Part shown: positions 1-40,745 of the stretch, piece after piece
Layout: each line of letters starts with the position of its first letter
Position numbering within the stretch: the first letter of the stretch is position 1
Source: a virus
Length of the DNA stretch: 40,745 nucleotides
Virus genome (UHGV): UHGV-0435673
Direction: 5' to 3' (one strand)
The notes under the pieces: model-generated
Database searches by the model: none
Told to the model about the DNA's origin: nothing
What the model saw: only the letters and a program-made list of their open reading frames with translations
Position numbers and translations under genes: made by a program

Positions 1-1795
1 GTCGCCGGAAGAGGAACAGGCGGCTGAAGATGCCACAGTCTACATCAATCAGGTCGTCTTTGGGCGTCGGATGTTTCAGATCATCCACAATGTGCTGGCG
101 GATGGACTCTATCAGCGTGTCGGCTGGTGCATCGCACACGCGCCGAAGAAAGAGAAACAGCAAGTCGATCAGTACACCGGGCTGACTGAGCAGGAAGCCA
201 TAGCGCTTATCTCTCAATCTGGAATTTCTAGACCGGAAGAGGTCGAGAGCGTCAGCTATCCCGATCCGCAGTTCGGAACACTCTTTGATCTGACACTTCG
301 GACGACGCGGGAAGAGCGGGAGATACGGATCGATCCCATTCCTTCGGAAAGGGTCATCATCTCCGAAGATGCCGCCGATGTGGAGTCTGCACGGTTCGTC
401 GCGCACTGGGAAATCAAGACGGCCTCTGATCTGAGAAAAGAGGGATACTCACAGGCTCTTATTGACGAACTGCCCACGGAATCCGGAGATGATGAAATGC
501 CGGAAACGCGGGTGACTCGGGAAGTTAATGCCAGCAGTACCGATGCCCCGGAAGGTACGGGTGCGCTCAAGCGCTTCAAGATCTGGGAGGCGTGGACTGA
601 ATGCGATCTGAACGGCGACGGAATCGCCGAAAAAGTCAAGGTTACGTACTGCGGGGATGACAACAATATTGTCGTGCTGGATTTCGAAGAGTGGCCGCTG
701 TACCGCGCTCCGCTCTTCAATGCCTGTTCCCTGCCTCTGCCTCATGCCGTTGTTGGGCTGTGCCTTGGCGATCTGGTCATGGATCTTCAGTCGCTCAAGA
801 CTGAGATGACGCGGCAGTATCTTGATGGCCTCGCTTTCTCGAATCAAGCTGAAATAGTCGTAAGGACAGGGGCAGCAGGTGGGGAGATCGACATGGAATC
901 CCTCTTGTCTCGCGGACCCGGGAACGTCATCCGCGCAAAAGGTGATGCTGAGATCACCCCGCTTCCTGTCGTCACGTCTTCAGGGGAAGCACTGCAAGGC
1001 ATTGAGCTTGCCGACGGCATGACTGAACGCAGGACGGGGATCAGTTCCCGTACGCAGTCAATCCAAGCTGATACGCTCCAAAACACAGCTACCGGGGCCT
1101 CGATCATGGATGAGGCCGTGAACCAGCGGCTTGAGCTTATCGCCCGCGTCTTTGCCGAGATGTTCTTTAAGCCTTTGGGACGGTACGTCCTGCACCTCGT
1201 CCACAAGTACCACAATAAGCCAGTGCAGATACGGCTTAAAGGCCGCTTCATGGACTTTGATCCGCGCCGATGGGACCCCGATATGGATATCTCAGTAGCC
1301 GTTGGCCTTGGGACAGGGAACCGCCAGCGGCTCGTGGCGACGTACCAGGGCATTCTTGGCATACAACAGCAGATGATCACACAGCTTGGCAAGAATAGCC
1401 CGGTACGGCTCACAAACCTGATCTACACCTGCCATAAGATGGCTGAGGCTGCTGGTCTTGAGGCTCCTGAGCGTTTCTTCGGGACAGAGGAACAGGCTGC
1501 ACAAGCGGAACAGGCGATCATGAACGCTCCGGAACAACCTTCACCTGATATTCAGAAACTCCAGCTTGAGCAACAGAAGGCGCAGGCGAAACAACAGCTT
1601 GATGTCCAGAAAGCTCAAACGGAAGCGCAGCGGAAGGCCTATGAAACTCAGGCAAAAACCGCTCTGGAACGGCAGAAAGTGGAAGGTCAGCTTGCGTTGA
1701 AGGCGATGGAGCTTCAAGGCGAAAAGGAACTTGATGCCACACGGCTCATGATGGGCGAACGCGGGCCGGAACTGACAAACCTGCGGGGGGTGTGA
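1..1795 (+). CDS. Portal protein, C-terminal 598 codons. The ORF is open at the window start and continues from 40474..40745 if the contig is circular.
   Basis: No in-frame stop from nt 2. It follows terL at the other window end. Q/K/A-rich coiled C-terminus resembles P22-type portal barrels. Scaffold and capsid genes follow. Confidence 0.6.
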   Translation, partial: SPEEEQAAEDATVYINQVVFGRRMFQIIHNVLADGLYQRVGWCIAHAPKKEKQQVDQYTGLTEQEAIALISQSGISRPEEVESVSYPDPQFGTLFDLTLRTTREEREIRIDPIPSERVIISEDAADVESARFVAHWEIKTASDLRKEGYSQALIDELPTESGDDEMPETRVTREVNASSTDAPEGTGALKRFKIWEAWTECDLNGDGIAEKVKVTYCGDDNNIVVLDFEEWPLYRAPLFNACSLPLPHAVVGLCLGDLVMDLQSLKTEMTRQYLDGLAFSNQAEIVVRTGAAGGEIDMESLLSRGPGNVIRAKGDAEITPLPVVTSSGEALQGIELADGMTERRTGISSRTQSIQADTLQNTATGASIMDEAVNQRLELIARVFAEMFFKPLGRYVLHLVHKYHNKPVQIRLKGRFMDFDPRRWDPDMDISVAVGLGTGNRQRLVATYQGILGIQQQMITQLGKNSPVRLTNLIYTCHKMAEAAGLEAPERFFGTEEQAAQAEQAIMNAPEQPSPDIQKLQLEQQKAQAKQQLDVQKAQTEAQRKAYETQAKTALERQKVEGQLALKAMELQGEKELDATRLMMGERGPELTNLRGV

Positions 1796-2061
1796 TGGAC
1801 GAACAGGAACAGCGGGCGCACGAGGCGAAACGCATACTCGAATCTTCTCTTTTCTCCGAACTGTTTGAAACTATTGATGAGAGGATCGTCAAAGGCTGGC
1901 GGGCGGCGGCTGATGAAGCGGAGCGCACAAGGCTATGGCTGAAACAACAGTGTCTTGCTGAAGTGCGGCGGGAATTATTTTCGGAAATGGAAGCGCAGGC
2001 ACTGAAAGAACAAAGCGACGGCCTTTTCCGGCGTACGCTTAAAGCTCTGAGAGGCATATGA
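1795..2061 (+). CDS. Hypothetical 88-aa protein between portal and scaffold
   Basis: ATG overlaps the portal stop (TGATG coupling). Same strand and frame economy as its neighbours. Confidence 0.4.
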   Translation: MDEQEQRAHEAKRILESSLFSELFETIDERIVKGWRAAADEAERTRLWLKQQCLAEVRRELFSEMEAQALKEQSDGLFRRTLKALRGI

Positions 2062-3035
2062 TGGAAGAACATGTGAACGATGGCGGAATGGAACTTCAAG
2101 AGCCAGAATCCTCATCTCTTGAAAGCGTCGACGAGATCGCCGCGCTTCTTGATGGGGATGACGTGGAAGAACAGCAGGAAGAGGGGGAAGGCACGGAAGA
2201 ACAGCCTTCTGAAGAGGACGGCACACGCTCGGAGGAAGAACCTGAAGAGCCCGAAGAGCAACCCGAACCGGAAGCGGAGGATGTCCCGGAAGGATGGGAC
2301 GGAGAAGTCTTTAAGGCGCTTCCTCCGGATGCCCGTAACTACGTAACGGAGCGCGAGCGTGCGTATGCTGAGGCTATTTCCTCCCGGACGGCTGAACGCG
2401 ATCGGGCTGTACAGGAAAAGACTCTGTATGAGCAGTCCGTATCCTCGGAACTCCAGACGGCTCTGCGTATTGTACACGATGTCGTAAACGGCGAGTTCGC
2501 CGGAGTAGACTGGTTGAAGCTCCAGCGCGAAGACCCGCAGACGTTCCTTGCTCTGGATGCTGAACGTAAAATGCGCATGGAAGGCATCCAACAACTGCAC
2601 CAGAACGTGATCAAGGCACAGCAACATGCACAGGAACAGGCGGCGCAGCGGAGTGCTGCGGAGCTCAGGACCGAGTTCGAAAAAGCCATTCCCGAAGTCA
2701 AAGCCATATACGGGGATGGGTTCGAGCCCAAAAAGTACCTGTCTGAAGTCACGGACTGGATGAGGGCTCAGGGCGTACCGGAAGGTGTCTTTGGACAGAT
2801 CACCAAGGGCTACGAACTCAAGGCGATCACCAAGGCCATGCTCTATGACAAGATGCAGGAAGCGAGGAAGGCCGCGGCAAAGAAGCTTGCCGAATCCCCG
2901 AAGGTTCAGCCTCCCAAGGGGCGCCCAGCAGGTGATAACGGAAGCGCGGATCGCGTGCGTACGGCGCGCGCTCTGCTCCACAAAAACCCCAACAGCACCG
3001 ACGCAATCGTCGCTATGCTTGAAGCCGAAGCCTAA
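2058..3035 (+). CDS. Scaffolding protein (putative)
   Basis: Strongly acidic E/D-rich N-terminus, helical K/E/Q-rich body, 325 aa. Sits between portal and capsid. ATGA overlap with the upstream gene. Confidence 0.5.
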   Translation: MMEEHVNDGGMELQEPESSSLESVDEIAALLDGDDVEEQQEEGEGTEEQPSEEDGTRSEEEPEEPEEQPEPEAEDVPEGWDGEVFKALPPDARNYVTERERAYAEAISSRTAERDRAVQEKTLYEQSVSSELQTALRIVHDVVNGEFAGVDWLKLQREDPQTFLALDAERKMRMEGIQQLHQNVIKAQQHAQEQAAQRSAAELRTEFEKAIPEVKAIYGDGFEPKKYLSEVTDWMRAQGVPEGVFGQITKGYELKAITKAMLYDKMQEARKAAAKKLAESPKVQPPKGRPAGDNGSADRVRTARALLHKNPNSTDAIVAMLEAEA

Positions 3036-3046
3036 AGGAGGGCACC

Positions 3047-4012
3047 ATGGCAAAAGTAAGCGGTCAGCTCAAGGACGCGAGCATCAACGGTAAGCCTCGC
3101 GACTTGATGAACATGATCTTCGACATCTCCCCTACGGACACCCCTTTTCTCACAGCGTGCGGCAAATCCAGCGCATCCCAAACGCTTCACGAATGGCAGA
3201 CGGACATCTTGAACGCCCCGGTAAAAAATGCACAGCTGGAAGGTGACGACGCCAAAAATTTCGAGGCAAGCAATACTACTGAGCTGACGAACAAAACGCA
3301 GATCCTCAGCAAAAACATCAGCGTCTCGGGCACGGCGCAGGCCGTAAAACAGGCAGGCGTGAGCAAGCAGTACAACTATCAGCTTGCCCAGCGCATGAAA
3401 GAAATCAAAAAGGATCTGGAGCTCGCTCTGTTGAGCAACCAGATCGAGGGAAACGACAACGGCACGAGCCAAGGTCGTACGATGCGCGGGCTGCCTTGCT
3501 GGATGACTGAAACCTCGAATATCAGTCTGGGTGCTTCCGGTGCTACTGCTACATCCAGCGCAGTCGCGACTGCTGGAACGGCGCGGGCCTTCACTGAAGA
3601 GCTGTTGAAGACCGTATTGACAGGTATCTACACCTCTGGCGGGAATCCTGATCGAATCATGGTTGCCCCTGATCTTCGCGTGAAAATGTCCGAAATTCTG
3701 AACGGTGGCGCCACGCGGATGGAAAACGTGGAGAAGAAAAAAGCCACGGCGGTTATCGACGTCTACGTTTCCGATTTCGACACGCTCAAAATTATTCCGA
3801 ACCGCGTACAGGCATATGAGCCCTATTCCAAAAAAGCGGCATTTATCCTTGACCCTGAATACTGGAAGGTGGCGTATCTGCGAGGGTTCAGCACCAAGGA
3901 ACTCGCTGTCACTGGCGACAGCAAGAAGGGCCAGATCATTGTTGAATGCACCCTTGAAGCGCGCAATCCTGCCTCTTCCGGTATGATTGCTGACCTTTCG
4001 GCCACGGCATGA
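3047..4012 (+). CDS. Major capsid protein (putative)
   Basis: Strong RBS AAGGAGG at 3033-3039. 321 aa. Canonical position after the scaffold gene. Confidence 0.55.
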   Translation: MAKVSGQLKDASINGKPRDLMNMIFDISPTDTPFLTACGKSSASQTLHEWQTDILNAPVKNAQLEGDDAKNFEASNTTELTNKTQILSKNISVSGTAQAVKQAGVSKQYNYQLAQRMKEIKKDLELALLSNQIEGNDNGTSQGRTMRGLPCWMTETSNISLGASGATATSSAVATAGTARAFTEELLKTVLTGIYTSGGNPDRIMVAPDLRVKMSEILNGGATRMENVEKKKATAVIDVYVSDFDTLKIIPNRVQAYEPYSKKAAFILDPEYWKVAYLRGFSTKELAVTGDSKKGQIIVECTLEARNPASSGMIADLSATA

Positions 4013-4046
4013 TGAGCGGCGGGGGAAACCCCGCTCAGGGGTAACT

Positions 4047-4223
4047 ATGGCAAGACAGAAGCATATCACGATCCGCATCACAACCGACCGTCAGCCTTGG
4101 TTTGACGGTTTCCCCCGTAACCGAGGGGAAGAACTCAAGATGCCGGAGAAAGAGGCCATGCCTTTCATAGAAAAAGGCTTTGCCGAAATTGTACGGGGTT
4201 CCGATGGCAGTGAATCTGACTGA
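4047..4223 (+). CDS. Small hypothetical head protein
   Basis: ORF in the structural operon. Start moved to the internal ATG (MARQKH...). Confidence 0.3.
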   Translation: MARQKHITIRITTDRQPWFDGFPRNRGEELKMPEKEAMPFIEKGFAEIVRGSDGSESD

Positions 4224-4536
4224 ACGGGTGGGGAATGGGGACGTCCTCGAATGGCGTAATGATGGTGTCGTCGACCGTTTTCATGGTGGACACATTATCA
4301 CGAGGGAACAAGAAGTCACGGACATTCTCGAATTGAACGCGGCGGAGAGGAATGGCGACAGGCTCCACGGGTTCCGCATCGCCCCCACGTTCCGCAAGGT
4401 TGCCAGCATCCCGGTAGCCGCCGTTGATATTGCTGCGGCACAGGGGCTTGATCTGCTCGGCGATCCTGAGGCTATGCGGCACTTCCTGAACGACCCCGAA
4501 AACCGGGCGTTTCGCACGACCTTGGAGAGGGTGTGA
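4180..4536 (+). CDS. Hypothetical structural-module protein
   Basis: 118-aa ORF overlaps both neighbours and is co-directional with the operon. Start uncertain. Confidence 0.3.
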   Translation: MPKLYGVPMAVNLTERVGNGDVLEWRNDGVVDRFHGGHIITREQEVTDILELNAAERNGDRLHGFRIAPTFRKVASIPVAAVDIAAAQGLDLLGDPEAMRHFLNDPENRAFRTTLERV

Positions 4537-5174
4537 TGGATCTGCGTTCCTATGACGGGCTGAAAGAAGCCGTGAGAGAGTATCTCGGGCGCGGAGATCT
4601 GGACGACAAGATCCCGCTGTTTATCCAGCTTGCTGAACTCAGGCTGAATCGTGAGGTTCGGATGCGCGTCATGGAACGCAGGGCCACAACTGAAGTGCAG
4701 GCCGGGCAAACGGCTGTCCCCCTCCCATGGAAGAGGAAAGCCGGGGATTGGGACGTGTTCATGGAAATGCGGGATCTTGTGTGGATGTCCAATCCCCCGG
4801 TCAACCTCACGTACATGCCGCCTGATTTGTACGCGGTCAAATCGGTGGTGCGCGGGCTTCCCCGACAGTACACGATCATCGGGCGGGACCTGTTCCTTGT
4901 TCCGGCTGCCGATGCTGACGGTAAGCTGATACTGACCTACTACGCTGAGATCCCGCCACTCTCTGCCGAACAGCCTGATAATGAAGTGTTGATTACCTGC
5001 CCCGATCTCTACTTGTACGCTGCCCTCGTTGAAGCAGGCCCGTATACGCGGGGTTCCGCTCCGGTCGAGATGTGGACGCAATACTATTCGGCGGCCAAAC
5101 AGAAGGTTGAGGAACAGGAACAGCGGGCGCGCTTCACGTCAAACGTCGCTATGGCGCCGATTCGGAGGATATGA
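4533..5174 (+). CDS. Hypothetical head-completion or adaptor-like protein
   Basis: 213 aa. ATGA-coupled to both neighbours. Assigned by position only. Confidence 0.35.
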   Translation: MMDLRSYDGLKEAVREYLGRGDLDDKIPLFIQLAELRLNREVRMRVMERRATTEVQAGQTAVPLPWKRKAGDWDVFMEMRDLVWMSNPPVNLTYMPPDLYAVKSVVRGLPRQYTIIGRDLFLVPAADADGKLILTYYAEIPPLSAEQPDNEVLITCPDLYLYAALVEAGPYTRGSAPVEMWTQYYSAAKQKVEEQEQRARFTSNVAMAPIRRI

Positions 5175-5539
5175 TGAGCCTGACGGACTACGGAGAAAAC
5201 TGGATGCTGAACGCCTTCAAGTCGGGCGGAACATACTATTTGGGGCTATTCACATCCATTCCGGGAGAAGCCGGTGGAGGAAATGAAGTTTCCGGCGGGG
5301 CGTACGCGCGGCAGGTTATAACGTTCGGCACGCCATCAGGTGGAAGCCTCAAAAGCGCATCGGCTATTGAGTTCCCCGTTGCTACGGCGTTGTGGGGAAC
5401 CATCGTTGCATGGGCGTTGTTCACTGCCGCAAGCGGGGGGAACATGATCTGGTATGGGGATATTACAAATCCGAAAGAAATATCCCCTAGTGATATTGTA
5501 CGATTTGAAGCCGGAAGCATTGCCTTAAACATAGACTGA
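5171..5539 (+). CDS. Conserved small virion protein (G/S-rich)
   Basis: 122 aa. Translationally coupled to the upstream gene. Confidence 0.35.
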   Translation: MMSLTDYGENWMLNAFKSGGTYYLGLFTSIPGEAGGGNEVSGGAYARQVITFGTPSGGSLKSASAIEFPVATALWGTIVAWALFTAASGGNMIWYGDITNPKEISPSDIVRFEAGSIALNID

Positions 5540-5546
5540 GTTCAAT

Positions 5547-6227
5547 ATGTCGTCATCGTTCTATGCCCTTTCGCCGCCTCCCCAAACGCTCGAATCTACT
5601 GGTGAATGGGGCGATATTGATTCCCTGCTGTGGTCGCTTGATGATCCACGCTGGCTGACAATCGGTGTGTATGGAATCCGGGGAACGGAAGCGGCAAGGA
5701 CGACACAGGGCGTGATGCTTTCCAAGCGCATACGCCTATTTTCCGGTGCGGCAACGGTAGCGACAAGCGGATTTGGTTTTATTTCCGCCACTGTTTTACC
5801 CAAAGGAGAAACAAGGGCTGTATCTTCAGAACATGCCTCACTTGTTCGCGGGCTCAGTCTTTCCGGGAAGGACTCCGCAGCATCTGATGATGGAGGAATA
5901 GTTTTCCGCATCCGACCCGTTTCCGGTTCAGCCTATGCTCAGGCTACGGAGACGGAGGGGCCGTGTAGAGTTCGACTTCTCACGGCTCCTGTTTATGCTG
6001 TTTCGAGTGAAAACAGTCTTCTGGTATTGCGAGAAAGATGTACTTCCGGAGAAATTACTGCACATACTTTCGAAACTGCAATCCCTTCGATCAAAGGGCA
6101 TAACTGGAACGAAGAGGCACAGATAACAGGAGACTGGAAAATTCTTCATGATGATACGGCGCGGGGGTGGAGCCCGATTTCTGGAACGCATCCTGCTAAC
6201 TGGCGGGGGATCGTACAATGGCCATAA
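5547..6227 (+). CDS. Hypothetical structural protein
   Basis: 226-aa ORF in the structural operon. Confidence 0.35.
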   Translation: MSSSFYALSPPPQTLESTGEWGDIDSLLWSLDDPRWLTIGVYGIRGTEAARTTQGVMLSKRIRLFSGAATVATSGFGFISATVLPKGETRAVSSEHASLVRGLSLSGKDSAASDDGGIVFRIRPVSGSAYAQATETEGPCRVRLLTAPVYAVSSENSLLVLRERCTSGEITAHTFETAIPSIKGHNWNEEAQITGDWKILHDDTARGWSPISGTHPANWRGIVQWP

Positions 6228-7681
6228 ACATGACAACGATCGAATTTGCCGCATGGGAGCCAGATCAGCCCGCGTACGGCGGACAACAGGCGCTCGACGC
6301 CCAGAACGTCATTCCGGGGAAGCGCGGCTACCGCTGTATGCCGGGGTTGGCGAAGATGGCGAAACCTGCGCTTTCTTCAAGCGTACTTGGCGCATTTAGC
6401 ATGAAAGATCTTTCGGGTGGGCTGATTACCGTGGCGAGTACTGAGCATGGGATTTTTTCGCTCGACGGCGCGGAATGGGCGCAAAAACACTCGGGGGCGG
6501 CATTGTCTTCAAACCGGGAGTTTGTGAGCTACGGGGACGTTATCTATGCGCTGTACGGGACGATTTTGCTGAAAGCGGAAGTTTCCGGGGCTGTGCAGGA
6601 TTTTTCTGCCGTCAAAGATGCTCCGGCTGCCGCTAGGCTCGGAATTATCAAGGATTTTCTTGTGCTCGGCAAACTGTCGGGTCAGGGAAACGCAATCCGG
6701 TGGTCAGGCATTGACGATCCCGATGCATGGCCTGCACCGGGGAGCAATGACGCTCAGTACAAGCAATCGGACATCCAAATTTTCCCGGTAGGCGGGAATG
6801 TACAGGCCATTGTAGGCGGCGTTGGCGGTGTAGACGGGTTGATTTTCATGGAAGAAGCTGTTCATCGGGCTACGTTTGTAGGCCCTCCCTATGTCTTCCA
6901 GTTCAATGTTGTGGACAGACGGAGAGGCGCACTCGCTTCCCATTCTCCTATCGTGTGCGAAACAACATGCATTTATCTGGCTTCTGATGGCTGGTACGCT
7001 ACAGACGGCGCAAGTGTGAGAGCCATAGGTGCAGAACGCATCGACCAGTGGTTTTTCGATACTTGCGATATGGACAGGGTTGAAGAAGTCCGCGGAGTAT
7101 GGGACGCGCAAAACCGCGTGGCATTCTGGTCTTTCCCGGACAACGGGTGCCCGCATAATATCCACAATAGGCTTCTCATCTACAACTATATCGTCGACAA
7201 ATGGTCATATGCGAAGCTGAACACGGAATTCCTTTTTGAAGACTATGCGCGTGGCATGACGCTTGAAGATCTTGACGTATACGGAAGCCTTGAAGATGTG
7301 CCGTTCTCTCTGGATTCTTCGGGGTTGAAGAACAGAAGCCTCGGCATATCAGCCTTTGACATGGAGCATACGCTGTCCAGCTTCTCTGGAGATGCCCTCG
7401 AAGCCGTCATTGATACGGCGGAAGTCGGCGGGCAAAGGGTGTTCATGCACGGCATACGCCCGCTTGTTGACCGGGGTGACGCCGAAGCCGCCCCGGTATG
7501 GCGCATTCTTCAAAGGGATATACCAAGCTTTGGAACATATAGCAGGCAGTCCAGAGATGGGGTCTGCTACCAACATCTTTCTGCAAACTATATTCGTGCG
7601 CGGGTCCGTATCCCTTCCGGAAAGCACTGGCTGTCTGCTGTTGGCTGTGAGGTCATGGCGGAACTTGAAGGGGGTATATGA
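6218..7681 (+). CDS. Putative tail hub or tail structural protein
   Basis: 487 aa, comparable in size and position to the P22 gp10-type tail gene. Overlaps its neighbours. Confidence 0.4.
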   Translation: MAINMTTIEFAAWEPDQPAYGGQQALDAQNVIPGKRGYRCMPGLAKMAKPALSSSVLGAFSMKDLSGGLITVASTEHGIFSLDGAEWAQKHSGAALSSNREFVSYGDVIYALYGTILLKAEVSGAVQDFSAVKDAPAAARLGIIKDFLVLGKLSGQGNAIRWSGIDDPDAWPAPGSNDAQYKQSDIQIFPVGGNVQAIVGGVGGVDGLIFMEEAVHRATFVGPPYVFQFNVVDRRRGALASHSPIVCETTCIYLASDGWYATDGASVRAIGAERIDQWFFDTCDMDRVEEVRGVWDAQNRVAFWSFPDNGCPHNIHNRLLIYNYIVDKWSYAKLNTEFLFEDYARGMTLEDLDVYGSLEDVPFSLDSSGLKNRSLGISAFDMEHTLSSFSGDALEAVIDTAEVGGQRVFMHGIRPLVDRGDAEAAPVWRILQRDIPSFGTYSRQSRDGVCYQHLSANYIRARVRIPSGKHWLSAVGCEVMAELEGGI

Positions 7682-8010
7682 TGGCATTTTGCACGGTTAC
7701 GGGAGAGTCAACGCCGCTCCATATCATTGAAATTGCACAGGCAGCAAACGAGGCCCTGCGCGGGGAAACGTACACAACTGGCGTAGTAGACGTAACGGAA
7801 GGAGAGACAGTGGTCACGGTTCGAGATGCCCGCTGTGGGGCGGGGAAGCTGGCGTCCCTTGTTCCTCTCGACGCCAAGGCTTCCGCCGTGTCGTGGTGGC
7901 TCTCATCCATGCTCAACGGTGAAATGACATTCACTTTTTCCTCCGCTCCGGGGGCTTGCCGTTTTGGGTGGGCGCTTCTCGGCGCGGGCGGGCAAATCAA
8001 ACAAGGATAA
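7678..8010 (+). CDS. Hypothetical structural protein
   Basis: 110 aa. ATGA-coupled to the upstream gene. Confidence 0.3.
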   Translation: MMAFCTVTGESTPLHIIEIAQAANEALRGETYTTGVVDVTEGETVVTVRDARCGAGKLASLVPLDAKASAVSWWLSSMLNGEMTFTFSSAPGACRFGWALLGAGGQIKQG

Positions 8011-8014
8011 ATCT

Positions 8015-8392
8015 ATGTATCAGCGCAGTATCGGACCTCAGTTTCAGTTTGGTTCTCCTATGGCTCAAGTATCACCTTCCCAAGGGGCAGGAGGGGCTAT
8101 CCCCAACGCTTCCCCTATGCCGATGCAGGACAATGGAGCCATGGATCCTACACAGATAGGCGGCTTGCTTGGGATGCTCAAGAACATGCAAGGGAATCCT
8201 GCCGGGCAGAGTGATTTCAGCTTTGATGCAAACAAGACCATATCCGCACTGCCCAATCTGGAGAACGGGGTTCAATTCGGCGGGATTCCTGCGGGGCAAT
8301 CTCCTAACAACCTTGGAGGAATGTCGTTTATGAACGGACCGCAGGGAAGCGGGATGGCGGACTATTTTAAAAACCTTCTTGGGGGCGCATGA
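8015..8392 (+). CDS. Low-complexity G/Q/P-rich virion protein
   Basis: Start moved to the internal ATG (MYQRSIG). Compositionally biased. Confidence 0.3.
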   Translation: MYQRSIGPQFQFGSPMAQVSPSQGAGGAIPNASPMPMQDNGAMDPTQIGGLLGMLKNMQGNPAGQSDFSFDANKTISALPNLENGVQFGGIPAGQSPNNLGGMSFMNGPQGSGMADYFKNLLGGA

Positions 8393-8943
8393 TGGGTGAA
8401 TTTTCCCGCGTCTACAAGACGGAGCTTTCCGATGTGCAATTAGGATCGGTCTGGGAACGGTTCGTAGAATGTGACCGCGATCAGCATATTTTCTATAATA
8501 AGCCACCAATGGACGGAAAAGATTTTGCCCGGTTCTGTCGGGACGAAGACGTGCACTTGTGGGTGATCCTGTTCCGGGATGAGATTGCGGGGATTTTCTG
8601 GCTTACTGGGCATGAAGGAAAGACGGCGTACTGCCATTTTGGCCAGCTTCCGACGAAAGCAAAACGCACTGCAGAAAAGATCCCCGTACAGCTTGGATTT
8701 GGGAGATATTGCCTTGGGACGGCGCTATGGGCGCATGACGGGCAGGACTTTTTACTTGATCGTCTTCTCGGGCTGACTCCACTTTGCAACCGTTCGGCGG
8801 TACGTTTTATCGACAGGCTTGGGGCTCAACCTGCTGGCATTATCCCAGGCGCGTGTTTTTTCAATGAATCCGGAAAAAATGAAGATGGAATAGCAACATA
8901 TTACACTCGCGAAACCGTACCTATGGAATGGTGCAAGGTATAG
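8389..8943 (+). CDS. Hypothetical 184-aa protein in the structural module
   Basis: ATGA overlap with the upstream gene. Globular, Cys/His/Trp-containing. Confidence 0.35.
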   Translation: MMGEFSRVYKTELSDVQLGSVWERFVECDRDQHIFYNKPPMDGKDFARFCRDEDVHLWVILFRDEIAGIFWLTGHEGKTAYCHFGQLPTKAKRTAEKIPVQLGFGRYCLGTALWAHDGQDFLLDRLLGLTPLCNRSAVRFIDRLGAQPAGIIPGACFFNESGKNEDGIATYYTRETVPMEWCKV

Positions 8944-8952
8944 GAGAAAGAT

Positions 8953-9942
8953 ATGGGCGGTGGAAAAGGTAGAAGTGGTGGTTCCACCACGACAGTGCAG
9001 AAGGCCGATCCTTGGGAAGGTCAGCAACCCTATTTAGTCGGCGGGATACATATAAATGGCGTTCCGATTGCTGGCACTTTTTATGAAGCAAACAAACTTT
9101 ATCAAAACGGTCAGCTTGCACCTGAATACTATCCGGGGCAGACGGTTGCCGATCAGTCGCCGTGGACGCAACAGGCGCTCCAGATGCAGGCGGACAGGGC
9201 ACAGAATGGATCAGGGGTTATCAACTCCGCGACGGATGCGATTCAAGGTATCATGGGCGGATCGGGTATCACGGGCAATCAGGGATTACAGACGCTTAAT
9301 CAGATGGCGTCTTCTTCCGACTCGAACCCATACCTTGATGCTATGTACAACAGGGCGAACAATCAGGCGCAAGCCTCTCTGAACGCCAATTTTAGCGGAG
9401 CGGGCAGGTATGGATCTGGAGCACATGAGGCCGCATCCGCAGATGCCGCAAATAACCTAGCGACACAGCTTTACGGCGGGGCCTATGAATCAGATCAGAA
9501 CCGTCGTCTTTCCGCAGCACAGGGAGCGGGGCAACTCTACAATCAGGGTATTGGACAACAGATTCTTGGGTCCAATGTTGCGCAACAGCTAGGGAACCAA
9601 GCCTATACTGACGCTTCGGCCTTGTCTCAGGCTGGCGGAATCATGGACGACTACAACCAGCAAAAGATCAATGCGGATATTGATCGGTACAATTACAACG
9701 CGCAGCGCCCATTGAGTGCATTGAGCGCTTACAACCAGCTGATTCAGGGGAACTACGGCGGCACCAGTACCAGCACCGGGAAGCAATCCGGGGGGAGCAA
9801 CACGCTGGGAAGTGTTCTTGGTAGTGGGCTAACTGGGTATGGTATTGGTGCCGGATTATCTGGTTTAGCTGGCACGGCTGCTTTGACAAGTCCATGGGCT
9901 TTGGGAGGAGCCGCTCTTGGCGGCCTCCTCGGTCTTTTGTGA
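8953..9942 (+). CDS. Q/N/G-rich putative internal virion or ejection protein
   Basis: RBS AGGAGA. Repetitive Q/A/N-rich body. C-terminal Gly-zipper hydrophobic segment (GLSGLAGTAALTSPWALGGAALGGLLGLL). Confidence 0.35.
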   Translation: MGGGKGRSGGSTTTVQKADPWEGQQPYLVGGIHINGVPIAGTFYEANKLYQNGQLAPEYYPGQTVADQSPWTQQALQMQADRAQNGSGVINSATDAIQGIMGGSGITGNQGLQTLNQMASSSDSNPYLDAMYNRANNQAQASLNANFSGAGRYGSGAHEAASADAANNLATQLYGGAYESDQNRRLSAAQGAGQLYNQGIGQQILGSNVAQQLGNQAYTDASALSQAGGIMDDYNQQKINADIDRYNYNAQRPLSALSAYNQLIQGNYGGTSTSTGKQSGGSNTLGSVLGSGLTGYGIGAGLSGLAGTAALTSPWALGGAALGGLLGLL

Positions 9943-9950
9943 GGTGACGT

Positions 9951-11204
9951 ATGGCATTTTTCGGAAGCGGCTATTTCGGTCAGGGGTTCACTCCGGCGGA
10001 CATCCTTTTTGCACAGCAGAACCAGAAACAGCCGACAGCGGGGAGCTTTCAGGCGCCACAGCAACCTACAGGATCGTTTTTCGGAAGCAATCCGAATTTG
10101 GCACAAACTGGCGGACTTCTCAGCCTATTGGGGACTGATGGACAGCAAGAGAAACAGGGGCAGTCACAACAGGGCGGGACCCCTTCCACGACTTCAGCCT
10201 CGGCTCCGGGATCGTTCTTTGGCGGCAAGCGTGAGCCCTCTTTTGAAGAACAGGAGCGGGAATACTCCTCCATCCGGGATCAGGTCATGAAAGACCCCGG
10301 AAGCGCGGCACTCCTAGCTGGACTGTCCATTTTGAGCGCGAACAGGCCCAGAAACGGACGCACCCCGGGCCTTGGGGAGTTGGTCGGTGCCGGGGGCCTT
10401 GGGATGATTCAGGGGCTCGGGCAGATGCAGCAGGCGCAGGACGTGCGGCGTAAGCAACAGATGGACATGGAGATGAAACGGGCTGAACTGGCAAGCAAGC
10501 TAGGACCTAAATATGAAAAAGTTGGTAACCGCCTGCTCAGGACAAAACCTGATGGAACCGTTGATGTAGCGTATGAGGGAGAGCCTGAGCTTAGTGGAGA
10601 TGCTGCAAATCTTGCGATCATCCTTGGAAGGAATCCTACCGTCCAGGAGTTGATGGACTATAGGAAGAAAGGAGCATCTTCTGTCAATGTCAATACAGGA
10701 CTTCCTTTTGATCAGGCCACAAAAGCCGCAGGTGTACTGCAAGCCCAACAACAGCTTGAAAACATTATAAGTGGCCTTTTTGATGAAAATGGAAATTTCA
10801 AGCGTTCTACTGCGTTGGCGTCAATGATTCCAGGCACTGATGCCGCACAATACGATAAGCAGGCTACTCAAGCCCTTGAAGCTTGGCTCCGAGCAATGAC
10901 TGGCGCAGCTATCACAAAAGAAGAGCTAAATAGCTATCGTGATATGTACATGCCAAGGCCGTGGGACAGTGAAGAAGTGGCCAAAGACAAGATAACTCGC
11001 CTGAATGCTTTGTTCTCAAGCAGTTTGGATATGATGGGGAGCAAACTTCCTTCGTCAGCCCGCAAGCCTGATATTCAAGTAGAGTTTCCTAATGCTAAAC
11101 CTGCGTTGAATGGAAACGTGTCTGTCCGAGGGGCTGTAGGAGGTAAACGTGAAAAAACTCCTGCTGTCCCTGAACTTCCCGCCGGATTTGTGCTTAACAA
11201 CTAG
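9951..11204 (+). CDS. Putative internal virion or ejection protein
   Basis: 417 aa. Gly/Gln-rich N-terminus. Lies upstream of the giant virion protein. Confidence 0.35.
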   Translation: MAFFGSGYFGQGFTPADILFAQQNQKQPTAGSFQAPQQPTGSFFGSNPNLAQTGGLLSLLGTDGQQEKQGQSQQGGTPSTTSASAPGSFFGGKREPSFEEQEREYSSIRDQVMKDPGSAALLAGLSILSANRPRNGRTPGLGELVGAGGLGMIQGLGQMQQAQDVRRKQQMDMEMKRAELASKLGPKYEKVGNRLLRTKPDGTVDVAYEGEPELSGDAANLAIILGRNPTVQELMDYRKKGASSVNVNTGLPFDQATKAAGVLQAQQQLENIISGLFDENGNFKRSTALASMIPGTDAAQYDKQATQALEAWLRAMTGAAITKEELNSYRDMYMPRPWDSEEVAKDKITRLNALFSSSLDMMGSKLPSSARKPDIQVEFPNAKPALNGNVSVRGAVGGKREKTPAVPELPAGFVLNN

Positions 11205-11215
11205 GTGGTACTGCA

Positions 11216-14035
11216 ATGAGAACGGCATACAATCCTCAGACAAGAGAAGTCCTCGGGCTGAAAAATGGACAGTGGACAAAGTTACAAACGGCTAGCAACG
11301 ACAAGGGTGATATGCTCTATCTTGGGGATTCCGGATGGGAACCCCTGAACCTTGGTTCAGACTCTACGCCGGATCAGCCGCAACAGGGTGAAAAAAGCTT
11401 TTGGGAAAACGTCAGAGACGCTATCGGGATGCATGATCCGGGCCGCGCTTTCAGCCTTGGAAGCCGAAATGTCCTTGAAGGGCTGGGCAAGAGCGCAACG
11501 CTTGGCCTTGGTGATCCGGGCCGCATCATTTCTGACTGGATGGGCTTGGCGAAACCGGATACGGATGCCGAACGAATGCGCGGGGCGTTTATTGAGGGCG
11601 CAGCCGGAACGCTTCCTATGCTCGGCACGGGGGCTGTGATGCAAGGGGCAAAGGCTGCCCCAAAAATCGCGCAGTATCTGACCGCTTCACCCGCCTTGCA
11701 AGTTGCTGGTGACGCCTCGGCAAACTTGGCTTCTGAGGTTGCGCGCCAGTCAGGGGCAGGAGAGGGAGGACAGTTTGCGGCGGCTCTGGCGGGCGGTGTT
11801 GCACCGGGCGCGGCTTGGGCTCCTTTTCGTGTGGCTGGTCGTGCTATCGGAACAGGGATTACGGCCTTAGATGCCCTTTCCTCCGCAGGACAGAAAAAGA
11901 TTGCCGGGTCTACGCTGCGCCGCATGGCGACCACTCCTGAAGGTATTGAACGGGCAATACGGGAACGTATTCCCGCTTCCGAACTTGTCCCCGGAAGCGC
12001 TCCGACATTGGGCCAGATTGCCGAAGATCCCGGCATCGCCGCTCTTGAGCGCAGCCTGAAAGATACGGATACGCAGGGCGGCAGAATTACGAACCGATAC
12101 GGCGAACAGGAACAGGCTAGGCAAGCAGCTCTTGCTGACGTCTACAACCGCGCAAACCCTCGTGTAGCCGGACTACGTGCGGGCATTGATTCTGAATTGA
12201 GCGGAACGGCGATGTCCACGGATGCCTCGCAAGTTGGAAAAGATCTTCTTGAAGCCAGAAACGCTGGCGAAACAGCTTTCAAAAAACAGTTCGTGACTCC
12301 GGCCTATGAGTCTGTTGACCCGGAAGGGACGTCCCGTTTTCTTGTTCAGCCTATTCTTGATGACGCTAAAACATATGCCAATAAGATGTTCGGGCGTTAC
12401 CGTGTCCATTCACCAGACAGCGCGACGCAAAGACAAATAAACGCCATGCGGGAAGCTATGGACGCGGAAGGCGCAGTCCCTTTTTCAGAAATCAATCATT
12501 GGCGTTCCGCACTCAGCGAGGCCGCATTTAATGATGCCAAGGCCGGAGATTACCGACAGGCGGCAATGGCTAACCGTATCAAAGGCTTTCTCGACGGCTA
12601 CGTTGACGATATGTCATACAATGAGGCTCTGCGCGGACAACGCCCTCAAATCAACAGCCGTAGCCCTTTGTACAAAGAGGCGACACGGTACGCTGAACAA
12701 GCGGTAGGCAATGACCCTTTTTGGGATGATATGGCCGAAATAGCCAAGCGTGGCATTAATAAAGACGAGTTTGTCCGCCTGTTCGGGCGCCGTTCATTCG
12801 ATGATGTGCAGGCTGCATATCCAAACTTGATCCGCAAGAGCGGAACGCTCGATCCTTCTCAGCTTGGCGCTGATATGGTTTCCGCACGGGCTGGCGGATT
12901 TGAAACGGATTATGCGCCGCGTGACGCTACCGGATTCGTCAATATGATCGTGGACAGGTTCGGGCCACAAACCCAGACGCGCAAACAGCAGATAGCTACA
13001 TTGCGGGATCAGTACCTTGCGGAAAACCTTCCCGCACATACCGGACTCTCCCCAGAACAGGCTGAAAAATTCAGGGAAGCCAAGTCCGCAAACCGTGAGA
13101 TGAACCGTGCGTTTAGGGAGGGTCCCAACAAGGGATTGAATGCGACATACTCCGGACCAGAAAGTTCTGTTCCTAAAAGATATTTTCACGCAGGTGAAGG
13201 TTCCAAGGAAGATATTCAAACGTTCATGCGCGGCGTAGGGCGTGATCCGCAAGCCGTTGAAAATTTGAAAAGGTATGCTCTCTCTCAGGCTGCCGAATCT
13301 GCGGTAGGCAAGGGGAAGGGGCGGGCAACGTCTCAGGGGTTGAAGAATTGGATGTATGCGCACCGGAACGCCATTGATGAGGTGCCTGGGCTCCGCAAAG
13401 ATCTAAATGCCATGCTCCGCAATATCAATATTACGGAAGCGGCGGAACAAGGCCTTGATTCGGCTATTTCCCTTTCCAAAACGGGAGATCTCCGCGCCAA
13501 TGCCTTGATCAATAGCGATCTCTTTGATTGGCGCAAGGGTGGAACCTTCCGGGATCGCCTCATCTCTTCCGGGGCATTTGATGATCAGGATTTGTCCTCA
13601 CTCTCCAACGTCCGCGCGGATCTTGCTCGGGCACAACGGGCGGACAGGCTGGCGTCCACCTCGGGAAGTGCAACCGCGAAAAATCTTGCGACACAGCACA
13701 TTCTTGATCGCGCGTTAGGTGGAGATGTGGGGCGCACAGGGGGACCGACCGGGAAAACTCTGACGGATAACCTCATTGCCCGCGCTGCCAGCATTCCGGG
13801 AAATATTATTGGCGAGAAACTGCAAAAATGGGTTTACGGCGGTGCAGACAGTGCCGTCCGTGATTACCTGACGCAAGCCATGCTTGATCCCAACTATGCG
13901 CTTGAACTTCTCGGGCGTGCGAAACCAAAAGAAATTCCAGCGATTGGCAAGGTGTTGAAAGACATCAGGCGGGGTATGGCAATGACGGCTGGGCGTACTT
14001 CCCTTCTCGACCTCATTTCCCAGATGCAGGAGTAA
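11216..14035 (+). CDS. Large virion protein (939 aa), candidate ejection or injection protein
   Basis: Longest ORF. Lies at the end of the structural operon, as gp16/gp20-type genes do in short-tailed lambdoid phages. No tape-measure-like coiled coil seen. Confidence 0.45.
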   Translation: MRTAYNPQTREVLGLKNGQWTKLQTASNDKGDMLYLGDSGWEPLNLGSDSTPDQPQQGEKSFWENVRDAIGMHDPGRAFSLGSRNVLEGLGKSATLGLGDPGRIISDWMGLAKPDTDAERMRGAFIEGAAGTLPMLGTGAVMQGAKAAPKIAQYLTASPALQVAGDASANLASEVARQSGAGEGGQFAAALAGGVAPGAAWAPFRVAGRAIGTGITALDALSSAGQKKIAGSTLRRMATTPEGIERAIRERIPASELVPGSAPTLGQIAEDPGIAALERSLKDTDTQGGRITNRYGEQEQARQAALADVYNRANPRVAGLRAGIDSELSGTAMSTDASQVGKDLLEARNAGETAFKKQFVTPAYESVDPEGTSRFLVQPILDDAKTYANKMFGRYRVHSPDSATQRQINAMREAMDAEGAVPFSEINHWRSALSEAAFNDAKAGDYRQAAMANRIKGFLDGYVDDMSYNEALRGQRPQINSRSPLYKEATRYAEQAVGNDPFWDDMAEIAKRGINKDEFVRLFGRRSFDDVQAAYPNLIRKSGTLDPSQLGADMVSARAGGFETDYAPRDATGFVNMIVDRFGPQTQTRKQQIATLRDQYLAENLPAHTGLSPEQAEKFREAKSANREMNRAFREGPNKGLNATYSGPESSVPKRYFHAGEGSKEDIQTFMRGVGRDPQAVENLKRYALSQAAESAVGKGKGRATSQGLKNWMYAHRNAIDEVPGLRKDLNAMLRNINITEAAEQGLDSAISLSKTGDLRANALINSDLFDWRKGGTFRDRLISSGAFDDQDLSSLSNVRADLARAQRADRLASTSGSATAKNLATQHILDRALGGDVGRTGGPTGKTLTDNLIARAASIPGNIIGEKLQKWVYGGADSAVRDYLTQAMLDPNYALELLGRAKPKEIPAIGKVLKDIRRGMAMTAGRTSLLDLISQMQE

Positions 14036-14037
14036 CG

Positions 14038-14448
14038 ATGAAGGCACAGGGATTGCTCGACATGCTCCGGGCTCTCGGAAGAGGCGATGAACCGCAGGTC
14101 AAGCGGCTCATGCCGATTTCCGGGGGGCTCGGGGCGGGGTATGCCAACCTTGATGAAGCCAAGTCCGCGCCGTGGAACCAGCCCGGGATGTCCGGATTGC
14201 TCCGGGACATCGACGACAAGCCGCTTGAGCAACCTGTGTACAGCCCCATTGATCTCGCGGTTGCTCCGGTGGGGGCGGCTGGGCTCGGCGCAAAGGCGCT
14301 GGCAATGACCGCTGACCCCATAATCAGCATCGGGACGGACTACGCGGCGGACGGGGCGGCAAAGGCGTGGAACGCCATGCGGCAGACTCCGGAAGGGCGC
14401 AAAAAGGCGGAAGGCCTTCTTGGAATGTTCGCTTCCGGGAACTACTGA
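14038..14448 (+). CDS. Hypothetical 136-aa protein, last gene of the late operon
   Basis: ATGA-coupled to the 939-aa gene. Ala/Gly-rich. Confidence 0.35.
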   Translation: MKAQGLLDMLRALGRGDEPQVKRLMPISGGLGAGYANLDEAKSAPWNQPGMSGLLRDIDDKPLEQPVYSPIDLAVAPVGAAGLGAKALAMTADPIISIGTDYAADGAAKAWNAMRQTPEGRKKAEGLLGMFASGNY

Positions 14449-14521
14449 GCTCTTTGACAAGAGAATAGGGAACGGATAGAAAACCTGCTGTGGGGCACGC
14501 CTCCCGAAAGGAGGCAACCCC

Positions 14522-14605
14522 ATGAAGCAATTCCTCCGGGACGTCGCGGCGCTTGCGCTGGCTGACGTCATAGCGGCTGTGGTGGTTCACTTGCTGAACC
14601 TCTAA
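14522..14605 (+). CDS. 27-aa hydrophobic peptide (MKQFLRDVAALALADVIAAVVVHLLNL)
   Basis: Near-perfect SD AAGGAGG 7 nt upstream of the ATG. A perfect hairpin follows immediately. Confidence 0.3.
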   Translation: MKQFLRDVAALALADVIAAVVVHLLNL

Positions 14606-14631
14606 AAGCAGTTGCCCCGTAGGAATTGCAG
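14602..14631. terminator. Perfect 12-bp hairpin (GCCCCGTAGGAA / TTCCTACGGGGC)
   Basis: Perfect inverted repeat. Poor U-tract on the + strand, TTTT four nt away on the - strand. Confidence 0.35.
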
Positions 14632-14839
14632 TTCCTACGGGGCGCTAAAACTGGATTCTCGAAATCCGGGGGACGTGCCCCACGGGCGGTGGGTGTTGGT
14701 CGCACTCGCCGCCCTTCCTTTTTCAATAGCCATTCATTCGGGATTGGTCAAGTTTATACTAGCCCTTTCAGCACCTCTATGATGATTCCGGCCATGAATG
14801 CCGCCAACAGCGGGCCGCCAGTTTGCAGGAACGTGCTGA

Positions 14840-15535
14840 TCATGAGCGCACCCCCTTCTCGATCTGGCTCATGATGCCCAGAAGGTGCCAGCCGGGATTG
14901 AAGCCCTCATAGAGTCCGGGCCTGCGCATTGAAAACCCCTCGCACAGCATTGAGAAAAGGCACTGGTGGATGGTCGAATGCAGCCCGGGACCCTCGCCGC
15001 CCGCAGTGAACGGAATCCGATACTTTCTGAGCAGGGTGTGGGTGACGTTGAACGTCACTTCCACAAGCCTGTCCTTGAGGTGTTCAAGGTCATTCCGCTT
15101 CCCGGCATACAGATCGTCAATCTCCCGCATGAGCCTGCGGCATTCTTCGACTGAGCACGGGAACGGGTCGGCGGCCAGGGCAGGGCGGCTGCGCCGGGCA
15201 AGCTCCTCCTCCATCGCGTTGAACGCCTCAATGTACGCCAGCTTGATCGCGAGGGCCTTCTTGCCCGTATAGCCCATGACCAGCAACATGAAGCCGTCGC
15301 GGTAAATGATGTACATGGGCTGAATCTTGCCCTGTTCATTGGTGTAGGAGGACTCCGAAAAATTGCGGAGTCTGAAATTTTGAGGAGTTGCGTTTAAGAG
15401 CGTCCGAATAGACCTCAACACGTCATCATGCCGCTTGTTGAAGTATTGGGCTACTGTACGAGAGGTGGTGGATGGGCGTCCGTTGTGAACAAAAACGGAC
15501 GGGACGGGATCGGGAAGCAAAAGGGCCTGTGCCAT
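14840..15535 (-). CDS. Rha-family phage regulatory protein (antirepressor-like)
   Basis: N-terminal region (VFVHNGRPSTTSRTVAQYFNKRHDDVLRSIRTL) matches the Rha family signature. Confidence 0.6.
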   Translation of the reverse strand: MAQALLLPDPVPSVFVHNGRPSTTSRTVAQYFNKRHDDVLRSIRTLLNATPQNFRLRNFSESSYTNEQGKIQPMYIIYRDGFMLLVMGYTGKKALAIKLAYIEAFNAMEEELARRSRPALAADPFPCSVEECRRLMREIDDLYAGKRNDLEHLKDRLVEVTFNVTHTLLRKYRIPFTAGGEGPGLHSTIHQCLFSMLCEGFSMRRPGLYEGFNPGWHLLGIMSQIEKGVRS

Positions 15536-15817
15536 AGTGAACTCCTTGATTTTTCTATTGCCCTTTCTGAAATAGAAAAGGCCGGGAGCTAGAAACCGTC
15601 AAGGAACGGCGGGCATATTCCCCCGAAGGGTATTCTATTAGCCCACTCCCGGCCTGAATAGCCGAATAAATACACCACTTCCAAGGTTTTCTATAGACCT
15701 TGACAGGGCATAAAAAGAGCCACTTTCAGGCAATGGCGACCTTCCTTGAGGAGTTTCTACGCTCCGTGAGGAAACCAAAGCATGAAAGCGGCTATGTTGT
15801 CAAGATAGGACTACAGG

Positions 15818-16465
15818 TTATCTGTTTTCTTTTTGATATGTTATTCCATTTGGTTGTATTTTTATTCCAATGAATTTTAGCTCTTCAGGAGTATACTCTG
15901 GTATCCTTATTTTTATTGATTTTGCTTTTCCTGATTTAATGTCATCCAATTTTTCAGTTTTTTCTTTCCTTGAATCAAGATAAACCTTATTTTTTTCTAA
16001 ATCATTCCAGTTTGGAAATTCTTTTGCATATTCTACAGTTATTGTATTATCAACCATAGTTGCTGAATAAAGGTTAACAAATTCTATTGTTACTTCTGAT
16101 CCTGTAGAGTATTTTCTAATATTCTCACAGGATACAGTAAATAATCCTCCACGACAAGAAATGATAGAAAATTTGCTTTCACTAGGATTCAATAAAGCTT
16201 GTTCTGGTAACTTAAAATCTAGTGTTTTAATACTTCTATCATAATAGTTATTCATAATTTTTTGCAACTCAAGAAAATCTTTTATACTTTTAATTTCTAC
16301 TTTTAATGATTCAACTTCTTTTTTCAATAATTCATTTTCTTTTTTGAGTTGTTCAACTTCAGTTCCAATTTCTCCAGCCTTATTTATATTGTCTAGTAGT
16401 TCAAAGGAAAAAGCATTTCCACACATGTATATGCAAAAAGCAAAAGTAAGAAGTACTTTTTTCAT
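15818..16465 (-). CDS. Secreted coiled-coil protein, AT-rich moron gene
   Basis: Sec signal peptide MKKVLLTFAFCIYMCGNAFS, heptad-rich segment (EVEQLKKENELLKKEVESLKVEIKSIK). AT-rich codon usage. 1 nt after the upstream lipoprotein gene. Confidence 0.5.
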   Translation of the reverse strand: MKKVLLTFAFCIYMCGNAFSFELLDNINKAGEIGTEVEQLKKENELLKKEVESLKVEIKSIKDFLELQKIMNNYYDRSIKTLDFKLPEQALLNPSESKFSIISCRGGLFTVSCENIRKYSTGSEVTIEFVNLYSATMVDNTITVEYAKEFPNWNDLEKNKVYLDSRKEKTEKLDDIKSGKAKSIKIRIPEYTPEELKFIGIKIQPNGITYQKENR

Positions 16466-16466
16466 G

Positions 16467-17171
16467 TTATTTGCTCACTTTTCGATATACTTTTTCAGAT
16501 TCTGAGGCAACATGATGGTAATCTGTTTCTTTAAATCCATCCTGTACCTTTGCAGAGTTTGAAACACGCTCTGCATATCTTTCCATTGCTTCTTTGGTAG
16601 CTTTTCCTATTGCTTCGGACAGTACTTGTGCACCATTACCACAGGCTCCTCCTGCTTCGCCTTCAGCTGTCTTTGTGGCACTTGCGATACTGTTTATCAA
16701 AATTTTGTTGTTAACGTCACGGACAACAAAGTCGAATGCGATATCTACATCGGCTCTTGAAGAAGCAGACCAAAATCCTGGGATAAAAACTATTCTTGGT
16801 TCAAAAGAAGTAAGTCTAACGAGGATGTATCCCTTTGCACCTTTTTCTATCATTTCATCATGTGTGGGAATAGATTCTTGTTCTATGACGTGTTCAAACA
16901 TAGCTTCAGTTGTTAGTCTGATTGAAGAGTCAAATGCACTATTTGTACCTATAGAAAATTTATGGGCACCACATTGATAAGATGAAGGTTTTACATCTTT
17001 CACAATAGTAGAAGCACTTTCATCTATAATCAATATAATAGTAGCTGGTATTTTACCATCATAAGAAGAATAAATATTTGTTGCTTGTGATGATGGTATT
17101 GCTGTTTTATAGGAACATCCAGCCATAGTAAAAGTAAGCATACCCAACAAAAGAAGCAAAATCCGTTTCAT
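16467..17171 (-). CDS. Lipoprotein, AT-rich moron gene
   Basis: Lipobox LTFTMAG-C after MKRILLLLLGM. Strong SD GGAGAGGGAGGGGAA upstream of the internal ATG. AT-rich. Confidence 0.55.
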   Translation of the reverse strand: MKRILLLLLGMLTFTMAGCSYKTAIPSSQATNIYSSYDGKIPATIILIIDESASTIVKDVKPSSYQCGAHKFSIGTNSAFDSSIRLTTEAMFEHVIEQESIPTHDEMIEKGAKGYILVRLTSFEPRIVFIPGFWSASSRADVDIAFDFVVRDVNNKILINSIASATKTAEGEAGGACGNGAQVLSEAIGKATKEAMERYAERVSNSAKVQDGFKETDYHHVASESEKVYRKVSK

Positions 17172-17258
17172 CATTTCCCCTCCCTCTCCATACGGAGAAT
17201 GTCTTTCTCCAGCCGTTACCAGAAAACCCATATGGACTCAATCAAAAAGGAGGTATCC

Positions 17259-17501
17259 ATGCCCGACTCGATCACGCGTTCCCCGATGGCCCCGATTTCC
17301 CCGAAAGAAGCCTCAGCCTACACCGGATACTCCGAGCGCACGCTGGCAAGCTGGCGCAGGGGCCGCAAAGAATGGGCTCCGGACAGCAAGGGGCCGCGCT
17401 ACGCCACCATGAATGGGAGAATCTGGTACCGCCGGGACTGGCTTGACGACTGGCTCGAATCCGTCTGGGCTCCGCATAACAGCTCGGAAAAGATGCAGTA
17501 A
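17259..17501 (+). CDS. AlpA/excisionase-family HTH DNA-binding protein (copy 1)
   Basis: SD AAAGGAGG. Core motif SPKEASAYTGYSERTLASWRRGRK...GPRYATMNGRIWYRRDWLDDWLES is typical of the AlpA/Xis family. Confidence 0.55.
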   Translation: MPDSITRSPMAPISPKEASAYTGYSERTLASWRRGRKEWAPDSKGPRYATMNGRIWYRRDWLDDWLESVWAPHNSSEKMQ

Positions 17502-17577
17502 ACTACATTGTGCGACATCAATTATGTTCCTGCTTGCGCTTTGCTGCTATCGTAGCGCAAAAAAGAGGATTTGCCAT

Positions 17578-18459
17578 ATGAGCGTTCAAGACTACTCGAC
17601 CAATCCAGACGACAATCTGACTATCAGCGGAATCAATATTGCCGAAGGAATGCCCCCCGGCCTCGTGAACAACGCAATTCGTCAGCTGATGTCTGATATT
17701 AAAGTCAATTCCACTGAGTTGGAAAATGGAAAGCTCTCGACTAGCGGCGGGACAGTGACTGGAAGTCTTTCGATCAAGAATATGCTTGATCTCATCAATG
17801 CCGCGCCAGCTACGGAACAAGAGTTAGGGCTTTTCATGCTCGACAAGAATGGAACGATCATGGGTGCCCATGATTTTGTGCATAATGTTAATAATATTAA
17901 AGCCACTCAGATGTATGCTCGAAACAGCGGCGGGTTGCTTTCTTCGCTTGGCGTTTATGTCGAAGAAGACGGAACGCGGTACACGTTGTCGTCACACAAC
18001 ATAATCATAACGAGCGATGTCGAGATTGGACGGTTATATGCTGACGGAGTGAGGCTCATAACATTTTCGGGAACAAAAAGCAGCCCAGGCCTTATGATGC
18101 GCTATTCCCCCGATAGCGGTGAGCTCTATCTTGACGGTAGGGCCGTTCACGGAAAGGCCGATACGGCAGTATATGCGGACAACGCCGGGACGCTTGGCGG
18201 CAAGGCTGAAAGTGCACTCTCCGTCGCTTTTGCAAGCGAGGCACAGAACAGCTACGGGCTCAAAGGCATGGACATGATCATCGCAAAACAAACGTACACG
18301 TTACCTGGGTACGGTACGTGGAAATACATGTATCTTATTGCTGACAGTGAACATTTTTATGATATGGTCATAGGCGAAGATCCGGGTGGAACCGTTTTGT
18401 CGGCGTCAGCTTGGGGGAGCTCCGCTTTCATGGACGGGATAGCTTTCAGAAGCGCATAG
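17578..18459 (+). CDS. Tail fibre protein (receptor-binding candidate)
   Basis: N-terminal ISGINIAEGMPPGLVNNAIRQLMSDIK, fibre-repeat-like NGKLSTSGGTVTGSL. A tail fibre assembly gene lies downstream. Confidence 0.55.
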   Translation: MSVQDYSTNPDDNLTISGINIAEGMPPGLVNNAIRQLMSDIKVNSTELENGKLSTSGGTVTGSLSIKNMLDLINAAPATEQELGLFMLDKNGTIMGAHDFVHNVNNIKATQMYARNSGGLLSSLGVYVEEDGTRYTLSSHNIIITSDVEIGRLYADGVRLITFSGTKSSPGLMMRYSPDSGELYLDGRAVHGKADTAVYADNAGTLGGKAESALSVAFASEAQNSYGLKGMDMIIAKQTYTLPGYGTWKYMYLIADSEHFYDMVIGEDPGGTVLSASAWGSSAFMDGIAFRSA

Positions 18460-18469
18460 GAGAAGCAAA

Positions 18470-18886
18470 ATGGCGAAAGACTACGGAACCATCATCTACA
18501 GAAAAGAGACACGCTCATACGTTGTCGGTAAGCTCTGCGTGCCGCATCCTGATGATAATGTCCCCGATGAAGTACGCCGTCAGTTCTCAGCAATGTGGGC
18601 TGATGTCGATGCTTATGCAAAAGCGCATCCGGACATGGTGACGGAAGAGCAAGCATACGTCCCGCCCGTACCGACAGTAGAAGAACTTGCGGCTCGCGTA
18701 CGTGCCGAGCGTGATAGACGCATCACCGCAACAGATTACCTTGTCATGCCGGACTATCCGATTTCACAAGACAAGTTTGAAGATATCAAGGTGTATCGGC
18801 AAGCGCTCCGCGATTTGCCGCAACAGCCGGGATTTCCGTGGAATGGGCCGGATGATCCTGCCTGCCCGTGGCCTATTTTTCGATGA
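18470..18886 (+). CDS. Tail fibre assembly chaperone (Tfa/gpU family)
   Basis: C-terminal signature ATDYLVMPDYPISQDKFEDIKVYRQALRDLPQQPGFPWNGP is characteristic of Caudovirales tail fibre assembly proteins. Confidence 0.65.
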   Translation: MAKDYGTIIYRKETRSYVVGKLCVPHPDDNVPDEVRRQFSAMWADVDAYAKAHPDMVTEEQAYVPPVPTVEELAARVRAERDRRITATDYLVMPDYPISQDKFEDIKVYRQALRDLPQQPGFPWNGPDDPACPWPIFR

Positions 18887-18990
18887 AATAAACAAAGGGG
18901 GATGCATGAACATCCCCCTAAGCGACACGGCAACCGTTGAAAGCCTCTCCGTGTCTGACGTGATCACTATCATGAAAGACAACGGGAGAA

Positions 18991-19224
18991 ATGATTATCA
19001 TGTGTTATGACCGCATGACTCCGAAAGAGGCCGCAGCCTACCTTGGTTTTTCAACGTCAACGCTCGAAAAATGGCGCAGGGGCCGCAAAGTTTGGGGCGA
19101 ATCGAACCGTGGACCGCGCTATACCAGTTTGAACGGGAGGATTTGGTACCGGAAAGACTGGCTTGACGAGTGGCAGGATTCTGTTTTCGGCCTTCCCTCA
19201 CAACGCCTCACTGTTCCACAATGA
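18991..19224 (+). CDS. AlpA/excisionase-family HTH protein (copy 2, paralogue of 17259..17501)
   Basis: TPKEAAAYLGFSTSTLEKWRRGRK...GPRYTSLNGRIWYRKDWLDEW. Shares exact stretches with copy 1: 19 nt tggcgcaggggccgcaaag and 14 nt gactggcttgacga. Confidence 0.5.
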   Translation: MIIMCYDRMTPKEAAAYLGFSTSTLEKWRRGRKVWGESNRGPRYTSLNGRIWYRKDWLDEWQDSVFGLPSQRLTVPQ

Positions 19225-19277
19225 ACCGCCATACCACTCTGGAACAGTAAACAAATTTTCAAGCCAATGCGAATATT

Positions 19278-19315
19278 CCCCCAACGGCAAAGAAAAGTCG
19301 TTGGGGGATTTTTTT
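19278..19315 (+). terminator. Intrinsic terminator hairpin whose U7 runs straight into the ATG of the next ORF
   Basis: CCCCCAACG-12 nt loop-CGTTGGGGG followed by ATTTTTTTATG. Confidence 0.5.
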
Positions 19316-19642
19316 ATGTACTCAAACTATTTTTCCGCATTTGTGGACGGAACCGGGGGCATCCACGTTCAGGAAATGAACGGGACTCGTCAAATCGGTG
19401 TCTCCCTTGAGAAGTTCAGGGAAGTTGAATCCGTAGCAAACGAAGCTCTTGCAAAAGTCGAGACATATTACAAACAGCTTGTTGATGCAGGGATCATCAA
19501 GCCCAAGCTTACGGCGGAAGATCAGCTTGCGGCGCTTACGCAGCAAGTCGCTATTCTGACTGATAAACTTTCCAAAATGACACCGCAGGGGGTGGAACAT
19601 GAACTTTGTGGGCCTCGCCAAAGCGTTTCTGCCGAAAGATAG
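19316..19642 (+). CDS. Hypothetical 108-aa protein
   Basis: ORF starts at the ATG abutting the terminator U-tract (MYSNYFSAFVDG...). Confidence 0.35.
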   Translation: MYSNYFSAFVDGTGGIHVQEMNGTRQIGVSLEKFREVESVANEALAKVETYYKQLVDAGIIKPKLTAEDQLAALTQQVAILTDKLSKMTPQGVEHELCGPRQSVSAER

Positions 19643-19949
19643 CCCGTGGTTTCAGCGCATCGAACAGGCGCAGCAGATCGCCGCACAGTTCCCGTCCACG
19701 AAAGGAGGCCTGACCGACCTCATGCGGCAATACAACATCAATCAGGAAAAGTTCCAGCAGGCTCTTGGGGCGCTTAACAATCCCATGATTTCAGGGATGC
19801 TGAACCGTTTTCAGCCTGGACTAACCGACAAGCTGCGCGGCGCTGCACAAGAGGTTTCCACTATGGAAACACCGCCCTCATCCGGGGCACTTCCCAGTGG
19901 AGAAAATGCAGTGTCCAGCCTGCGTGAACGCCTGAACAAGTTCAAATAA
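19599..19949 (+). CDS. Hypothetical 116-aa protein
   Basis: Overlapping, co-directional ORF. Confidence 0.35.
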   Translation: MNFVGLAKAFLPKDSPWFQRIEQAQQIAAQFPSTKGGLTDLMRQYNINQEKFQQALGALNNPMISGMLNRFQPGLTDKLRGAAQEVSTMETPPSSGALPSGENAVSSLRERLNKFK

Positions 19950-20000
19950 CAGCAATGCGGGGATTTCCCCCGCTGCAATACCATGCCAAGAGGTATCATT

Positions 20001-20570
20001 ATGTACGAATCTGAAGGCTCCGGCGGTATCGGCATTTGGGGCATTGCCATTTTTCTTCTGATCCTGTTCGCCGCGTGGGGCGGGTGGGGCGGCAACCGCA
20101 ACGCCTATGCCGGACCGCTTCCGGCCACCTCGGGCTGCGGCTGCGGTTTCTCGAACTGCAACACCGACCGCGACGTTCTGAAGCTGGAAACGACCATGAC
20201 CGCCCAGAACGCGCTGAACAACGCCAACCTGGACACTCTGGCGCGTACCATCCTGACCAATCAGGATAAGAACACTGCCGCGATCCTTGATGGCCAGAAG
20301 GATCTGTACATCCGCGATCTCGAACGTATCGCCACGCAGCAGTTCATCACTTCGCAGAACGAACAGACCCGCAACCTGATCAACATGTCGACCGCTCAGG
20401 CGGAAGCCAAGGGCGCGGCTCAGAACTGCGAACTGAATCACCGCTTGGACGTGATCCAGGCCGAAATGCTTAAGCGGCCTCCGTTCATGCCCTTTGGAGC
20501 GCTCCCCGTCGCCGGGTGCAGCAACCTGCCGACTGGCTGCGGCTGCGGTAGCTTCGGCTCCTTCGCCTAA
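20001..20570 (+). CDS. Membrane-anchored protein with GCGCG motifs at both ends
   Basis: N-terminal TM (GIGIWGIAIFLLILFAAWGGWGG), helical Q/N/A-rich centre, SGCGCGFS near the TM and TGCGCGSF at the C-terminus. Confidence 0.4.
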   Translation: MYESEGSGGIGIWGIAIFLLILFAAWGGWGGNRNAYAGPLPATSGCGCGFSNCNTDRDVLKLETTMTAQNALNNANLDTLARTILTNQDKNTAAILDGQKDLYIRDLERIATQQFITSQNEQTRNLINMSTAQAEAKGAAQNCELNHRLDVIQAEMLKRPPFMPFGALPVAGCSNLPTGCGCGSFGSFA

Positions 20571-20647
20571 ATCCCCCCTCCCTGACAGGGCGGGCCGTCT
20601 CCTGCATGGCGGCCCGCCCGCAACCCCTGCTCTGCCGGAGGTACGAC

Positions 20648-21106
20648 ATGAGCGCTTGCTGCAATACCGTCCCGGTCATCACGGTCACGAATATCGCCGT
20701 CAACACGACTACGAATATCGCCACCCTGACTTTTTCCGGTTCTCTCCCCTCTTCGGGATGCTTCAATATCCGTATTCCAGGCGGGTGCCGATGCCTGCGC
20801 ATCAACCCGTGCTCCACGGCTCGCGTCCAGCTGACCAACGGGACGACAACCTATACAAATGTCCTTGCCCGTTGCGGCAATTACTTGCTCCTTGGGCAGA
20901 TTGCCCGGCACGTCATGTGCGGGCGCTGCCTGCATATGAACATGGCGACGGCTCCGGCCAATCAGATGATCTGCCTTGATCGCCTGTGCCCGCCCGCAAA
21001 CGGCACCCCGGTGGCGGTTCCCGTATCCGTAAGCGTCACCCCGGCAGTCTCTTCCACGGAAAGCCCGGATGAGGCTGACGTCGTGAAAGCTGCTTCCAGC
21101 AAGTAG
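20648..21106 (+). CDS. Cys-rich protein (13 Cys) with a VTNIAVNTTTNIATLT repeat
   Basis: ORF from MSACCNT. No clear signal peptide. Lies in the lysogenic-conversion position. Confidence 0.35.
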   Translation: MSACCNTVPVITVTNIAVNTTTNIATLTFSGSLPSSGCFNIRIPGGCRCLRINPCSTARVQLTNGTTTYTNVLARCGNYLLLGQIARHVMCGRCLHMNMATAPANQMICLDRLCPPANGTPVAVPVSVSVTPAVSSTESPDEADVVKAASSK

Positions 21107-21115
21107 GGAGGTCCT

Positions 21116-21313
21116 ATGAACGGTTTTGTGGGCTTTCTTGCTGGTGCGGTCGCTACCGCGCTTGTTGCCACTGATACTGGCCGCCGCCTTACCAACGAAC
21201 TCGGAAGAAGCGTCAGCGCCAGCGCGAAACGCAAGTACGACGAGCTCATCACGAACATTACGCCACCTGAAACGGGTGCTGATGATGGCACTAAGGAAGA
21301 GGATCATGTGTAA
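21116..21313 (+). CDS. Small single-TM protein
   Basis: SD GGGAGG 5 nt upstream. FVGFLAGAVATALVA hydrophobic segment. Confidence 0.3.
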   Translation: MNGFVGFLAGAVATALVATDTGRRLTNELGRSVSASAKRKYDELITNITPPETGADDGTKEEDHV

Positions 21314-21767
21314 AGACCTGCACTCTGAGATGCATCTGGTTTCTGAGATGCATCTGGTTTCCGATGCCAAAATGGATATTTTGCACGGGCTCAACGTCTT
21401 GACTGATATGCGCGCTCCGGACCCTGCGGCCATTTATCATATGGCGAAATCCTATGATCTCCTTGCGGAACGCGAAGACGAACTTGAAGAGGAAGGCGGC
21501 GCTTCCGGTTTGGCCGACGAATATGAAGGCTGCGACGCGGAAGGTAAGCGCCTCATGGAAAAGCTGAAGCATCACTTCAAGCACTACATGAAAGCAAAGG
21601 CCGAACATCGGCGCACCGGAAGCGCTGAACATAAGGCTGCCATGCTTGAGCATATGCGGCATCATATTCCGGCTTGCGTCGCCTTGTTCGAGTACATGCG
21701 GGCGCATGGGGATTCCTGCCCGGAAGAGCAGGCCCTTGCTGCTGAACTCGTCGCACGTTTCCATTGA
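21306..21767 (+). CDS. His-rich acidic protein carrying an 18-nt in-frame tandem duplication
   Basis: ATG overlaps the upstream stop. Perfect 18-nt tandem repeat at 21324-21359 encodes SEMHLVSEMHLV. H-rich C-terminal half. Confidence 0.35.
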   Translation: MCKDLHSEMHLVSEMHLVSDAKMDILHGLNVLTDMRAPDPAAIYHMAKSYDLLAEREDELEEEGGASGLADEYEGCDAEGKRLMEKLKHHFKHYMKAKAEHRRTGSAEHKAAMLEHMRHHIPACVALFEYMRAHGDSCPEEQALAAELVARFH

Positions 21768-21785
21768 TCAATCGGATTGAAGACA

Positions 21786-21832
21786 CAAAAAAATCCCCCT
21801 CCCGGCGCGAACCGAGGAGGGGGATTTTTTTG
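21786..21832. terminator. Strong, possibly bidirectional intrinsic terminator
   Basis: AAAAAAA-ATCCCCCTCC-13 nt loop-GGAGGGGGAT-TTTTTTT. Confidence 0.6.
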
Positions 21833-22055
21833 GACACATATTCTGACACATATTTAGAGTGCTTTTGCCACATTTTGACACATTTTGCTGAGGCTTGATA
21901 TAATAAATTCAATATGTTAATATGTAAACAATGCCCTGTACATGGGAATCATGCTTAAAACAACAGTGTGTAAAAGTTGTTTGTTAACCATTGGTTATTG
22001 ACGAACTGAACATCCATCTTTAAGTTGCCACATATTTTCTGCCACATATTTAGGT
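21833..22055. promoter_or_regulatory. Candidate attP region with repeated arm-type motifs (G/T)(A/C)CACAT(A)TTT
   Basis: GACACATATT, GACACATATTT, GCCACATTTT and GACACATTTT lie downstream of the int stop. GCCACATATTTT and GCCACATATTT lie inside the int 3' end. An AT-rich core sits between the two groups. Confidence 0.4.
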
Positions 22056-23089
22056 TCAGGGATAGCCTCAATTGCGGCAATTTTTTGAGAGTTGAGGACG
22101 TGCTGATAGTGTTTCAAAACCATTGTAAGGCTGGCGTGCCCCATGAGCTTTGCAACCGTCCCGATGTCTGCACCTGCGGCGATAGCTTCGGTAGCAAAGG
22201 CATGTCTCAGATCGTAGGGACGTATCTTTCTTGATATTCCAGCACGCCTGAGAGCTGCTTTCCATCCCTCATGTATGGTTCTAATGGGCTTTCCTCTGAA
22301 ATGGATAACTTGATTGAGTCCTAATTCTTTATCAGCATCACGCCACGACCGCAATTCATCTATCAATGTTTTTCTTATCGGGATATCACGGATGGGTTCT
22401 TTTCTATTTTTCTTTGCAGCATGTAGATGAATCACACTATTTTCAATGTCTACATCGGACCATTTTAAACTGAAAAGCTCTGATGGACCTACTCTAATAC
22501 CCATTTGTGAACCAAGTATGATCACGCGCCGCACATGTTCATTGGCGTGTGCGAATATCAAGGCAATTTCATGCTGTGTCGGTGGTACAAAATGTTCATA
22601 TTCAACATGCGGCAAAGTTGGGATTCTTGGCATCTCTCTGATGAGTTCATTTTGATATGCCCATCTAATTATGGAAATAACCGGACTTACATAACGCCTG
22701 ATAGTTGCTGTTTTGATTCTGCGTGATAGAAAATACTCGACGAGGGTTTTAAGTTTTGTACTATCAATCTCATGAATGGGGATATCACACATGAATGGCA
22801 TAGCCGGTTTCATATTTGCCAAATGTCTGTTTAATGCCTTTTCCGAAAAGTGTTTTTCTTTTAGAAATAAATAATATACGGACTCAAATGTGTGTTCCTG
22901 ATTCGTCTCAGAGACTTCGTCCTTACGGAATGAATCTCTTTCATACTTAAGCTGATACTTCTTGAGGGCATCTTGCTTCTTTGCTTCCTCCTCTGTTTCG
23001 ACGTAAAGTGACTCACGCTTGAGCGTAAAAGGGTTATTCCAGTACACTTCCCACGGCTTTTTACGGCCTTTCCTCTGTCTGATAGCCAT
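21995..23089 (-). CDS. int: Tyrosine integrase (site-specific recombinase)
   Basis: C-terminal catalytic region IRPYDLRHAFATEAIAAGADIGTVAKLMGHASLTMVLKHYQHV carries the R..H..R..Y signature. Start set at the internal MAIRQRKG just after the xis stop. Confidence 0.75.
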   Translation of the reverse strand: MAIRQRKGRKKPWEVYWNNPFTLKRESLYVETEEEAKKQDALKKYQLKYERDSFRKDEVSETNQEHTFESVYYLFLKEKHFSEKALNRHLANMKPAMPFMCDIPIHEIDSTKLKTLVEYFLSRRIKTATIRRYVSPVISIIRWAYQNELIREMPRIPTLPHVEYEHFVPPTQHEIALIFAHANEHVRRVIILGSQMGIRVGPSELFSLKWSDVDIENSVIHLHAAKKNRKEPIRDIPIRKTLIDELRSWRDADKELGLNQVIHFRGKPIRTIHEGWKAALRRAGISRKIRPYDLRHAFATEAIAAGADIGTVAKLMGHASLTMVLKHYQHVLNSQKIAAIEAIPEPKYVAENMWQLKDGCSVRQ

Positions 23090-23127
23090 ACTGAATAGCT
23101 CCTGAGCAAAGGAGGCCGCTCCAGCTG

Positions 23128-23427
23128 CTACTGGACGGCCCCCATATTGAACTCTGCTAAAAGTTCCTTGGCGGATTTTCCGATGACGCACCCTGATGTT
23201 TTGGTCTGTCTTCGTCGCCTTGGAACTCCTGCCTTTGCTTGAGCCTCAGCATGTAATGTGTCGATCACCGTCATAACGGCCCGACGATGCCAGCGCAAGC
23301 CGTTTCCGCGTCCACGTCCCAGATCGACAGGCTGCACGCCGTGGGAGCGTAGCAAGTTGAGTGAACGTGTAATCCCCATTCCCATGAGTTCGGAGGCCTG
23401 TTCTGTAGTCAAAAGTGTTGGCTCCAT
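23128..23427 (-). CDS. Excisionase/AlpA-like HTH protein upstream of int
   Basis: LLTTEQASELMGMGITRSLNLLRSHGVQPVDLGRGRGNGLRWHRRAV is an HTH followed by the wing motif, as in AlpA/Xis. Adjacent to int. Confidence 0.5.
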   Translation of the reverse strand: MEPTLLTTEQASELMGMGITRSLNLLRSHGVQPVDLGRGRGNGLRWHRRAVMTVIDTLHAEAQAKAGVPRRRRQTKTSGCVIGKSAKELLAEFNMGAVQ

Positions 23428-23438
23428 TTTCTTTCCTC

Positions 23439-23933
23439 CTACGCGGCCCGCTCGTACACCCGCGTCCCAATCTCAGCGATTCGCGGGTCGACCTTTTCGA
23501 GCGCATTGCACAGCGTGGTCAGCGTTTTGAGCAGGTTGTGCCAGTGAAGGCCCCGGAAGTAGGCGGGGCAGGTGTTCCGGCAGTCCTCAAGGAAGGTCAG
23601 CCCGGCCCACATCCCGGCGGCCCATTGCGTCCAGCGGGAAGCGTCGCCGGAAGCCGCCTGAATGTCCCCGACATGCCCGGCAAGGATATGGAACCGGGCA
23701 TCCAGATCCCGTTTCGCGCCTGCGGAGAGTCTGCGCTTCTGCGTGTCGTCCGCGCATCGGTCGATCCAGCGGTTGACCTTCTCGACTTGTCTGCCAAGGT
23801 CGCCAAGCTGTGCCAGCATTTCCGGCTTGAGGAAAGAAATCGCCACGGTGATCATGGACAGGGCCAGAACACAGCGAGTGTGCTGGATGGCCTCGTGCGG
23901 GTACGGGATTACGGGGTTGATGGGTCTTCGCAT
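23439..23933 (-). CDS. Hypothetical 164-aa early protein
   Basis: ORF in the leftward early operon. Confidence 0.35.
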   Translation of the reverse strand: MRRPINPVIPYPHEAIQHTRCVLALSMITVAISFLKPEMLAQLGDLGRQVEKVNRWIDRCADDTQKRRLSAGAKRDLDARFHILAGHVGDIQAASGDASRWTQWAAGMWAGLTFLEDCRNTCPAYFRGLHWHNLLKTLTTLCNALEKVDPRIAEIGTRVYERAA

Positions 23934-23969
23934 GTTCTCCTCCAGAAAAAGGAAAAGCCCCTTTCGGGG

Positions 23970-24167
23970 CTACTTCGGTTCGTGCTTGGCTTTGGCGTTC
24001 CAAGCGTCTATGGCTTCCTTGAGTGTATCGAAAAGCAGAGTTTTTGCAGGACATCCAACTCTATTACAAGAGACGCGCCACACTTCGGCCATGCCGACAA
24101 ACGTTTCTATCAATACGCACTCTGTGTATGCGGAATGCCCGCAGAGAGGGCACGGTTTCAAGGCCAT
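23970..24167 (-). CDS. Lar-family restriction alleviation protein (Zn-ribbon)
   Basis: MALKPCPLCGHSAY...VSCNRVGCPAKT...EAIDAWNAKA matches the Lar family pattern (CPxCG ... CxxC ... AWN). Confidence 0.55.
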   Translation of the reverse strand: MALKPCPLCGHSAYTECVLIETFVGMAEVWRVSCNRVGCPAKTLLFDTLKEAIDAWNAKAKHEPK

Positions 24168-24169
24168 GG

Positions 24170-24502
24170 CTATTCCTTCGGTTCGCGGGGTTCGGGGATG
24201 GGGCCTGCCCATTGCCAGCCCTCTCTTGTTCTGTCGCATAATTCGGGGAACTTCGTAATCCCAAGGTGTGAAGATGTTTTATACCAATACCATCCCGGAA
24301 CCTGAGGCGGGTTATCCGCCCACTCCAGCGCTCGGGGCAGGGCGTTCCATTGTTTGACAGCATACTCCACGTCGACCTTTGGAGCGCAAGGGCCGCACAT
24401 CCCGCACGCGGGACAGAATCCGTAGGCTCTCGTATCTACTCTCATGACCACATCGGAAGCCCCACACGCCGGGCACGGTAGCAACGTCAGTTCTTCGGGC
24501 AT
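24170..24502 (-). CDS. Second Lar-like Zn-ribbon protein with a W-rich C-terminal extension
   Basis: LPCPACGASD...FCPACGMCGPCA...AVKQWNAL, then PGWYWYKTSSHL...GWQWAGP. ATGA-coupled to the downstream Lar gene. Confidence 0.5.
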   Translation of the reverse strand: MPEELTLLPCPACGASDVVMRVDTRAYGFCPACGMCGPCAPKVDVEYAVKQWNALPRALEWADNPPQVPGWYWYKTSSHLGITKFPELCDRTREGWQWAGPIPEPREPKE

Positions 24503-24705
24503 GATTCATCCAGCATTTTTCTGATTGTCATAAGTGAATCATCAACATATAGAAGATCGTTGATAGCGCATTTGAGCAAGTCTTGATACCGTCGATGCTT
24601 TCCACATCGTTCCTTTATTTTTCTCAGATGTTCGACGATTGCCCCGATTTCCCATTGTCGCTGCTCAAGTTCCGCATCAAGTCCGTTCAGCGCGTGCTCT
24701 TTCAT
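24487..24705 (-). CDS. Hypothetical 72-aa protein
   Basis: Small overlapping ORF in the operon. Confidence 0.3.
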   Translation of the reverse strand: MKEHALNGLDAELEQRQWEIGAIVEHLRKIKERCGKHRRYQDLLKCAINDLLYVDDSLMTIRKMLDESCPKN

Positions 24706-24929
24706 CTCCCTTCCTTCACGGCCTTGCGCCTTTTAATCATCTCATTGGCCTTTTTGATCCAGCACAGTTGTCTGGATACGAGATTCTGACAACTGTGCAG
24801 TCCTCTGAGATTACATCCTTCACACCCACCAGTGATGGCTAGCAATCTTGCCAATTCCCATATCCTTGCGGCATTTTTTTCATTGGAGTTCATCTGTTCT
24901 GACTGCCTCGCGTGCGGCTTCCCGTACAT
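24702..24929 (-). CDS. Hypothetical 75-aa protein
   Basis: Small ATGA-coupled ORF. Confidence 0.3.
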   Translation of the reverse strand: MYGKPHARQSEQMNSNEKNAARIWELARLLAITGGCEGCNLRGLHSCQNLVSRQLCWIKKANEMIKRRKAVKEGR

Positions 24930-25365
24930 CTTCAGGCAACGGCGGATTCATAGCACCGGAATCGATCTCGGGCAGTAAATCAATGTCGATATATGCGTTT
25001 GCAAGCCAGATACTGAGGACATCCGCTTCCCGATCCAGCCGTTCCAGTTGAGCCTTGACCTGTTTGTCTGCTTCATCGCAATCGTCGATGTGACCAGAAC
25101 CGCCACACCAAGGGCAGTTATATCTTTCGGTAAATTCTTCTTCGGTCATGTGAGTATGACCGGGCAACGGTGACGGGATTTCCCCGCCCCACGCTGCGGC
25201 TGCTACTTCTGACATGGTGACGGCGTGTTTCCGTGCTAGTTCCAGTTCCCGGCACAGCCTAAAAATGGTAGCTGCTGGTCCGAGTTTGTCGAGCTCCGTG
25301 GAGTCTCCGAGCATGTCGCCAATGGCGGCGGTTCGGATGTAGTCGAGTTCTTCGGGGGTGATCAT
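24880..25365 (-). CDS. Hypothetical protein with a CPWCGGSG...C.D Zn-finger-like motif
   Basis: Start at the internal MITPEEL, coupled to the upstream stop. Confidence 0.35.
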   Translation of the reverse strand: MITPEELDYIRTAAIGDMLGDSTELDKLGPAATIFRLCRELELARKHAVTMSEVAAAAWGGEIPSPLPGHTHMTEEEFTERYNCPWCGGSGHIDDCDEADKQVKAQLERLDREADVLSIWLANAYIDIDLLPEIDSGAMNPPLPEDVREAAREAVRTDELQ

Positions 25366-25724
25366 TCTTTCGGCTCCGTAGCTTGATATGCGTCTTGAAG
25401 GACTTCTTCCGACGTCCGCATAAACCATTCTCCGGGACCGCCAGCTTCCCCGCTTGCCTCTTCGGATAAGTATTTTATCATCTCCACCAGCTTCGGCACG
25501 GCGTTGCAGGCCGCGACGATGTAGGCGGCGTCGGATGCGGTAATATCAGGTGAATCAGCTACTTTGATTGTTTCGTCATCGTCAGGATCTAATGGGCATG
25601 TTGAGATCCTGACGAACCCTGCATTATATCTCCATGCTTCCCACAGCCCCGGCGTCGCCGCCTTCCTAAGCCGTTCCAGTTCGTCAAGCCATTCTTGTGC
25701 GGTCATTCCGCTATGTCCTCCCAC
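25362..25724 (-). CDS. Hypothetical 120-aa protein (Ead/Ea22-like region AAYIVAACNAVPKLVEMI)
   Basis: Weak resemblance to ead/Ea22-type early proteins. Confidence 0.3.
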   Translation of the reverse strand: MGGHSGMTAQEWLDELERLRKAATPGLWEAWRYNAGFVRISTCPLDPDDDETIKVADSPDITASDAAYIVAACNAVPKLVEMIKYLSEEASGEAGGPGEWFMRTSEEVLQDAYQATEPKE

Positions 25725-26026
25725 ATTTGATCAGTAACAAGACAACACCATCCGTCAGGCGTGGGCCAGAATGGGCAACAGCCATTTTCCACTGGGCACG
25801 CACCACGGCGGCATCGTTCGGCAAGCTGTACTGGGGTGAAGTCTTTGTACTCTGGCAGTACGTCATCATTCCACCAATCAGCCGGGGTGACTTTTCGGCA
25901 TCCCTTCATCATCTTGCAGTGCTCACCGCCTCCCGCTGGGCACCCGGACTGTCCCTCGCTGTGCGCGCATAGATAAGCGCGTATCAGAGCCCGTTTGGAA
26001 TACTTTTCAAGATGTTCTATCTTCAT
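25703..26026 (-). CDS. Small Cys-rich protein (paralogue A)
   Basis: SKRALIRAYLCAHSEGQSGCPAGGGEHC...VTPADWW...GCCPFWPTPDGWCC. Confidence 0.35.
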   Translation of the reverse strand: MKIEHLEKYSKRALIRAYLCAHSEGQSGCPAGGGEHCKMMKGCRKVTPADWWNDDVLPEYKDFTPVQLAERCRRGACPVENGCCPFWPTPDGWCCLVTDQMWEDIAE

Positions 26027-26234
26027 CCTTCTTCTCCTGCGCGCTGTTCAACACTTCTTCCCAAGCTTGAGGAGTAACGTCTGAGCACCACACCTCTTTC
26101 ATAGGGCAATTTTCTGTTTCTTCGCCATGTAGCGGGCATCGAGTATAAACCGATGCACTGATTTTACACATATACGCCCGAGAGATTGCCTCTTTCGAGC
26201 ACTGCATAATGGATTCAAGCGTGGTTTCGTTCAT
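26007..26234 (-). CDS. Small Cys-rich protein (paralogue B)
   Basis: SKEAISRAYMCKISASVYTRCPLHGEETENCPMKEVWCSDVTPQAWEEVL. Same architecture as the downstream gene. Confidence 0.35.
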   Translation of the reverse strand: MNETTLESIMQCSKEAISRAYMCKISASVYTRCPLHGEETENCPMKEVWCSDVTPQAWEEVLNSAQEKKDEDRTS

Positions 26235-26511
26235 TGTTCATCTCCTCTTCAACGGCGATGCGCGCTTCCCGAAGGATGTACCACGCTAGGCTTTTGGCTT
26301 TGAAACCATCAAGGAACTGCAAGTTGTTAGATATCATATCTAGTTCTGATGCATTCTCAGCGATACACCGTGATACCCTCGCCTCGAACTCGGCGGCGTC
26401 GCGGTAGTCTATCAATGCCGGGCTCATCCCCGGAGTAAAAGCTAAGTAAAGACCGAAAGAAAACAGATTTCTATCTCTCTGTTTTAGCCACTTCCTTTCC
26501 CATTTCGTCAT
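26215..26511 (-). CDS. Hypothetical 98-aa protein
   Basis: ORF overlapping both neighbours. Confidence 0.3.
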   Translation of the reverse strand: MTKWERKWLKQRDRNLFSFGLYLAFTPGMSPALIDYRDAAEFEARVSRCIAENASELDMISNNLQFLDGFKAKSLAWYILREARIAVEEEMNNERNHA

Positions 26512-26780
26512 TCGTCCGCCTTTTCATAGGTGGCATCAAAGATGTCAGGCTTGCATGGATACAGCTCACCTTTCACACCCCGGATGATGTAGTCACCGGG
26601 AGATGCAAGGAGCTGGCCTTCAAGCGTGAAGATGATTAGATCGCCATCCTCGTTCACCAGCAATTCTCGGCAGGAACCTCCATTCAGGGCTTCTACCTCA
26701 GCGAAGTTGTTGTTTTCATGCCCATCGCGCCACCATTGAACGGCCTCAATCACAACGGGCTTTTTGCGGTATTTTTGCAT
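26508..26780 (-). CDS. Conserved small phage protein (MQKYRKKPVVIEAVQWW...PGDYIIRGVKGELYPCKPDIFDATYE)
   Basis: Start at the internal ATG. The motif recalls a recurrent phage protein family of unknown function. Confidence 0.4.
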   Translation of the reverse strand: MQKYRKKPVVIEAVQWWRDGHENNNFAEVEALNGGSCRELLVNEDGDLIIFTLEGQLLASPGDYIIRGVKGELYPCKPDIFDATYEKADE

Positions 26781-26860
26781 GTTTCCCCGCGTGCTTCGTA
26801 TGCGCGGCCCACGGTTTGGGGTATGAAAAGCCCCGCCGGGGGAGGGCGGGGCGTGGGGTG

Positions 26861-27586
26861 CTATGCGATGACGTTCAAGCCGGGGACGTTCTCTTCCATG
26901 AACGCCTTGATGTTCTTCATGGCCTCGCCCTTCCATGCGCCGCCGTCAGCTTCAACAAGGGCAAACTTCACGCCGTCATTGTCTTTGCAACGGAACACGA
27001 AAGAGCTTTCAGGCTGTTCGACTTCGGTAAAGGTACGATAGGGGCGCAATCTGACGGGGTTGGGAAGAATATCGACTCCCTTCCCGGCAATGCCCTTCTT
27101 GACGGTGACGGCCTGCGTAACGCCGTCATCTTCGGTGTTGGCTTCAACGGTGGTGGTCACGTTCGAGGCGTACTTGATGACCAGTCCACGATCAGTGGCC
27201 TTCATCGGGTCTTCCGGTTCGACAAAGCAGGATTGCAACAAGATGTTGAACGCCTCGCCGCCCATAAAGCAGTTCAGGTTGAGTTGAAGCTGTTCCAGTT
27301 TTGCCCGGACGAACGCCTTGCGCTGGTTGAATCCGTTGCCGGAGAGGTTCGAAAGAATGGCGACGGATTCGGGGCTTTCGACATGGCACAGGAGCGTGCC
27401 GAGGTTGAGTCCGTCCACATTGGACTTGAGGTAATCGACCAGCGCCGTGAGCGTGGTCACGTTGAGGCAGGAAGGTTGTTCCTCAAGAACGGGGTAAACT
27501 TTCCCGGTGGTGTAGGTCAGTTCGTCAAGAACGATTTGTTCAGGCTTGGCATCACGGCGGATGGCTTCATAGAGGGCTTTAAGCAT
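26861..27586 (-). CDS. DUF2303/YfdQ-like protein
   Basis: 241 aa. Resembles the YfdQ-type prophage proteins that accompany recombination modules. Confidence 0.45.
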   Translation of the reverse strand: MLKALYEAIRRDAKPEQIVLDELTYTTGKVYPVLEEQPSCLNVTTLTALVDYLKSNVDGLNLGTLLCHVESPESVAILSNLSGNGFNQRKAFVRAKLEQLQLNLNCFMGGEAFNILLQSCFVEPEDPMKATDRGLVIKYASNVTTTVEANTEDDGVTQAVTVKKGIAGKGVDILPNPVRLRPYRTFTEVEQPESSFVFRCKDNDGVKFALVEADGGAWKGEAMKNIKAFMEENVPGLNVIA

Positions 27587-27953
27587 TGGCTACTCCTTTG
27601 TTCAGCTTAAGGATTTTCCCCCCGGTTTCCATTGTTCCGGGGAAGGTGTGCTGTTCCGGGTTTTCCCCGGATACCATTTCCGACGCGCCGATTTCTCCGG
27701 TGCGCGGGTCGGCGCCGATGTAAATGCTGGTTTCCAGCGGTTGGGGGGATTGCAGGGAACAGGAAGTCGTCACGAGGACTTCCGCCATGTTCCGGTGTTC
27801 GTTGGGCTTGATGATCATTTCAAGCTTGACCTTGCGAGGCTTCTTGGCAGGGGTGTTCGGGTCAACGATGTTGGCAATGGCCTTTTCTAATTCTCCGTGA
27901 AAACGCTCCACGGCTCCGCCGCCATACAGACTTTCAACAGTGAGCTTGATCAT
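27579..27953 (-). CDS. Hypothetical 124-aa protein
   Basis: Overlapping ORF upstream of DUF2303. Confidence 0.35.
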   Translation of the reverse strand: MIKLTVESLYGGGAVERFHGELEKAIANIVDPNTPAKKPRKVKLEMIIKPNEHRNMAEVLVTTSCSLQSPQPLETSIYIGADPRTGEIGASEMVSGENPEQHTFPGTMETGGKILKLNKGVANA

Positions 27954-28007
27954 AAAGGTTCTCCTTTAGGTAAAAGAAAGGCCCGGTGGTGAGCCGGGCC
28001 GGGGTGG

Positions 28008-28940
28008 TTATTCTGCCCACGCCGGGCATTGGGCGTGCTGGTCACATTCGGAACACTTCAAGTCGTTCACCTGCTTTTCAGTTTTCGGACAGGTGATCAT
28101 ATTGACGGGTTGCGCTTCCGGCGTGCTTCCCGTGAGTGCCGCGTTTAGGCCATCTGTCGGCGTCAATTCAGGAAGAACAAGTTGGGATTCCCCGCGTTCT
28201 GACTTGTCGTCGAGGTCAACGGCCATTGCCAGCATTTCCGTCTGAGGAAGCCAAGCGGCAAGACGTTTGATGGCTGTCTTCATCCACATGGCTTCTGGAG
28301 AAGAAATCCACGGGCTGTCCTTTCCATACTTTTTGTTCGCGGCGAGACTGGCGCTAGTCTTTTGTGCGCGCTCGATGTCCTTTTTATCAACAAGTCGAAG
28401 CATCCCCTCACCGCCGCCCTTGAGCGTACATGCTGCATAGGCCGCAATAAGTTCTCCCTCGCGGGCTTCTGGATGCAGTAGATCGACTTTGTGGGTAATG
28501 GTTGGTGTGATCCCTTTACGGTATTCGAACATACCGTTTTCAACCTCAGCCCTGTATACAACATCGGCATTGAATGATGAGACAATGCCAGAACGATATA
28601 CGAGCTGTAGAAACCCTTTGTATCCAATTTGAAATTGGCATTCATCCTTATAGGGAATAAGATATGCCAATTCCTGCGGCGTATTGGGCTCAAGGTTGAG
28701 CTGTGCACAGTTCATAAGAGCCGCTGCAAAGCTTTCTTGCGAGCACTTCATGAGTTTTGGATTTTTACGGACAGCGGTCAGACAGATACGTGCAAAACGT
28801 TCTGCCTTGATTTTCCGCTCCCTTTCCGATGTGCCATTCATCACCAAAGCAATGGCGGGCATCTGCGATTTGATAAGGTCTGTGATATTGTTCTGCTGTA
28901 CAAGTTGACTCATGCGGCGAATCTCCTCTTGTAAGCCCAT
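28008..28940 (-). CDS. recT: RecT-family single-strand annealing protein with a C-terminal Cys-rich extension
   Basis: Core resembles RecT (…GYKGFLQLVYRSG…AAYAACTLKGGGEGMLRLVDKKDIERAQ…). C-terminal tail CPKTEKQVNDLKCSECDQHAQCPAW. Confidence 0.7.
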   Translation of the reverse strand: MGLQEEIRRMSQLVQQNNITDLIKSQMPAIALVMNGTSERERKIKAERFARICLTAVRKNPKLMKCSQESFAAALMNCAQLNLEPNTPQELAYLIPYKDECQFQIGYKGFLQLVYRSGIVSSFNADVVYRAEVENGMFEYRKGITPTITHKVDLLHPEAREGELIAAYAACTLKGGGEGMLRLVDKKDIERAQKTSASLAANKKYGKDSPWISSPEAMWMKTAIKRLAAWLPQTEMLAMAVDLDDKSERGESQLVLPELTPTDGLNAALTGSTPEAQPVNMITCPKTEKQVNDLKCSECDQHAQCPAWAE

Positions 28941-29740
28941 TCGGGCAGGTCAAGATCGATGATTTCAGAAACGTATCCGGGCCAGAGGCCGGACTTGGTG
29001 CAGGATGCGTATGTGCTGAGTGCGTCCTTGATTTCTTCAAGTCCGACTTGCTGCGCGTCCTCGCTGACGTTGGCGGCGGTGACAAGGTGGGGGGCGGTCT
29101 TCTCGACGGCGACGAGCACGAACACGCTGGAGTCCATGCCCACGGCCCGGAGTGCGCGGCGGTACCATACTGCCTGTCTGTGATATCCCCACTTGAGTAC
29201 AGAGCGGGCCAACCCTTCCGGGCTGGCGTCGTCCGTGCTTTTAAGGTCAACGGCGACGAGCCCGAACCCCGGCACGGTGGCAAGCATGTCCAGCCGGGCC
29301 TTGCATGGAATTTCGAGCCCGTCCACGGTTTCGCTCCAGTATATAGAGACTTCCGTCCGCTTATCCTTTGCAGTCATCAACTTGCCGATCAAAGGATGAA
29401 TCAGAACGGATTCCGCCATTGCCGAAGCTGCATTGTGTATTTTGGCTGGCACCAGTTCCAGCCCTGCGGCCTTGGCGGTCGCGGTTTCTTCCTTGCCCGC
29501 CTTGGTTGAGCCGTTGAATTGCTTTACGGCGTACCGTTTGCCGAATTCTCCGGGTTCGAGTGCAAGGCAGTGGAAAACAGAACCGAAAAGGAATGCTTCC
29601 GTTTCCTCTTCTGTAACGCCGTCCATCCAAGCTTTGAATTTGGCGGGGGCCTGCCTGAGCTTGTCCATACCGCTTTTGCTTATGGCGCGGGTGGCGTGGT
29701 AGACTTCTGGCGGTTCATTGAGCCGCATTTCCGGTTTCAT
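28910..29740 (-). CDS. PD-(D/E)XK recombination exonuclease (YqaJ/lambda-Exo-like)
   Basis: Motifs FGSVFH...VAVDLKST...WGYHRQAVWY match PD-(D/E)XK. Overlaps recT (RecET-like pair). Confidence 0.6.
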   Translation of the reverse strand: MKPEMRLNEPPEVYHATRAISKSGMDKLRQAPAKFKAWMDGVTEEETEAFLFGSVFHCLALEPGEFGKRYAVKQFNGSTKAGKEETATAKAAGLELVPAKIHNAASAMAESVLIHPLIGKLMTAKDKRTEVSIYWSETVDGLEIPCKARLDMLATVPGFGLVAVDLKSTDDASPEGLARSVLKWGYHRQAVWYRRALRAVGMDSSVFVLVAVEKTAPHLVTAANVSEDAQQVGLEEIKDALSTYASCTKSGLWPGYVSEIIDLDLPEWAYKRRFAA

Positions 29741-29967
29741 CGCATGGCCTCCATCCCGTACAAGATCTGTGGAAGAATGCAGATACCGAGCATGACAGCC
29801 ATAAAGATGATGACCGCAGCAACTCTAGCCCGGTCAACCTTTTTAGGCCGTTCCAAAGATACCTTGGCGTGCTTCATGTAGACGTTGGAAATCATGCCGC
29901 TGCCCTCCGTGCCATGATTTTGAGGTAGTTGGCCTTTGCCAGAAACGACCGTGCGGCGTTCTCGCAC
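29737..29967 (-). CDS. Small membrane protein
   Basis: AAVIIFMAVMLGICILPQIL TM segment. Confidence 0.3.
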   Translation of the reverse strand: MRERRTVVSGKGQLPQNHGTEGSGMISNVYMKHAKVSLERPKKVDRARVAAVIIFMAVMLGICILPQILYGMEAMR

Positions 29968-30098
29968 GCCGTGACCAGCGTCTCGGCGGTGTAGTATTCC
30001 GCGCAGGACGAGCAGATCCAGAAGTCGCGGTGCCTCCTGAGCCTCACGGCCTTGTCGTACTTGAGCTTGCAGTGCGGGCAGAAAATGGTGCCGTTCAT
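29892..30098 (-). CDS. Small Zn-ribbon protein (CPHC...CSSC)
   Basis: Start at the internal MNGTIFCPHCK, coupled to the upstream stop. Confidence 0.3.
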   Translation of the reverse strand: MNGTIFCPHCKLKYDKAVRLRRHRDFWICSSCAEYYTAETLVTACENAARSFLAKANYLKIMARRAAA

Positions 30099-30361
30099 GC
30101 CGCGTTCCTCCTCTTTTCCAACTTGTCCCGATACAGCGCGTACCTGTCGTGAAGTTCTGCGCTTACCCATCCCTCGCAGTGGGTGATCTTCTTCGGGTCG
30201 ATGGCAACCTCGGCATCGGCAAGCATGATGCCGAACCGTTCCTTGATGGCCTTCACCATGTCCGAAGAGATATTGCACAGCTGGTCGCTCTCGAAGTAGC
30301 GGGCGCAGGTTGCGCATACGTGGGGCTCATCTTCCGGTTCATATTCGTAGGGGTTACGCAT
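30095..30361 (-). CDS. Hypothetical 88-aa protein, first gene of the leftward early operon
   Basis: Acidic N-terminus, CATC...C..HC motif. Confidence 0.35.
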   Translation of the reverse strand: MRNPYEYEPEDEPHVCATCARYFESDQLCNISSDMVKAIKERFGIMLADAEVAIDPKKITHCEGWVSAELHDRYALYRDKLEKRRNAA

Positions 30362-30408
30362 GGCTGTATCCTCTTGGTTAAAGTTCGTTCCGGGGTCCCA
30401 GAACCAAT

Positions 30409-30434
30409 GAAAAAGCCCGGCGTAGTTCCGGGCT
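30409..30434 (-). terminator. Minus-strand intrinsic terminator between the PL leader and the first early-left gene
   Basis: + strand AAAAAGCCCGG-cgtagtt-CCGGGCT. The - strand reads stem then UUUUU. Confidence 0.4.
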
Positions 30435-30639
30435 TCGATGATTCAAGGCAAGCACCCGACGGGGCCAATCCCCGCCGGGGCGCGCTCCCATGCGGCACAT
30501 CTCAACGCATGGTTCGGCGCAACGCGCATTGTCGCTGCGCCTCTCATGCGGGGCGGTGAATTGTCAGAAAGTCAACTGACCGCCCGGATGTAGAAATTCG
30601 TATTTCATCGTTTCACGGCCCGATCTTTGTGTCGTAACC

Positions 30640-30900
30640 GTGGGCCCTGTTGGTCGGCTCGGCCCCCGTCGCTTCGGTGCGCTTTGCGCTTCGGCCTTCT
30701 TTTCAGCCGTTTTTCCGTCCCGCCGTCCCTGCGCGGCCTGTCTTCACATCACCAGTCTCACGGGCCTCTTTCGAGCTTTCCGGGCGGCCTCTTGCTCCGC
30801 CCACCGTATCCGCTACGGCCTTCATGCCGCCCAAAACGGCTTCCTTCTCACGGGGCATTCTGGCTACTTTCCGGCTAGGTGCCTGGCGTGTTCGCCTTCC
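30640..30900 (-). other. A-depleted noncoding tract (+ strand lacks A, so the leftward transcript is U-poor). Candidate structured leader or ncRNA.
   Basis: All three + frames are open here only because stop codons need A. No credible protein. Lies between OL/PL and the terminator at 30409-30434. Confidence 0.35.
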
Positions 30901-30914
30901 CCGTTCGTTGTGAA

Positions 30915-30975
30915 GACAATATATACGTATGCGAATTTTACGTCAATAAAAATTTCATATATGTATATATTGAAT
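30915..30975 (-). promoter_or_regulatory. OL/PL-like operator-promoter
   Basis: ATACGTAT (30923-30930) and TATATGTATATA (30958-30969) are identical to motifs at OR. - strand TTGACG-16 nt-ATATAT promoter-like hexamers overlap them. Confidence 0.45.
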
Positions 30976-31022
30976 CAAAAAATACCGCCGACACCACGAA
31001 GGCTCGGCGGTCACGCCCCATA

Positions 31023-31055
31023 GGGCACAAAAAAGCCCCTCACGAGGAGGGGCAA
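31023..31055 (-). terminator. Minus-strand terminator after the AT-rich moron
   Basis: - strand GCCCCTCCTCGTGAGGGGC followed by TTTTTTG. Confidence 0.45.
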
Positions 31056-31067
31056 AGGGAGGCTCCG

Positions 31068-31268
31068 TTAAGGTACTAATGGATTAATATTCATATTAGA
31101 TAGTTCGGTGATATTTTTATTTGTAAAATCAACTTGTTGAATAGGGTTTGTCTTGATGCCCATATTTTTTAAAATTAACATCATTTCATGATGATGTTTC
31201 AATGCTGGATTGTTTTCTATATTTTTAAGTAATAATGACATTTTATAATGCTTTTTGTCGATTTTCAT
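31068..31268 (-). CDS. 66-aa AT-rich small protein, partner of the Clp-fold protease
   Basis: Start codon overlaps the protease stop (ATG at 31268). K/N/I-rich. Confidence 0.4.
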   Translation of the reverse strand: MKIDKKHYKMSLLLKNIENNPALKHHHEMMLILKNMGIKTNPIQQVDFTNKNITELSNMNINPLVP

Positions 31269-32149
31269 TAGAGTAAACTCCCATTAGTCATTTCTCTAGT
31301 ATGTAAAAATAATTGATAGTTATATTTTGATGAAAAGTCAATCGCAAGTCTATTATATTCTTTTACTAATCTATATAATTTAAGGTCGTCTGAATAATCT
31401 TCAATCTTTAGCTTTAGATCGTCTTGAAGAGTTTTTATTCCTATATGTCTTCCATGTATATGCCAATGAGCATTATCACCTAATATTCTAGCTATTTCTT
31501 CAGCTCTATGCTCTTTTTCTTTAAGTGTGACTTCGGTATCTGTTTTACTATGAATTGTCCAGTCTTTAAATTTATAATTTACGAGCCATTTTTTTAATAG
31601 CGTTACGGTTATATTTCGTGCTTGTTGATAAAAATTTAAATCAGCAAGATTTAAATTTAAAGCCATTTGTAACTCTACTGGACTTATGGGGTTATTAGAA
31701 TCTTTATTTAATGATTTTTTACATATTGCATCAAATTGATCTAAATACCCTTGTGCAGGAACCCATTGTCCATTAGACAATACTTGAGGATCTATAGGGC
31801 CTAATGATGAGGCAAAATTCATATATATTTTGTCGCCAGACATGCAAAGAATAGTACCCGCTGAGTATGCATATTCATGTACAATGAAATATACTTCATC
31901 ATAGAACCTACGCATCACCTCAACCATTATCTCAGCCATTTCTACACTGCCGCCATTTGTTGTTAAATTGACAGCAAGAGATTTATGTTTTTTCTTTCTA
32001 GCTAATTTTTCAAATTCAGTGGTAAAGAATGTTCTGTGGTTAGGGTGAATACCACCATAAAACAAAAAAACATCAGACTGGAGATGTTCTTCTAGTTTAA
32101 TACAATAATTATTCAAAGCTTCATATGCAACTTTATCAACTGGACCCAT
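31268..32149 (-). CDS. Clp-fold serine protease of the S49/SDH (SppA-like) type with a 110-aa C-terminal extension
   Basis: LFYGGIHPN...LTTNGGSVEMAEIMVEVM and HEYAYSAGTILCMSGDKIYMNFASSLGPIDPQ fit the ClpP/SppA fold. Very AT-rich versus the flanks. Confidence 0.6.
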   Translation of the reverse strand: MGPVDKVAYEALNNYCIKLEEHLQSDVFLFYGGIHPNHRTFFTTEFEKLARKKKHKSLAVNLTTNGGSVEMAEIMVEVMRRFYDEVYFIVHEYAYSAGTILCMSGDKIYMNFASSLGPIDPQVLSNGQWVPAQGYLDQFDAICKKSLNKDSNNPISPVELQMALNLNLADLNFYQQARNITVTLLKKWLVNYKFKDWTIHSKTDTEVTLKEKEHRAEEIARILGDNAHWHIHGRHIGIKTLQDDLKLKIEDYSDDLKLYRLVKEYNRLAIDFSSKYNYQLFLHTREMTNGSLL

Positions 32150-32221
32150 TGCATCTCCCTCCTCCCCGCTCCGGCGGGGATTTTCATTTACAGCTCACGT
32201 CACGCCACGCCCACACGGTAA

Positions 32222-32875
32222 CTAAACAAGCTGCCAAGTCCAAACGACTTTCCCAATAATGATGTTGTCGTATCCCTCATTAGAAACTTTCTGTGGTTTC
32301 CATCTGGGATTGTCTGAATGGAGGATAATATTACCATCCTCATCTTGCATAACTCTTTTAACAACCAAACCAAATGGGGGACGCTGTACAAGGTAAATGC
32401 CGCCGTCCTCTAGTTCGTCGTCAAGAGGGATAACACCTACATAAGCCCCTTTTAAGATTGTAGGTTCCATACTGTCGCCAGTAACTTTAACGGCACGAAC
32501 ATCGGGAAGATTATACTGAGGGAGAACAGGGATCATATTTTCTGGAGCGGTAGAAAAAAATTCAGCTGGTAGTCCGGCACCTGCTTCTTCAAAGACAGGT
32601 ATCTCATGTAAGTTGTCCCCTGTTACGTTTTCAGTAGGAGAGTGACAGGCCATACGACGCATTACAGGATACCTTTCTTCATCCGGGAAAATCACCAATG
32701 CCCCCATAGCTGACAATATTTTTGATACCTTATCGAGCCCAAGTTGCTGGGCTTTGACCCCTAAAGCACGCGACAAGTTCGCCTGACTGACGCCACATTT
32801 TTGAGCAAATGCAGCTATCTGGCGTTGATCTGAAATGTCCCTCAACCGAGCCATGAGTTTTTCTTCTAGTTCCAT
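32222..32875 (-). CDS. CI-like repressor (HTH plus S24 LexA-like autopeptidase)
   Basis: HTH IAAFAQKCGVSQANLSRALG. C-terminal VTGDSMEPTILKGAYVGV...GGIYLV...VKRV with Ser/Lys dyad context. Alternative start at 32938. Confidence 0.7.
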   Translation of the reverse strand: MELEEKLMARLRDISDQRQIAAFAQKCGVSQANLSRALGVKAQQLGLDKVSKILSAMGALVIFPDEERYPVMRRMACHSPTENVTGDNLHEIPVFEEAGAGLPAEFFSTAPENMIPVLPQYNLPDVRAVKVTGDSMEPTILKGAYVGVIPLDDELEDGGIYLVQRPPFGLVVKRVMQDEDGNIILHSDNPRWKPQKVSNEGYDNIIIGKVVWTWQLV

Positions 32876-32967
32876 ACGTTCCTGCATACGATACTGAGGA
32901 CAAAAAGTCATCTTTCGTAAATGTAATTTTACTTGCATATAGATACGTATATGTATATACTTACGCC
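32876..32967. promoter_or_regulatory. OR-like divergent operator-promoter between cI and cro
   Basis: ATACGTAT (32943-32950), TATATGTATATA (32948-32959), variant ATACGATA (32886-32893). TTGCAT-17 nt-TATACT hexamers end 5 nt before the cro ATG. Confidence 0.45.
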
Positions 32968-33207
32968 ATGAACACCGAACTTTTCAGAACTCACTTGCGC
33001 GAAAGAATGCAGATTACCCGGGCAACCCAGATAGAAGTCGAAGAAAAGACTGGAGTTTCTCAGGCGTCGATTTCGCGTTTTTTGTCAGGGGCAAGGATTA
33101 ATTCTGACAACTTGTTCAAGTTATGGGAGTTCATTTACGAGGGGCAATTTCCAGCCGCTCCCAGCACTCCCACCGAACCCGAAGAGGTGAGTCATGGACT
33201 GGCCTGA
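32968..33207 (+). CDS. Cro-like HTH regulator
   Basis: Divergent from cI. HTH ATQIEVEEKTGVSQASISRFLSG. Confidence 0.55.
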   Translation: MNTELFRTHLRERMQITRATQIEVEEKTGVSQASISRFLSGARINSDNLFKLWEFIYEGQFPAAPSTPTEPEEVSHGLA

Positions 33208-33465
33208 TATCGCCGCGAAGGTGGCCTTCTTCGCCCTCATGGGGTTTATTTTCTGGCTTGATCGTGACTAACCCCGCCGCGCACCGCCGGGCCACAGCCT
33301 CGGGCGTCGGGTACTCCGCGACGCGGTACGCCCTCCAGCGTATCCGGGGATCCCTATGGATCAGGATGCGGACACGCCAGACGGCACGGTGGCGAGTGAT
33401 GAGCAGGTGAACGAAAGATTCCATGCCCCCATTAGAGCATGGGTATACACCAAGGAAAATGATCG

Positions 33466-33909
33466 ATGAATACCCAAGATTATAACACGTTGACGGAAGT
33501 TATCGAGGCCATGATCGATGAAGGCAAAAAGCCGATCAAGGCCATCGCCGCCGAGATCGGCAAGCCGTATCCGACTCTCAAGCGTGAGCTGAACCCGGCT
33601 GACGACGGCGCGAAGCTCGGAGCGGACGCACTACTCGGCATTATGGCCTCCTGTGGCTCAATCGCGCCCTTGGAATGGCTGGCGGACAGGCTCGGTTATG
33701 TCGTGAAGCCCAAGGAATGGGCAGAGCCAGACAAGAAAACATGGCCAGAAGAATGCGTTGATGACGCCGTGTGTGGCGGAAAGATGAATATGCTTATGCG
33801 GGAAAAAGCGCATCCGTCCATCGTCTCCAAGGCTGCGGAAGAACGGAAGGACGAGATAGACCAGACGAACACTCGGTATAGGCGAGATTACAACCAAGCG
33901 AGGCAGTAA
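33466..33909 (+). CDS. Putative early regulatory protein (CII position)
   Basis: 147 aa. RBS AAGGAAAA. Second gene of the rightward operon. Confidence 0.3.
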   Translation: MNTQDYNTLTEVIEAMIDEGKKPIKAIAAEIGKPYPTLKRELNPADDGAKLGADALLGIMASCGSIAPLEWLADRLGYVVKPKEWAEPDKKTWPEECVDDAVCGGKMNMLMREKAHPSIVSKAAEERKDEIDQTNTRYRRDYNQARQ

Positions 33910-33910
33910 A

Positions 33911-34309
33911 ATGCCGATCCTGATTTGCCAACAGTGCGGTCGGATGTTTGAAGTGAAACGGTACTTTGCCGAAACCGCAAAGTACTGCTCAAAAGAGTGC
34001 AAGGATAAGGCCGCACAGACGCGAGGGCCTCAAAAGTGCAAGTGCTGCGGAAAAGAATTTCCAGCGAAAGGGAATGCAGCTTTTTGCGACAAAGTTTGTG
34101 GGTATGCTTTCAGAGCCGGGGTGAGCCGCGAAGAATGGCTTGAAGCTCATCCACAGAGCAATCAGTCAACACTTTTCAAGCGTAAGTGCCATGACTGCGG
34201 GAAGCCCACAAACAATTACAGGTGTTCAGCTTGTTGGGAAAAGCTCCGCAGCGAATCTGAAACGGGTGGTATCCCGGAATACCAGGTTATGGGGCAGGCA
34301 TGGGTGTAG
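33911..34309 (+). CDS. Multi-CxxC Zn-finger protein
   Basis: CQQCG...CSKEC...CKCCG...CDKVCG...CHDCG...CSAC, six CxxC-like pairs. Confidence 0.35.
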   Translation: MPILICQQCGRMFEVKRYFAETAKYCSKECKDKAAQTRGPQKCKCCGKEFPAKGNAAFCDKVCGYAFRAGVSREEWLEAHPQSNQSTLFKRKCHDCGKPTNNYRCSACWEKLRSESETGGIPEYQVMGQAWV

Positions 34310-34500
34310 GCCCGTGCCGCTTGGGTCGGCTTCACCGTGATGGGCGGCGCGTCCTGTGTTTTGCGGACTGGTCGAAAGAGTACGGAGTCCCGGCGTGGAC
34401 GTCCCGAAACGGGTTCGTCAAAGACGTGAACTTCTGCCGCCTGTACTGCGAGAAGAGGCCGGATATGTTTGAAGTAGAACTTAAAGGTTCTAAGGCATAG
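34300..34500 (+). CDS. Hypothetical 66-aa protein
   Basis: Small coupled ORF. A weak hairpin follows (34517-34541). Confidence 0.25.
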   Translation: MGVGPCRLGRLHRDGRRVLCFADWSKEYGVPAWTSRNGFVKDVNFCRLYCEKRPDMFEVELKGSKA

Positions 34501-34565
34501 GCAAAAGAAAAGGCCCCCTGCGGGAACAGGGGGCAAAACACCAAAACAATCTCTATGGAAACATT

Positions 34566-35462
34566 ATGATGGAAACACAGGAAAAAGTCAACAGTTTCAT
34601 ACTCTATACGGAACAGTGGCCAGCAATTTCCTTGCTGAATGATGTTCAGCGTTCAACCCTCATGCAAGCGATCTTCGCACTGCATGGTGCATGTCAGATG
34701 CCTGAGCTTGATGACATGACCAAGGCGATTTTTCTTCTCATGAAGCCACGGTTTGAAGAGAACCGGGATCGGTATGCGACGAAGTGTGAAGCAAACCGGG
34801 AAAACGGGAAAAAGGGTGGCCGTCCACGCAAAAACAAAAACCAAACGGTTAATTATGAAAACCCAAAAACCGAACGGTTTTTAGACGAAAACCCAAAAAC
34901 CCTTACTGACTCTTATACTGACTCTGATTCTGATCCTGATTTTAAAACACCCCCACCCCTCACAGAGGGGCAGGGTGGGGGTGAGTCCGCTTTCGCTCAC
35001 GGGGAAGAAAAGCCCACACCTCGGGAACTCGGAACGAACCCACAGGCGCAAGGGACCAATCCCCGGCTCACTGGCGATAACCCCCGCGCTCAGGGAACAA
35101 ACCCCCGGGCGCAGGTCGAAACGTCATACCCGGACATGGCCTTTGTCCAGTTTCTCGATGCCTACGCGCCGGAAAAGAGGGATGAGGGCGCGGCTTGGCA
35201 AGCATGGCTTACGCTCTCACGGGCAAAACAGCTTCCGGGGCTCCCCAAGCTGCTTGATGCTGTCACAGCATGGGAAAACTCTGAGCAATGGCAGAAAGAT
35301 AATGGCCAGTACATCCCTCTGGCATCCAACTTTCTCAGCAAGCGGCGATTTCTCGATACGCCTCCTCAGCGCGCGGCTCCTGCTGACGAGTTTGATCCTG
35401 AGCGCTTTGCCAAGGCCGCTGAGCAATGGAAAAACAGGTACAAAACGACAGAGGGTGCATGA
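34566..35462 (+). CDS. Replisome organizer or replication initiation protein (N-terminal phage replisome-organizer-like domain)
   Basis: N-terminal FILYTEQWPAISLLNDVQRSTLMQAIFALHG. Repetitive linker. Position after cro and the CII-like gene. Confidence 0.5.
   Translation: MMETQEKVNSFILYTEQWPAISLLNDVQRSTLMQAIFALHGACQMPELDDMTKAIFLLMKPRFEENRDRYATKCEANRENGKKGGRPRKNKNQTVNYENPKTERFLDENPKTLTDSYTDSDSDPDFKTPPPLTEGQGGGESAFAHGEEKPTPRELGTNPQAQGTNPRLTGDNPRAQGTNPRAQVETSYPDMAFVQFLDAYAPEKRDEGAAWQAWLTLSRAKQLPGLPKLLDAVTAWENSEQWQKDNGQYIPLASNFLSKRRFLDTPPQRAAPADEFDPERFAKAAEQWKNRYKTTEGA
34828..34945 (+). repeat. Iteron-like direct repeats inside the replication gene (candidate ori)
   Basis: GAAAACCCAAAAACC twice (34857, 34887). 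AAAAACC(A/G)AACGGTT twice. TCTGAT/CCTGAT AT-rich run. Confidence 0.35.
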
Positions 35463-36076
35463 TGAACGGAGATACTTTTTTCGGCATGATGAGAAATATT
35501 TACGCTGTCTTCAACAAGCCTGTCCCTTCAGATTCTTCGCCGTTCGTCATGTCGGTCTGGGAAAGAGTGAATCACGTCCCGGATGAAGCTGTCCCGTACA
35601 TCGTGAACCAGATCGCGGACGAGGAGAGAATGCCTCAAAACGTGGGTCGGGCGATACTCCGGGCATGGGAAAGCTGGCAGACGAACAACCCTGGGCGCAT
35701 GGTGCATATCCACTGCGACGTGTGCGGAGGCGATGGTTTTTTCTGGTGCTGGAAGCAAGACGAGAAGACGGGGAAGTATCAGCACTTTTTGTCTCCCTGC
35801 CCGGCGTGTCGGAAAGCTGACTATCCTCTGCCTTCGATGCGTGAGCTGCGTGAGCGCGGCGTCGTCGTGATGCCTGTCGGCTATGTAGGGGGCCCGGTAC
35901 AGTTTGACCGGGATTCTGAGCTTGGGGCCCTATGGCCTGTAGGGACACCAGAGGGATGCGGAAAGAAATTCATTTCTGCTACGGAAGGGAAAAGGGATAT
36001 GCGCCTTGATCTGCTCCGTCTCCGGGTCATGAGCGAGGCTGAACGGGCTGATGTGGTGGGGGCCCGGTATGCGTAG
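35459..36076 (+). CDS. Zn-finger protein, possible Q-like late antiterminator (speculative)
   Basis: 206 aa. CDVC-24 aa-CPAC is comparable to the CxxC-x22-CxxC of lambda Q (207 aa). Confidence 0.3.
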   Translation: MMNGDTFFGMMRNIYAVFNKPVPSDSSPFVMSVWERVNHVPDEAVPYIVNQIADEERMPQNVGRAILRAWESWQTNNPGRMVHIHCDVCGGDGFFWCWKQDEKTGKYQHFLSPCPACRKADYPLPSMRELRERGVVVMPVGYVGGPVQFDRDSELGALWPVGTPEGCGKKFISATEGKRDMRLDLLRLRVMSEAERADVVGARYA

Positions 36077-36353
36077 AGCTGCGCGCGTGGACGACAACCA
36101 AGGCCAGATCGTGGACGCCCTCCGGCGTGTTGGGTGCTCTGTCTGGTCACTCGCAGGGGTCGGCAAAGGCTTCCCGGATCTCGCTGTGGGGTTCCGGGGC
36201 CGCAATCTCTTTCTTGAAGTCAAAGACGGCTCCAAGCCGCCGTGCAAGCGTAAGCTGACGCCGGATGAGGAAGCCTTTCACGCGTCTTGGCGCGGGCATG
36301 TCGCCGTGGTCGAAAGCGTCGAGGACGCTCTGAAAATTGTGGGGGTAATGTGA
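36051..36353 (+). CDS. VRR-NUC-type small PD-(D/E)XK nuclease
   Basis: GKGFPDLAVGFRGRNLFLEVK motif. Start may be the internal MRRAARVDDNQ. Confidence 0.5.
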   Translation: MWWGPGMRRAARVDDNQGQIVDALRRVGCSVWSLAGVGKGFPDLAVGFRGRNLFLEVKDGSKPPCKRKLTPDEEAFHASWRGHVAVVESVEDALKIVGVM

Positions 36354-36565
36354 TGAGGAAAAAGAAGGAACGGGTCAAAAAACTTGAAGGGTGGGGAGAG
36401 ATATGTGCCTTGGTGGGGTGGTCGCGCCCGACGCTTATCAAGCACGGCTTCCCCGTGTATCAGATTTCGAGGGGAAGCCGCGTTTTTGCGTATGCTGAGG
36501 AACTCAGAAAGCACAAGATCAGTCTTGAGCAGAGGACGATCTGCGATCAAGCTCAGTCTGCATGA
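36353..36565 (+). CDS. Small HTH DNA-binding protein (AlpA/MerR-like)
   Basis: ICALVGWSRPTLIKHGFPVYQISRGSRVFAYAEEL. ATG overlaps the upstream stop. Confidence 0.45.
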   Translation: MRKKKERVKKLEGWGEICALVGWSRPTLIKHGFPVYQISRGSRVFAYAEELRKHKISLEQRTICDQAQSA

Positions 36566-36731
36566 GTTGGATGATCCATTTTGCGATCGTCTTTCCTTCT
36601 CTGGTAGCTTCCTCTTTAGCAGGTATCCATAAACTGTCGGGGATACGGATCGTTCTACTCGGAGCGGCATTTTCCTTTCGCGGCCTTCCTGCTCCCTCGC
36701 GGCGGCCGCCTCGCTTTTTCTTTTCTTCCAT
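36519..36731 (-). CDS. RHH-like small DNA-binding protein with an AT-hook-like N-terminus
   Basis: Strong SD GGGGAGGAG. GGRREGAGRPRK then TIRIPDSLWIPAKEEATREGKTIAKWIIQL (strand-helix-helix pattern). Confidence 0.35.
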   Translation of the reverse strand: MEEKKKRGGRREGAGRPRKENAAPSRTIRIPDSLWIPAKEEATREGKTIAKWIIQLMQTELDRRSSSAQD

Positions 36732-36765
36732 CTCCTCCCCTCTCTTTATTCGTCTTCCTCTTCAT

Positions 36766-36945
36766 CTACCCTAAAAATTCTTCGTCAAGAATTTCAGCGA
36801 TGAGTCCGGTTTCCTGCGTTCTGTTTCCGTTTTCATCGTGCAAGGTAACAGTTGCTTCCATACCCTCTTCAAGATGCTGTTCGGTATCGATGGTTCCCGT
36901 GGTGCCAGTCGTGAGCAGGATAGAATAGCGGGTCATGTCTTACTC
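36766..36945 (-). CDS. 59-aa acidic protein between the GNAT and RHH genes
   Basis: SD AAGGAG 6 nt upstream. MTRYSILLTTGTTGTIDTEQHLEEG... Below the ORF-track size cutoff. Confidence 0.3.
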
Positions 36946-36955
36946 CTTTGTCTGT

Positions 36956-37312
36956 TTAGTGTTCCATTACTACGATTTCGCCAGCTTCGATCACATCAAA
37001 ACCTTCGCTTTCATAAAAGGCCACCAGCCGATCCATATCTGTATCGGCATCCAGAGGTTCAGCTACCAACCGAATTGCCATTCCGGGGTAAGTAGCGCGA
37101 GCGTGAGAGACGGCTTCACGAAGAAGGCGGCGGGCAATGCCGTTTCCGCGATTCTCTGAGGGAACAAAAAGCTTTTCGATGAGCACATATTGCTCTCCGT
37201 CCACTTCATAACCATCTTCATCAAAATCGATTTCTGTTTCGATACGATATGCACAGAAAGCCTTGTCGTTTTCAAGAGTTGTTTCGTTGTTGGCTGTGGT
37301 GATGGTTATCAT
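36956..37312 (-). CDS. Small GNAT-family N-acetyltransferase
   Basis: SD AAGGAGAG. Motif-A-like VPSENRGNGIARRLLREAVSHA. 118 aa. Confidence 0.55.
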   Translation of the reverse strand: MITITTANNETTLENDKAFCAYRIETEIDFDEDGYEVDGEQYVLIEKLFVPSENRGNGIARRLLREAVSHARATYPGMAIRLVAEPLDADTDMDRLVAFYESEGFDVIEAGEIVVMEH

Positions 37313-37465
37313 GAGAACTCTCCTTTTGTCCCTTTCGTTGAAAACACTATGCGCCTTTATTTTGAAAAATGCAATACTTTTTTCAAATATTTTTTTCATC
37401 CCTTTTCAAATCGTTGCAACGCCTTTCAAATCCTTTCATTCTTTACATTTTTTCTCTGGATGTGA

Positions 37466-37497
37466 TACGCTCCCGGCAAAAGTCAGGAGCGTTTTTT
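37466..37497 (+). terminator. Intrinsic terminator immediately upstream of the lysis cassette (tR'-like). Its U-tract abuts the endolysin ATG.
   Basis: ACGCTCC-12 nt loop-GGAGCGT then TTTTTTT-AT-G. The only SD-like GGAG lies in the 3' arm of the stem. Confidence 0.5.
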
Positions 37498-37498
37498 T

Positions 37499-37900
37499 AT
37501 GGGCAATTTCCATTTTTCCACCAGATCCCTCCGCAACCTTTCCGGGGTGCACCCGAATCTGATCGCCGTGGTTGGGCTGGCGCTCTCTCAGAGCGTCGTG
37601 GACTTTACCGTGGTGGAAGGGCTGCGGGATATCGAGACACAGCGTCAGAACGTCTCCAAGGGCGTCTCTCAGACCATGAACTCCCGTCATCTCAAGCAAG
37701 ACGACGGTTTTGGTCATGCCGTGGATCTCTATCCCTACTTTGACGGCTCAGTACAAGTAGAAGCGCCGGAAGAGGCTTTTCGGGGCATCGCTTACGCTAT
37801 GCAGTCCGCCGCCGATACGCTCGGCATCCGCATCACATGGGGCGGCTCTTGGAAGTCTTTCGTCGATATGCCGCACTTTCAGTACGAGGGGGTGAAGTGA
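37499..37900 (+). CDS. Endolysin, M15-family L-alanyl-D-glutamate or D-Ala-D-Ala peptidase type
   Basis: Zn-ligand pattern SRHLKQDDGFGHAVDL...DMPHFQ. About 133 aa. Followed by a holin. Confidence 0.65.
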   Translation: MGNFHFSTRSLRNLSGVHPNLIAVVGLALSQSVVDFTVVEGLRDIETQRQNVSKGVSQTMNSRHLKQDDGFGHAVDLYPYFDGSVQVEAPEEAFRGIAYAMQSAADTLGIRITWGGSWKSFVDMPHFQYEGVK

Positions 37901-38112
37901 TGACCACGACAAAAACCTTTTGGGCGGGGCTTGTAACTGCCCTTGCCGGGCTTCTCAGCATCTTCGGCATCGATGTGTCCGGCGATACGCAAGCCGCTAT
38001 CGTCAACGGCATTTCCGCTATTGCTACGGTGGGGGGTGCGGTTGTCGCCGCCATTTCCGCATGGCGCAATAACCGCAAAAATTCTGATGCCGAAGAAGAA
38101 AAGAAGGCGTGA
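37900..38112 (+). CDS. Holin (two TM segments, charged C-terminus)
   Basis: FWAGLVTALAGLLSIF and AIATVGGAVVAAISAW TMs, tail RNNRKNSDAEEEKKA. ATG overlaps the endolysin stop. Confidence 0.5.
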   Translation: MTTTKTFWAGLVTALAGLLSIFGIDVSGDTQAAIVNGISAIATVGGAVVAAISAWRNNRKNSDAEEEKKA

Positions 38113-38342
38113 GCGTGTCCCGTGTCGTTGAAGCTATCGCTATCATCCTCATGTACGGCTACCGCTGGCTTGAAAGGCTGTCTCCGGATCGGGCTCAGGC
38201 TTTCCGCGATTCTCTGCGTGATGACCCTCTGCGCGTGCTCATGCAGCAAACCGGGGGCAAGCCTGCCGATCCCATCTACGCCTACTCTGACAAGTCAAAA
38301 GATCGTGGTGCTGGACGGGGTGAGGGGGTGGTGGATCGATGA
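38109..38342 (+). CDS. Spanin-region ORF (i-spanin-like?), uncertain
   Basis: Short N-terminal hydrophobic segment AIAIILMYGY. Overlaps a +1-frame lipoprotein-like ORF. Confidence 0.25.
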   Translation: MSVSRVVEAIAIILMYGYRWLERLSPDRAQAFRDSLRDDPLRVLMQQTGGKPADPIYAYSDKSKDRGAGRGEGVVDR

Positions 38343-38403
38343 GCGTGATGCAGCAACGCTGGCGCAGTGGATTTACGATGTGACTGGAGAAGGTGGGCGA
38401 TGA
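38122..38403 (+). CDS. Candidate o-spanin lipoprotein in an overlapping frame
   Basis: LRIGLRLSAILCVMTLCAC-SCSKPGASLPIPSTPTLT: hydrophobic leader, Cys cluster, Pro-rich mature part typical of Rz1-like proteins. Confidence 0.3.
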   Translation: MSLKLSLSSSCTATAGLKGCLRIGLRLSAILCVMTLCACSCSKPGASLPIPSTPTLTSQKIVVLDGVRGWWIDERDAATLAQWIYDVTGEGGR

Positions 38404-38654
38404 GTAATGATATCCAGTTCCTCAACATCATGTTGTCGGTAATTACTGGACTTTTGACCCTCATGGGAACTTCTTTCGGGTGGTGGTTGGCTCGTCTCTC
38501 AAAGAAAATTGATGAGCTCATGCAGCATCGTCAGGGGTGTATCATGCAGTTTGCTGATAGAGTCGGTAATTCTGACGATCACCGTAGGATTTGGGTCAAG
38601 CTTGATGATCAGGAACGGCGGCTAACTACTTTGGAAGCCGTGCGTAAGGTATAA
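38400..38654 (+). CDS. N-terminal TM plus coiled-coil protein (i-spanin or lysis accessory)
   Basis: IQFLNIMLSVITGLLTLMGTSFGWWLA then ARLSKKIDELMQHRQ...RRLTTLEAVRKV. Confidence 0.35.
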   Translation: MSNDIQFLNIMLSVITGLLTLMGTSFGWWLARLSKKIDELMQHRQGCIMQFADRVGNSDDHRRIWVKLDDQERRLTTLEAVRKV

Positions 38655-38876
38655 GAAGTCGAGAGTCACGCGGCGACGTTCCCCCCGGTCGCCTATCGCC
38701 CGCTGCAGCGGGGTACAGGATAAACGGTCGCCTTCGAAAAGGGCTATGCATATCGACGCCGGAGCATAGCCGCCCTTCACGGGGAATCGGGCGGTGTAGC
38801 ATGGCAGGGCCGATATATCGCGTGATGTACTGCAATGAAATTCTCCTTCGGGGGGTCAATTTTTTGGGAGTTGAGC

Positions 38877-39218
38877 ATGGCAAGAGAGGACAAGCTGAAG
38901 CCTGTACGAACCAAGGAAGAAGCAAGAGAGCGAGGTAGAAAAGGCGGCATCGCGTCAGGCATCGCCCGGCGTGAGAAGAAAACTTTTCGGGCCACGCTTG
39001 AACTCCTGCTTGATCGTAAGCTCGACGGCTCACCACTTACCGGGCGCGAGGCCGTTGCCGTTGCTCTTTTCGAGAAAGCTATGTCCGGTGATGTAAAGGC
39101 TTTTCAGGAGCTTAGAGACACCGTTGGTGAGAAGCCCGTGGATAAGCAGGAGCTGTCGGGCCCTGACGGTTCTGCGGTTTCCTCTGAAATCGTTGTCCGC
39201 TTTGTGGAGCCGAAATGA
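38877..39218 (+). CDS. terS: Terminase small subunit
   Basis: RKGGIASGIARREKKT basic motif. ATGA-coupled to terL. Confidence 0.5.
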   Translation: MAREDKLKPVRTKEEARERGRKGGIASGIARREKKTFRATLELLLDRKLDGSPLTGREAVAVALFEKAMSGDVKAFQELRDTVGEKPVDKQELSGPDGSAVSSEIVVRFVEPK

Positions 39219-40474
39219 TCGATGCACCTTTGCCTGTAGCTTTTTCCGAACTCTTCAAGCCACATCGCTATAAAGTCTTTTATGGCGGACGGGGCGGGGC
39301 GAAGAGCCGGAGTTTTGCGCGGGCTTTGCTGCTTATCGGTACTCAGCGGGCAATACGGTGCTTGTGTGCCCGCGAGGTGCAGAACTCTATCCGTGATTCA
39401 GTAAAGCGACTTCTTGATGACGAGATCGGACGGCTTGGGCTTTCCGGCTTCTATCGCTCGACGGACAACGAAATTCGGGGAGTGAACGGCTCTCTTTTTA
39501 TCTTCTCTGGTTTGCGTATGTCTCCTGAACGCTTGAAATCTTTTGAGGGCATTACGCATTGCTGGATCGAAGAAGCTGAGACGGTGAGCGAGCGTAGCCT
39601 TGATCTACTCATCCCGACGATGCGGACGGCGGGATCGGAAATCTGGATGAGCTTCAATCCAGATCGCGTAAATTCCATTGTCTGGCAACGCTTTATCGTG
39701 AAGACCCCGCCACCTGACAGCTTTGTCAGGAAAGTAGGGTGGCGCGACAACCCATGGTTCCCCGATGTGCTGAGGTCAGAGATGGAGCACTGCAAGTCGA
39801 CGGATCCGGACAAGTACGATCACGTGTGGGAAGGGAACCCAGTGCTTGTCGCTGCAGGATCGTACTACGGGCGGCTGCTTCAGAAAGCCGATGAAGATGG
39901 ACGTATCGGGAAGGTTCCCGTTGAACCGAACCTTTTGGTCAACACGGCGTGGGACTTGGGCATGGCGGACTCCACGGCGATATGGTTCTTCCAATTCCTT
40001 CCGGTTGGAAACTTCGGAGAATGGCGCTTTGTCGACTACTACGAGTCCAGCGGAGAAGGGATGGCGCACTATGCTGAAGTGCTGGCGAAGAAAGGCTATC
40101 GCTACGGCGCGCATATTGGGCCGCATGATCTTGCTGTGCGCGAACTCGGGACGGGCAAGAGCCGAATAGAAACCGCGCGAGGAATGGGTATCAACTTTAC
40201 CACGGCCCCACAGCTTCCCGTAGCTGATGGGATTGAAGGCGCACGGCAGGTTATCGGGGCCGCATGGTTCGACCGCGACAAATGCGGGCAGGGCCTCCAA
40301 AGCCTTTGGGCATATCAGCGTGAGTTCGACGAGGTGCGCGGGTGCTTCAAAGAGCATCCGCTGCATGACTGGACAAGCCACGGCGCGGACGCTTTCCGGT
40401 ATGCTGCGGTTGGATACAGAAAGCCGGATACCGGATTCAAGCCGTTGTCCAGAACAAATTTGAGGGTGTGCTGA
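39215..40474 (+). CDS. terL: Terminase large subunit (PBSX/headful type)
   Basis: Walker A YGGRGGAKS. ATPase then nuclease-domain acidic motifs (WIEEAE, SFNPD, WDLGMADSTA). Confidence 0.75.
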   Translation: MIDAPLPVAFSELFKPHRYKVFYGGRGGAKSRSFARALLLIGTQRAIRCLCAREVQNSIRDSVKRLLDDEIGRLGLSGFYRSTDNEIRGVNGSLFIFSGLRMSPERLKSFEGITHCWIEEAETVSERSLDLLIPTMRTAGSEIWMSFNPDRVNSIVWQRFIVKTPPPDSFVRKVGWRDNPWFPDVLRSEMEHCKSTDPDKYDHVWEGNPVLVAAGSYYGRLLQKADEDGRIGKVPVEPNLLVNTAWDLGMADSTAIWFFQFLPVGNFGEWRFVDYYESSGEGMAHYAEVLAKKGYRYGAHIGPHDLAVRELGTGKSRIETARGMGINFTTAPQLPVADGIEGARQVIGAAWFDRDKCGQGLQSLWAYQREFDEVRGCFKEHPLHDWTSHGADAFRYAAVGYRKPDTGFKPLSRTNLRVC

Positions 40475-40745
40475 TGTCATATTCCAAAGGGATGAAAGAG
40501 CGCATCCGGGCAATCGTATCGCGTGAGTCGAAACATTGCATCGGAATTGATGGCGGGGAACTATCCCGCGCTCGTACCGATCTGAAAGAGGCATATCTCG
40601 GGTATGGCTATGGAGTAGACAAAGAACGCGCCGGGCGTGGCCTCTCTACATACGTAGACAGGACGATGATGGAGACGATCGAGTGGGCGAAGCCTGGACT
40701 TTTTAGGGTCTTCGGTAACGAAGAGATCGTACGGTTCGACCCAAG
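40474..40745 (+). CDS. Portal protein, N-terminal 90 codons. The ORF is open at the window end.
   Basis: ATG overlaps the terL stop. The frame is continuous with nt 2 onward of the window (…VRFDP-R-SPEEEQ…). Confidence 0.5.
   Translation, partial: MSYSKGMKERIRAIVSRESKHCIGIDGGELSRARTDLKEAYLGYGYGVDKERAGRGLSTYVDRTMMETIEWAKPGLFRVFGNEEIVRFDP

Follow-up and report, generated by a model that had tools for sequence, protein, structure and literature searches.

Lipoproteins with the PqiC/XCC0632/LptE/PelC fold are located at the periplasmic face of the outer membrane, where they form rings or serve as plugs and collars of envelope-spanning machines. PqiC and XCC0632 assemble into octameric toroids that take up a coiled coil and are located in the outer membrane's inner leaflet (PMC10897342). 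A different architecture is found in the DUF3251 proteins SadB of Salmonella (PDB 4C47) and YajI of E. coli (PDB 2JWY), in which a coiled coil directly follows the processing site and precedes a MATH-like beta-sandwich. To our knowledge, the function of YajI is still not known, its structure having been solved since 2007. In SadB, a trimeric coiled coil carries MATH-like domains, the proposal being that it binds the three chains of a trimeric envelope protein while these are unfolded (PMC3953254); adhesin-linked SadB homologues were found in Enterobacterales only (bioRxiv 10.64898/2026.01.22.700529).

Outer-membrane lipoproteins encoded by mobile elements near receptor-recognition genes include Llp of T5, Cor of phi80 and N15, and TraT of the F plasmid. 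Llp and Cor, which block receptors, are well under 100 aa in their mature form. TraT is a ring-forming outer-membrane lipoprotein engaged in plasmid exclusion (PMC11733297). In turn, sieA of phage P22 is expressed from the prophage and its product targets the ejection-protein conduit (PMC10883804). The sieA/immI slot of P22 is positioned between the ejection-protein genes and the tailspike/fibre, beside an antirepressor-type gene, and in both P22 immI and P1 immI (c4 RNA-icd-ant) a small structured RNA lies directly upstream of the antirepressor-type gene. Here we describe a two-gene operon carried by a temperate, podovirus-like phage of Bilophila wadsworthia, which occupies a comparable position. 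This bacterium is a bile-tolerant, H2S-producing gut pathobiont and its phage biology is almost undescribed.

The operon and its genomic neighbourhood

The window, i.e., the whole analysed stretch of 40,745 nucleotides, encodes, upstream, a DNA-ejection-protein homologue together with portal and scaffold proteins, by which the phage type was recognized as podovirus-like; this makes a positional comparison with P22 reasonable. The following features are referred to below:

8953-14035: ejection proteins
14840-15535, minus strand: Rha-family regulatory gene (PF09669, E 1.6e-30), downstream of the operon and on the same strand
15572-15654, minus strand: sRNA-Xcc1 element (RF02221; 66.7 bits, gathering score 53)
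15690-15817, minus strand: strongly structured 3' untranslated region (MFE -50.7 kcal/mol, z -5.46)
15737-15719, minus strand: intrinsic-terminator-like hairpin followed by a U-run, within the 3' untranslated region
15810-16310, minus strand: variable cassette in the partner gene (distal coiled coil and beta-sandwich)
15818-16465, minus strand: partner gene, encoding a secreted 215-aa protein of the SadB/YajI (DUF3251) family with a signal peptidase I signal
16467-17174, minus strand: lipoprotein gene, 235 aa (lipobox LTFTMAG-C, Cys20, Ser at +2)
17175-17258: divergent intergenic region of 84 nt between the lipoprotein gene and the HTH_17 gene
17185-17198: small hairpin immediately before the ribosome-binding site of the lipoprotein gene
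17259-17501, plus strand: HTH_17/excisionase-like gene, 80 aa (phrog_66 at 1.8e-5; HTH_17 weak)
17578-18459: fibre gene, 293 aa, with a Phage_tail_APC chaperone
18991-19224: paralogue of the HTH_17/excisionase-like gene (HTH_17 at 9.6e-7)
37499-37900: M15_4 endolysin of the lysis cassette
37837-38112: holin-like protein of the lysis cassette
38122-38403: small lipobox protein of the lysis cassette
38367-38654: protein of the lysis cassette with a transmembrane segment plus coiled coil

We confirmed both minus-strand ORFs and the distance of 1 nt between them claimed in the sequence-only reading: a single base separates the upstream stop codon (TAA, 16469-16467) from the downstream ATG (16465). 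This spacing and the weak Shine-Dalgarno sequence of the second gene favour coupled translation. The start of the region had been placed at 17231, which is the start of the longest ORF only and has to be corrected; the credible start codon is the ATG at 17174 (MMKRILLLLLGMLTFTMAGC), with GGAGGGG a few bases upstream, and independent gene calls in seven related contigs yield a lipoprotein of 235 aa in all of them. The operon is bordered by the fibre module on one side and by the sRNA-Xcc1 element and rha on the other. Its earlier placement between Rha and the fibre gene, in a P22 sieA/immI-like position, stands, since we likewise find it between the fibre module and the ejection-protein/Rha genes; that it lies next to the fibre gene holds with one small gene, the 80-aa one, in between. 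This small gene is divergent from the operon and constitutes the first gene of the fibre module. Megablast against phage and E. coli collections gave no DNA match, scans of viral contigs returned two near-identical contigs only, and a genome scan with a 4-sequence alignment led to Mailhella and Syntrophaceae metagenome-assembled genomes.

The AT-rich character that had been ascribed to both genes is evident from GC and GC3 values, which mark a compositionally foreign unit. GC content is 36.7% in the lipoprotein gene and 26.9% in the partner gene, compared with 52.5% for the window, and the operon region (1357 nt) has the lowest GC among 788 segments of equal size (mean 0.524, sd 0.052). The GC3 values are 0.23 and 0.15, respectively, and about 0.5-0.75 elsewhere. 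The edges of the low-GC block coincide with the edges of the two ORFs. That the operon is a horizontally acquired, low-GC two-gene unit is well supported. It resembles a moron in the sense of Hendrix in its deviant composition and in the presence/absence polymorphism among related phages, one of which (L032) retains the lipoprotein gene only, while other prophages carry this gene in other slots. As for the promoter and terminator of a moron, the terminator-like hairpin and the sRNA-Xcc1 stem with its U-run are found downstream, and no promoter was recognized upstream.

The intergenic region at 17175-17258 is the sole possible site for a minus-strand promoter of the operon. A sigma-70 consensus scan of this region recovered no minus-strand promoter, and the sequences upstream of the lipoprotein gene, aligned across genomic contexts, are not conserved; expression of the operon from the prophage is therefore assumed. 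By analogy, prophage expression would likewise be expected from P22 and P1 immI. On the other side of the operon, none of 200 shuffled sequences was as stable as the 3' untranslated region. The sRNA-Xcc1 element, for which stem covariation is recorded, contains a closing stem (GGCCGGGAG/CUCCCGGCC) with a U-run after it, and its 3' end lies 37 nt upstream of the Rha start codon. We also found it downstream of the envelope gene or genes in L007, L032, L012, L014, L016 and L024, and with a sub-threshold score in L008. The order envelope gene, sRNA-Xcc1, antirepressor-type gene (Rha/AntA) recurs in six genomic contexts. In this respect the locus is similar to P22 and P1 immI. Yet, it has no sequence relationship with either of them, and the RNA is sRNA-Xcc1 rather than sar or c4, with a putative regulatory role.

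A PqiC-like lipoprotein and an anchorless SadB-like partner

The lipobox noted earlier (...TMAG-C) was recovered as a PS51257-type lipobox ending at Cys20, and the Sec-secreted character of the partner was borne out by a 13-residue uncharged core and a signal peptidase I site between A-F-S and F. Export-signal analysis, which had been proposed as a check, thus detected signals in both proteins; neither contains another hydrophobic segment (KD19>1.6). Judged by E. coli rules only, Ser at +2 would sort the Sec/Lsp-processed lipoprotein to the outer membrane. Its conserved features are Cys68, Cys178 and the motif FEPRxxFIPGFWS. Each of the mature proteins contains a conserved Cys pair, as would be expected for periplasmic proteins.

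The statement that neither protein resembles anything nameable had to be abandoned. Single-sequence searches of the pair against Pfam, PHROG, NCBIfam and PADLOC (E≤1) returned coiled-coil or signal-peptide noise only, and Foldseek against viral structures gave nothing meaningful (TM ≤0.35). However, the structure model of the lipoprotein is confident and exhibits the PqiC/XCC0632/LptE/PelC fold, with PqiC, LptE, PelC, CsgG and HpaA as structural neighbours. The model thus places the protein near PqiC/XCC0632 (ABC_trans_aux, DUF330). Proteins of the PqiC type collar a coiled coil in the periplasm, and a coiled-coil protein is also what the partner gene of this operon encodes. In contrast to PqiC, XCC0632 and the wider LptE/PelC/CsgG group, the lipoprotein lacks a Pfam match, identity is at most 9%, and it possesses a pair of additional conserved cysteines as well as a long helical extension at the C-terminus. 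A profile of its family gave no significant match against PDB sequences, and PF03886 is matched by 0 of 24 family members at E≤1. As for LptE, neither an HMM match nor a partnership with LptD was found. One family member is named 'ABC-type uncharacterized transport system auxiliary subunit' by JGI; the NCBI nr name 'DUF4969', given to one identical cluster member, was not reproduced by our Pfam scan.

The lipoprotein family pools 24 clusters among 5.8 billion proteins and is mostly prophage-borne. Apart from the lineage studied here, it was found in at least four other prophage backgrounds, with GC below that of the flanks and with CI/AntA, Bro-N/HicAB or Rha as neighbours, which supports its being a movable prophage gene. 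It is solitary in all other backgrounds examined. In the related phage L032 it stands alone between Rha and a putative fibre-like gene (255 aa, no family match, called from its position). No MCE/PqiAB, ABC, Lpt, Pel or curli gene adjoins any family member, including the chromosomal copy P0022.

Profile comparisons assign the partner protein to the SadB/YajI (DUF3251) family, as a member without the anchor. Its single sequence does not match PF11622. Yet, a profile of the protein and two close relatives matches SadB (4c47) at E 3.9e-4 over residues 41-210, a 51-member profile reaches SadB at 2e-23 and YajI at 2.4e-7, and 20 of the 51 relatives match PF11622 directly. The architecture is also that of SadB and YajI: a coiled coil at about residues 23-75, with a continuous heptad register from residue 23 and Asn at a core 'a' position (N44), precedes a MATH-like beta-sandwich in which Cys104 and Cys113 are conserved. 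The AF2 model of the partner is of low confidence (pLDDT 56). SadB comprises nine heptads and the partner about 7. Cleavage of the partner signal is predicted after Ser20 and no PS51257-type lipobox is present; thus, unlike SadB, which is lipid-anchored in the inner membrane, the protein is predicted to be soluble in the periplasm. A lipobox occurs in 29 of the 51 family members but is absent from the window protein and most of its approximately ten closest relatives, which we therefore filed as an anchorless subgroup. In these proteins the coiled coil begins 2-3 residues past the signal peptidase I site with a conserved F-E/D-L-L/F-D-N motif. SadB proper is encoded in an operon with a trimeric autotransporter, whereas the partner is phage-borne, with no autotransporter in the window or in related loci. 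It differs from SadB and YajI also in that its gene is coupled at 1-nt spacing to a lipoprotein gene and in that its C-terminal domain is swapped as a cassette.

This swap is seen in comparison with the sister prophage L007, where the C-terminal two-thirds of the partner have been exchanged as a cassette. Nucleotide identity with L007 is 90-100% over the lipoprotein gene and the initial ~150 nt of the partner gene, and sliding identity falls to ~50% within the cassette. At the protein level, residues 1-52 are nearly identical and overall identity is 50%.

Are the two genes a functional pair? They may be merely adjacent, each acting alone, the 1-nt spacing having arisen by insertion of a SadB-like gene behind an older lipoprotein moron. 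We regard this as rather unlikely. In its favour, the lipoprotein occurs alone in the L032 slot and in other prophages, and SadB-like relatives elsewhere are solitary or paired with an unrelated lipoprotein. In one other element such a relative adjoins a repressor-like HTH/S24 gene (with weak HTH/S24 Pfam matches) and a P4 cII-like gene. An HMM scan of the loci examined found the pairing of this lipoprotein with DUF3251 in this prophage lineage only. The GC contents of 37% and 27% suggest separate acquisitions, and an apparent frameshift splits the lipoprotein gene of L004 next to an intact partner gene, which argues against an obligate complex. However, the 1-nt spacing with the weak Shine-Dalgarno sequence speaks for coupled translation, and the recombination in L007 replaced the C-terminal part of the partner but spared the lipoprotein gene and the N-terminal coiled coil. 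A SadB-like gene also follows a lipoprotein gene in L024, albeit one unrelated to the lipoprotein described here, and the loss of the lipid anchor in the partner subgroup invites a replacement tether.

Superinfection exclusion and other candidate functions

We tentatively regard the pair as a lysogenic-conversion envelope module, for which superinfection exclusion at the outer membrane or in the periplasm appears the most plausible role. Receptor masking or superinfection exclusion, proposed already from the sequence alone, is a role that we infer from the context. The pair falls outside Llp, Cor, TraT and SieA. The lack of PHROG, Pfam, NCBIfam and PADLOC matches argues against membership in Llp or Cor, from which the lipoprotein also differs by its mature length of 216 aa and by the second, secreted subunit. 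Neither an HMM match to TraT nor a decameric ring with an alpha-helical membrane barrel was found, the lipoprotein fold being distantly TraT-like. P22 SieA resides in the inner membrane and has membrane-spanning helices, whereas neither mature protein here contains a KD19>1.6 segment, the analogy with SieA being limited to the genomic position.

According to the exclusion reading, the operon would form part of an immI-like region composed of envelope gene(s), an sRNA-Xcc1 riboregulator and a Rha/AntA-type gene, and would probably be transcribed from the prophage together with sRNA-Xcc1, the virion genes being on the other strand. The lipoprotein would assemble beneath the outer membrane, and the anchorless partner, made in coupled amounts, would be tethered there via its conserved N-terminal coiled coil, much as PqiC collars the PqiB coiled coil, so that the lipoprotein would substitute for the lost lipid anchor. 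The swappable beta-sandwich domains may then bind a target exposed to or transiting the periplasm, with either the incoming phage (its ejection-protein conduit or its needle) or the periplasm-facing side of its receptor as candidates. The outcome would be superinfection exclusion to the benefit of the lysogen. The exchange of the partner cassette against a conserved lipoprotein and partner N-terminus may represent a specificity signature, which speaks for exclusion. A link to fibre-specific receptor masking is not indicated, since the fibre allele varies among relatives while the partner protein is identical; in seven related loci, the partner allele covaried neither with the fibre allele nor with the ejection-protein allele (939-aa vs 672+143-aa). 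The sole characterised member of the family, SadB, is an adhesin-export helper and not an anti-phage protein, and the two families are generally unlinked; both observations count against exclusion. A more elaborate version, in which a ring of the PqiC-like lipoprotein tethers the SadB-like protein, its MATH-like domains capture unfolded ejection proteins or the needle of incoming podoviruses in the periplasm, and sRNA-Xcc1 is the riboregulator of an immI-like unit with the module, transcribed in lysogens, as its leader, appears quite improbable as a whole.

Alternatively, the pair may benefit the host without any anti-phage role, to which we assign a limited chance. The SadB-like protein would aid the export or folding of a trimeric Bilophila surface protein, e.g., an adhesin, and stabilisation of the outer membrane, or of a lipid/polymer export route, would be the task of the PqiC/LptE-like lipoprotein; in the gut, the host would adhere better or tolerate bile or serum better. 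The prophage morons Bor and Lom have a role of this kind. Functional data for the family are limited to SadB, which enhances the display of SadA, a trimeric autotransporter, on the cell surface (PMC3953254); yet, SadB homologues linked to adhesins were found in Enterobacterales only (bioRxiv 10.64898/2026.01.22.700529), and the inner-membrane anchor employed by SadB is absent from the partner. Every structural neighbour of the lipoprotein either takes part in envelope biogenesis or transport or is an adhesin-type lipoprotein, and Desulfovibrionaceae-like genomes contain copies of both families that are chromosomal and apparently not phage-borne; however, none of the copies examined has an autotransporter, MCE, Pel, curli or Lpt gene nearby. 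A swap of the binding-domain cassette between near-identical prophages also fits an arms-race target better than a housekeeping client.

Far less probable is that the two are orphan immunity proteins that protect in the periplasm from toxins of other bacteria (T6SS, CDI or bacteriocin effectors). Mobile elements often carry orphan immunity genes, and both proteins are mobile, low-GC and predicted to be periplasmic or lipoprotein-located, the partner having a swapped specificity domain; yet, there is no toxin or secretion-system gene near any locus examined, no likeness to known immunity families in Pfam or NCBIfam, and the folds (a PqiC-like ring former; a coiled coil with MATH-like domains) are unlike those of known periplasmic immunity proteins. 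Finally, a spanin-like pair that fuses the membranes at lysis, superficially suggested by the combination of a lipoprotein with a periplasmic coiled-coil protein and by a weak match (E 0.0067), confined to the coiled-coil region, of the partner to a PHROG of Rz-like spanins, is effectively ruled out by the separate lysis cassette of the phage at 37499-38654, before the terminase genes, the more so as the late genes and the pair are on different strands, the lipoprotein is globular (216 aa) and occurs alone in other prophages while an o-spanin is short and proline-rich, and the partner belongs to the SadB/YajI family and has a cleavable signal where an i-spanin needs an uncleaved N-terminal transmembrane domain.

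Superinfection exclusion thus remains our preferred, albeit tentative, reading. The lipoprotein defines a small, undescribed and mostly prophage-borne family with a PqiC/LptE fold, and the partner extends the SadB/YajI family by a member that lacks the anchor and is carried by a phage; should the more elaborate version of the exclusion reading be true, it would provide the first functional handle on DUF3251 proteins outside adhesin export. The recurrent order of envelope gene, sRNA-Xcc1 and Rha/AntA-type gene suggests a concrete, testable role for an orphan sRNA family as well as a general slot for lysogen-expressed cargo in temperate phages of Desulfobacterota. We know of no prophage-encoded envelope proteins with an effect of this kind in Bilophila wadsworthia, and such proteins decide which phages infect a lysogen and can alter the surface of the host.

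Phage organization and the position of the gene pair

The window represents a temperate, podovirus-like phage. Human-gut metagenome contigs hold the same prophage in integrated form, and the product of the adjoining host dnaA gene is identical to DnaA of Bilophila wadsworthia. The terminase genes are followed by genes for portal, scaffold and head proteins, and these by the ejection-type proteins and the regulatory gene rha (PF09669); from rha onward lie the pair, an HTH_17 gene, a 293-aa fibre gene, a Phage_tail_APC chaperone gene and a second HTH_17 gene.

8953-14035: homologue of a DNA-ejection protein and two large proteins
14840-15535, minus: Rha
15818-16465, minus: partner gene
16467-17231, minus: lipoprotein gene in its longest ORF form
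17259-17501 and 18991-19224, plus: HTH_17 genes
21995-23191: integrase
31068-32149, minus: low-GC island
32222-32938: S24 CI-like repressor
33466-33909: CII-like gene
37499-37900, plus: Peptidase_M15_4 endolysin
37837-38112, plus: holin-like ORF with two transmembrane segments, overlapping the endolysin gene
38122-38403, plus: 93-aa protein with an L-C-A-C lipobox
38367-38654, plus: 95-aa protein with a transmembrane segment and a coiled coil
38835-40474: small and large terminase

Since the succession of ejection proteins, immunity-type genes and tailspike or fibre is that of P22-like phages, the positional analogy with P22 sieA/immI drawn in the sequence-only reading is a fair one. SieA of P22 is a prophage-expressed inner-membrane protein which blocks the ejection-protein conduit (PMC10883804).

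The two HTH_17 genes are paralogous, excisionase-like and flank the fibre and chaperone cassette. This cassette is swapped among otherwise near-identical prophages (L001, L003 and the sister prophage L007), its versions being 293 aa with Phage_tail_APC, 216 aa (Gp53-like_C) with 118 aa, and 281 aa with 130 aa. Recombination may use the conserved HTH gene as a linker, or this gene may be a late regulator of the cassette. A second mosaic point adjoins the cargo slot: the biggest of the putative ejection or internal virion proteins (11216-14035, plus) is 939 aa long in L003, L006 and the window, and in its place L001 (12431-14883), L002, L004, L005 and L007 have 672-aa and 143-aa genes. The low-GC island (GC3 0.20-0.25), a second one besides the pair, lies directly downstream of the CI-like repressor gene and contains a 66-aa ORF and the gene for a 293-aa protein resembling ClpP/SDH-type serine proteases (phrog_11747, E = 2.8e-56; PF01972). 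Its place corresponds to that of rexAB in lambda, which makes it a candidate for a moron expressed by the prophage in defence or abortive infection.

The two exported proteins and their families

Both minus-strand reading frames are present, and the junction ...AAATAA-C-ATGAAAAAA... leaves a single base between the lipoprotein stop codon and the start codon of the partner, as had been claimed. The start proposed for the lipoprotein at 17231 did not hold, being simply that of the longest ORF; a likelier gene begins at ATG 17174, which is preceded by GGAGGGG and yields MMKRILLLLLGMLTFTMAGC, and gene callers give 235 aa in all seven of seven related contigs. The export signals, the coiled coil and the deviant composition noted in the sequence-only reading stood. 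The lipoprotein carries a PS51257-type lipobox ending at Cys20, with Ser at +2, while the partner has a typical signal peptide with a cleavage site after residue 20 (A-F-S followed by F) and no lipobox; neither mature protein contains further hydrophobic segments. The heptads of the partner run unbroken from residue 23 to about 75, and their trace in the DNA is a repeat with a period of 21 nt at 16289-16360. The genes are foreign in composition, with 36.7% (lipoprotein) and 26.9% (partner) GC against 52.5% for the window and GC3 of 0.23 and 0.15, respectively; their 1357-nt block has the lowest GC among 788 windows of equal size, and the drop matches the extent of the two frames.

The partner belongs to the SadB/YajI family, for which an exhaustive profile search gave 308 representatives, mostly of 190-215 aa; DUF3251 (PF11622) was matched by 20 of 51 sampled relatives. 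The family profile matches SadB (4C47, E = 2e-23) and YajI (2JWY, 2.4e-7) in the PDB, and a profile of the window partner with two close relatives matches SadB at 3.9e-4 over residues 41-210. Most family members possess a lipobox, in which Asp is frequent at position +2. It is missing from the window partner and from most of its closest relatives; these thus form an anchorless subgroup, in which the coiled coil starts 2-3 residues past the signal peptidase I site with a conserved F-E/D-L-L/F-D-N motif. Solitary chromosomal genes of the anchorless type (P0030, P0031) occur in Desulfovibrionaceae-like contigs (L025-L028); their synteny with a gene for an RRM_1 RNA-binding protein is conserved, and their GC lies below that of the flanks.

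Anchored in the inner membrane as a lipoprotein, SadB forms a trimer that combines a coiled coil of nine heptads with three MATH-like domains. Display of the trimeric adhesin SadA at the cell surface is improved by SadB, which was proposed to bind three unfolded SadA chains, while the function of YajI is not known (PMC3953254). A host-benefit envelope or adhesin function of the pair is, in our estimate, rather unlikely; unlike the membrane-anchored SadB, the window partner has no lipid anchor.

The lipoprotein was named by none of the family libraries searched, and an iterated search of 5.8 billion proteins recovered only 24 clusters. Every member with an intact N-terminus is a lipoprotein, and the family has in common two conserved cysteines and a FEPRxxFIPGFWS motif. 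The AlphaFold2 model built from the family alignment (pLDDT 85, pTM 0.76) has the fold of PqiC and LptE, outside their families: membership of PF03886 or LptE found no support, as there was no HMM match and no MCE/Lpt neighbour at any locus. Proteins of this fold reside at the periplasmic face of the outer membrane, where they form rings, or plugs and collars of trans-envelope machines. PqiC and XCC0632 are octameric toroids that take in the PqiB coiled coil (PMC10897342).

Mobility and linkage of the two genes

Wherever contigs are long enough to judge, the lipoprotein family is located in prophages. The gene occurs alone in the same slot of a related phage, between Rha and a putative fibre called by position only (L032), between a 236-aa gene and AntA (L008), next to Bro-N and HicAB (L012-14 and L016, Mailhella MAG) and near AbiJ and tail genes (L015). 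The L008 236-aa gene is repressor-like by position and sequence reading only, with no Pfam match. In nearly all of these backgrounds, GC of the lipoprotein gene is below that of the flanks.

The one-base spacing speaks for a link, as does the pairing itself, which is conserved throughout the copies of this prophage lineage. Between L007 and the window, identity is 90-100% across the lipoprotein gene and the partner gene's first ~150 nt, falls to only ~50% over 16310-15810 and recovers past the stop codon; the C-terminal two-thirds of the partner, with its binding domain, is therefore an exchangeable cassette, whereas the lipoprotein gene and the N-terminal coiled coil move together. Additionally, an unrelated lipoprotein gene precedes an anchorless SadB-like gene in L024. 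Against a link, no DUF3251 gene was found at any other lipoprotein locus, GC is unequal between the two genes, the lipoprotein gene is split in L004 with the partner intact, and other SadB-like genes are solitary, being either chromosomal or located in the immunity-type region of another element (where a P4 cII-like gene and an HTH/S24 gene with a weak match are the neighbours). That the two are unrelated cargo genes, merely adjacent, is rather unlikely in our estimate; this reading overlaps with either function. Toxin immunity is very improbable, and spanins can practically be dismissed because the phage has its own lysis cassette just ahead of the terminase genes (37499-38654), with M15 endolysin, holin-like ORF and, in unusual order, what is probably the o-spanin/i-spanin pair (the 93-aa and 95-aa proteins).

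The L024 lipoprotein (94-774, plus; 226 aa, no Pfam match) lies ahead of the SadB-like P0029 and sRNA-Xcc1 on a contig of 41% GC, and may represent a second, non-homologous pairing. In the circular-looking phage copy L004 (contig k141_160590, 9350-9999), the lipoprotein is split by an apparent frameshift into 169 aa and a remainder; the 169-aa form is found on two contigs (cluster member P0204).

The downstream RNA and the proposed role of the pair

The partner gene is followed by a strongly structured stretch with a terminator-like hairpin (15690-15820, minus; 131 nt), which folds much more stably than its shuffled versions (z -5.46) and may be more than a terminator, e.g., a processing site or stabiliser. 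Next comes a full-length sRNA-Xcc1 (RF02221; 15572-15654, minus) scoring 66.7 bits (gathering score 53), with 37 nt between its end and the Rha start codon. Copies also follow the lipoprotein or SadB-like gene elsewhere:

L007: 5506-5590
L032: 8801-8884
L012: 8669-8751
L014: 5118-5200
L016: 8672-8754
L024: 1574-1656
L008: 3835-3923, sub-threshold (48 bits), between the lipoprotein gene and AntA

In six different genomic contexts, sRNA-Xcc1 stands directly 3' of envelope cargo and just upstream of Rha/AntA-type genes, and the cargo slot in front of sRNA-Xcc1 and Rha is conserved. The closing stem of sRNA-Xcc1 shows compensatory changes across the copies and, with the U-run, looks like a terminator; alternatively, its 3' arm might base-pair with the Shine-Dalgarno sequence of Rha (inverted repeat 15571-15588/15542-15559). 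These features suggest that sRNA-Xcc1 acts on an antirepressor gene as a c4/sar-like riboregulator. No such role has been described for the family, whose documented positions are ahead of an ORF6N gene in APSE phages and ahead of symE in integron cassettes of Xanthomonas. With P1 c4-icd-ant and P22 immI, which we take as models for this arrangement, sRNA-Xcc1 and Rha may constitute a unit of the immI type; the envelope genes lie ahead of it on the same strand, and expression in the lysogen would follow from that placement. No promoter was recognised upstream of the pair, and the regions upstream of the lipoprotein gene are not conserved across genomic contexts.

Our preferred reading, held tentatively and at somewhat less than an even chance, is superinfection exclusion. 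The pair would be expressed from the prophage; the lipoprotein would be sorted to the outer membrane and form a ring, to which the coiled coil of the anchorless partner would dock as PqiB does with PqiC. The complex would then bind the ejection proteins or needle of an incoming phage, or the periplasmic face of the receptor.

The pair is none of Llp, Cor, TraT, SieA or spanin. Prophage morons that have envelope proteins in the sie/immI slot are an already known kind, while the literature searched describes neither the protein families employed here, nor their combination, nor the linkage to sRNA-Xcc1; as a putative envelope module, the pair would offer a concrete, testable proposal.

Follow-up and report, generated by a model that had tools for sequence, protein, structure and literature searches.

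A conserved structured leader RNA at the start of the early-left transcript of Bilophila wadsworthia phages and its possible role in antitermination

To our knowledge, control of transcription elongation by a phage RNA alone is known from one family only, the put RNAs of HK022. Members of this family bind the zinc-binding domain of the RNA polymerase beta' subunit and suppress termination without protein factors, and both put and nut sites come as left and right pairs. Long untranslated RNA is exposed to Rho. EAR is an antitermination RNA that acts in cis within an operon; the ornate RNAs GOLLD and ROOL occur in prophages, often beside tRNA genes, and there are further phage-borne structured RNAs of unknown function. 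The putL element of HK022 begins at +2/+3 of the PL transcript, contains two irregular stems and needs no protein; a put RNA spans ~70 nt and folds into two stem-loops in a V shape with a 5' triplex (PMC9378689). The conAn system of pLS20 illustrates that a large leader RNA can also require a protein partner (PMC8191782).

The stretch of DNA analyzed here (UHGV-0435673; ~40.7 kb, 40,745 nt, referred to as the window) is the complete genome of a temperate lambdoid phage whose host, judging from sequence matches, is Bilophila wadsworthia. Among species-representative genomes, the motif at the 5' end of its early-left leader was matched only by a prophage of B. wadsworthia ATCC 49260, and it was also found in 16 IMG/VR contigs and 74 human-gut metagenome contigs. 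The M1 element described below is nearly identical between this prophage and the window. A search of the annotated phages in INPHARED at blastn sensitivity yielded no similar phage. The left arm has the same layout as that of lambda, with cI, a moron, OL/PL, a leader and an early-left operon containing exo, recT and internal terminators, and differs in that no Arg-rich N-like gene is present. The early-left operon encodes, in order, an 88-aa protein, a zinc-ribbon protein, an exonuclease VIII-like protein and RecT, and its first genes vary among relatives. The landmarks of the region are as follows.

33466-33909, plus strand: CII-like protein
32968-33207, plus strand: Cro
32222-32938, minus strand: S24-type CI repressor
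31068-32149, minus strand: low-GC moron encoding a ClpP/SDH-like protease and a 66-aa ORF
30361-30095, minus strand: first early-left gene, encoding the 88-aa protein of no known family

An earlier note on this DNA had placed a noncoding leader between OL/PL motifs and an intrinsic terminator, and both boundaries proved to be real. They are listed here with the neighboring signals and with M1, the constant element of the leader.

30977-31053, minus strand: two tandem terminators ending the cI-moron transcript, directly upstream of PL (a stem at 31053-31035, and a stem with its U run at 31011-30977)
30917-30972: OL operators, an inverted repeat overlapping PL (arms 30917-30939 and 30950-30972, 83% complementary)
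30918-30946, minus strand: PL promoter, with -35 TTGACG (30946-30941), a 17-nt spacer and -10 TATATT (30923-30918); 10 of 12 consensus matches
30911, minus strand: predicted +1 of the PL transcript, the A of UUCAC, 7th base past the -10
30739-30911, minus strand: M1, the conserved structured leader RNA (126 bits with covariance model R1)
30406-30435, minus strand: intrinsic leader terminator, AAGCCCGG-AACUACG-CCGGGCUU then UUUCAUU (-20.1 kcal/mol, z = -3.5)
30404-30387, minus strand: post-terminator hairpin
30375-30369, minus strand: ribosome-binding site AAGAGGA, 8 nt upstream of the start codon of the first gene (30361-30359)

The OL half-sites TATATGTATATA and ATAKATACGTAT are found again in the divergent region between cI and cro (32937-32963), so the OL/PL assignment stands, and PL is a strong, repressor-controlled sigma-70 promoter. 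Its +1 was assigned from promoter geometry, by the usual rule that transcription starts 7 nt past the -10. The terminator at 31011-30977 can be read directly from the sequence as ACCGCCGA...UCGGCGGU followed by a U run, and the terminator motif GGTGTCGGCGGT...TTTT upstream of PL is kept in relatives. The leader terminator has a 9-bp stem and a 7-nt loop and in most relatives lies directly upstream of the 88-aa gene.

About 100 related B. wadsworthia phage and prophage sequences, either anchored on proteins or found via the leader 5' motif, were compared. M1 is always the first element behind the promoter and measures ~175 nt in the window and 150-180 nt in relatives; the cargo that follows it varies. 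A covariance model of M1 (R1), run with filters off, gave a sole match in the window at 126 bits, with the next best hit at 9.7 bits, and recovered one copy in each of 73 relatives (75-154 bits). R1 gave no second copy either behind PR or ahead of the late genes, where one was sought. When more distant relatives were looked for, a loose gapped pattern gave 120+ loci, and R1 was negative in the 80 unrelated viral loci searched.

Upstream of M1, the 91 loci with enough sequence collapsed into 46 distinct sequences and 19 promoter/operator clusters, which from their sequences appear to be different immunity specificities. All 46 contain a promoter of the form TTGACN-16..18-(-10), and the end of the -10 is separated from the conserved UUCAC by 3 nt (rarely 5). 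M1 starts at the predicted +1 in 91 of 91 loci, behind all 19 promoter/operator versions, and the break in homology between variable promoters and constant RNA thus falls at the predicted start site. The first 23 nt of M1 carry at most two substitutions. This near-invariance does not merely reflect how the loci were ascertained, because loci found independently, by a 3' motif or by the upstream terminator motif, carry the same 23-mer.

The composition of the leader is unusual, as the earlier note had correctly observed. Positions 30640-30900 (261 nt) comprise 19 A, 101 C, 68 G and 73 T, and at 7.3% A they form the most A-poor 261-nt stretch in all 40,745 bases (mean 23.6%, sd 4.5); no A occurs for 67 nt at 30638-30704, the longest such run of the window. 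The leftward transcript of this tract is 7% U and 67% purine. Low U is a property of the family: in a set of 69 distinct related leaders, U makes up 6.9% of the first 150 nt on average (between 4.7 and 12%), even though parts of these leaders are unrelated in sequence.

Because the tract lacks A, it contains no stop codons in any of the six frames, and all three plus-strand frames are open, as had been noted (ORFs 30627-30878, 30640-31023 and 30650-30913). The region is nevertheless non-coding. No credible ORF fills it, and among M1 pairs at least 90% identical, 25 of 26 distinct indels are not multiples of 3. The three minus-strand frames read as short R/K/G/A/E-rich peptides without shared starts; relatives are read in differing frames, with neither frame nor start codon common to them, and searches of the tract against Pfam and PHROGs returned no match. 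One Arg-rich frame (...KRLKRRPKRKAHRS...) has an N-like appearance. It lacks a start codon in the window, is joined to a start only in relative L051, through an 8-nt deletion, and ends early, owing to indels of 1 or 2 nt, in the window and in relatives L036 and L063. Its Arg/Lys-rich look arises because codons without U give such a composition by default. A scan for Arg-rich windows in all ORFs of 40-200 aa found only out-of-frame artefacts and one RHH protein elsewhere, in agreement with the original view that an N-type protein is not detectable, and the right-arm proteins tested yielded neither a Q-like nor any other antiterminator family.

The structure of M1 was derived from single-sequence folds of nine variants, from RNAalifold, and from pair counting on 60 distinct sequences. 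The nine variant folds agree on one plan, in which two irregular stem domains are joined by a purine linker, and RNAalifold recovers the helices. Across the 60 distinct sequences, 94.7% of the cells predicted to pair do so, versus at most 49% when the partners are slid by 1-3 columns. The covariation score was reached by 0 of 500 shuffles; the compensatory changes are located in the helices P2 and H1, and many of the compensatory cells stem from a few swapped cassettes, not from many independent events. The strand that folds is the leftward transcript, as shown by its many G-U pairs; read from the opposite strand, these would be C-A. M1 alone was no more stable than shuffled sequence (z = -0.9), a value that is not significant because any G-rich sequence folds well. 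Thermodynamic stability was therefore dropped as evidence, and the structure rests on covariation. The elements of the fold are as follows.

30850-30904, minus strand: domain I, nested helices plus a hairpin (helices 2-4 are 93-99% paired in 60 sequences)
30904-30899 with 30855-30850, minus strand: domain I helix ACGGGG/CCCCGU
30896-30894 with 30864-30862, minus strand: domain I helix GGC/GCC (GCY in the family)
30886-30871, minus strand: H1, terminal hairpin of domain I, with two sequence types in the family
30840-30849, minus strand: purine linker GAGAAGGAAG between the domains (GGAGGAAG in most relatives; RRGGAA core conserved)
30752-30839, minus strand: domain II, in which the closing helix P2 surrounds an exchangeable interior
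30839-30833 with 30758-30752, minus strand: P2, CCGUUUU with AGACUGG (96.9% paired)
30818-30804 and 30775-30766, minus strand: GNRA-type hairpins of domain II, the second being CUC-GAAA-GAG

In domain I, the two extra 5' G become variable where their CCCC partner on the 3' side is missing. The 5' variants CGCGCGGGG and CGCCCGGGG lengthen pairing with their own 3' strands, and replacement of the AA of CGAACGGGG by CG or CC likewise lengthens pairing with the 3' strand of the same phage. In P2, compensatory changes affect 3 of 6 pairs (CG/AU/GU, CG/GC and AU/UA/CG), and the helix occurs in the versions GCCCCA/UGGGGU, CCGGUUU/AGACUGG, GCCAGCC/GGCUGGC and CACCAGCC/GGCUGGUG. Single-step changes are also present within these types, namely A-U to C-G in L080 and G-C to G-U in L015 and L079; the window has a G-to-U change of its own at 30836, which weakens P2. 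The interior of domain II exists in four sequence versions, each with complementary ends. Its hairpin loops (GCGA/GCAA and GAAA) suggest tertiary packing, a reading based on their GNRA form. About 8 nt at the 5' end of M1 are predicted to be unpaired. A helix UUCAC/GUGAA closing the two ends of M1 was considered and rejected, because UUC lies ahead of the predicted start and tRNA-linked variants lack the 3' strand.

Taken together, M1 is very probably a real, conserved, structured non-coding leader RNA. The earlier proposal of a structured regulatory RNA thus stood, in that base pairs are kept on one strand through compensatory changes. A link to a known family, for which the note had named put, nut and CsrB-like RNAs as search targets, found no support in Rfam: Rfam 15 gave no relevant match over 29500-33500 at E values up to 10, and no match at gathering score over M1 from the window and six relatives. 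The literature searched contained no earlier description of M1, which is apparently an undescribed RNA family.

The further suggestion of a discrete RNA of ~550 nt ending at the terminator did not survive, as the leader is a mosaic of the constant M1 (~175 nt) and exchangeable modules that assort independently in relatives. The cargo behind M1 consists of the modules M2 and S3 (in the window and many others), of tRNA arrays, or of a gene. In ~20 loci, tRNA genes begin 10-25 nt past M1; in loci of the L080 type, the element directly behind it is a gene that has its own ribosome-binding site; and in L077, only domain I (the first ~65 nt) is left, followed by the first gene. The downstream modules and the terminators within the operon are listed below.

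30640-30738, minus strand: M2, a second U-poor module and optional cargo (hairpins 30709-30692 and 30689-30679)
30440-30642, minus strand: S3, a cassette whose hairpins are conserved (30642-30614, 30585-30551, 30541-30516, 30511-30489 and 30479-30455; RNAalifold, nine variants)
27980-28000, minus strand: intra-operon terminator after recT, kept in relative L010
26830-26852, minus strand: intra-operon terminator, kept in L010
23956-23971, minus strand: intra-operon terminator, kept in L010

M2 is present in part of the relatives only, its place being taken elsewhere by an alternative version, tRNA genes or a gene, and at least two versions of it carry differing hairpins at equal positions. S3 shows compensatory differences, identified by eye, in L010 and L028, and in some relatives it occupies a different place in the operon. 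Folding of the entire leader gave z = -3.4. With the leader terminator and the three internal ones, the early-left operon contains four co-oriented intergenic terminators. A terminator directly behind M1 was found in no variant; the nearest is ~300 nt off, and in some relatives none is predicted within 2 kb, or a gene follows M1 directly.

Put is the functional precedent for M1. Both belong to N-less lambdoid phages, stand at the very start of the PL transcript (at its predicted start in the case of M1), consist of two irregular stem domains and have terminators downstream. They differ in size (~70 nt for put versus 150-180 nt for M1), and domain II of M1 is a branched, exchangeable cassette. 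Whereas put occurs in PL and PR copies, M1 is single and has no putR counterpart. Unlike put, M1 has no -10-like pause element, because U is nearly absent, and its host belongs to the Desulfovibrionaceae, whereas that of HK022 is an enterobacterium. R1 found no match in the part of the HK022 PL/putL region that was searched, and the local alignment of putL with the leader (score 20) was matched by 86 of 500 shuffles and is at chance level. One 9-mer, GACGAACGG, is common to putL nt 4-12 and M1 nt 3-11, equally far from the start in both. This similarity serves as a lead at most and is weakened because the AA of this 9-mer varies in M1. On size, single copy, and the lack of sequence or model similarity, M1 is not a member of the put family, to which the earlier note had looked for a parallel.

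Lambda-like boxA/boxB repeats were sought by comparing the leader with the PR operon (32941-34400), and only chance 7-9-mers were common to the two. Like M1, conAn2 is a large structured RNA that opens a long mobile-element operon with internal terminators (PMC8191782). By description, conAn2 needs the ConAn1 protein encoded just upstream, whereas nothing is encoded between PL and M1, and its host is Gram-positive. M1 adjoins tRNA genes in many relatives, as GOLLD and ROOL often do, but it is much smaller, and no Rfam match to EAR, GOLLD or ROOL was obtained. With CsrB/RsmZ, M1 shares a purine-rich sequence with several GGA triplets. These motifs are not enriched in the leader, where 9 GGA stand against 10.2 expected from dinucleotide shuffles or 11.5 from mononucleotide shuffles, 1 AGGA against 2.7, and 3 ANGGA against 2.9, and no Rfam match to these RNAs was found. 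The CsrB-like idea raised by the multiple GGA motifs was accordingly abandoned, and a role as a CsrA sponge was rejected.

RNA-based antitermination is, we infer, the best-supported functional hypothesis. By analogy, we tentatively propose that M1 is a cis-acting leader RNA that would give terminator- and Rho-resistant transcription, put-like in action; this is a reasonable possibility, though short of a probable one. M1 would fold during its synthesis into two irregular G-C-paired stem domains, a purine linker, and A-rich loops including GNRA tetraloops, and the folded RNA would act in cis on the polymerase that made it. Elongation would thereby withstand the leader terminator (30435-30406) as well as the three internal operon terminators, and Rho would be kept off long cargo that is not translated, 553 nt in this phage and tRNA arrays in others. 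Low U together with 67% purine may leave only one fold available, built of G-C pairs alone and with A necessarily unpaired. This composition may also remove U-tracts and leave few pyrimidine Rho sites and few AU-rich RNase E sites. M2 and S3 would be exchangeable cargo outside the core element.

In favor of antitermination are the four co-oriented terminators, the parallel with putL in position and in its two irregular stems, the absence of both an N-like ORF and a nut-like repeat, and relative L077, which retains domain I alone, at a put-like size, before its first gene. Since no ORF lies between PL and the leader terminator, no protein from the transcript upstream of that terminator can act on it. 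Against antitermination is the presence of one M1 copy per phage, where put and nut come in pairs. The relatives that have no terminator, or a gene directly behind M1, mean that terminator read-through cannot be the sole role. The more specific claim that M1 is a protein-independent, polymerase-binding RNA conferring terminator and Rho resistance, evolved independently of HK022 put, is doubtful at this stage.

One alternative is a passive leader. M1 and the U-poor tract could form a stabilizing or insulating 5' UTR that leaves the polymerase untouched, its compact G-C fold and low U making it a poor RNase E substrate and a poor Rho loading site, and could offer a constant 5' end for whatever cargo recombination puts behind it. 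The composition is consistent with such a role: in addition to the low U, the leader has 8.5 YC dinucleotides per 100 nt versus 12.6-13.1 in the rest of the operon, and a C/G ratio of 0.68 versus ~1.0. So are the single copy at the 5' end only and the occurrence of M1 before genes and tRNA arrays with no predicted terminator. A protective 5' hairpin, however, needs neither 150-180 nt nor two conserved domains, and would have no need for a near-invariant 23-nt 5' segment across 19 promoter/operator versions. The ~8 unpaired nucleotides predicted at the 5' end would also give poor 5'-end protection, as unpaired ends do, and passage of the strong terminator at 30435-30406 would be left unexplained. 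Overall, a passive leader seems rather unlikely.

Antitermination by M1 could also depend on a protein. In that case, M1 would be a nut-like platform for an unrecognized polymerase-modifying factor, either a host Nus-type complex or a phage protein from another operon. Location and operon logic fit this equally well, a protein could bind the conserved single-stranded RRGGAA linker and the invariant 5' segment, and conAn of pLS20 provides a precedent (PMC8191782). Against it, the window contains no Arg-rich or N-like ORF, no ORF precedes M1 in the transcript, the PR operon has no second site, and the right-arm proteins tested include no Q-like or other antiterminator family. A protein-dependent site is distinctly unlikely.

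That the RNA acts in trans is very unlikely. The leader, an M1 released by RNase P, or a terminated species of ~500 nt would then act elsewhere, perhaps as a sponge or decoy that titrates a CsrA-like RNA-binding protein of the host or a defense system. A terminator does close the leader, tRNA-bearing relatives would free M1 by a cut ~10-25 nt past its 3' end, and the complex GNRA-loop fold recalls the phage-borne structured RNAs of unknown function. But the GGA, AGGA and ANGGA counts are at or below expectation, neither CsrB/Rsm nor any other Rfam family was matched, no variant has a terminator directly behind M1, and strict fixation at the +1 of PL would be unneeded in trans. A riboswitch-like aptamer, which would sense a ligand or signal and tune early-left expression, would suit the several helices of M1, its conserved junction nucleotides and its place at the head of an operon, but it is highly improbable given that an expression platform is absent (the sequence behind M1 varies, and the terminator is ~300 nt off or missing), that the interior of domain II is freely swapped, and that no Rfam riboswitch was matched. 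Finally, a hidden gene, whether a minus-strand N-like Arg/Lys-rich peptide or an open plus-strand frame, draws on the stop-free frames and their R/K/G/A/E-rich reading and has a negligible chance of being correct in view of the frame-breaking indels, the missing starts, the absent family matches, and the default composition of U-free codons.

If M1 is indeed a protein-independent antiterminator that arose separately from put, it would be a second class of phage RNA-only processive antiterminator and the first outside enterobacteria, a compact new RNA acting on a non-enterobacterial RNA polymerase. It would constitute a portable +1 module placed behind at least 19 immunity types and ahead of tRNA or gene cargo, and would explain how long untranslated cargo such as tRNA arrays is expressed. 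RNA-only control of elongation would then be more general, with an example in phages of a common human-gut sulfidogen. Whatever its function, M1 is a well-delimited new structured RNA family with ~100 natural variants, among them a minimal version that consists of domain I alone, and with clear compensatory mutants.

Two features elsewhere in the genome were examined alongside the leader. The cro-cII interval was considered as a possible nutR/tR1 region and set aside, as it is actually coding: it encodes a small membrane peptide, and its minus strand bears a conserved ORF. The hairpin at 33233-33245, which resembles tR1, is for this reason unlikely to be a terminator. The second-longest A-free run of the window, at 36670-36729, lies in the gene for an RHH protein and is explained by the K/R/G-rich N-terminus of that protein.

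The interval between cro and cII (33199-33424) is coding. A hydrophobic peptide ORF of ∼25 amino acids (MDWPDIAAKVAFFALMGFIFWLDRD) overlaps the stop codon of cro, and the tR1-like hairpin at 33233-33245 falls inside this same ORF. A further frame occupies the opposite strand:

33424 to 33131, minus strand: ORF with the core ...VHLLIT..VWRVRIL..YPTPEAVARRCA

This minus-strand ORF is kept in more than 60 relatives, with indels occurring in multiples of three nucleotides. A Pfam search with the ORFs of the cro-cII interval returned no family.

Elsewhere in the genome, a pair of genes (36540-37399) runs on the opposite strand from its neighbors:

36956-37399, minus strand: GNAT acetyltransferase-like ORF
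about 36733-36540, minus strand: small protein of the RHH type, its N-terminus rich in K/R/G

The N-terminus of the RHH-type protein accounts for the A-free run at 36670-36729. Together, the two genes may constitute a toxin-antitoxin-like moron. A moron lies closer to the leader:

31068-32149, minus strand: moron of low GC content (0.23-0.33) between cI and PL

It contains a ClpP/SDH-like serine protease (293 amino acids, phrog_11747) and a 66-amino acid ORF, is closed by two tandem terminators, and is found in only some relatives. Its location corresponds to that of rex in lambda.

The leader, the stretch between the PL promoter and its terminator, contains a short frame:

30563-30607, minus strand: 14-codon ORF (MKYEFLHPGGQLTF)

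This ORF occupies the sole AU-rich patch in the leader. It has no Shine-Dalgarno sequence, its frame is broken by 1- or 2-nt indels in L036, L063, and L071, and it is probably not translated.

Cargo located behind M1, the conserved structured RNA at the inferred PL start, includes tRNA-related sequences in other Bilophila wadsworthia phage and prophage loci:

about 170-275 nt past the M1 start (L033, L040, L041, L045, L075, L093): tRNA-Ser-like gene
about 150-280 nt past the M1 start (L046, L066, L079, L099, L100): tRNA-like element of ∼125 nt

The anticodon loop of the tRNA-Ser-like gene is three bases short, and ARAGORN labels it 'tRNA-???'; its neighbors are a normal tRNA-Ser(UGA) and a tRNA-Gln(UUG), and the arrays of L054 and L091 additionally carry tRNAs for Met and Leu(UAA) as well as an unusual 'Phe(AAA)' of 101 nt. 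The ∼125-nt element resembles a tRNA in its acceptor stem and its T arm (ACCCCUAG...GGUUCGACUCCUCCUAGGGGU) but carries a long insert, and it received neither a tRNA call nor an Rfam family match. In L010, a relative whose exonuclease is 98% identical, positions 700-1300 contain, in order, a hairpin cassette of the S3 type (S3 being the set of conserved hairpins ahead of the leader terminator in the window), sequence with a tRNA-like T arm, and an AT-rich insertion. This arrangement could reflect an integration event within the leader region; M1 was absent from the 10.8 kb of L010 sequence searched.

Outside the leader, an Rfam search matched 15572-15654 (minus strand) to sRNA-Xcc1 (RF02221) at 66.7 bits, as compared to a gathering score of 53. 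An island of low GC content (15818-17231) adjoins the match, within the structural/late region.

What the first reader, a model, noticed from the sequence alone, without database searches (positions are those of the whole stretch)
31023..32221. AT-rich two-gene moron in the lambda rexAB slot: Clp-fold (S49/SDH-like) serine protease plus a 66-aa partner. Candidate uncharacterised exclusion or abortive-infection module.
The two genes sit between the CI repressor gene and OL/PL, co-oriented with cI. This is the classic locus where lambdoid prophages carry lysogen-expressed exclusion systems such as rexAB. Their codon usage is far more AT-rich than the flanking GC-rich phage backbone, so they look horizontally acquired. 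The 293-aa protein has the ClpP/SppA fold landmarks: GG..P, TNGGSVEMAEIM, and the Ser context YAYSAGTILCMSGDKIY...GPIDPQ. It also carries a roughly 110-aa C-terminal extension of unknown function. The 66-aa ORF is translationally coupled: its ATG at 31268 overlaps the protease stop. A terminator (31023-31055) closes the unit. I cannot match this protease-plus-small-protein pair to any defence family I can name.
Basis: partly seen in the sequence, partly recalled or inferred. Interest (0 to 1): 0.85.

Follow-up and report, generated by a model that had tools for sequence, protein, structure and literature searches.

The report
Prophage protease-plus-small-partner cassette beside repressor
A Bilophila prophage carries, right behind its repressor gene, an AT-rich two-gene cassette (a ClpP-fold serine protease plus a 66-residue partner) that recurs as a fixed pair in many bacterial phyla and sits in the rexAB position of E. 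coli lambda-like prophages, which makes it a good but untested candidate for a new phage-exclusion or toxin-antitoxin-like system.

Summary
The two ORFs, the 1-nt stop/start overlap, the low GC, the terminator and the position between cI and OL/PL are all as described.

The main new result concerns the small partner. It is conserved, not incidental. A co-oriented ORF of about 50-90 aa follows the protease in more than 90% of about 150 loci from over 15 phyla, and most of these ORFs form one sequence family.

In viral contigs, the nearest upstream gene is a cI-type repressor in 27 of 60 non-redundant cases. In an E. coli lambdoid prophage the pair lies exactly between cI and N.

In E. coli the protease has been deleted or IS-disrupted while the partner stayed intact. 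I saw no case of the reverse.

Best reading: a lysogen-expressed, protease-based exclusion or TA-like module in which the partner restrains the protease. Function is untested.

The parts
32150..32216 (-). Cassette leader. Similarity between sister prophages with non-homologous repressors begins at 32216, 6 nt after the cI stop. It contains a GC hairpin (32180-32163, no U-run on this strand) abutting the Shine-Dalgarno GGAGGGAG (32162-32155).
31268..32149 (-). Gene for the 293-aa Clp-fold serine peptidase. Landmarks: oxyanion-type motif TNGG (res 64-67); nucleophile Ser96 (codon 31864-31862); invariant Lys145 (31717-31715); GPIDPQ (117-122); family-specific helical C-terminal domain with invariant W229-H230-x-H232-G-R234.
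31068..31268 (-). Gene for the 66-aa partner protein, translationally coupled (TAATG). It is a divergent member of the small-partner family that follows this protease family-wide.
31027..31053 (-). Intrinsic terminator 1 (7-bp GC stem plus U-run) that closes the cI-protease-partner transcription unit.
30977..31011 (-). Second hairpin plus U-run (tandem terminator) that insulates the unit from PL.
32222..32938 (-). Context: cI-type repressor (HTH + Peptidase_S24), co-oriented and immediately upstream. No promoter-like site was found between it and the protease.
30917..30972 (-). Context: OL/PL. Promoter TTGACG-17-TATATT (30946..30918) sits inside a 23-nt inverted repeat whose half-sites recur at OR (32937-32977).

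Best explanation
The unit is a self-contained, horizontally mobile two-gene cassette: leader, protease, partner, terminators. In this Bilophila wadsworthia prophage it is read through from the repressor promoter, so it is expressed in the lysogen like lambda rexAB.

The large protein is a cytoplasmic ClpP/SppA-fold serine peptidase. Ser96 is the nucleophile. The general base is most likely the invariant Lys145, as in SppA/NfeD-type Ser-Lys peptidases, because the ClpP histidine position appears to be Asp120.

The small protein is its dedicated partner. It is made in fixed stoichiometry through translational coupling. It consists of two short helices followed by an extended conserved segment.

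I propose that the partner binds the protease and holds it inactive, as an inhibitor or pseudo-substrate. I further propose that infection by another phage removes this restraint, either by shutting off partner synthesis or through a phage trigger. The protease would then cleave phage or essential host proteins and block phage production. This would be a toxin-antitoxin-like exclusion or abortive-infection mechanism.

Shown here: the anatomy, the fold, the nucleophile alignment, the obligate pairing, and the recurrent position next to repressors.

Inferred: co-transcription with cI, the Ser-Lys dyad, inhibition by the partner, and the anti-phage role.

For: Obligate pair. A same-strand ORF of about 50-90 aa lies close to the protease stop. 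The distance is -4 to about +25 nt in most loci once over-long ORF starts are trimmed, and up to about 110 nt in a few. This holds in about 84 of 87 genome loci and in nearly all viral loci. Most of these ORFs form one family with the motif ..G..kk.eY.lPplDTIGR. They have no Pfam or NCBIfam family.

Lysogen-expressed slot. The nearest upstream gene is an S24/HTH repressor in 27 of 60 non-redundant viral loci. The same arrangement occurs in 60%-identical Desulfovibrionaceae prophages. In an E. coli lambdoid prophage the order is cro-cI-protease-partner-N-ral-cIII-kil-gam-bet-exo. In the window there is no promoter-like site between cI and the protease, and tandem terminators follow the partner.

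Mobility. The cassette is AT-richer than its flanks in 137 of 160 loci. It stays conserved while the repressor allele is swapped. It is found next to a type I R-M system, on an element with ParA and SIR2 genes, and inserted into a suf operon beside a ParE/YoeB toxin-antitoxin pair.

Direction of dependence. In E. coli, three genomes keep the partner alone after cI with the protease deleted. One genome has an IS3 element in the protease with the partner intact. No E. coli genome has the protease without the partner. This is the decay pattern expected if the protease is the harmful component.

Partner structure. The model of an archetypal partner shows the conserved motif in an extended, non-helical segment.

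Precedent. ietAS is both a TA system and an anti-phage system with a serine-protease toxin (PMC13069673).
Against: There is no experimental phenotype.

Neither protein matches any PADLOC v2 model.

Chromosomal neighbours are mostly housekeeping genes, with only a few R-M or Schlafen-type genes among 118 neighbours. Defence-island enrichment is therefore weak and was not measured against a baseline.

The E. coli decay pattern rests on only two independent events.

The window's own partner has lost the DTIGR motif. Its homology to the main partner family is only probable (hhalign probability 22%, E 1e-3).

I could not model the complex. I also could not inspect the 3-D position of Lys145 or of the His residues, because no coordinates are exposed. 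The dyad and the inhibitor role are therefore inferences.

The family is almost absent from sequenced, isolated phages.
Confidence: 0.4

Rival explanations
1. A pure addiction (toxin-antitoxin) module. The protease is a toxin and the partner a labile antitoxin. The cassette only stabilises itself and the prophage or mobile element that carries it, with no role against other phages.
For: It is a free-standing two-gene cassette inserted among housekeeping genes and next to other TA pairs. It is persistently AT-rich. Orphan-partner and protease-loss variants exist. The ietAS precedent was first described as a plasmid-stability TA system.
Against: The partner has no DNA-binding domain for autoregulation. 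The gene order is toxin first. The strong preference for the repressor-adjacent, lysogen-expressed slot in unrelated prophages is what known exclusion genes show. TA and abortive-infection roles are not mutually exclusive.
Confidence: 0.2
2. The partner is the substrate or pro-form, not the inhibitor. The protease processes the small protein at its conserved extended motif, releasing an active peptide or effector. This would resemble protease-activated effectors such as bacterial gasdermins or CalpL-CalpT.
For: The conserved extended motif follows a Gly hinge. The genes are tightly coupled. SppA-type enzymes bind extended C-terminal peptides in the active site (PDB 4kwb title).
Against: The partner is small and hydrophilic, with no membrane or enzymatic domain. 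Its C-terminal motif is highly variable in prophage copies. The partner persists alone in E. coli prophages without the protease, which would make it useless under this model.
Confidence: 0.12
3. An ordinary accessory protease with a non-conflict role, such as protein quality control or stress adaptation, carried as a fitness-conferring moron with the small protein as an adaptor.
For: Most chromosomal neighbours are housekeeping genes. There is no match to defence models. Clp/SppA-fold enzymes usually have housekeeping roles.
Against: The distribution is patchy. Composition is foreign in 137 of 160 loci. It recurs in the prophage immunity slot. The partner tail diversifies rapidly.
Confidence: 0.12
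4. An immunity-region regulatory protease, analogous to ImmA. It would cleave or modulate the adjacent repressor or another lysis-lysogeny regulator and so tune induction.
For: The repressor-then-protease operon order resembles immR-immA (own knowledge). The cassette sits directly after repressors in 27 of 60 viral loci.
Against: The adjacent repressors already carry their own S24 self-cleavage domain. The identical cassette sits behind non-homologous repressors. Most family members are in chromosomes with no repressor nearby.
Confidence: 0.05

Closest known systems
Lambda rexAB (and other repressor-adjacent prophage exclusion genes such as BstA of BTP1)
   Same: Same genomic slot and expression logic. 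It lies between cI and OL/PL (N), is co-oriented with cI, is closed by a terminator, and behaves as a moron with foreign composition. In an E. coli lambdoid prophage the pair occupies the cI-N interval itself.
   Different: The proteins are unrelated. The only Pfam hits are Clp-type families, not RexA/RexB, and there is no PADLOC hit. RexB is a membrane protein, whereas neither protein here has a membrane segment. The effector here is a peptidase.
SppA (S49) / NfeD 1510-N / ClpP (S14) peptidases, and the SDH proteinase family (PF01972)
   Different: It reaches only 46-57 bits against a cut-off of 250 on the NCBIfam SDH equivalog. The Pfam match covers only 70 of 286 profile positions. There is no signal peptide or membrane anchor, unlike SppA and NfeD. 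By eye, the ClpP His position reads Asp (IDPQ versus IHQP). It has its own conserved C-terminal domain with WHxHGR. It always comes with a small partner gene.
ietAS (serine-protease toxin plus ATPase antitoxin; TA and anti-phage system)
   Same: A two-gene module in which a serine protease is the harmful effector and the second protein neutralises it. It is known both as a stability TA and as a defence system (PMC13069673).
   Different: To my knowledge IetS is subtilisin-like, not Clp-fold, and IetA is a large AAA ATPase, not a 55-80-aa protein. There is no sequence relationship (no PADLOC hit).
ClpP-related / S49 prohead maturation proteases of phages (e.g. lambda gpC)
   Same: Weak profile similarity over the catalytic core (phrog_53 and phrog_1684 at E 1e-5 to 1e-7; NF045542 at 33 bits).
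   Different: It lies in the immunity region, not the head-gene cluster. It falls far below those families' cut-offs. It occurs widely outside phages. Its best PHROG is phrog_11747, of unknown function (E 2.8e-56).

Membership tests
ClpP/SppA-type serine peptidases (Clp fold) | ClpP/crotonase alpha-beta fold | tested here: met
ClpP/SppA-type serine peptidases (Clp fold) | Nucleophilic Ser in the conserved A-x-S-x-G turn, with an upstream PGG oxyanion motif | tested here: met
   The profile alignment puts 'dyamSaGt' on ClpP 'gmaaSmGt' and 'ntpGGsve' on 'ntpGGsvs'. S96 and G66/G67 are invariant in 35 homologues.
ClpP (S14) proper | Ser-His-Asp triad with His in the I-H-Q-P motif | tested here: inconclusive
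   The family has I-D-P-Q (119-122) where ClpP has I-H-Q-P, by my own reading. The HMM alignments stop at position 108 and no model coordinates were available. Lys145 and His230/His232 are invariant candidates for the general base.
Pfam PF01972 SDH_protease | Score at or above the gathering threshold | tested here: met
   34.9 bits against 31.3, but only residues 56-125 match profile positions 92-161 of 286. Precomputed PF01972 hits exist on almost all homologues.
NCBIfam NF047768 'SDH family Clp fold serine proteinase' (equivalog) | Score at or above the curated cut-off (250 bits) | tested here: not met
   45.8 bits for the window protein. The E. coli, P0055 and P0004 homologues score 54-57 bits. 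RefSeq nevertheless names the E. coli copies this way.
PHROG phrog_11747 (unknown function) | Full-length profile match | tested here: met
   E 2.8e-56, residues 10-269 on profile positions 6-259 of 290.
Any known or candidate defence system in PADLOC-DB v2.0.0 | Match of either protein to a system model | tested here: not met
   No family at E <= 1 for either protein. DefenseFinder and later model sets were not available.
Lambda RexAB-type exclusion module | Position between cI and OL/PL, co-oriented with cI, expressed in the lysogen | tested here: met
   Position and orientation are shown. Expression in the lysogen is inferred, not measured.
Lambda RexAB-type exclusion module | RexA/RexB homology | tested here: not met
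   Pfam lists only Clp-type families for the large protein and nothing for the small one.
Type II toxin-antitoxin modules | Two adjacent, co-transcribed small genes that travel together | tested here: met
   Stop/start overlap. The pair is kept in more than 90% of loci across phyla.
Type II toxin-antitoxin modules | Toxicity of one product, neutralised by direct binding of the other | not testable with these tools
   Only indirect evidence exists: protease loss with partner retention in E. coli.

The most novel reading that the evidence does not exclude
The pair defines a new, widespread family of protease-based immune modules. A self-contained ClpP-fold Ser-Lys peptidase is held in check by a dedicated pseudo-substrate mini-protein of about 55-80 aa and is released on phage infection. 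The module is carried in the rexAB slot of prophages from Desulfovibrionaceae to E. coli and as a free cassette in more than 15 phyla. Orphan partner genes in competing prophages would then act as antidotes.
Probability: 0.3. Interest if true: 0.8.

Novelty: new variant of a known kind. Interest (0 to 1): 0.66.

Why it matters
If the cassette is an exclusion or abortive-infection system, it adds a mechanistically new effector class to bacterial immunity: a Clp-fold peptidase regulated by a mini-protein. It would also be one of the few candidate exclusion cargoes described for prophages of the gut pathobiont Bilophila.

The same pair sits between cI and N in E. coli lambdoid prophages. The hypothesis can therefore be tested directly with standard lambda genetics and existing E. 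coli phage panels.

The partner family is unannotated and probably often not called as a gene. Its conservation shows that 'SDH family Clp fold serine proteinase' entries in RefSeq are really two-gene units.

The natural orphan-partner prophages suggest an antidote, or anti-defence, layer worth testing.

Tried and rejected
Identity of the window. Megablast of 29000-35000 against sequenced phages found nothing. tblastn of the window and E. coli proteases against the same collection found only distant relatives at 26-31% identity, in Gordonia BeeGee gp31, Shewanella MuM16-1, Klebsiella phi12.4 and Porphyromonas phages. No close model phage exists.

Known defence systems. PADLOC gave no hits.

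Literature. Nine full-text searches found no paper on this pair.

Defence-island test. I scanned 118 neighbours of 32 chromosomal loci. A few are type I/IIG R-M, ResIII, Schlafen/AlbA or PDC-S05 genes, but most are housekeeping. The tool returns only per-family counts and I had no baseline, so I treat this as weak evidence.

Complex modelling. The afdb50 fold library was unavailable. Model coordinates are not exposed, so the position of Lys145 and His230/232 relative to Ser96 could not be checked.

Rosetta-stone fusion. Relative P0260 (398 aa) has no downstream small ORF. It ends in two tandem 'AGIEVK.GADY[SN]IEPALG[GR]G' repeats that look like the partner motif by eye. However, hmmsearch scores it below shuffled controls, and hhalign gives 2.7% probability. 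I did not accept it as evidence.

Orphan partner genes in sequenced phages (a possible anti-defence role). None were found.

Plasmids. Only 7 of 72,556 carry a relative.

Structured RNAs. Rfam gave no hit in 29500-34000.

ImmA-like anti-repressor idea. I rejected it as the general function, because the cassette is mostly found without any repressor and sits behind non-homologous repressors.
Full report
**1. The observation**

A 293-aa ORF lies at 31268..32149 and a 66-aa ORF at 31068..31268, both on the minus strand. The protease stop and the partner start share one base, giving TAATG.

GC falls to 27-35% across the pair, against 55-62% on either side. A GC hairpin with a U-run at 31053..31035 closes the unit. 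A second hairpin plus U-run follows at 31011..30984. The two fold together at -40.6 kcal/mol, z = -2.9.

Immediately upstream on the same strand is a 238-aa HTH + Peptidase_S24 repressor at 32222..32938, with a divergent Cro-like gene beyond it. Downstream is a leftward sigma-70-type promoter (TTGACG-17-TATATT, 30946..30918). It lies inside inverted repeats whose half-sites recur between cI and cro, so it is OL/PL.

No promoter-like site separates cI from the protease. The 72-nt spacer holds a hairpin without a U-run that abuts a strong Shine-Dalgarno sequence. The anatomy is therefore that of a cI-linked moron in the lambda rexAB position.

**2. Where the window comes from**

The same protein sequence is on record in 170 blocks of public assemblies. 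The window region 30000-33500 is 100% identical to a 40.8-kb gut-metagenome contig. The cassette is also present in Bilophila wadsworthia ATCC 49260.

In sister prophages the cassette is 94-100% identical while the repressor next to it is replaced by a non-homologous 244-aa allele. Similarity begins at 32216, 6 nt after the cI stop. The leader, both genes and the terminators therefore behave as one unit.

**3. The large protein**

Profile and family searches:
- Pfam PF01972 (SDH_protease) is passed narrowly, at 34.9 bits against 31.3, and only over residues 56-125.
- CLP_protease and NfeD1b_N also match weakly.
- The NCBIfam equivalog for the SDH family is far from met. The window protein scores 45.8 bits against a cut-off of 250. 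E. coli and other homologues score 54-57 bits.
- The best family match is phrog_11747, of unknown function (E 2.8e-56).

Structure:
- An AlphaFold model built on 35 homologues is confident (pLDDT 91).
- Foldseek's best PDB hits are B. subtilis SppA and the NfeD protease 1510-N, with ClpP also matched.

Active site: a profile of the family places Ser96 on the ClpP nucleophile and the TNGG motif on the ClpP PGG motif.

Conservation: in the alignment, S96, K145, the GPIDPQ stretch and a C-terminal W-H-x-H-G-R motif are invariant.

C-terminal region: the last roughly 110-140 residues are not matched by solved Clp-fold structures. They are conserved throughout the family, and giant-virus 'serine dehydrogenase proteinases' align over nearly the full length at TM 0.55-0.6. 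This region is therefore family architecture, not an extension peculiar to this protein.

Catalytic base: ClpP's histidine position appears to be Asp here (my reading of IDPQ against IHQP), and a Lys is invariant 49 residues after the Ser. A Ser-Lys dyad of the SppA/NfeD type is therefore the most likely chemistry. I could not check this in 3-D.

**4. The small protein is a conserved partner**

I fetched 79 loci from one-genome-per-species contigs. I also fetched 80 viral contigs.

A same-strand ORF of about 50-90 aa lies close to the protease stop. The distance is -4 to about +25 nt in most loci once over-long ORF starts are trimmed, and up to about 110 nt in a few. This holds in about 84 of 87 genome loci and in nearly all viral loci.

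Most of these small proteins align as one family: an N-terminal helical part, a nearly invariant Gly, then '..kk.eY.lPplDTIGR..'. Variants include:
- enterobacterial prophage copies with '..GLLn.P.F.LAYGP';
- Desulfovibrionaceae copies, including the window's, with 'A..HH..lM..LK.MG..pNP.Q'.

The window's partner has clear relatives in sister cassettes: 86% identity where the protease is 90% identical, and E = 0.001 to the partner of a 61%-identical protease. Its link to the main partner family is collinear but statistically weak (hhalign probability 22%, E 1e-3). I treat it as a probable divergent member.

No Pfam or NCBIfam model covers the partners. All database copies are 'hypothetical protein'.

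A model of an archetypal partner shows helices at 5-14 and 22-36. The conserved motif follows in an extended segment at 37-50, then a low-confidence helix (pLDDT 72.6).

**5. Context**

- Viral contigs. Among 60 non-redundant upstream neighbours, 27 carry Peptidase_S24 and 25 carry HTH_3. These are cI-type repressors, usually on the same strand and within about 10-430 nt.
- Other Desulfovibrionaceae prophages. A 60%-identical homologue shows S24 repressor, then protease, then a 73-77-aa partner.
- E. coli. In strain PCP06235 the RefSeq annotation reads cro, cI ('LexA family protein'), 'SDH family Clp fold serine proteinase', hypothetical 56 aa, N, ral, cIII, kil, gam, bet, exo. This is the rexAB interval itself.
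- Outside prophages. The pair lies next to a type I R-M system with a Schlafen/AlbA ATPase. It is also on an element with ParA and SIR2 genes, and inside a suf operon beside a ParE/YoeB pair.
- Broad neighbour scan. A scan of 118 chromosomal neighbours shows mostly housekeeping genes with a few R-M-type hits. The defence-island signal is weak.
- Composition. The cassette is AT-richer than its flanks by a mean of 10.5 points. It is more than 5 points lower in 137 of 160 loci and never more than 5 points higher.
- Family size. The family comprises 361 clusters (50% identity) at E <= 1e-30 in 1.84 billion representatives.
- Rarity. It is in about 0.3% of complete E. coli genomes, on 7 of 72,556 plasmids, and essentially absent from isolated, sequenced phages.

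**6. Which partner depends on which**

Among the 20 E. coli genomes with a match:
- Three carry a related prophage in which cI is followed by the partner gene alone. The protease, and a small membrane-protein gene, are absent, and the junction retains the last codons of the protease gene.
- One has an IS3-family element inserted in the 5' end of the protease gene with the partner intact.
- None has the protease without the partner.

These are only two independent events. Still, this is the decay pattern expected when the protease is the potentially harmful component and the partner is protective.

**7. Mechanism**

The best-supported reading is a lysogen-expressed, TA-like exclusion or abortive-infection cassette. 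A cytoplasmic Clp-fold Ser(-Lys) peptidase is the effector. The translationally coupled mini-protein restrains it, plausibly by placing its extended conserved segment in the catalytic cleft. Infection relieves the restraint.

The serine-protease toxin of ietAS is a precedent for a protease acting in both TA and anti-phage roles (PMC13069673).

I put about 0.4 on this overall picture. The steps from 'pair' to 'inhibitor' and from 'slot' to 'defence' are inferred. The rivals are:
- a pure addiction module (0.2);
- a protease that activates the small protein (0.12);
- a non-conflict accessory protease (0.12);
- an ImmA-like regulator of the neighbouring repressor (0.05).

The last rival is disfavoured because the repressors carry their own S24 domain, the cassette sits behind unrelated repressors, and most family members have no repressor nearby.

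**8. Comparison and novelty**

By location and expression logic the cassette works like rexAB. By fold it belongs with the SppA/NfeD/ClpP/SDH peptidases. By proposed logic it resembles ietAS. It is a member of none of the characterised systems:
- no RexA/RexB homology;
- no PADLOC model;
- below the NCBIfam SDH cut-off.

I found no publication on the pair in the searchable library, which does not cover subscription-only journals. I classify it as a new variant of a known kind: a prophage immunity-region exclusion or TA-type module built from uncharacterised components. Function is still to be shown.

**9. Verdict**

It gains strength from two results:
- the small ORF is an obligate, family-wide partner;
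- the pair occupies the cI-N interval in E. coli lambdoid prophages, which makes it directly testable.

Interest 0.66.

Noticed in passing
L180 3179-4184 (E. coli FHI_NMBU_10; also two other genomes, H37, H38): In this lambdoid prophage the cI gene is followed by the 56-aa partner gene alone. The protease is deleted, but the last codons of its gene remain at the junction. This could be an orphan 'antidote' against the intact system of related prophages.
   Followed up: partly
L182 2515-4644 (E. coli CP52E): An IS3-family element (ISEc52) is inserted in the 5' end of the protease gene. The partner gene is intact.
   Followed up: partly
L181 3660-3821 (E. coli 2015C-3121): A 53-aa 'transmembrane anchored protein' gene sits between cI and the protease in an STEC prophage, and a HicAB pair follows the cassette. 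Several morons are stacked in the same slot.
   Followed up: no
L005 11970-12230; L001/L002 11837-12310: Sister Bilophila prophages carry a Tad2-like (PF11195, anti-Thoeris family) gene and a SocA_Panacea-domain gene in their early-left operons.
   Followed up: no
window 30450-30900: There is a leader of about 450 nt between PL and the first early-left genes. It is 62% GC, has a strong T-over-A skew on the + strand (AT skew -0.56) and is ORF-poor. Only a 51-aa ORF (30703-30858, -) is called in related contigs. Rfam gives no hit. It could hold an N/nut-like antitermination element.
   Followed up: partly
window 32163-32180: The GC hairpin between cI and the protease reads as an intrinsic terminator only on the + strand (a T-run follows it there). 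On the coding (-) strand it abuts the Shine-Dalgarno sequence. The E. coli cassette has no equivalent hairpin (L172 6746-6817).
   Followed up: partly
P0269, P0281, P0286 (distant protease relatives): A more distant subfamily carries a C-terminal CxxC...CxxC zinc-ribbon domain fused to the protease.
   Followed up: no
L189 3001-4197 (P0260): This 398-aa relative has no downstream small ORF. It ends in two tandem 'AGIEVK.GADY[SN]IEPALG[GR]G' repeats that resemble the partner motif by eye. The similarity is not statistically supported.
   Followed up: yes
L188 4785-5747 (Gordonia phage BeeGee gp31): The closest relative in an isolated phage (about 30% identity) lies between the tail/lysis genes and the integrase. 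To my knowledge this is the region where actinophages carry prophage-expressed defence genes.
   Followed up: no
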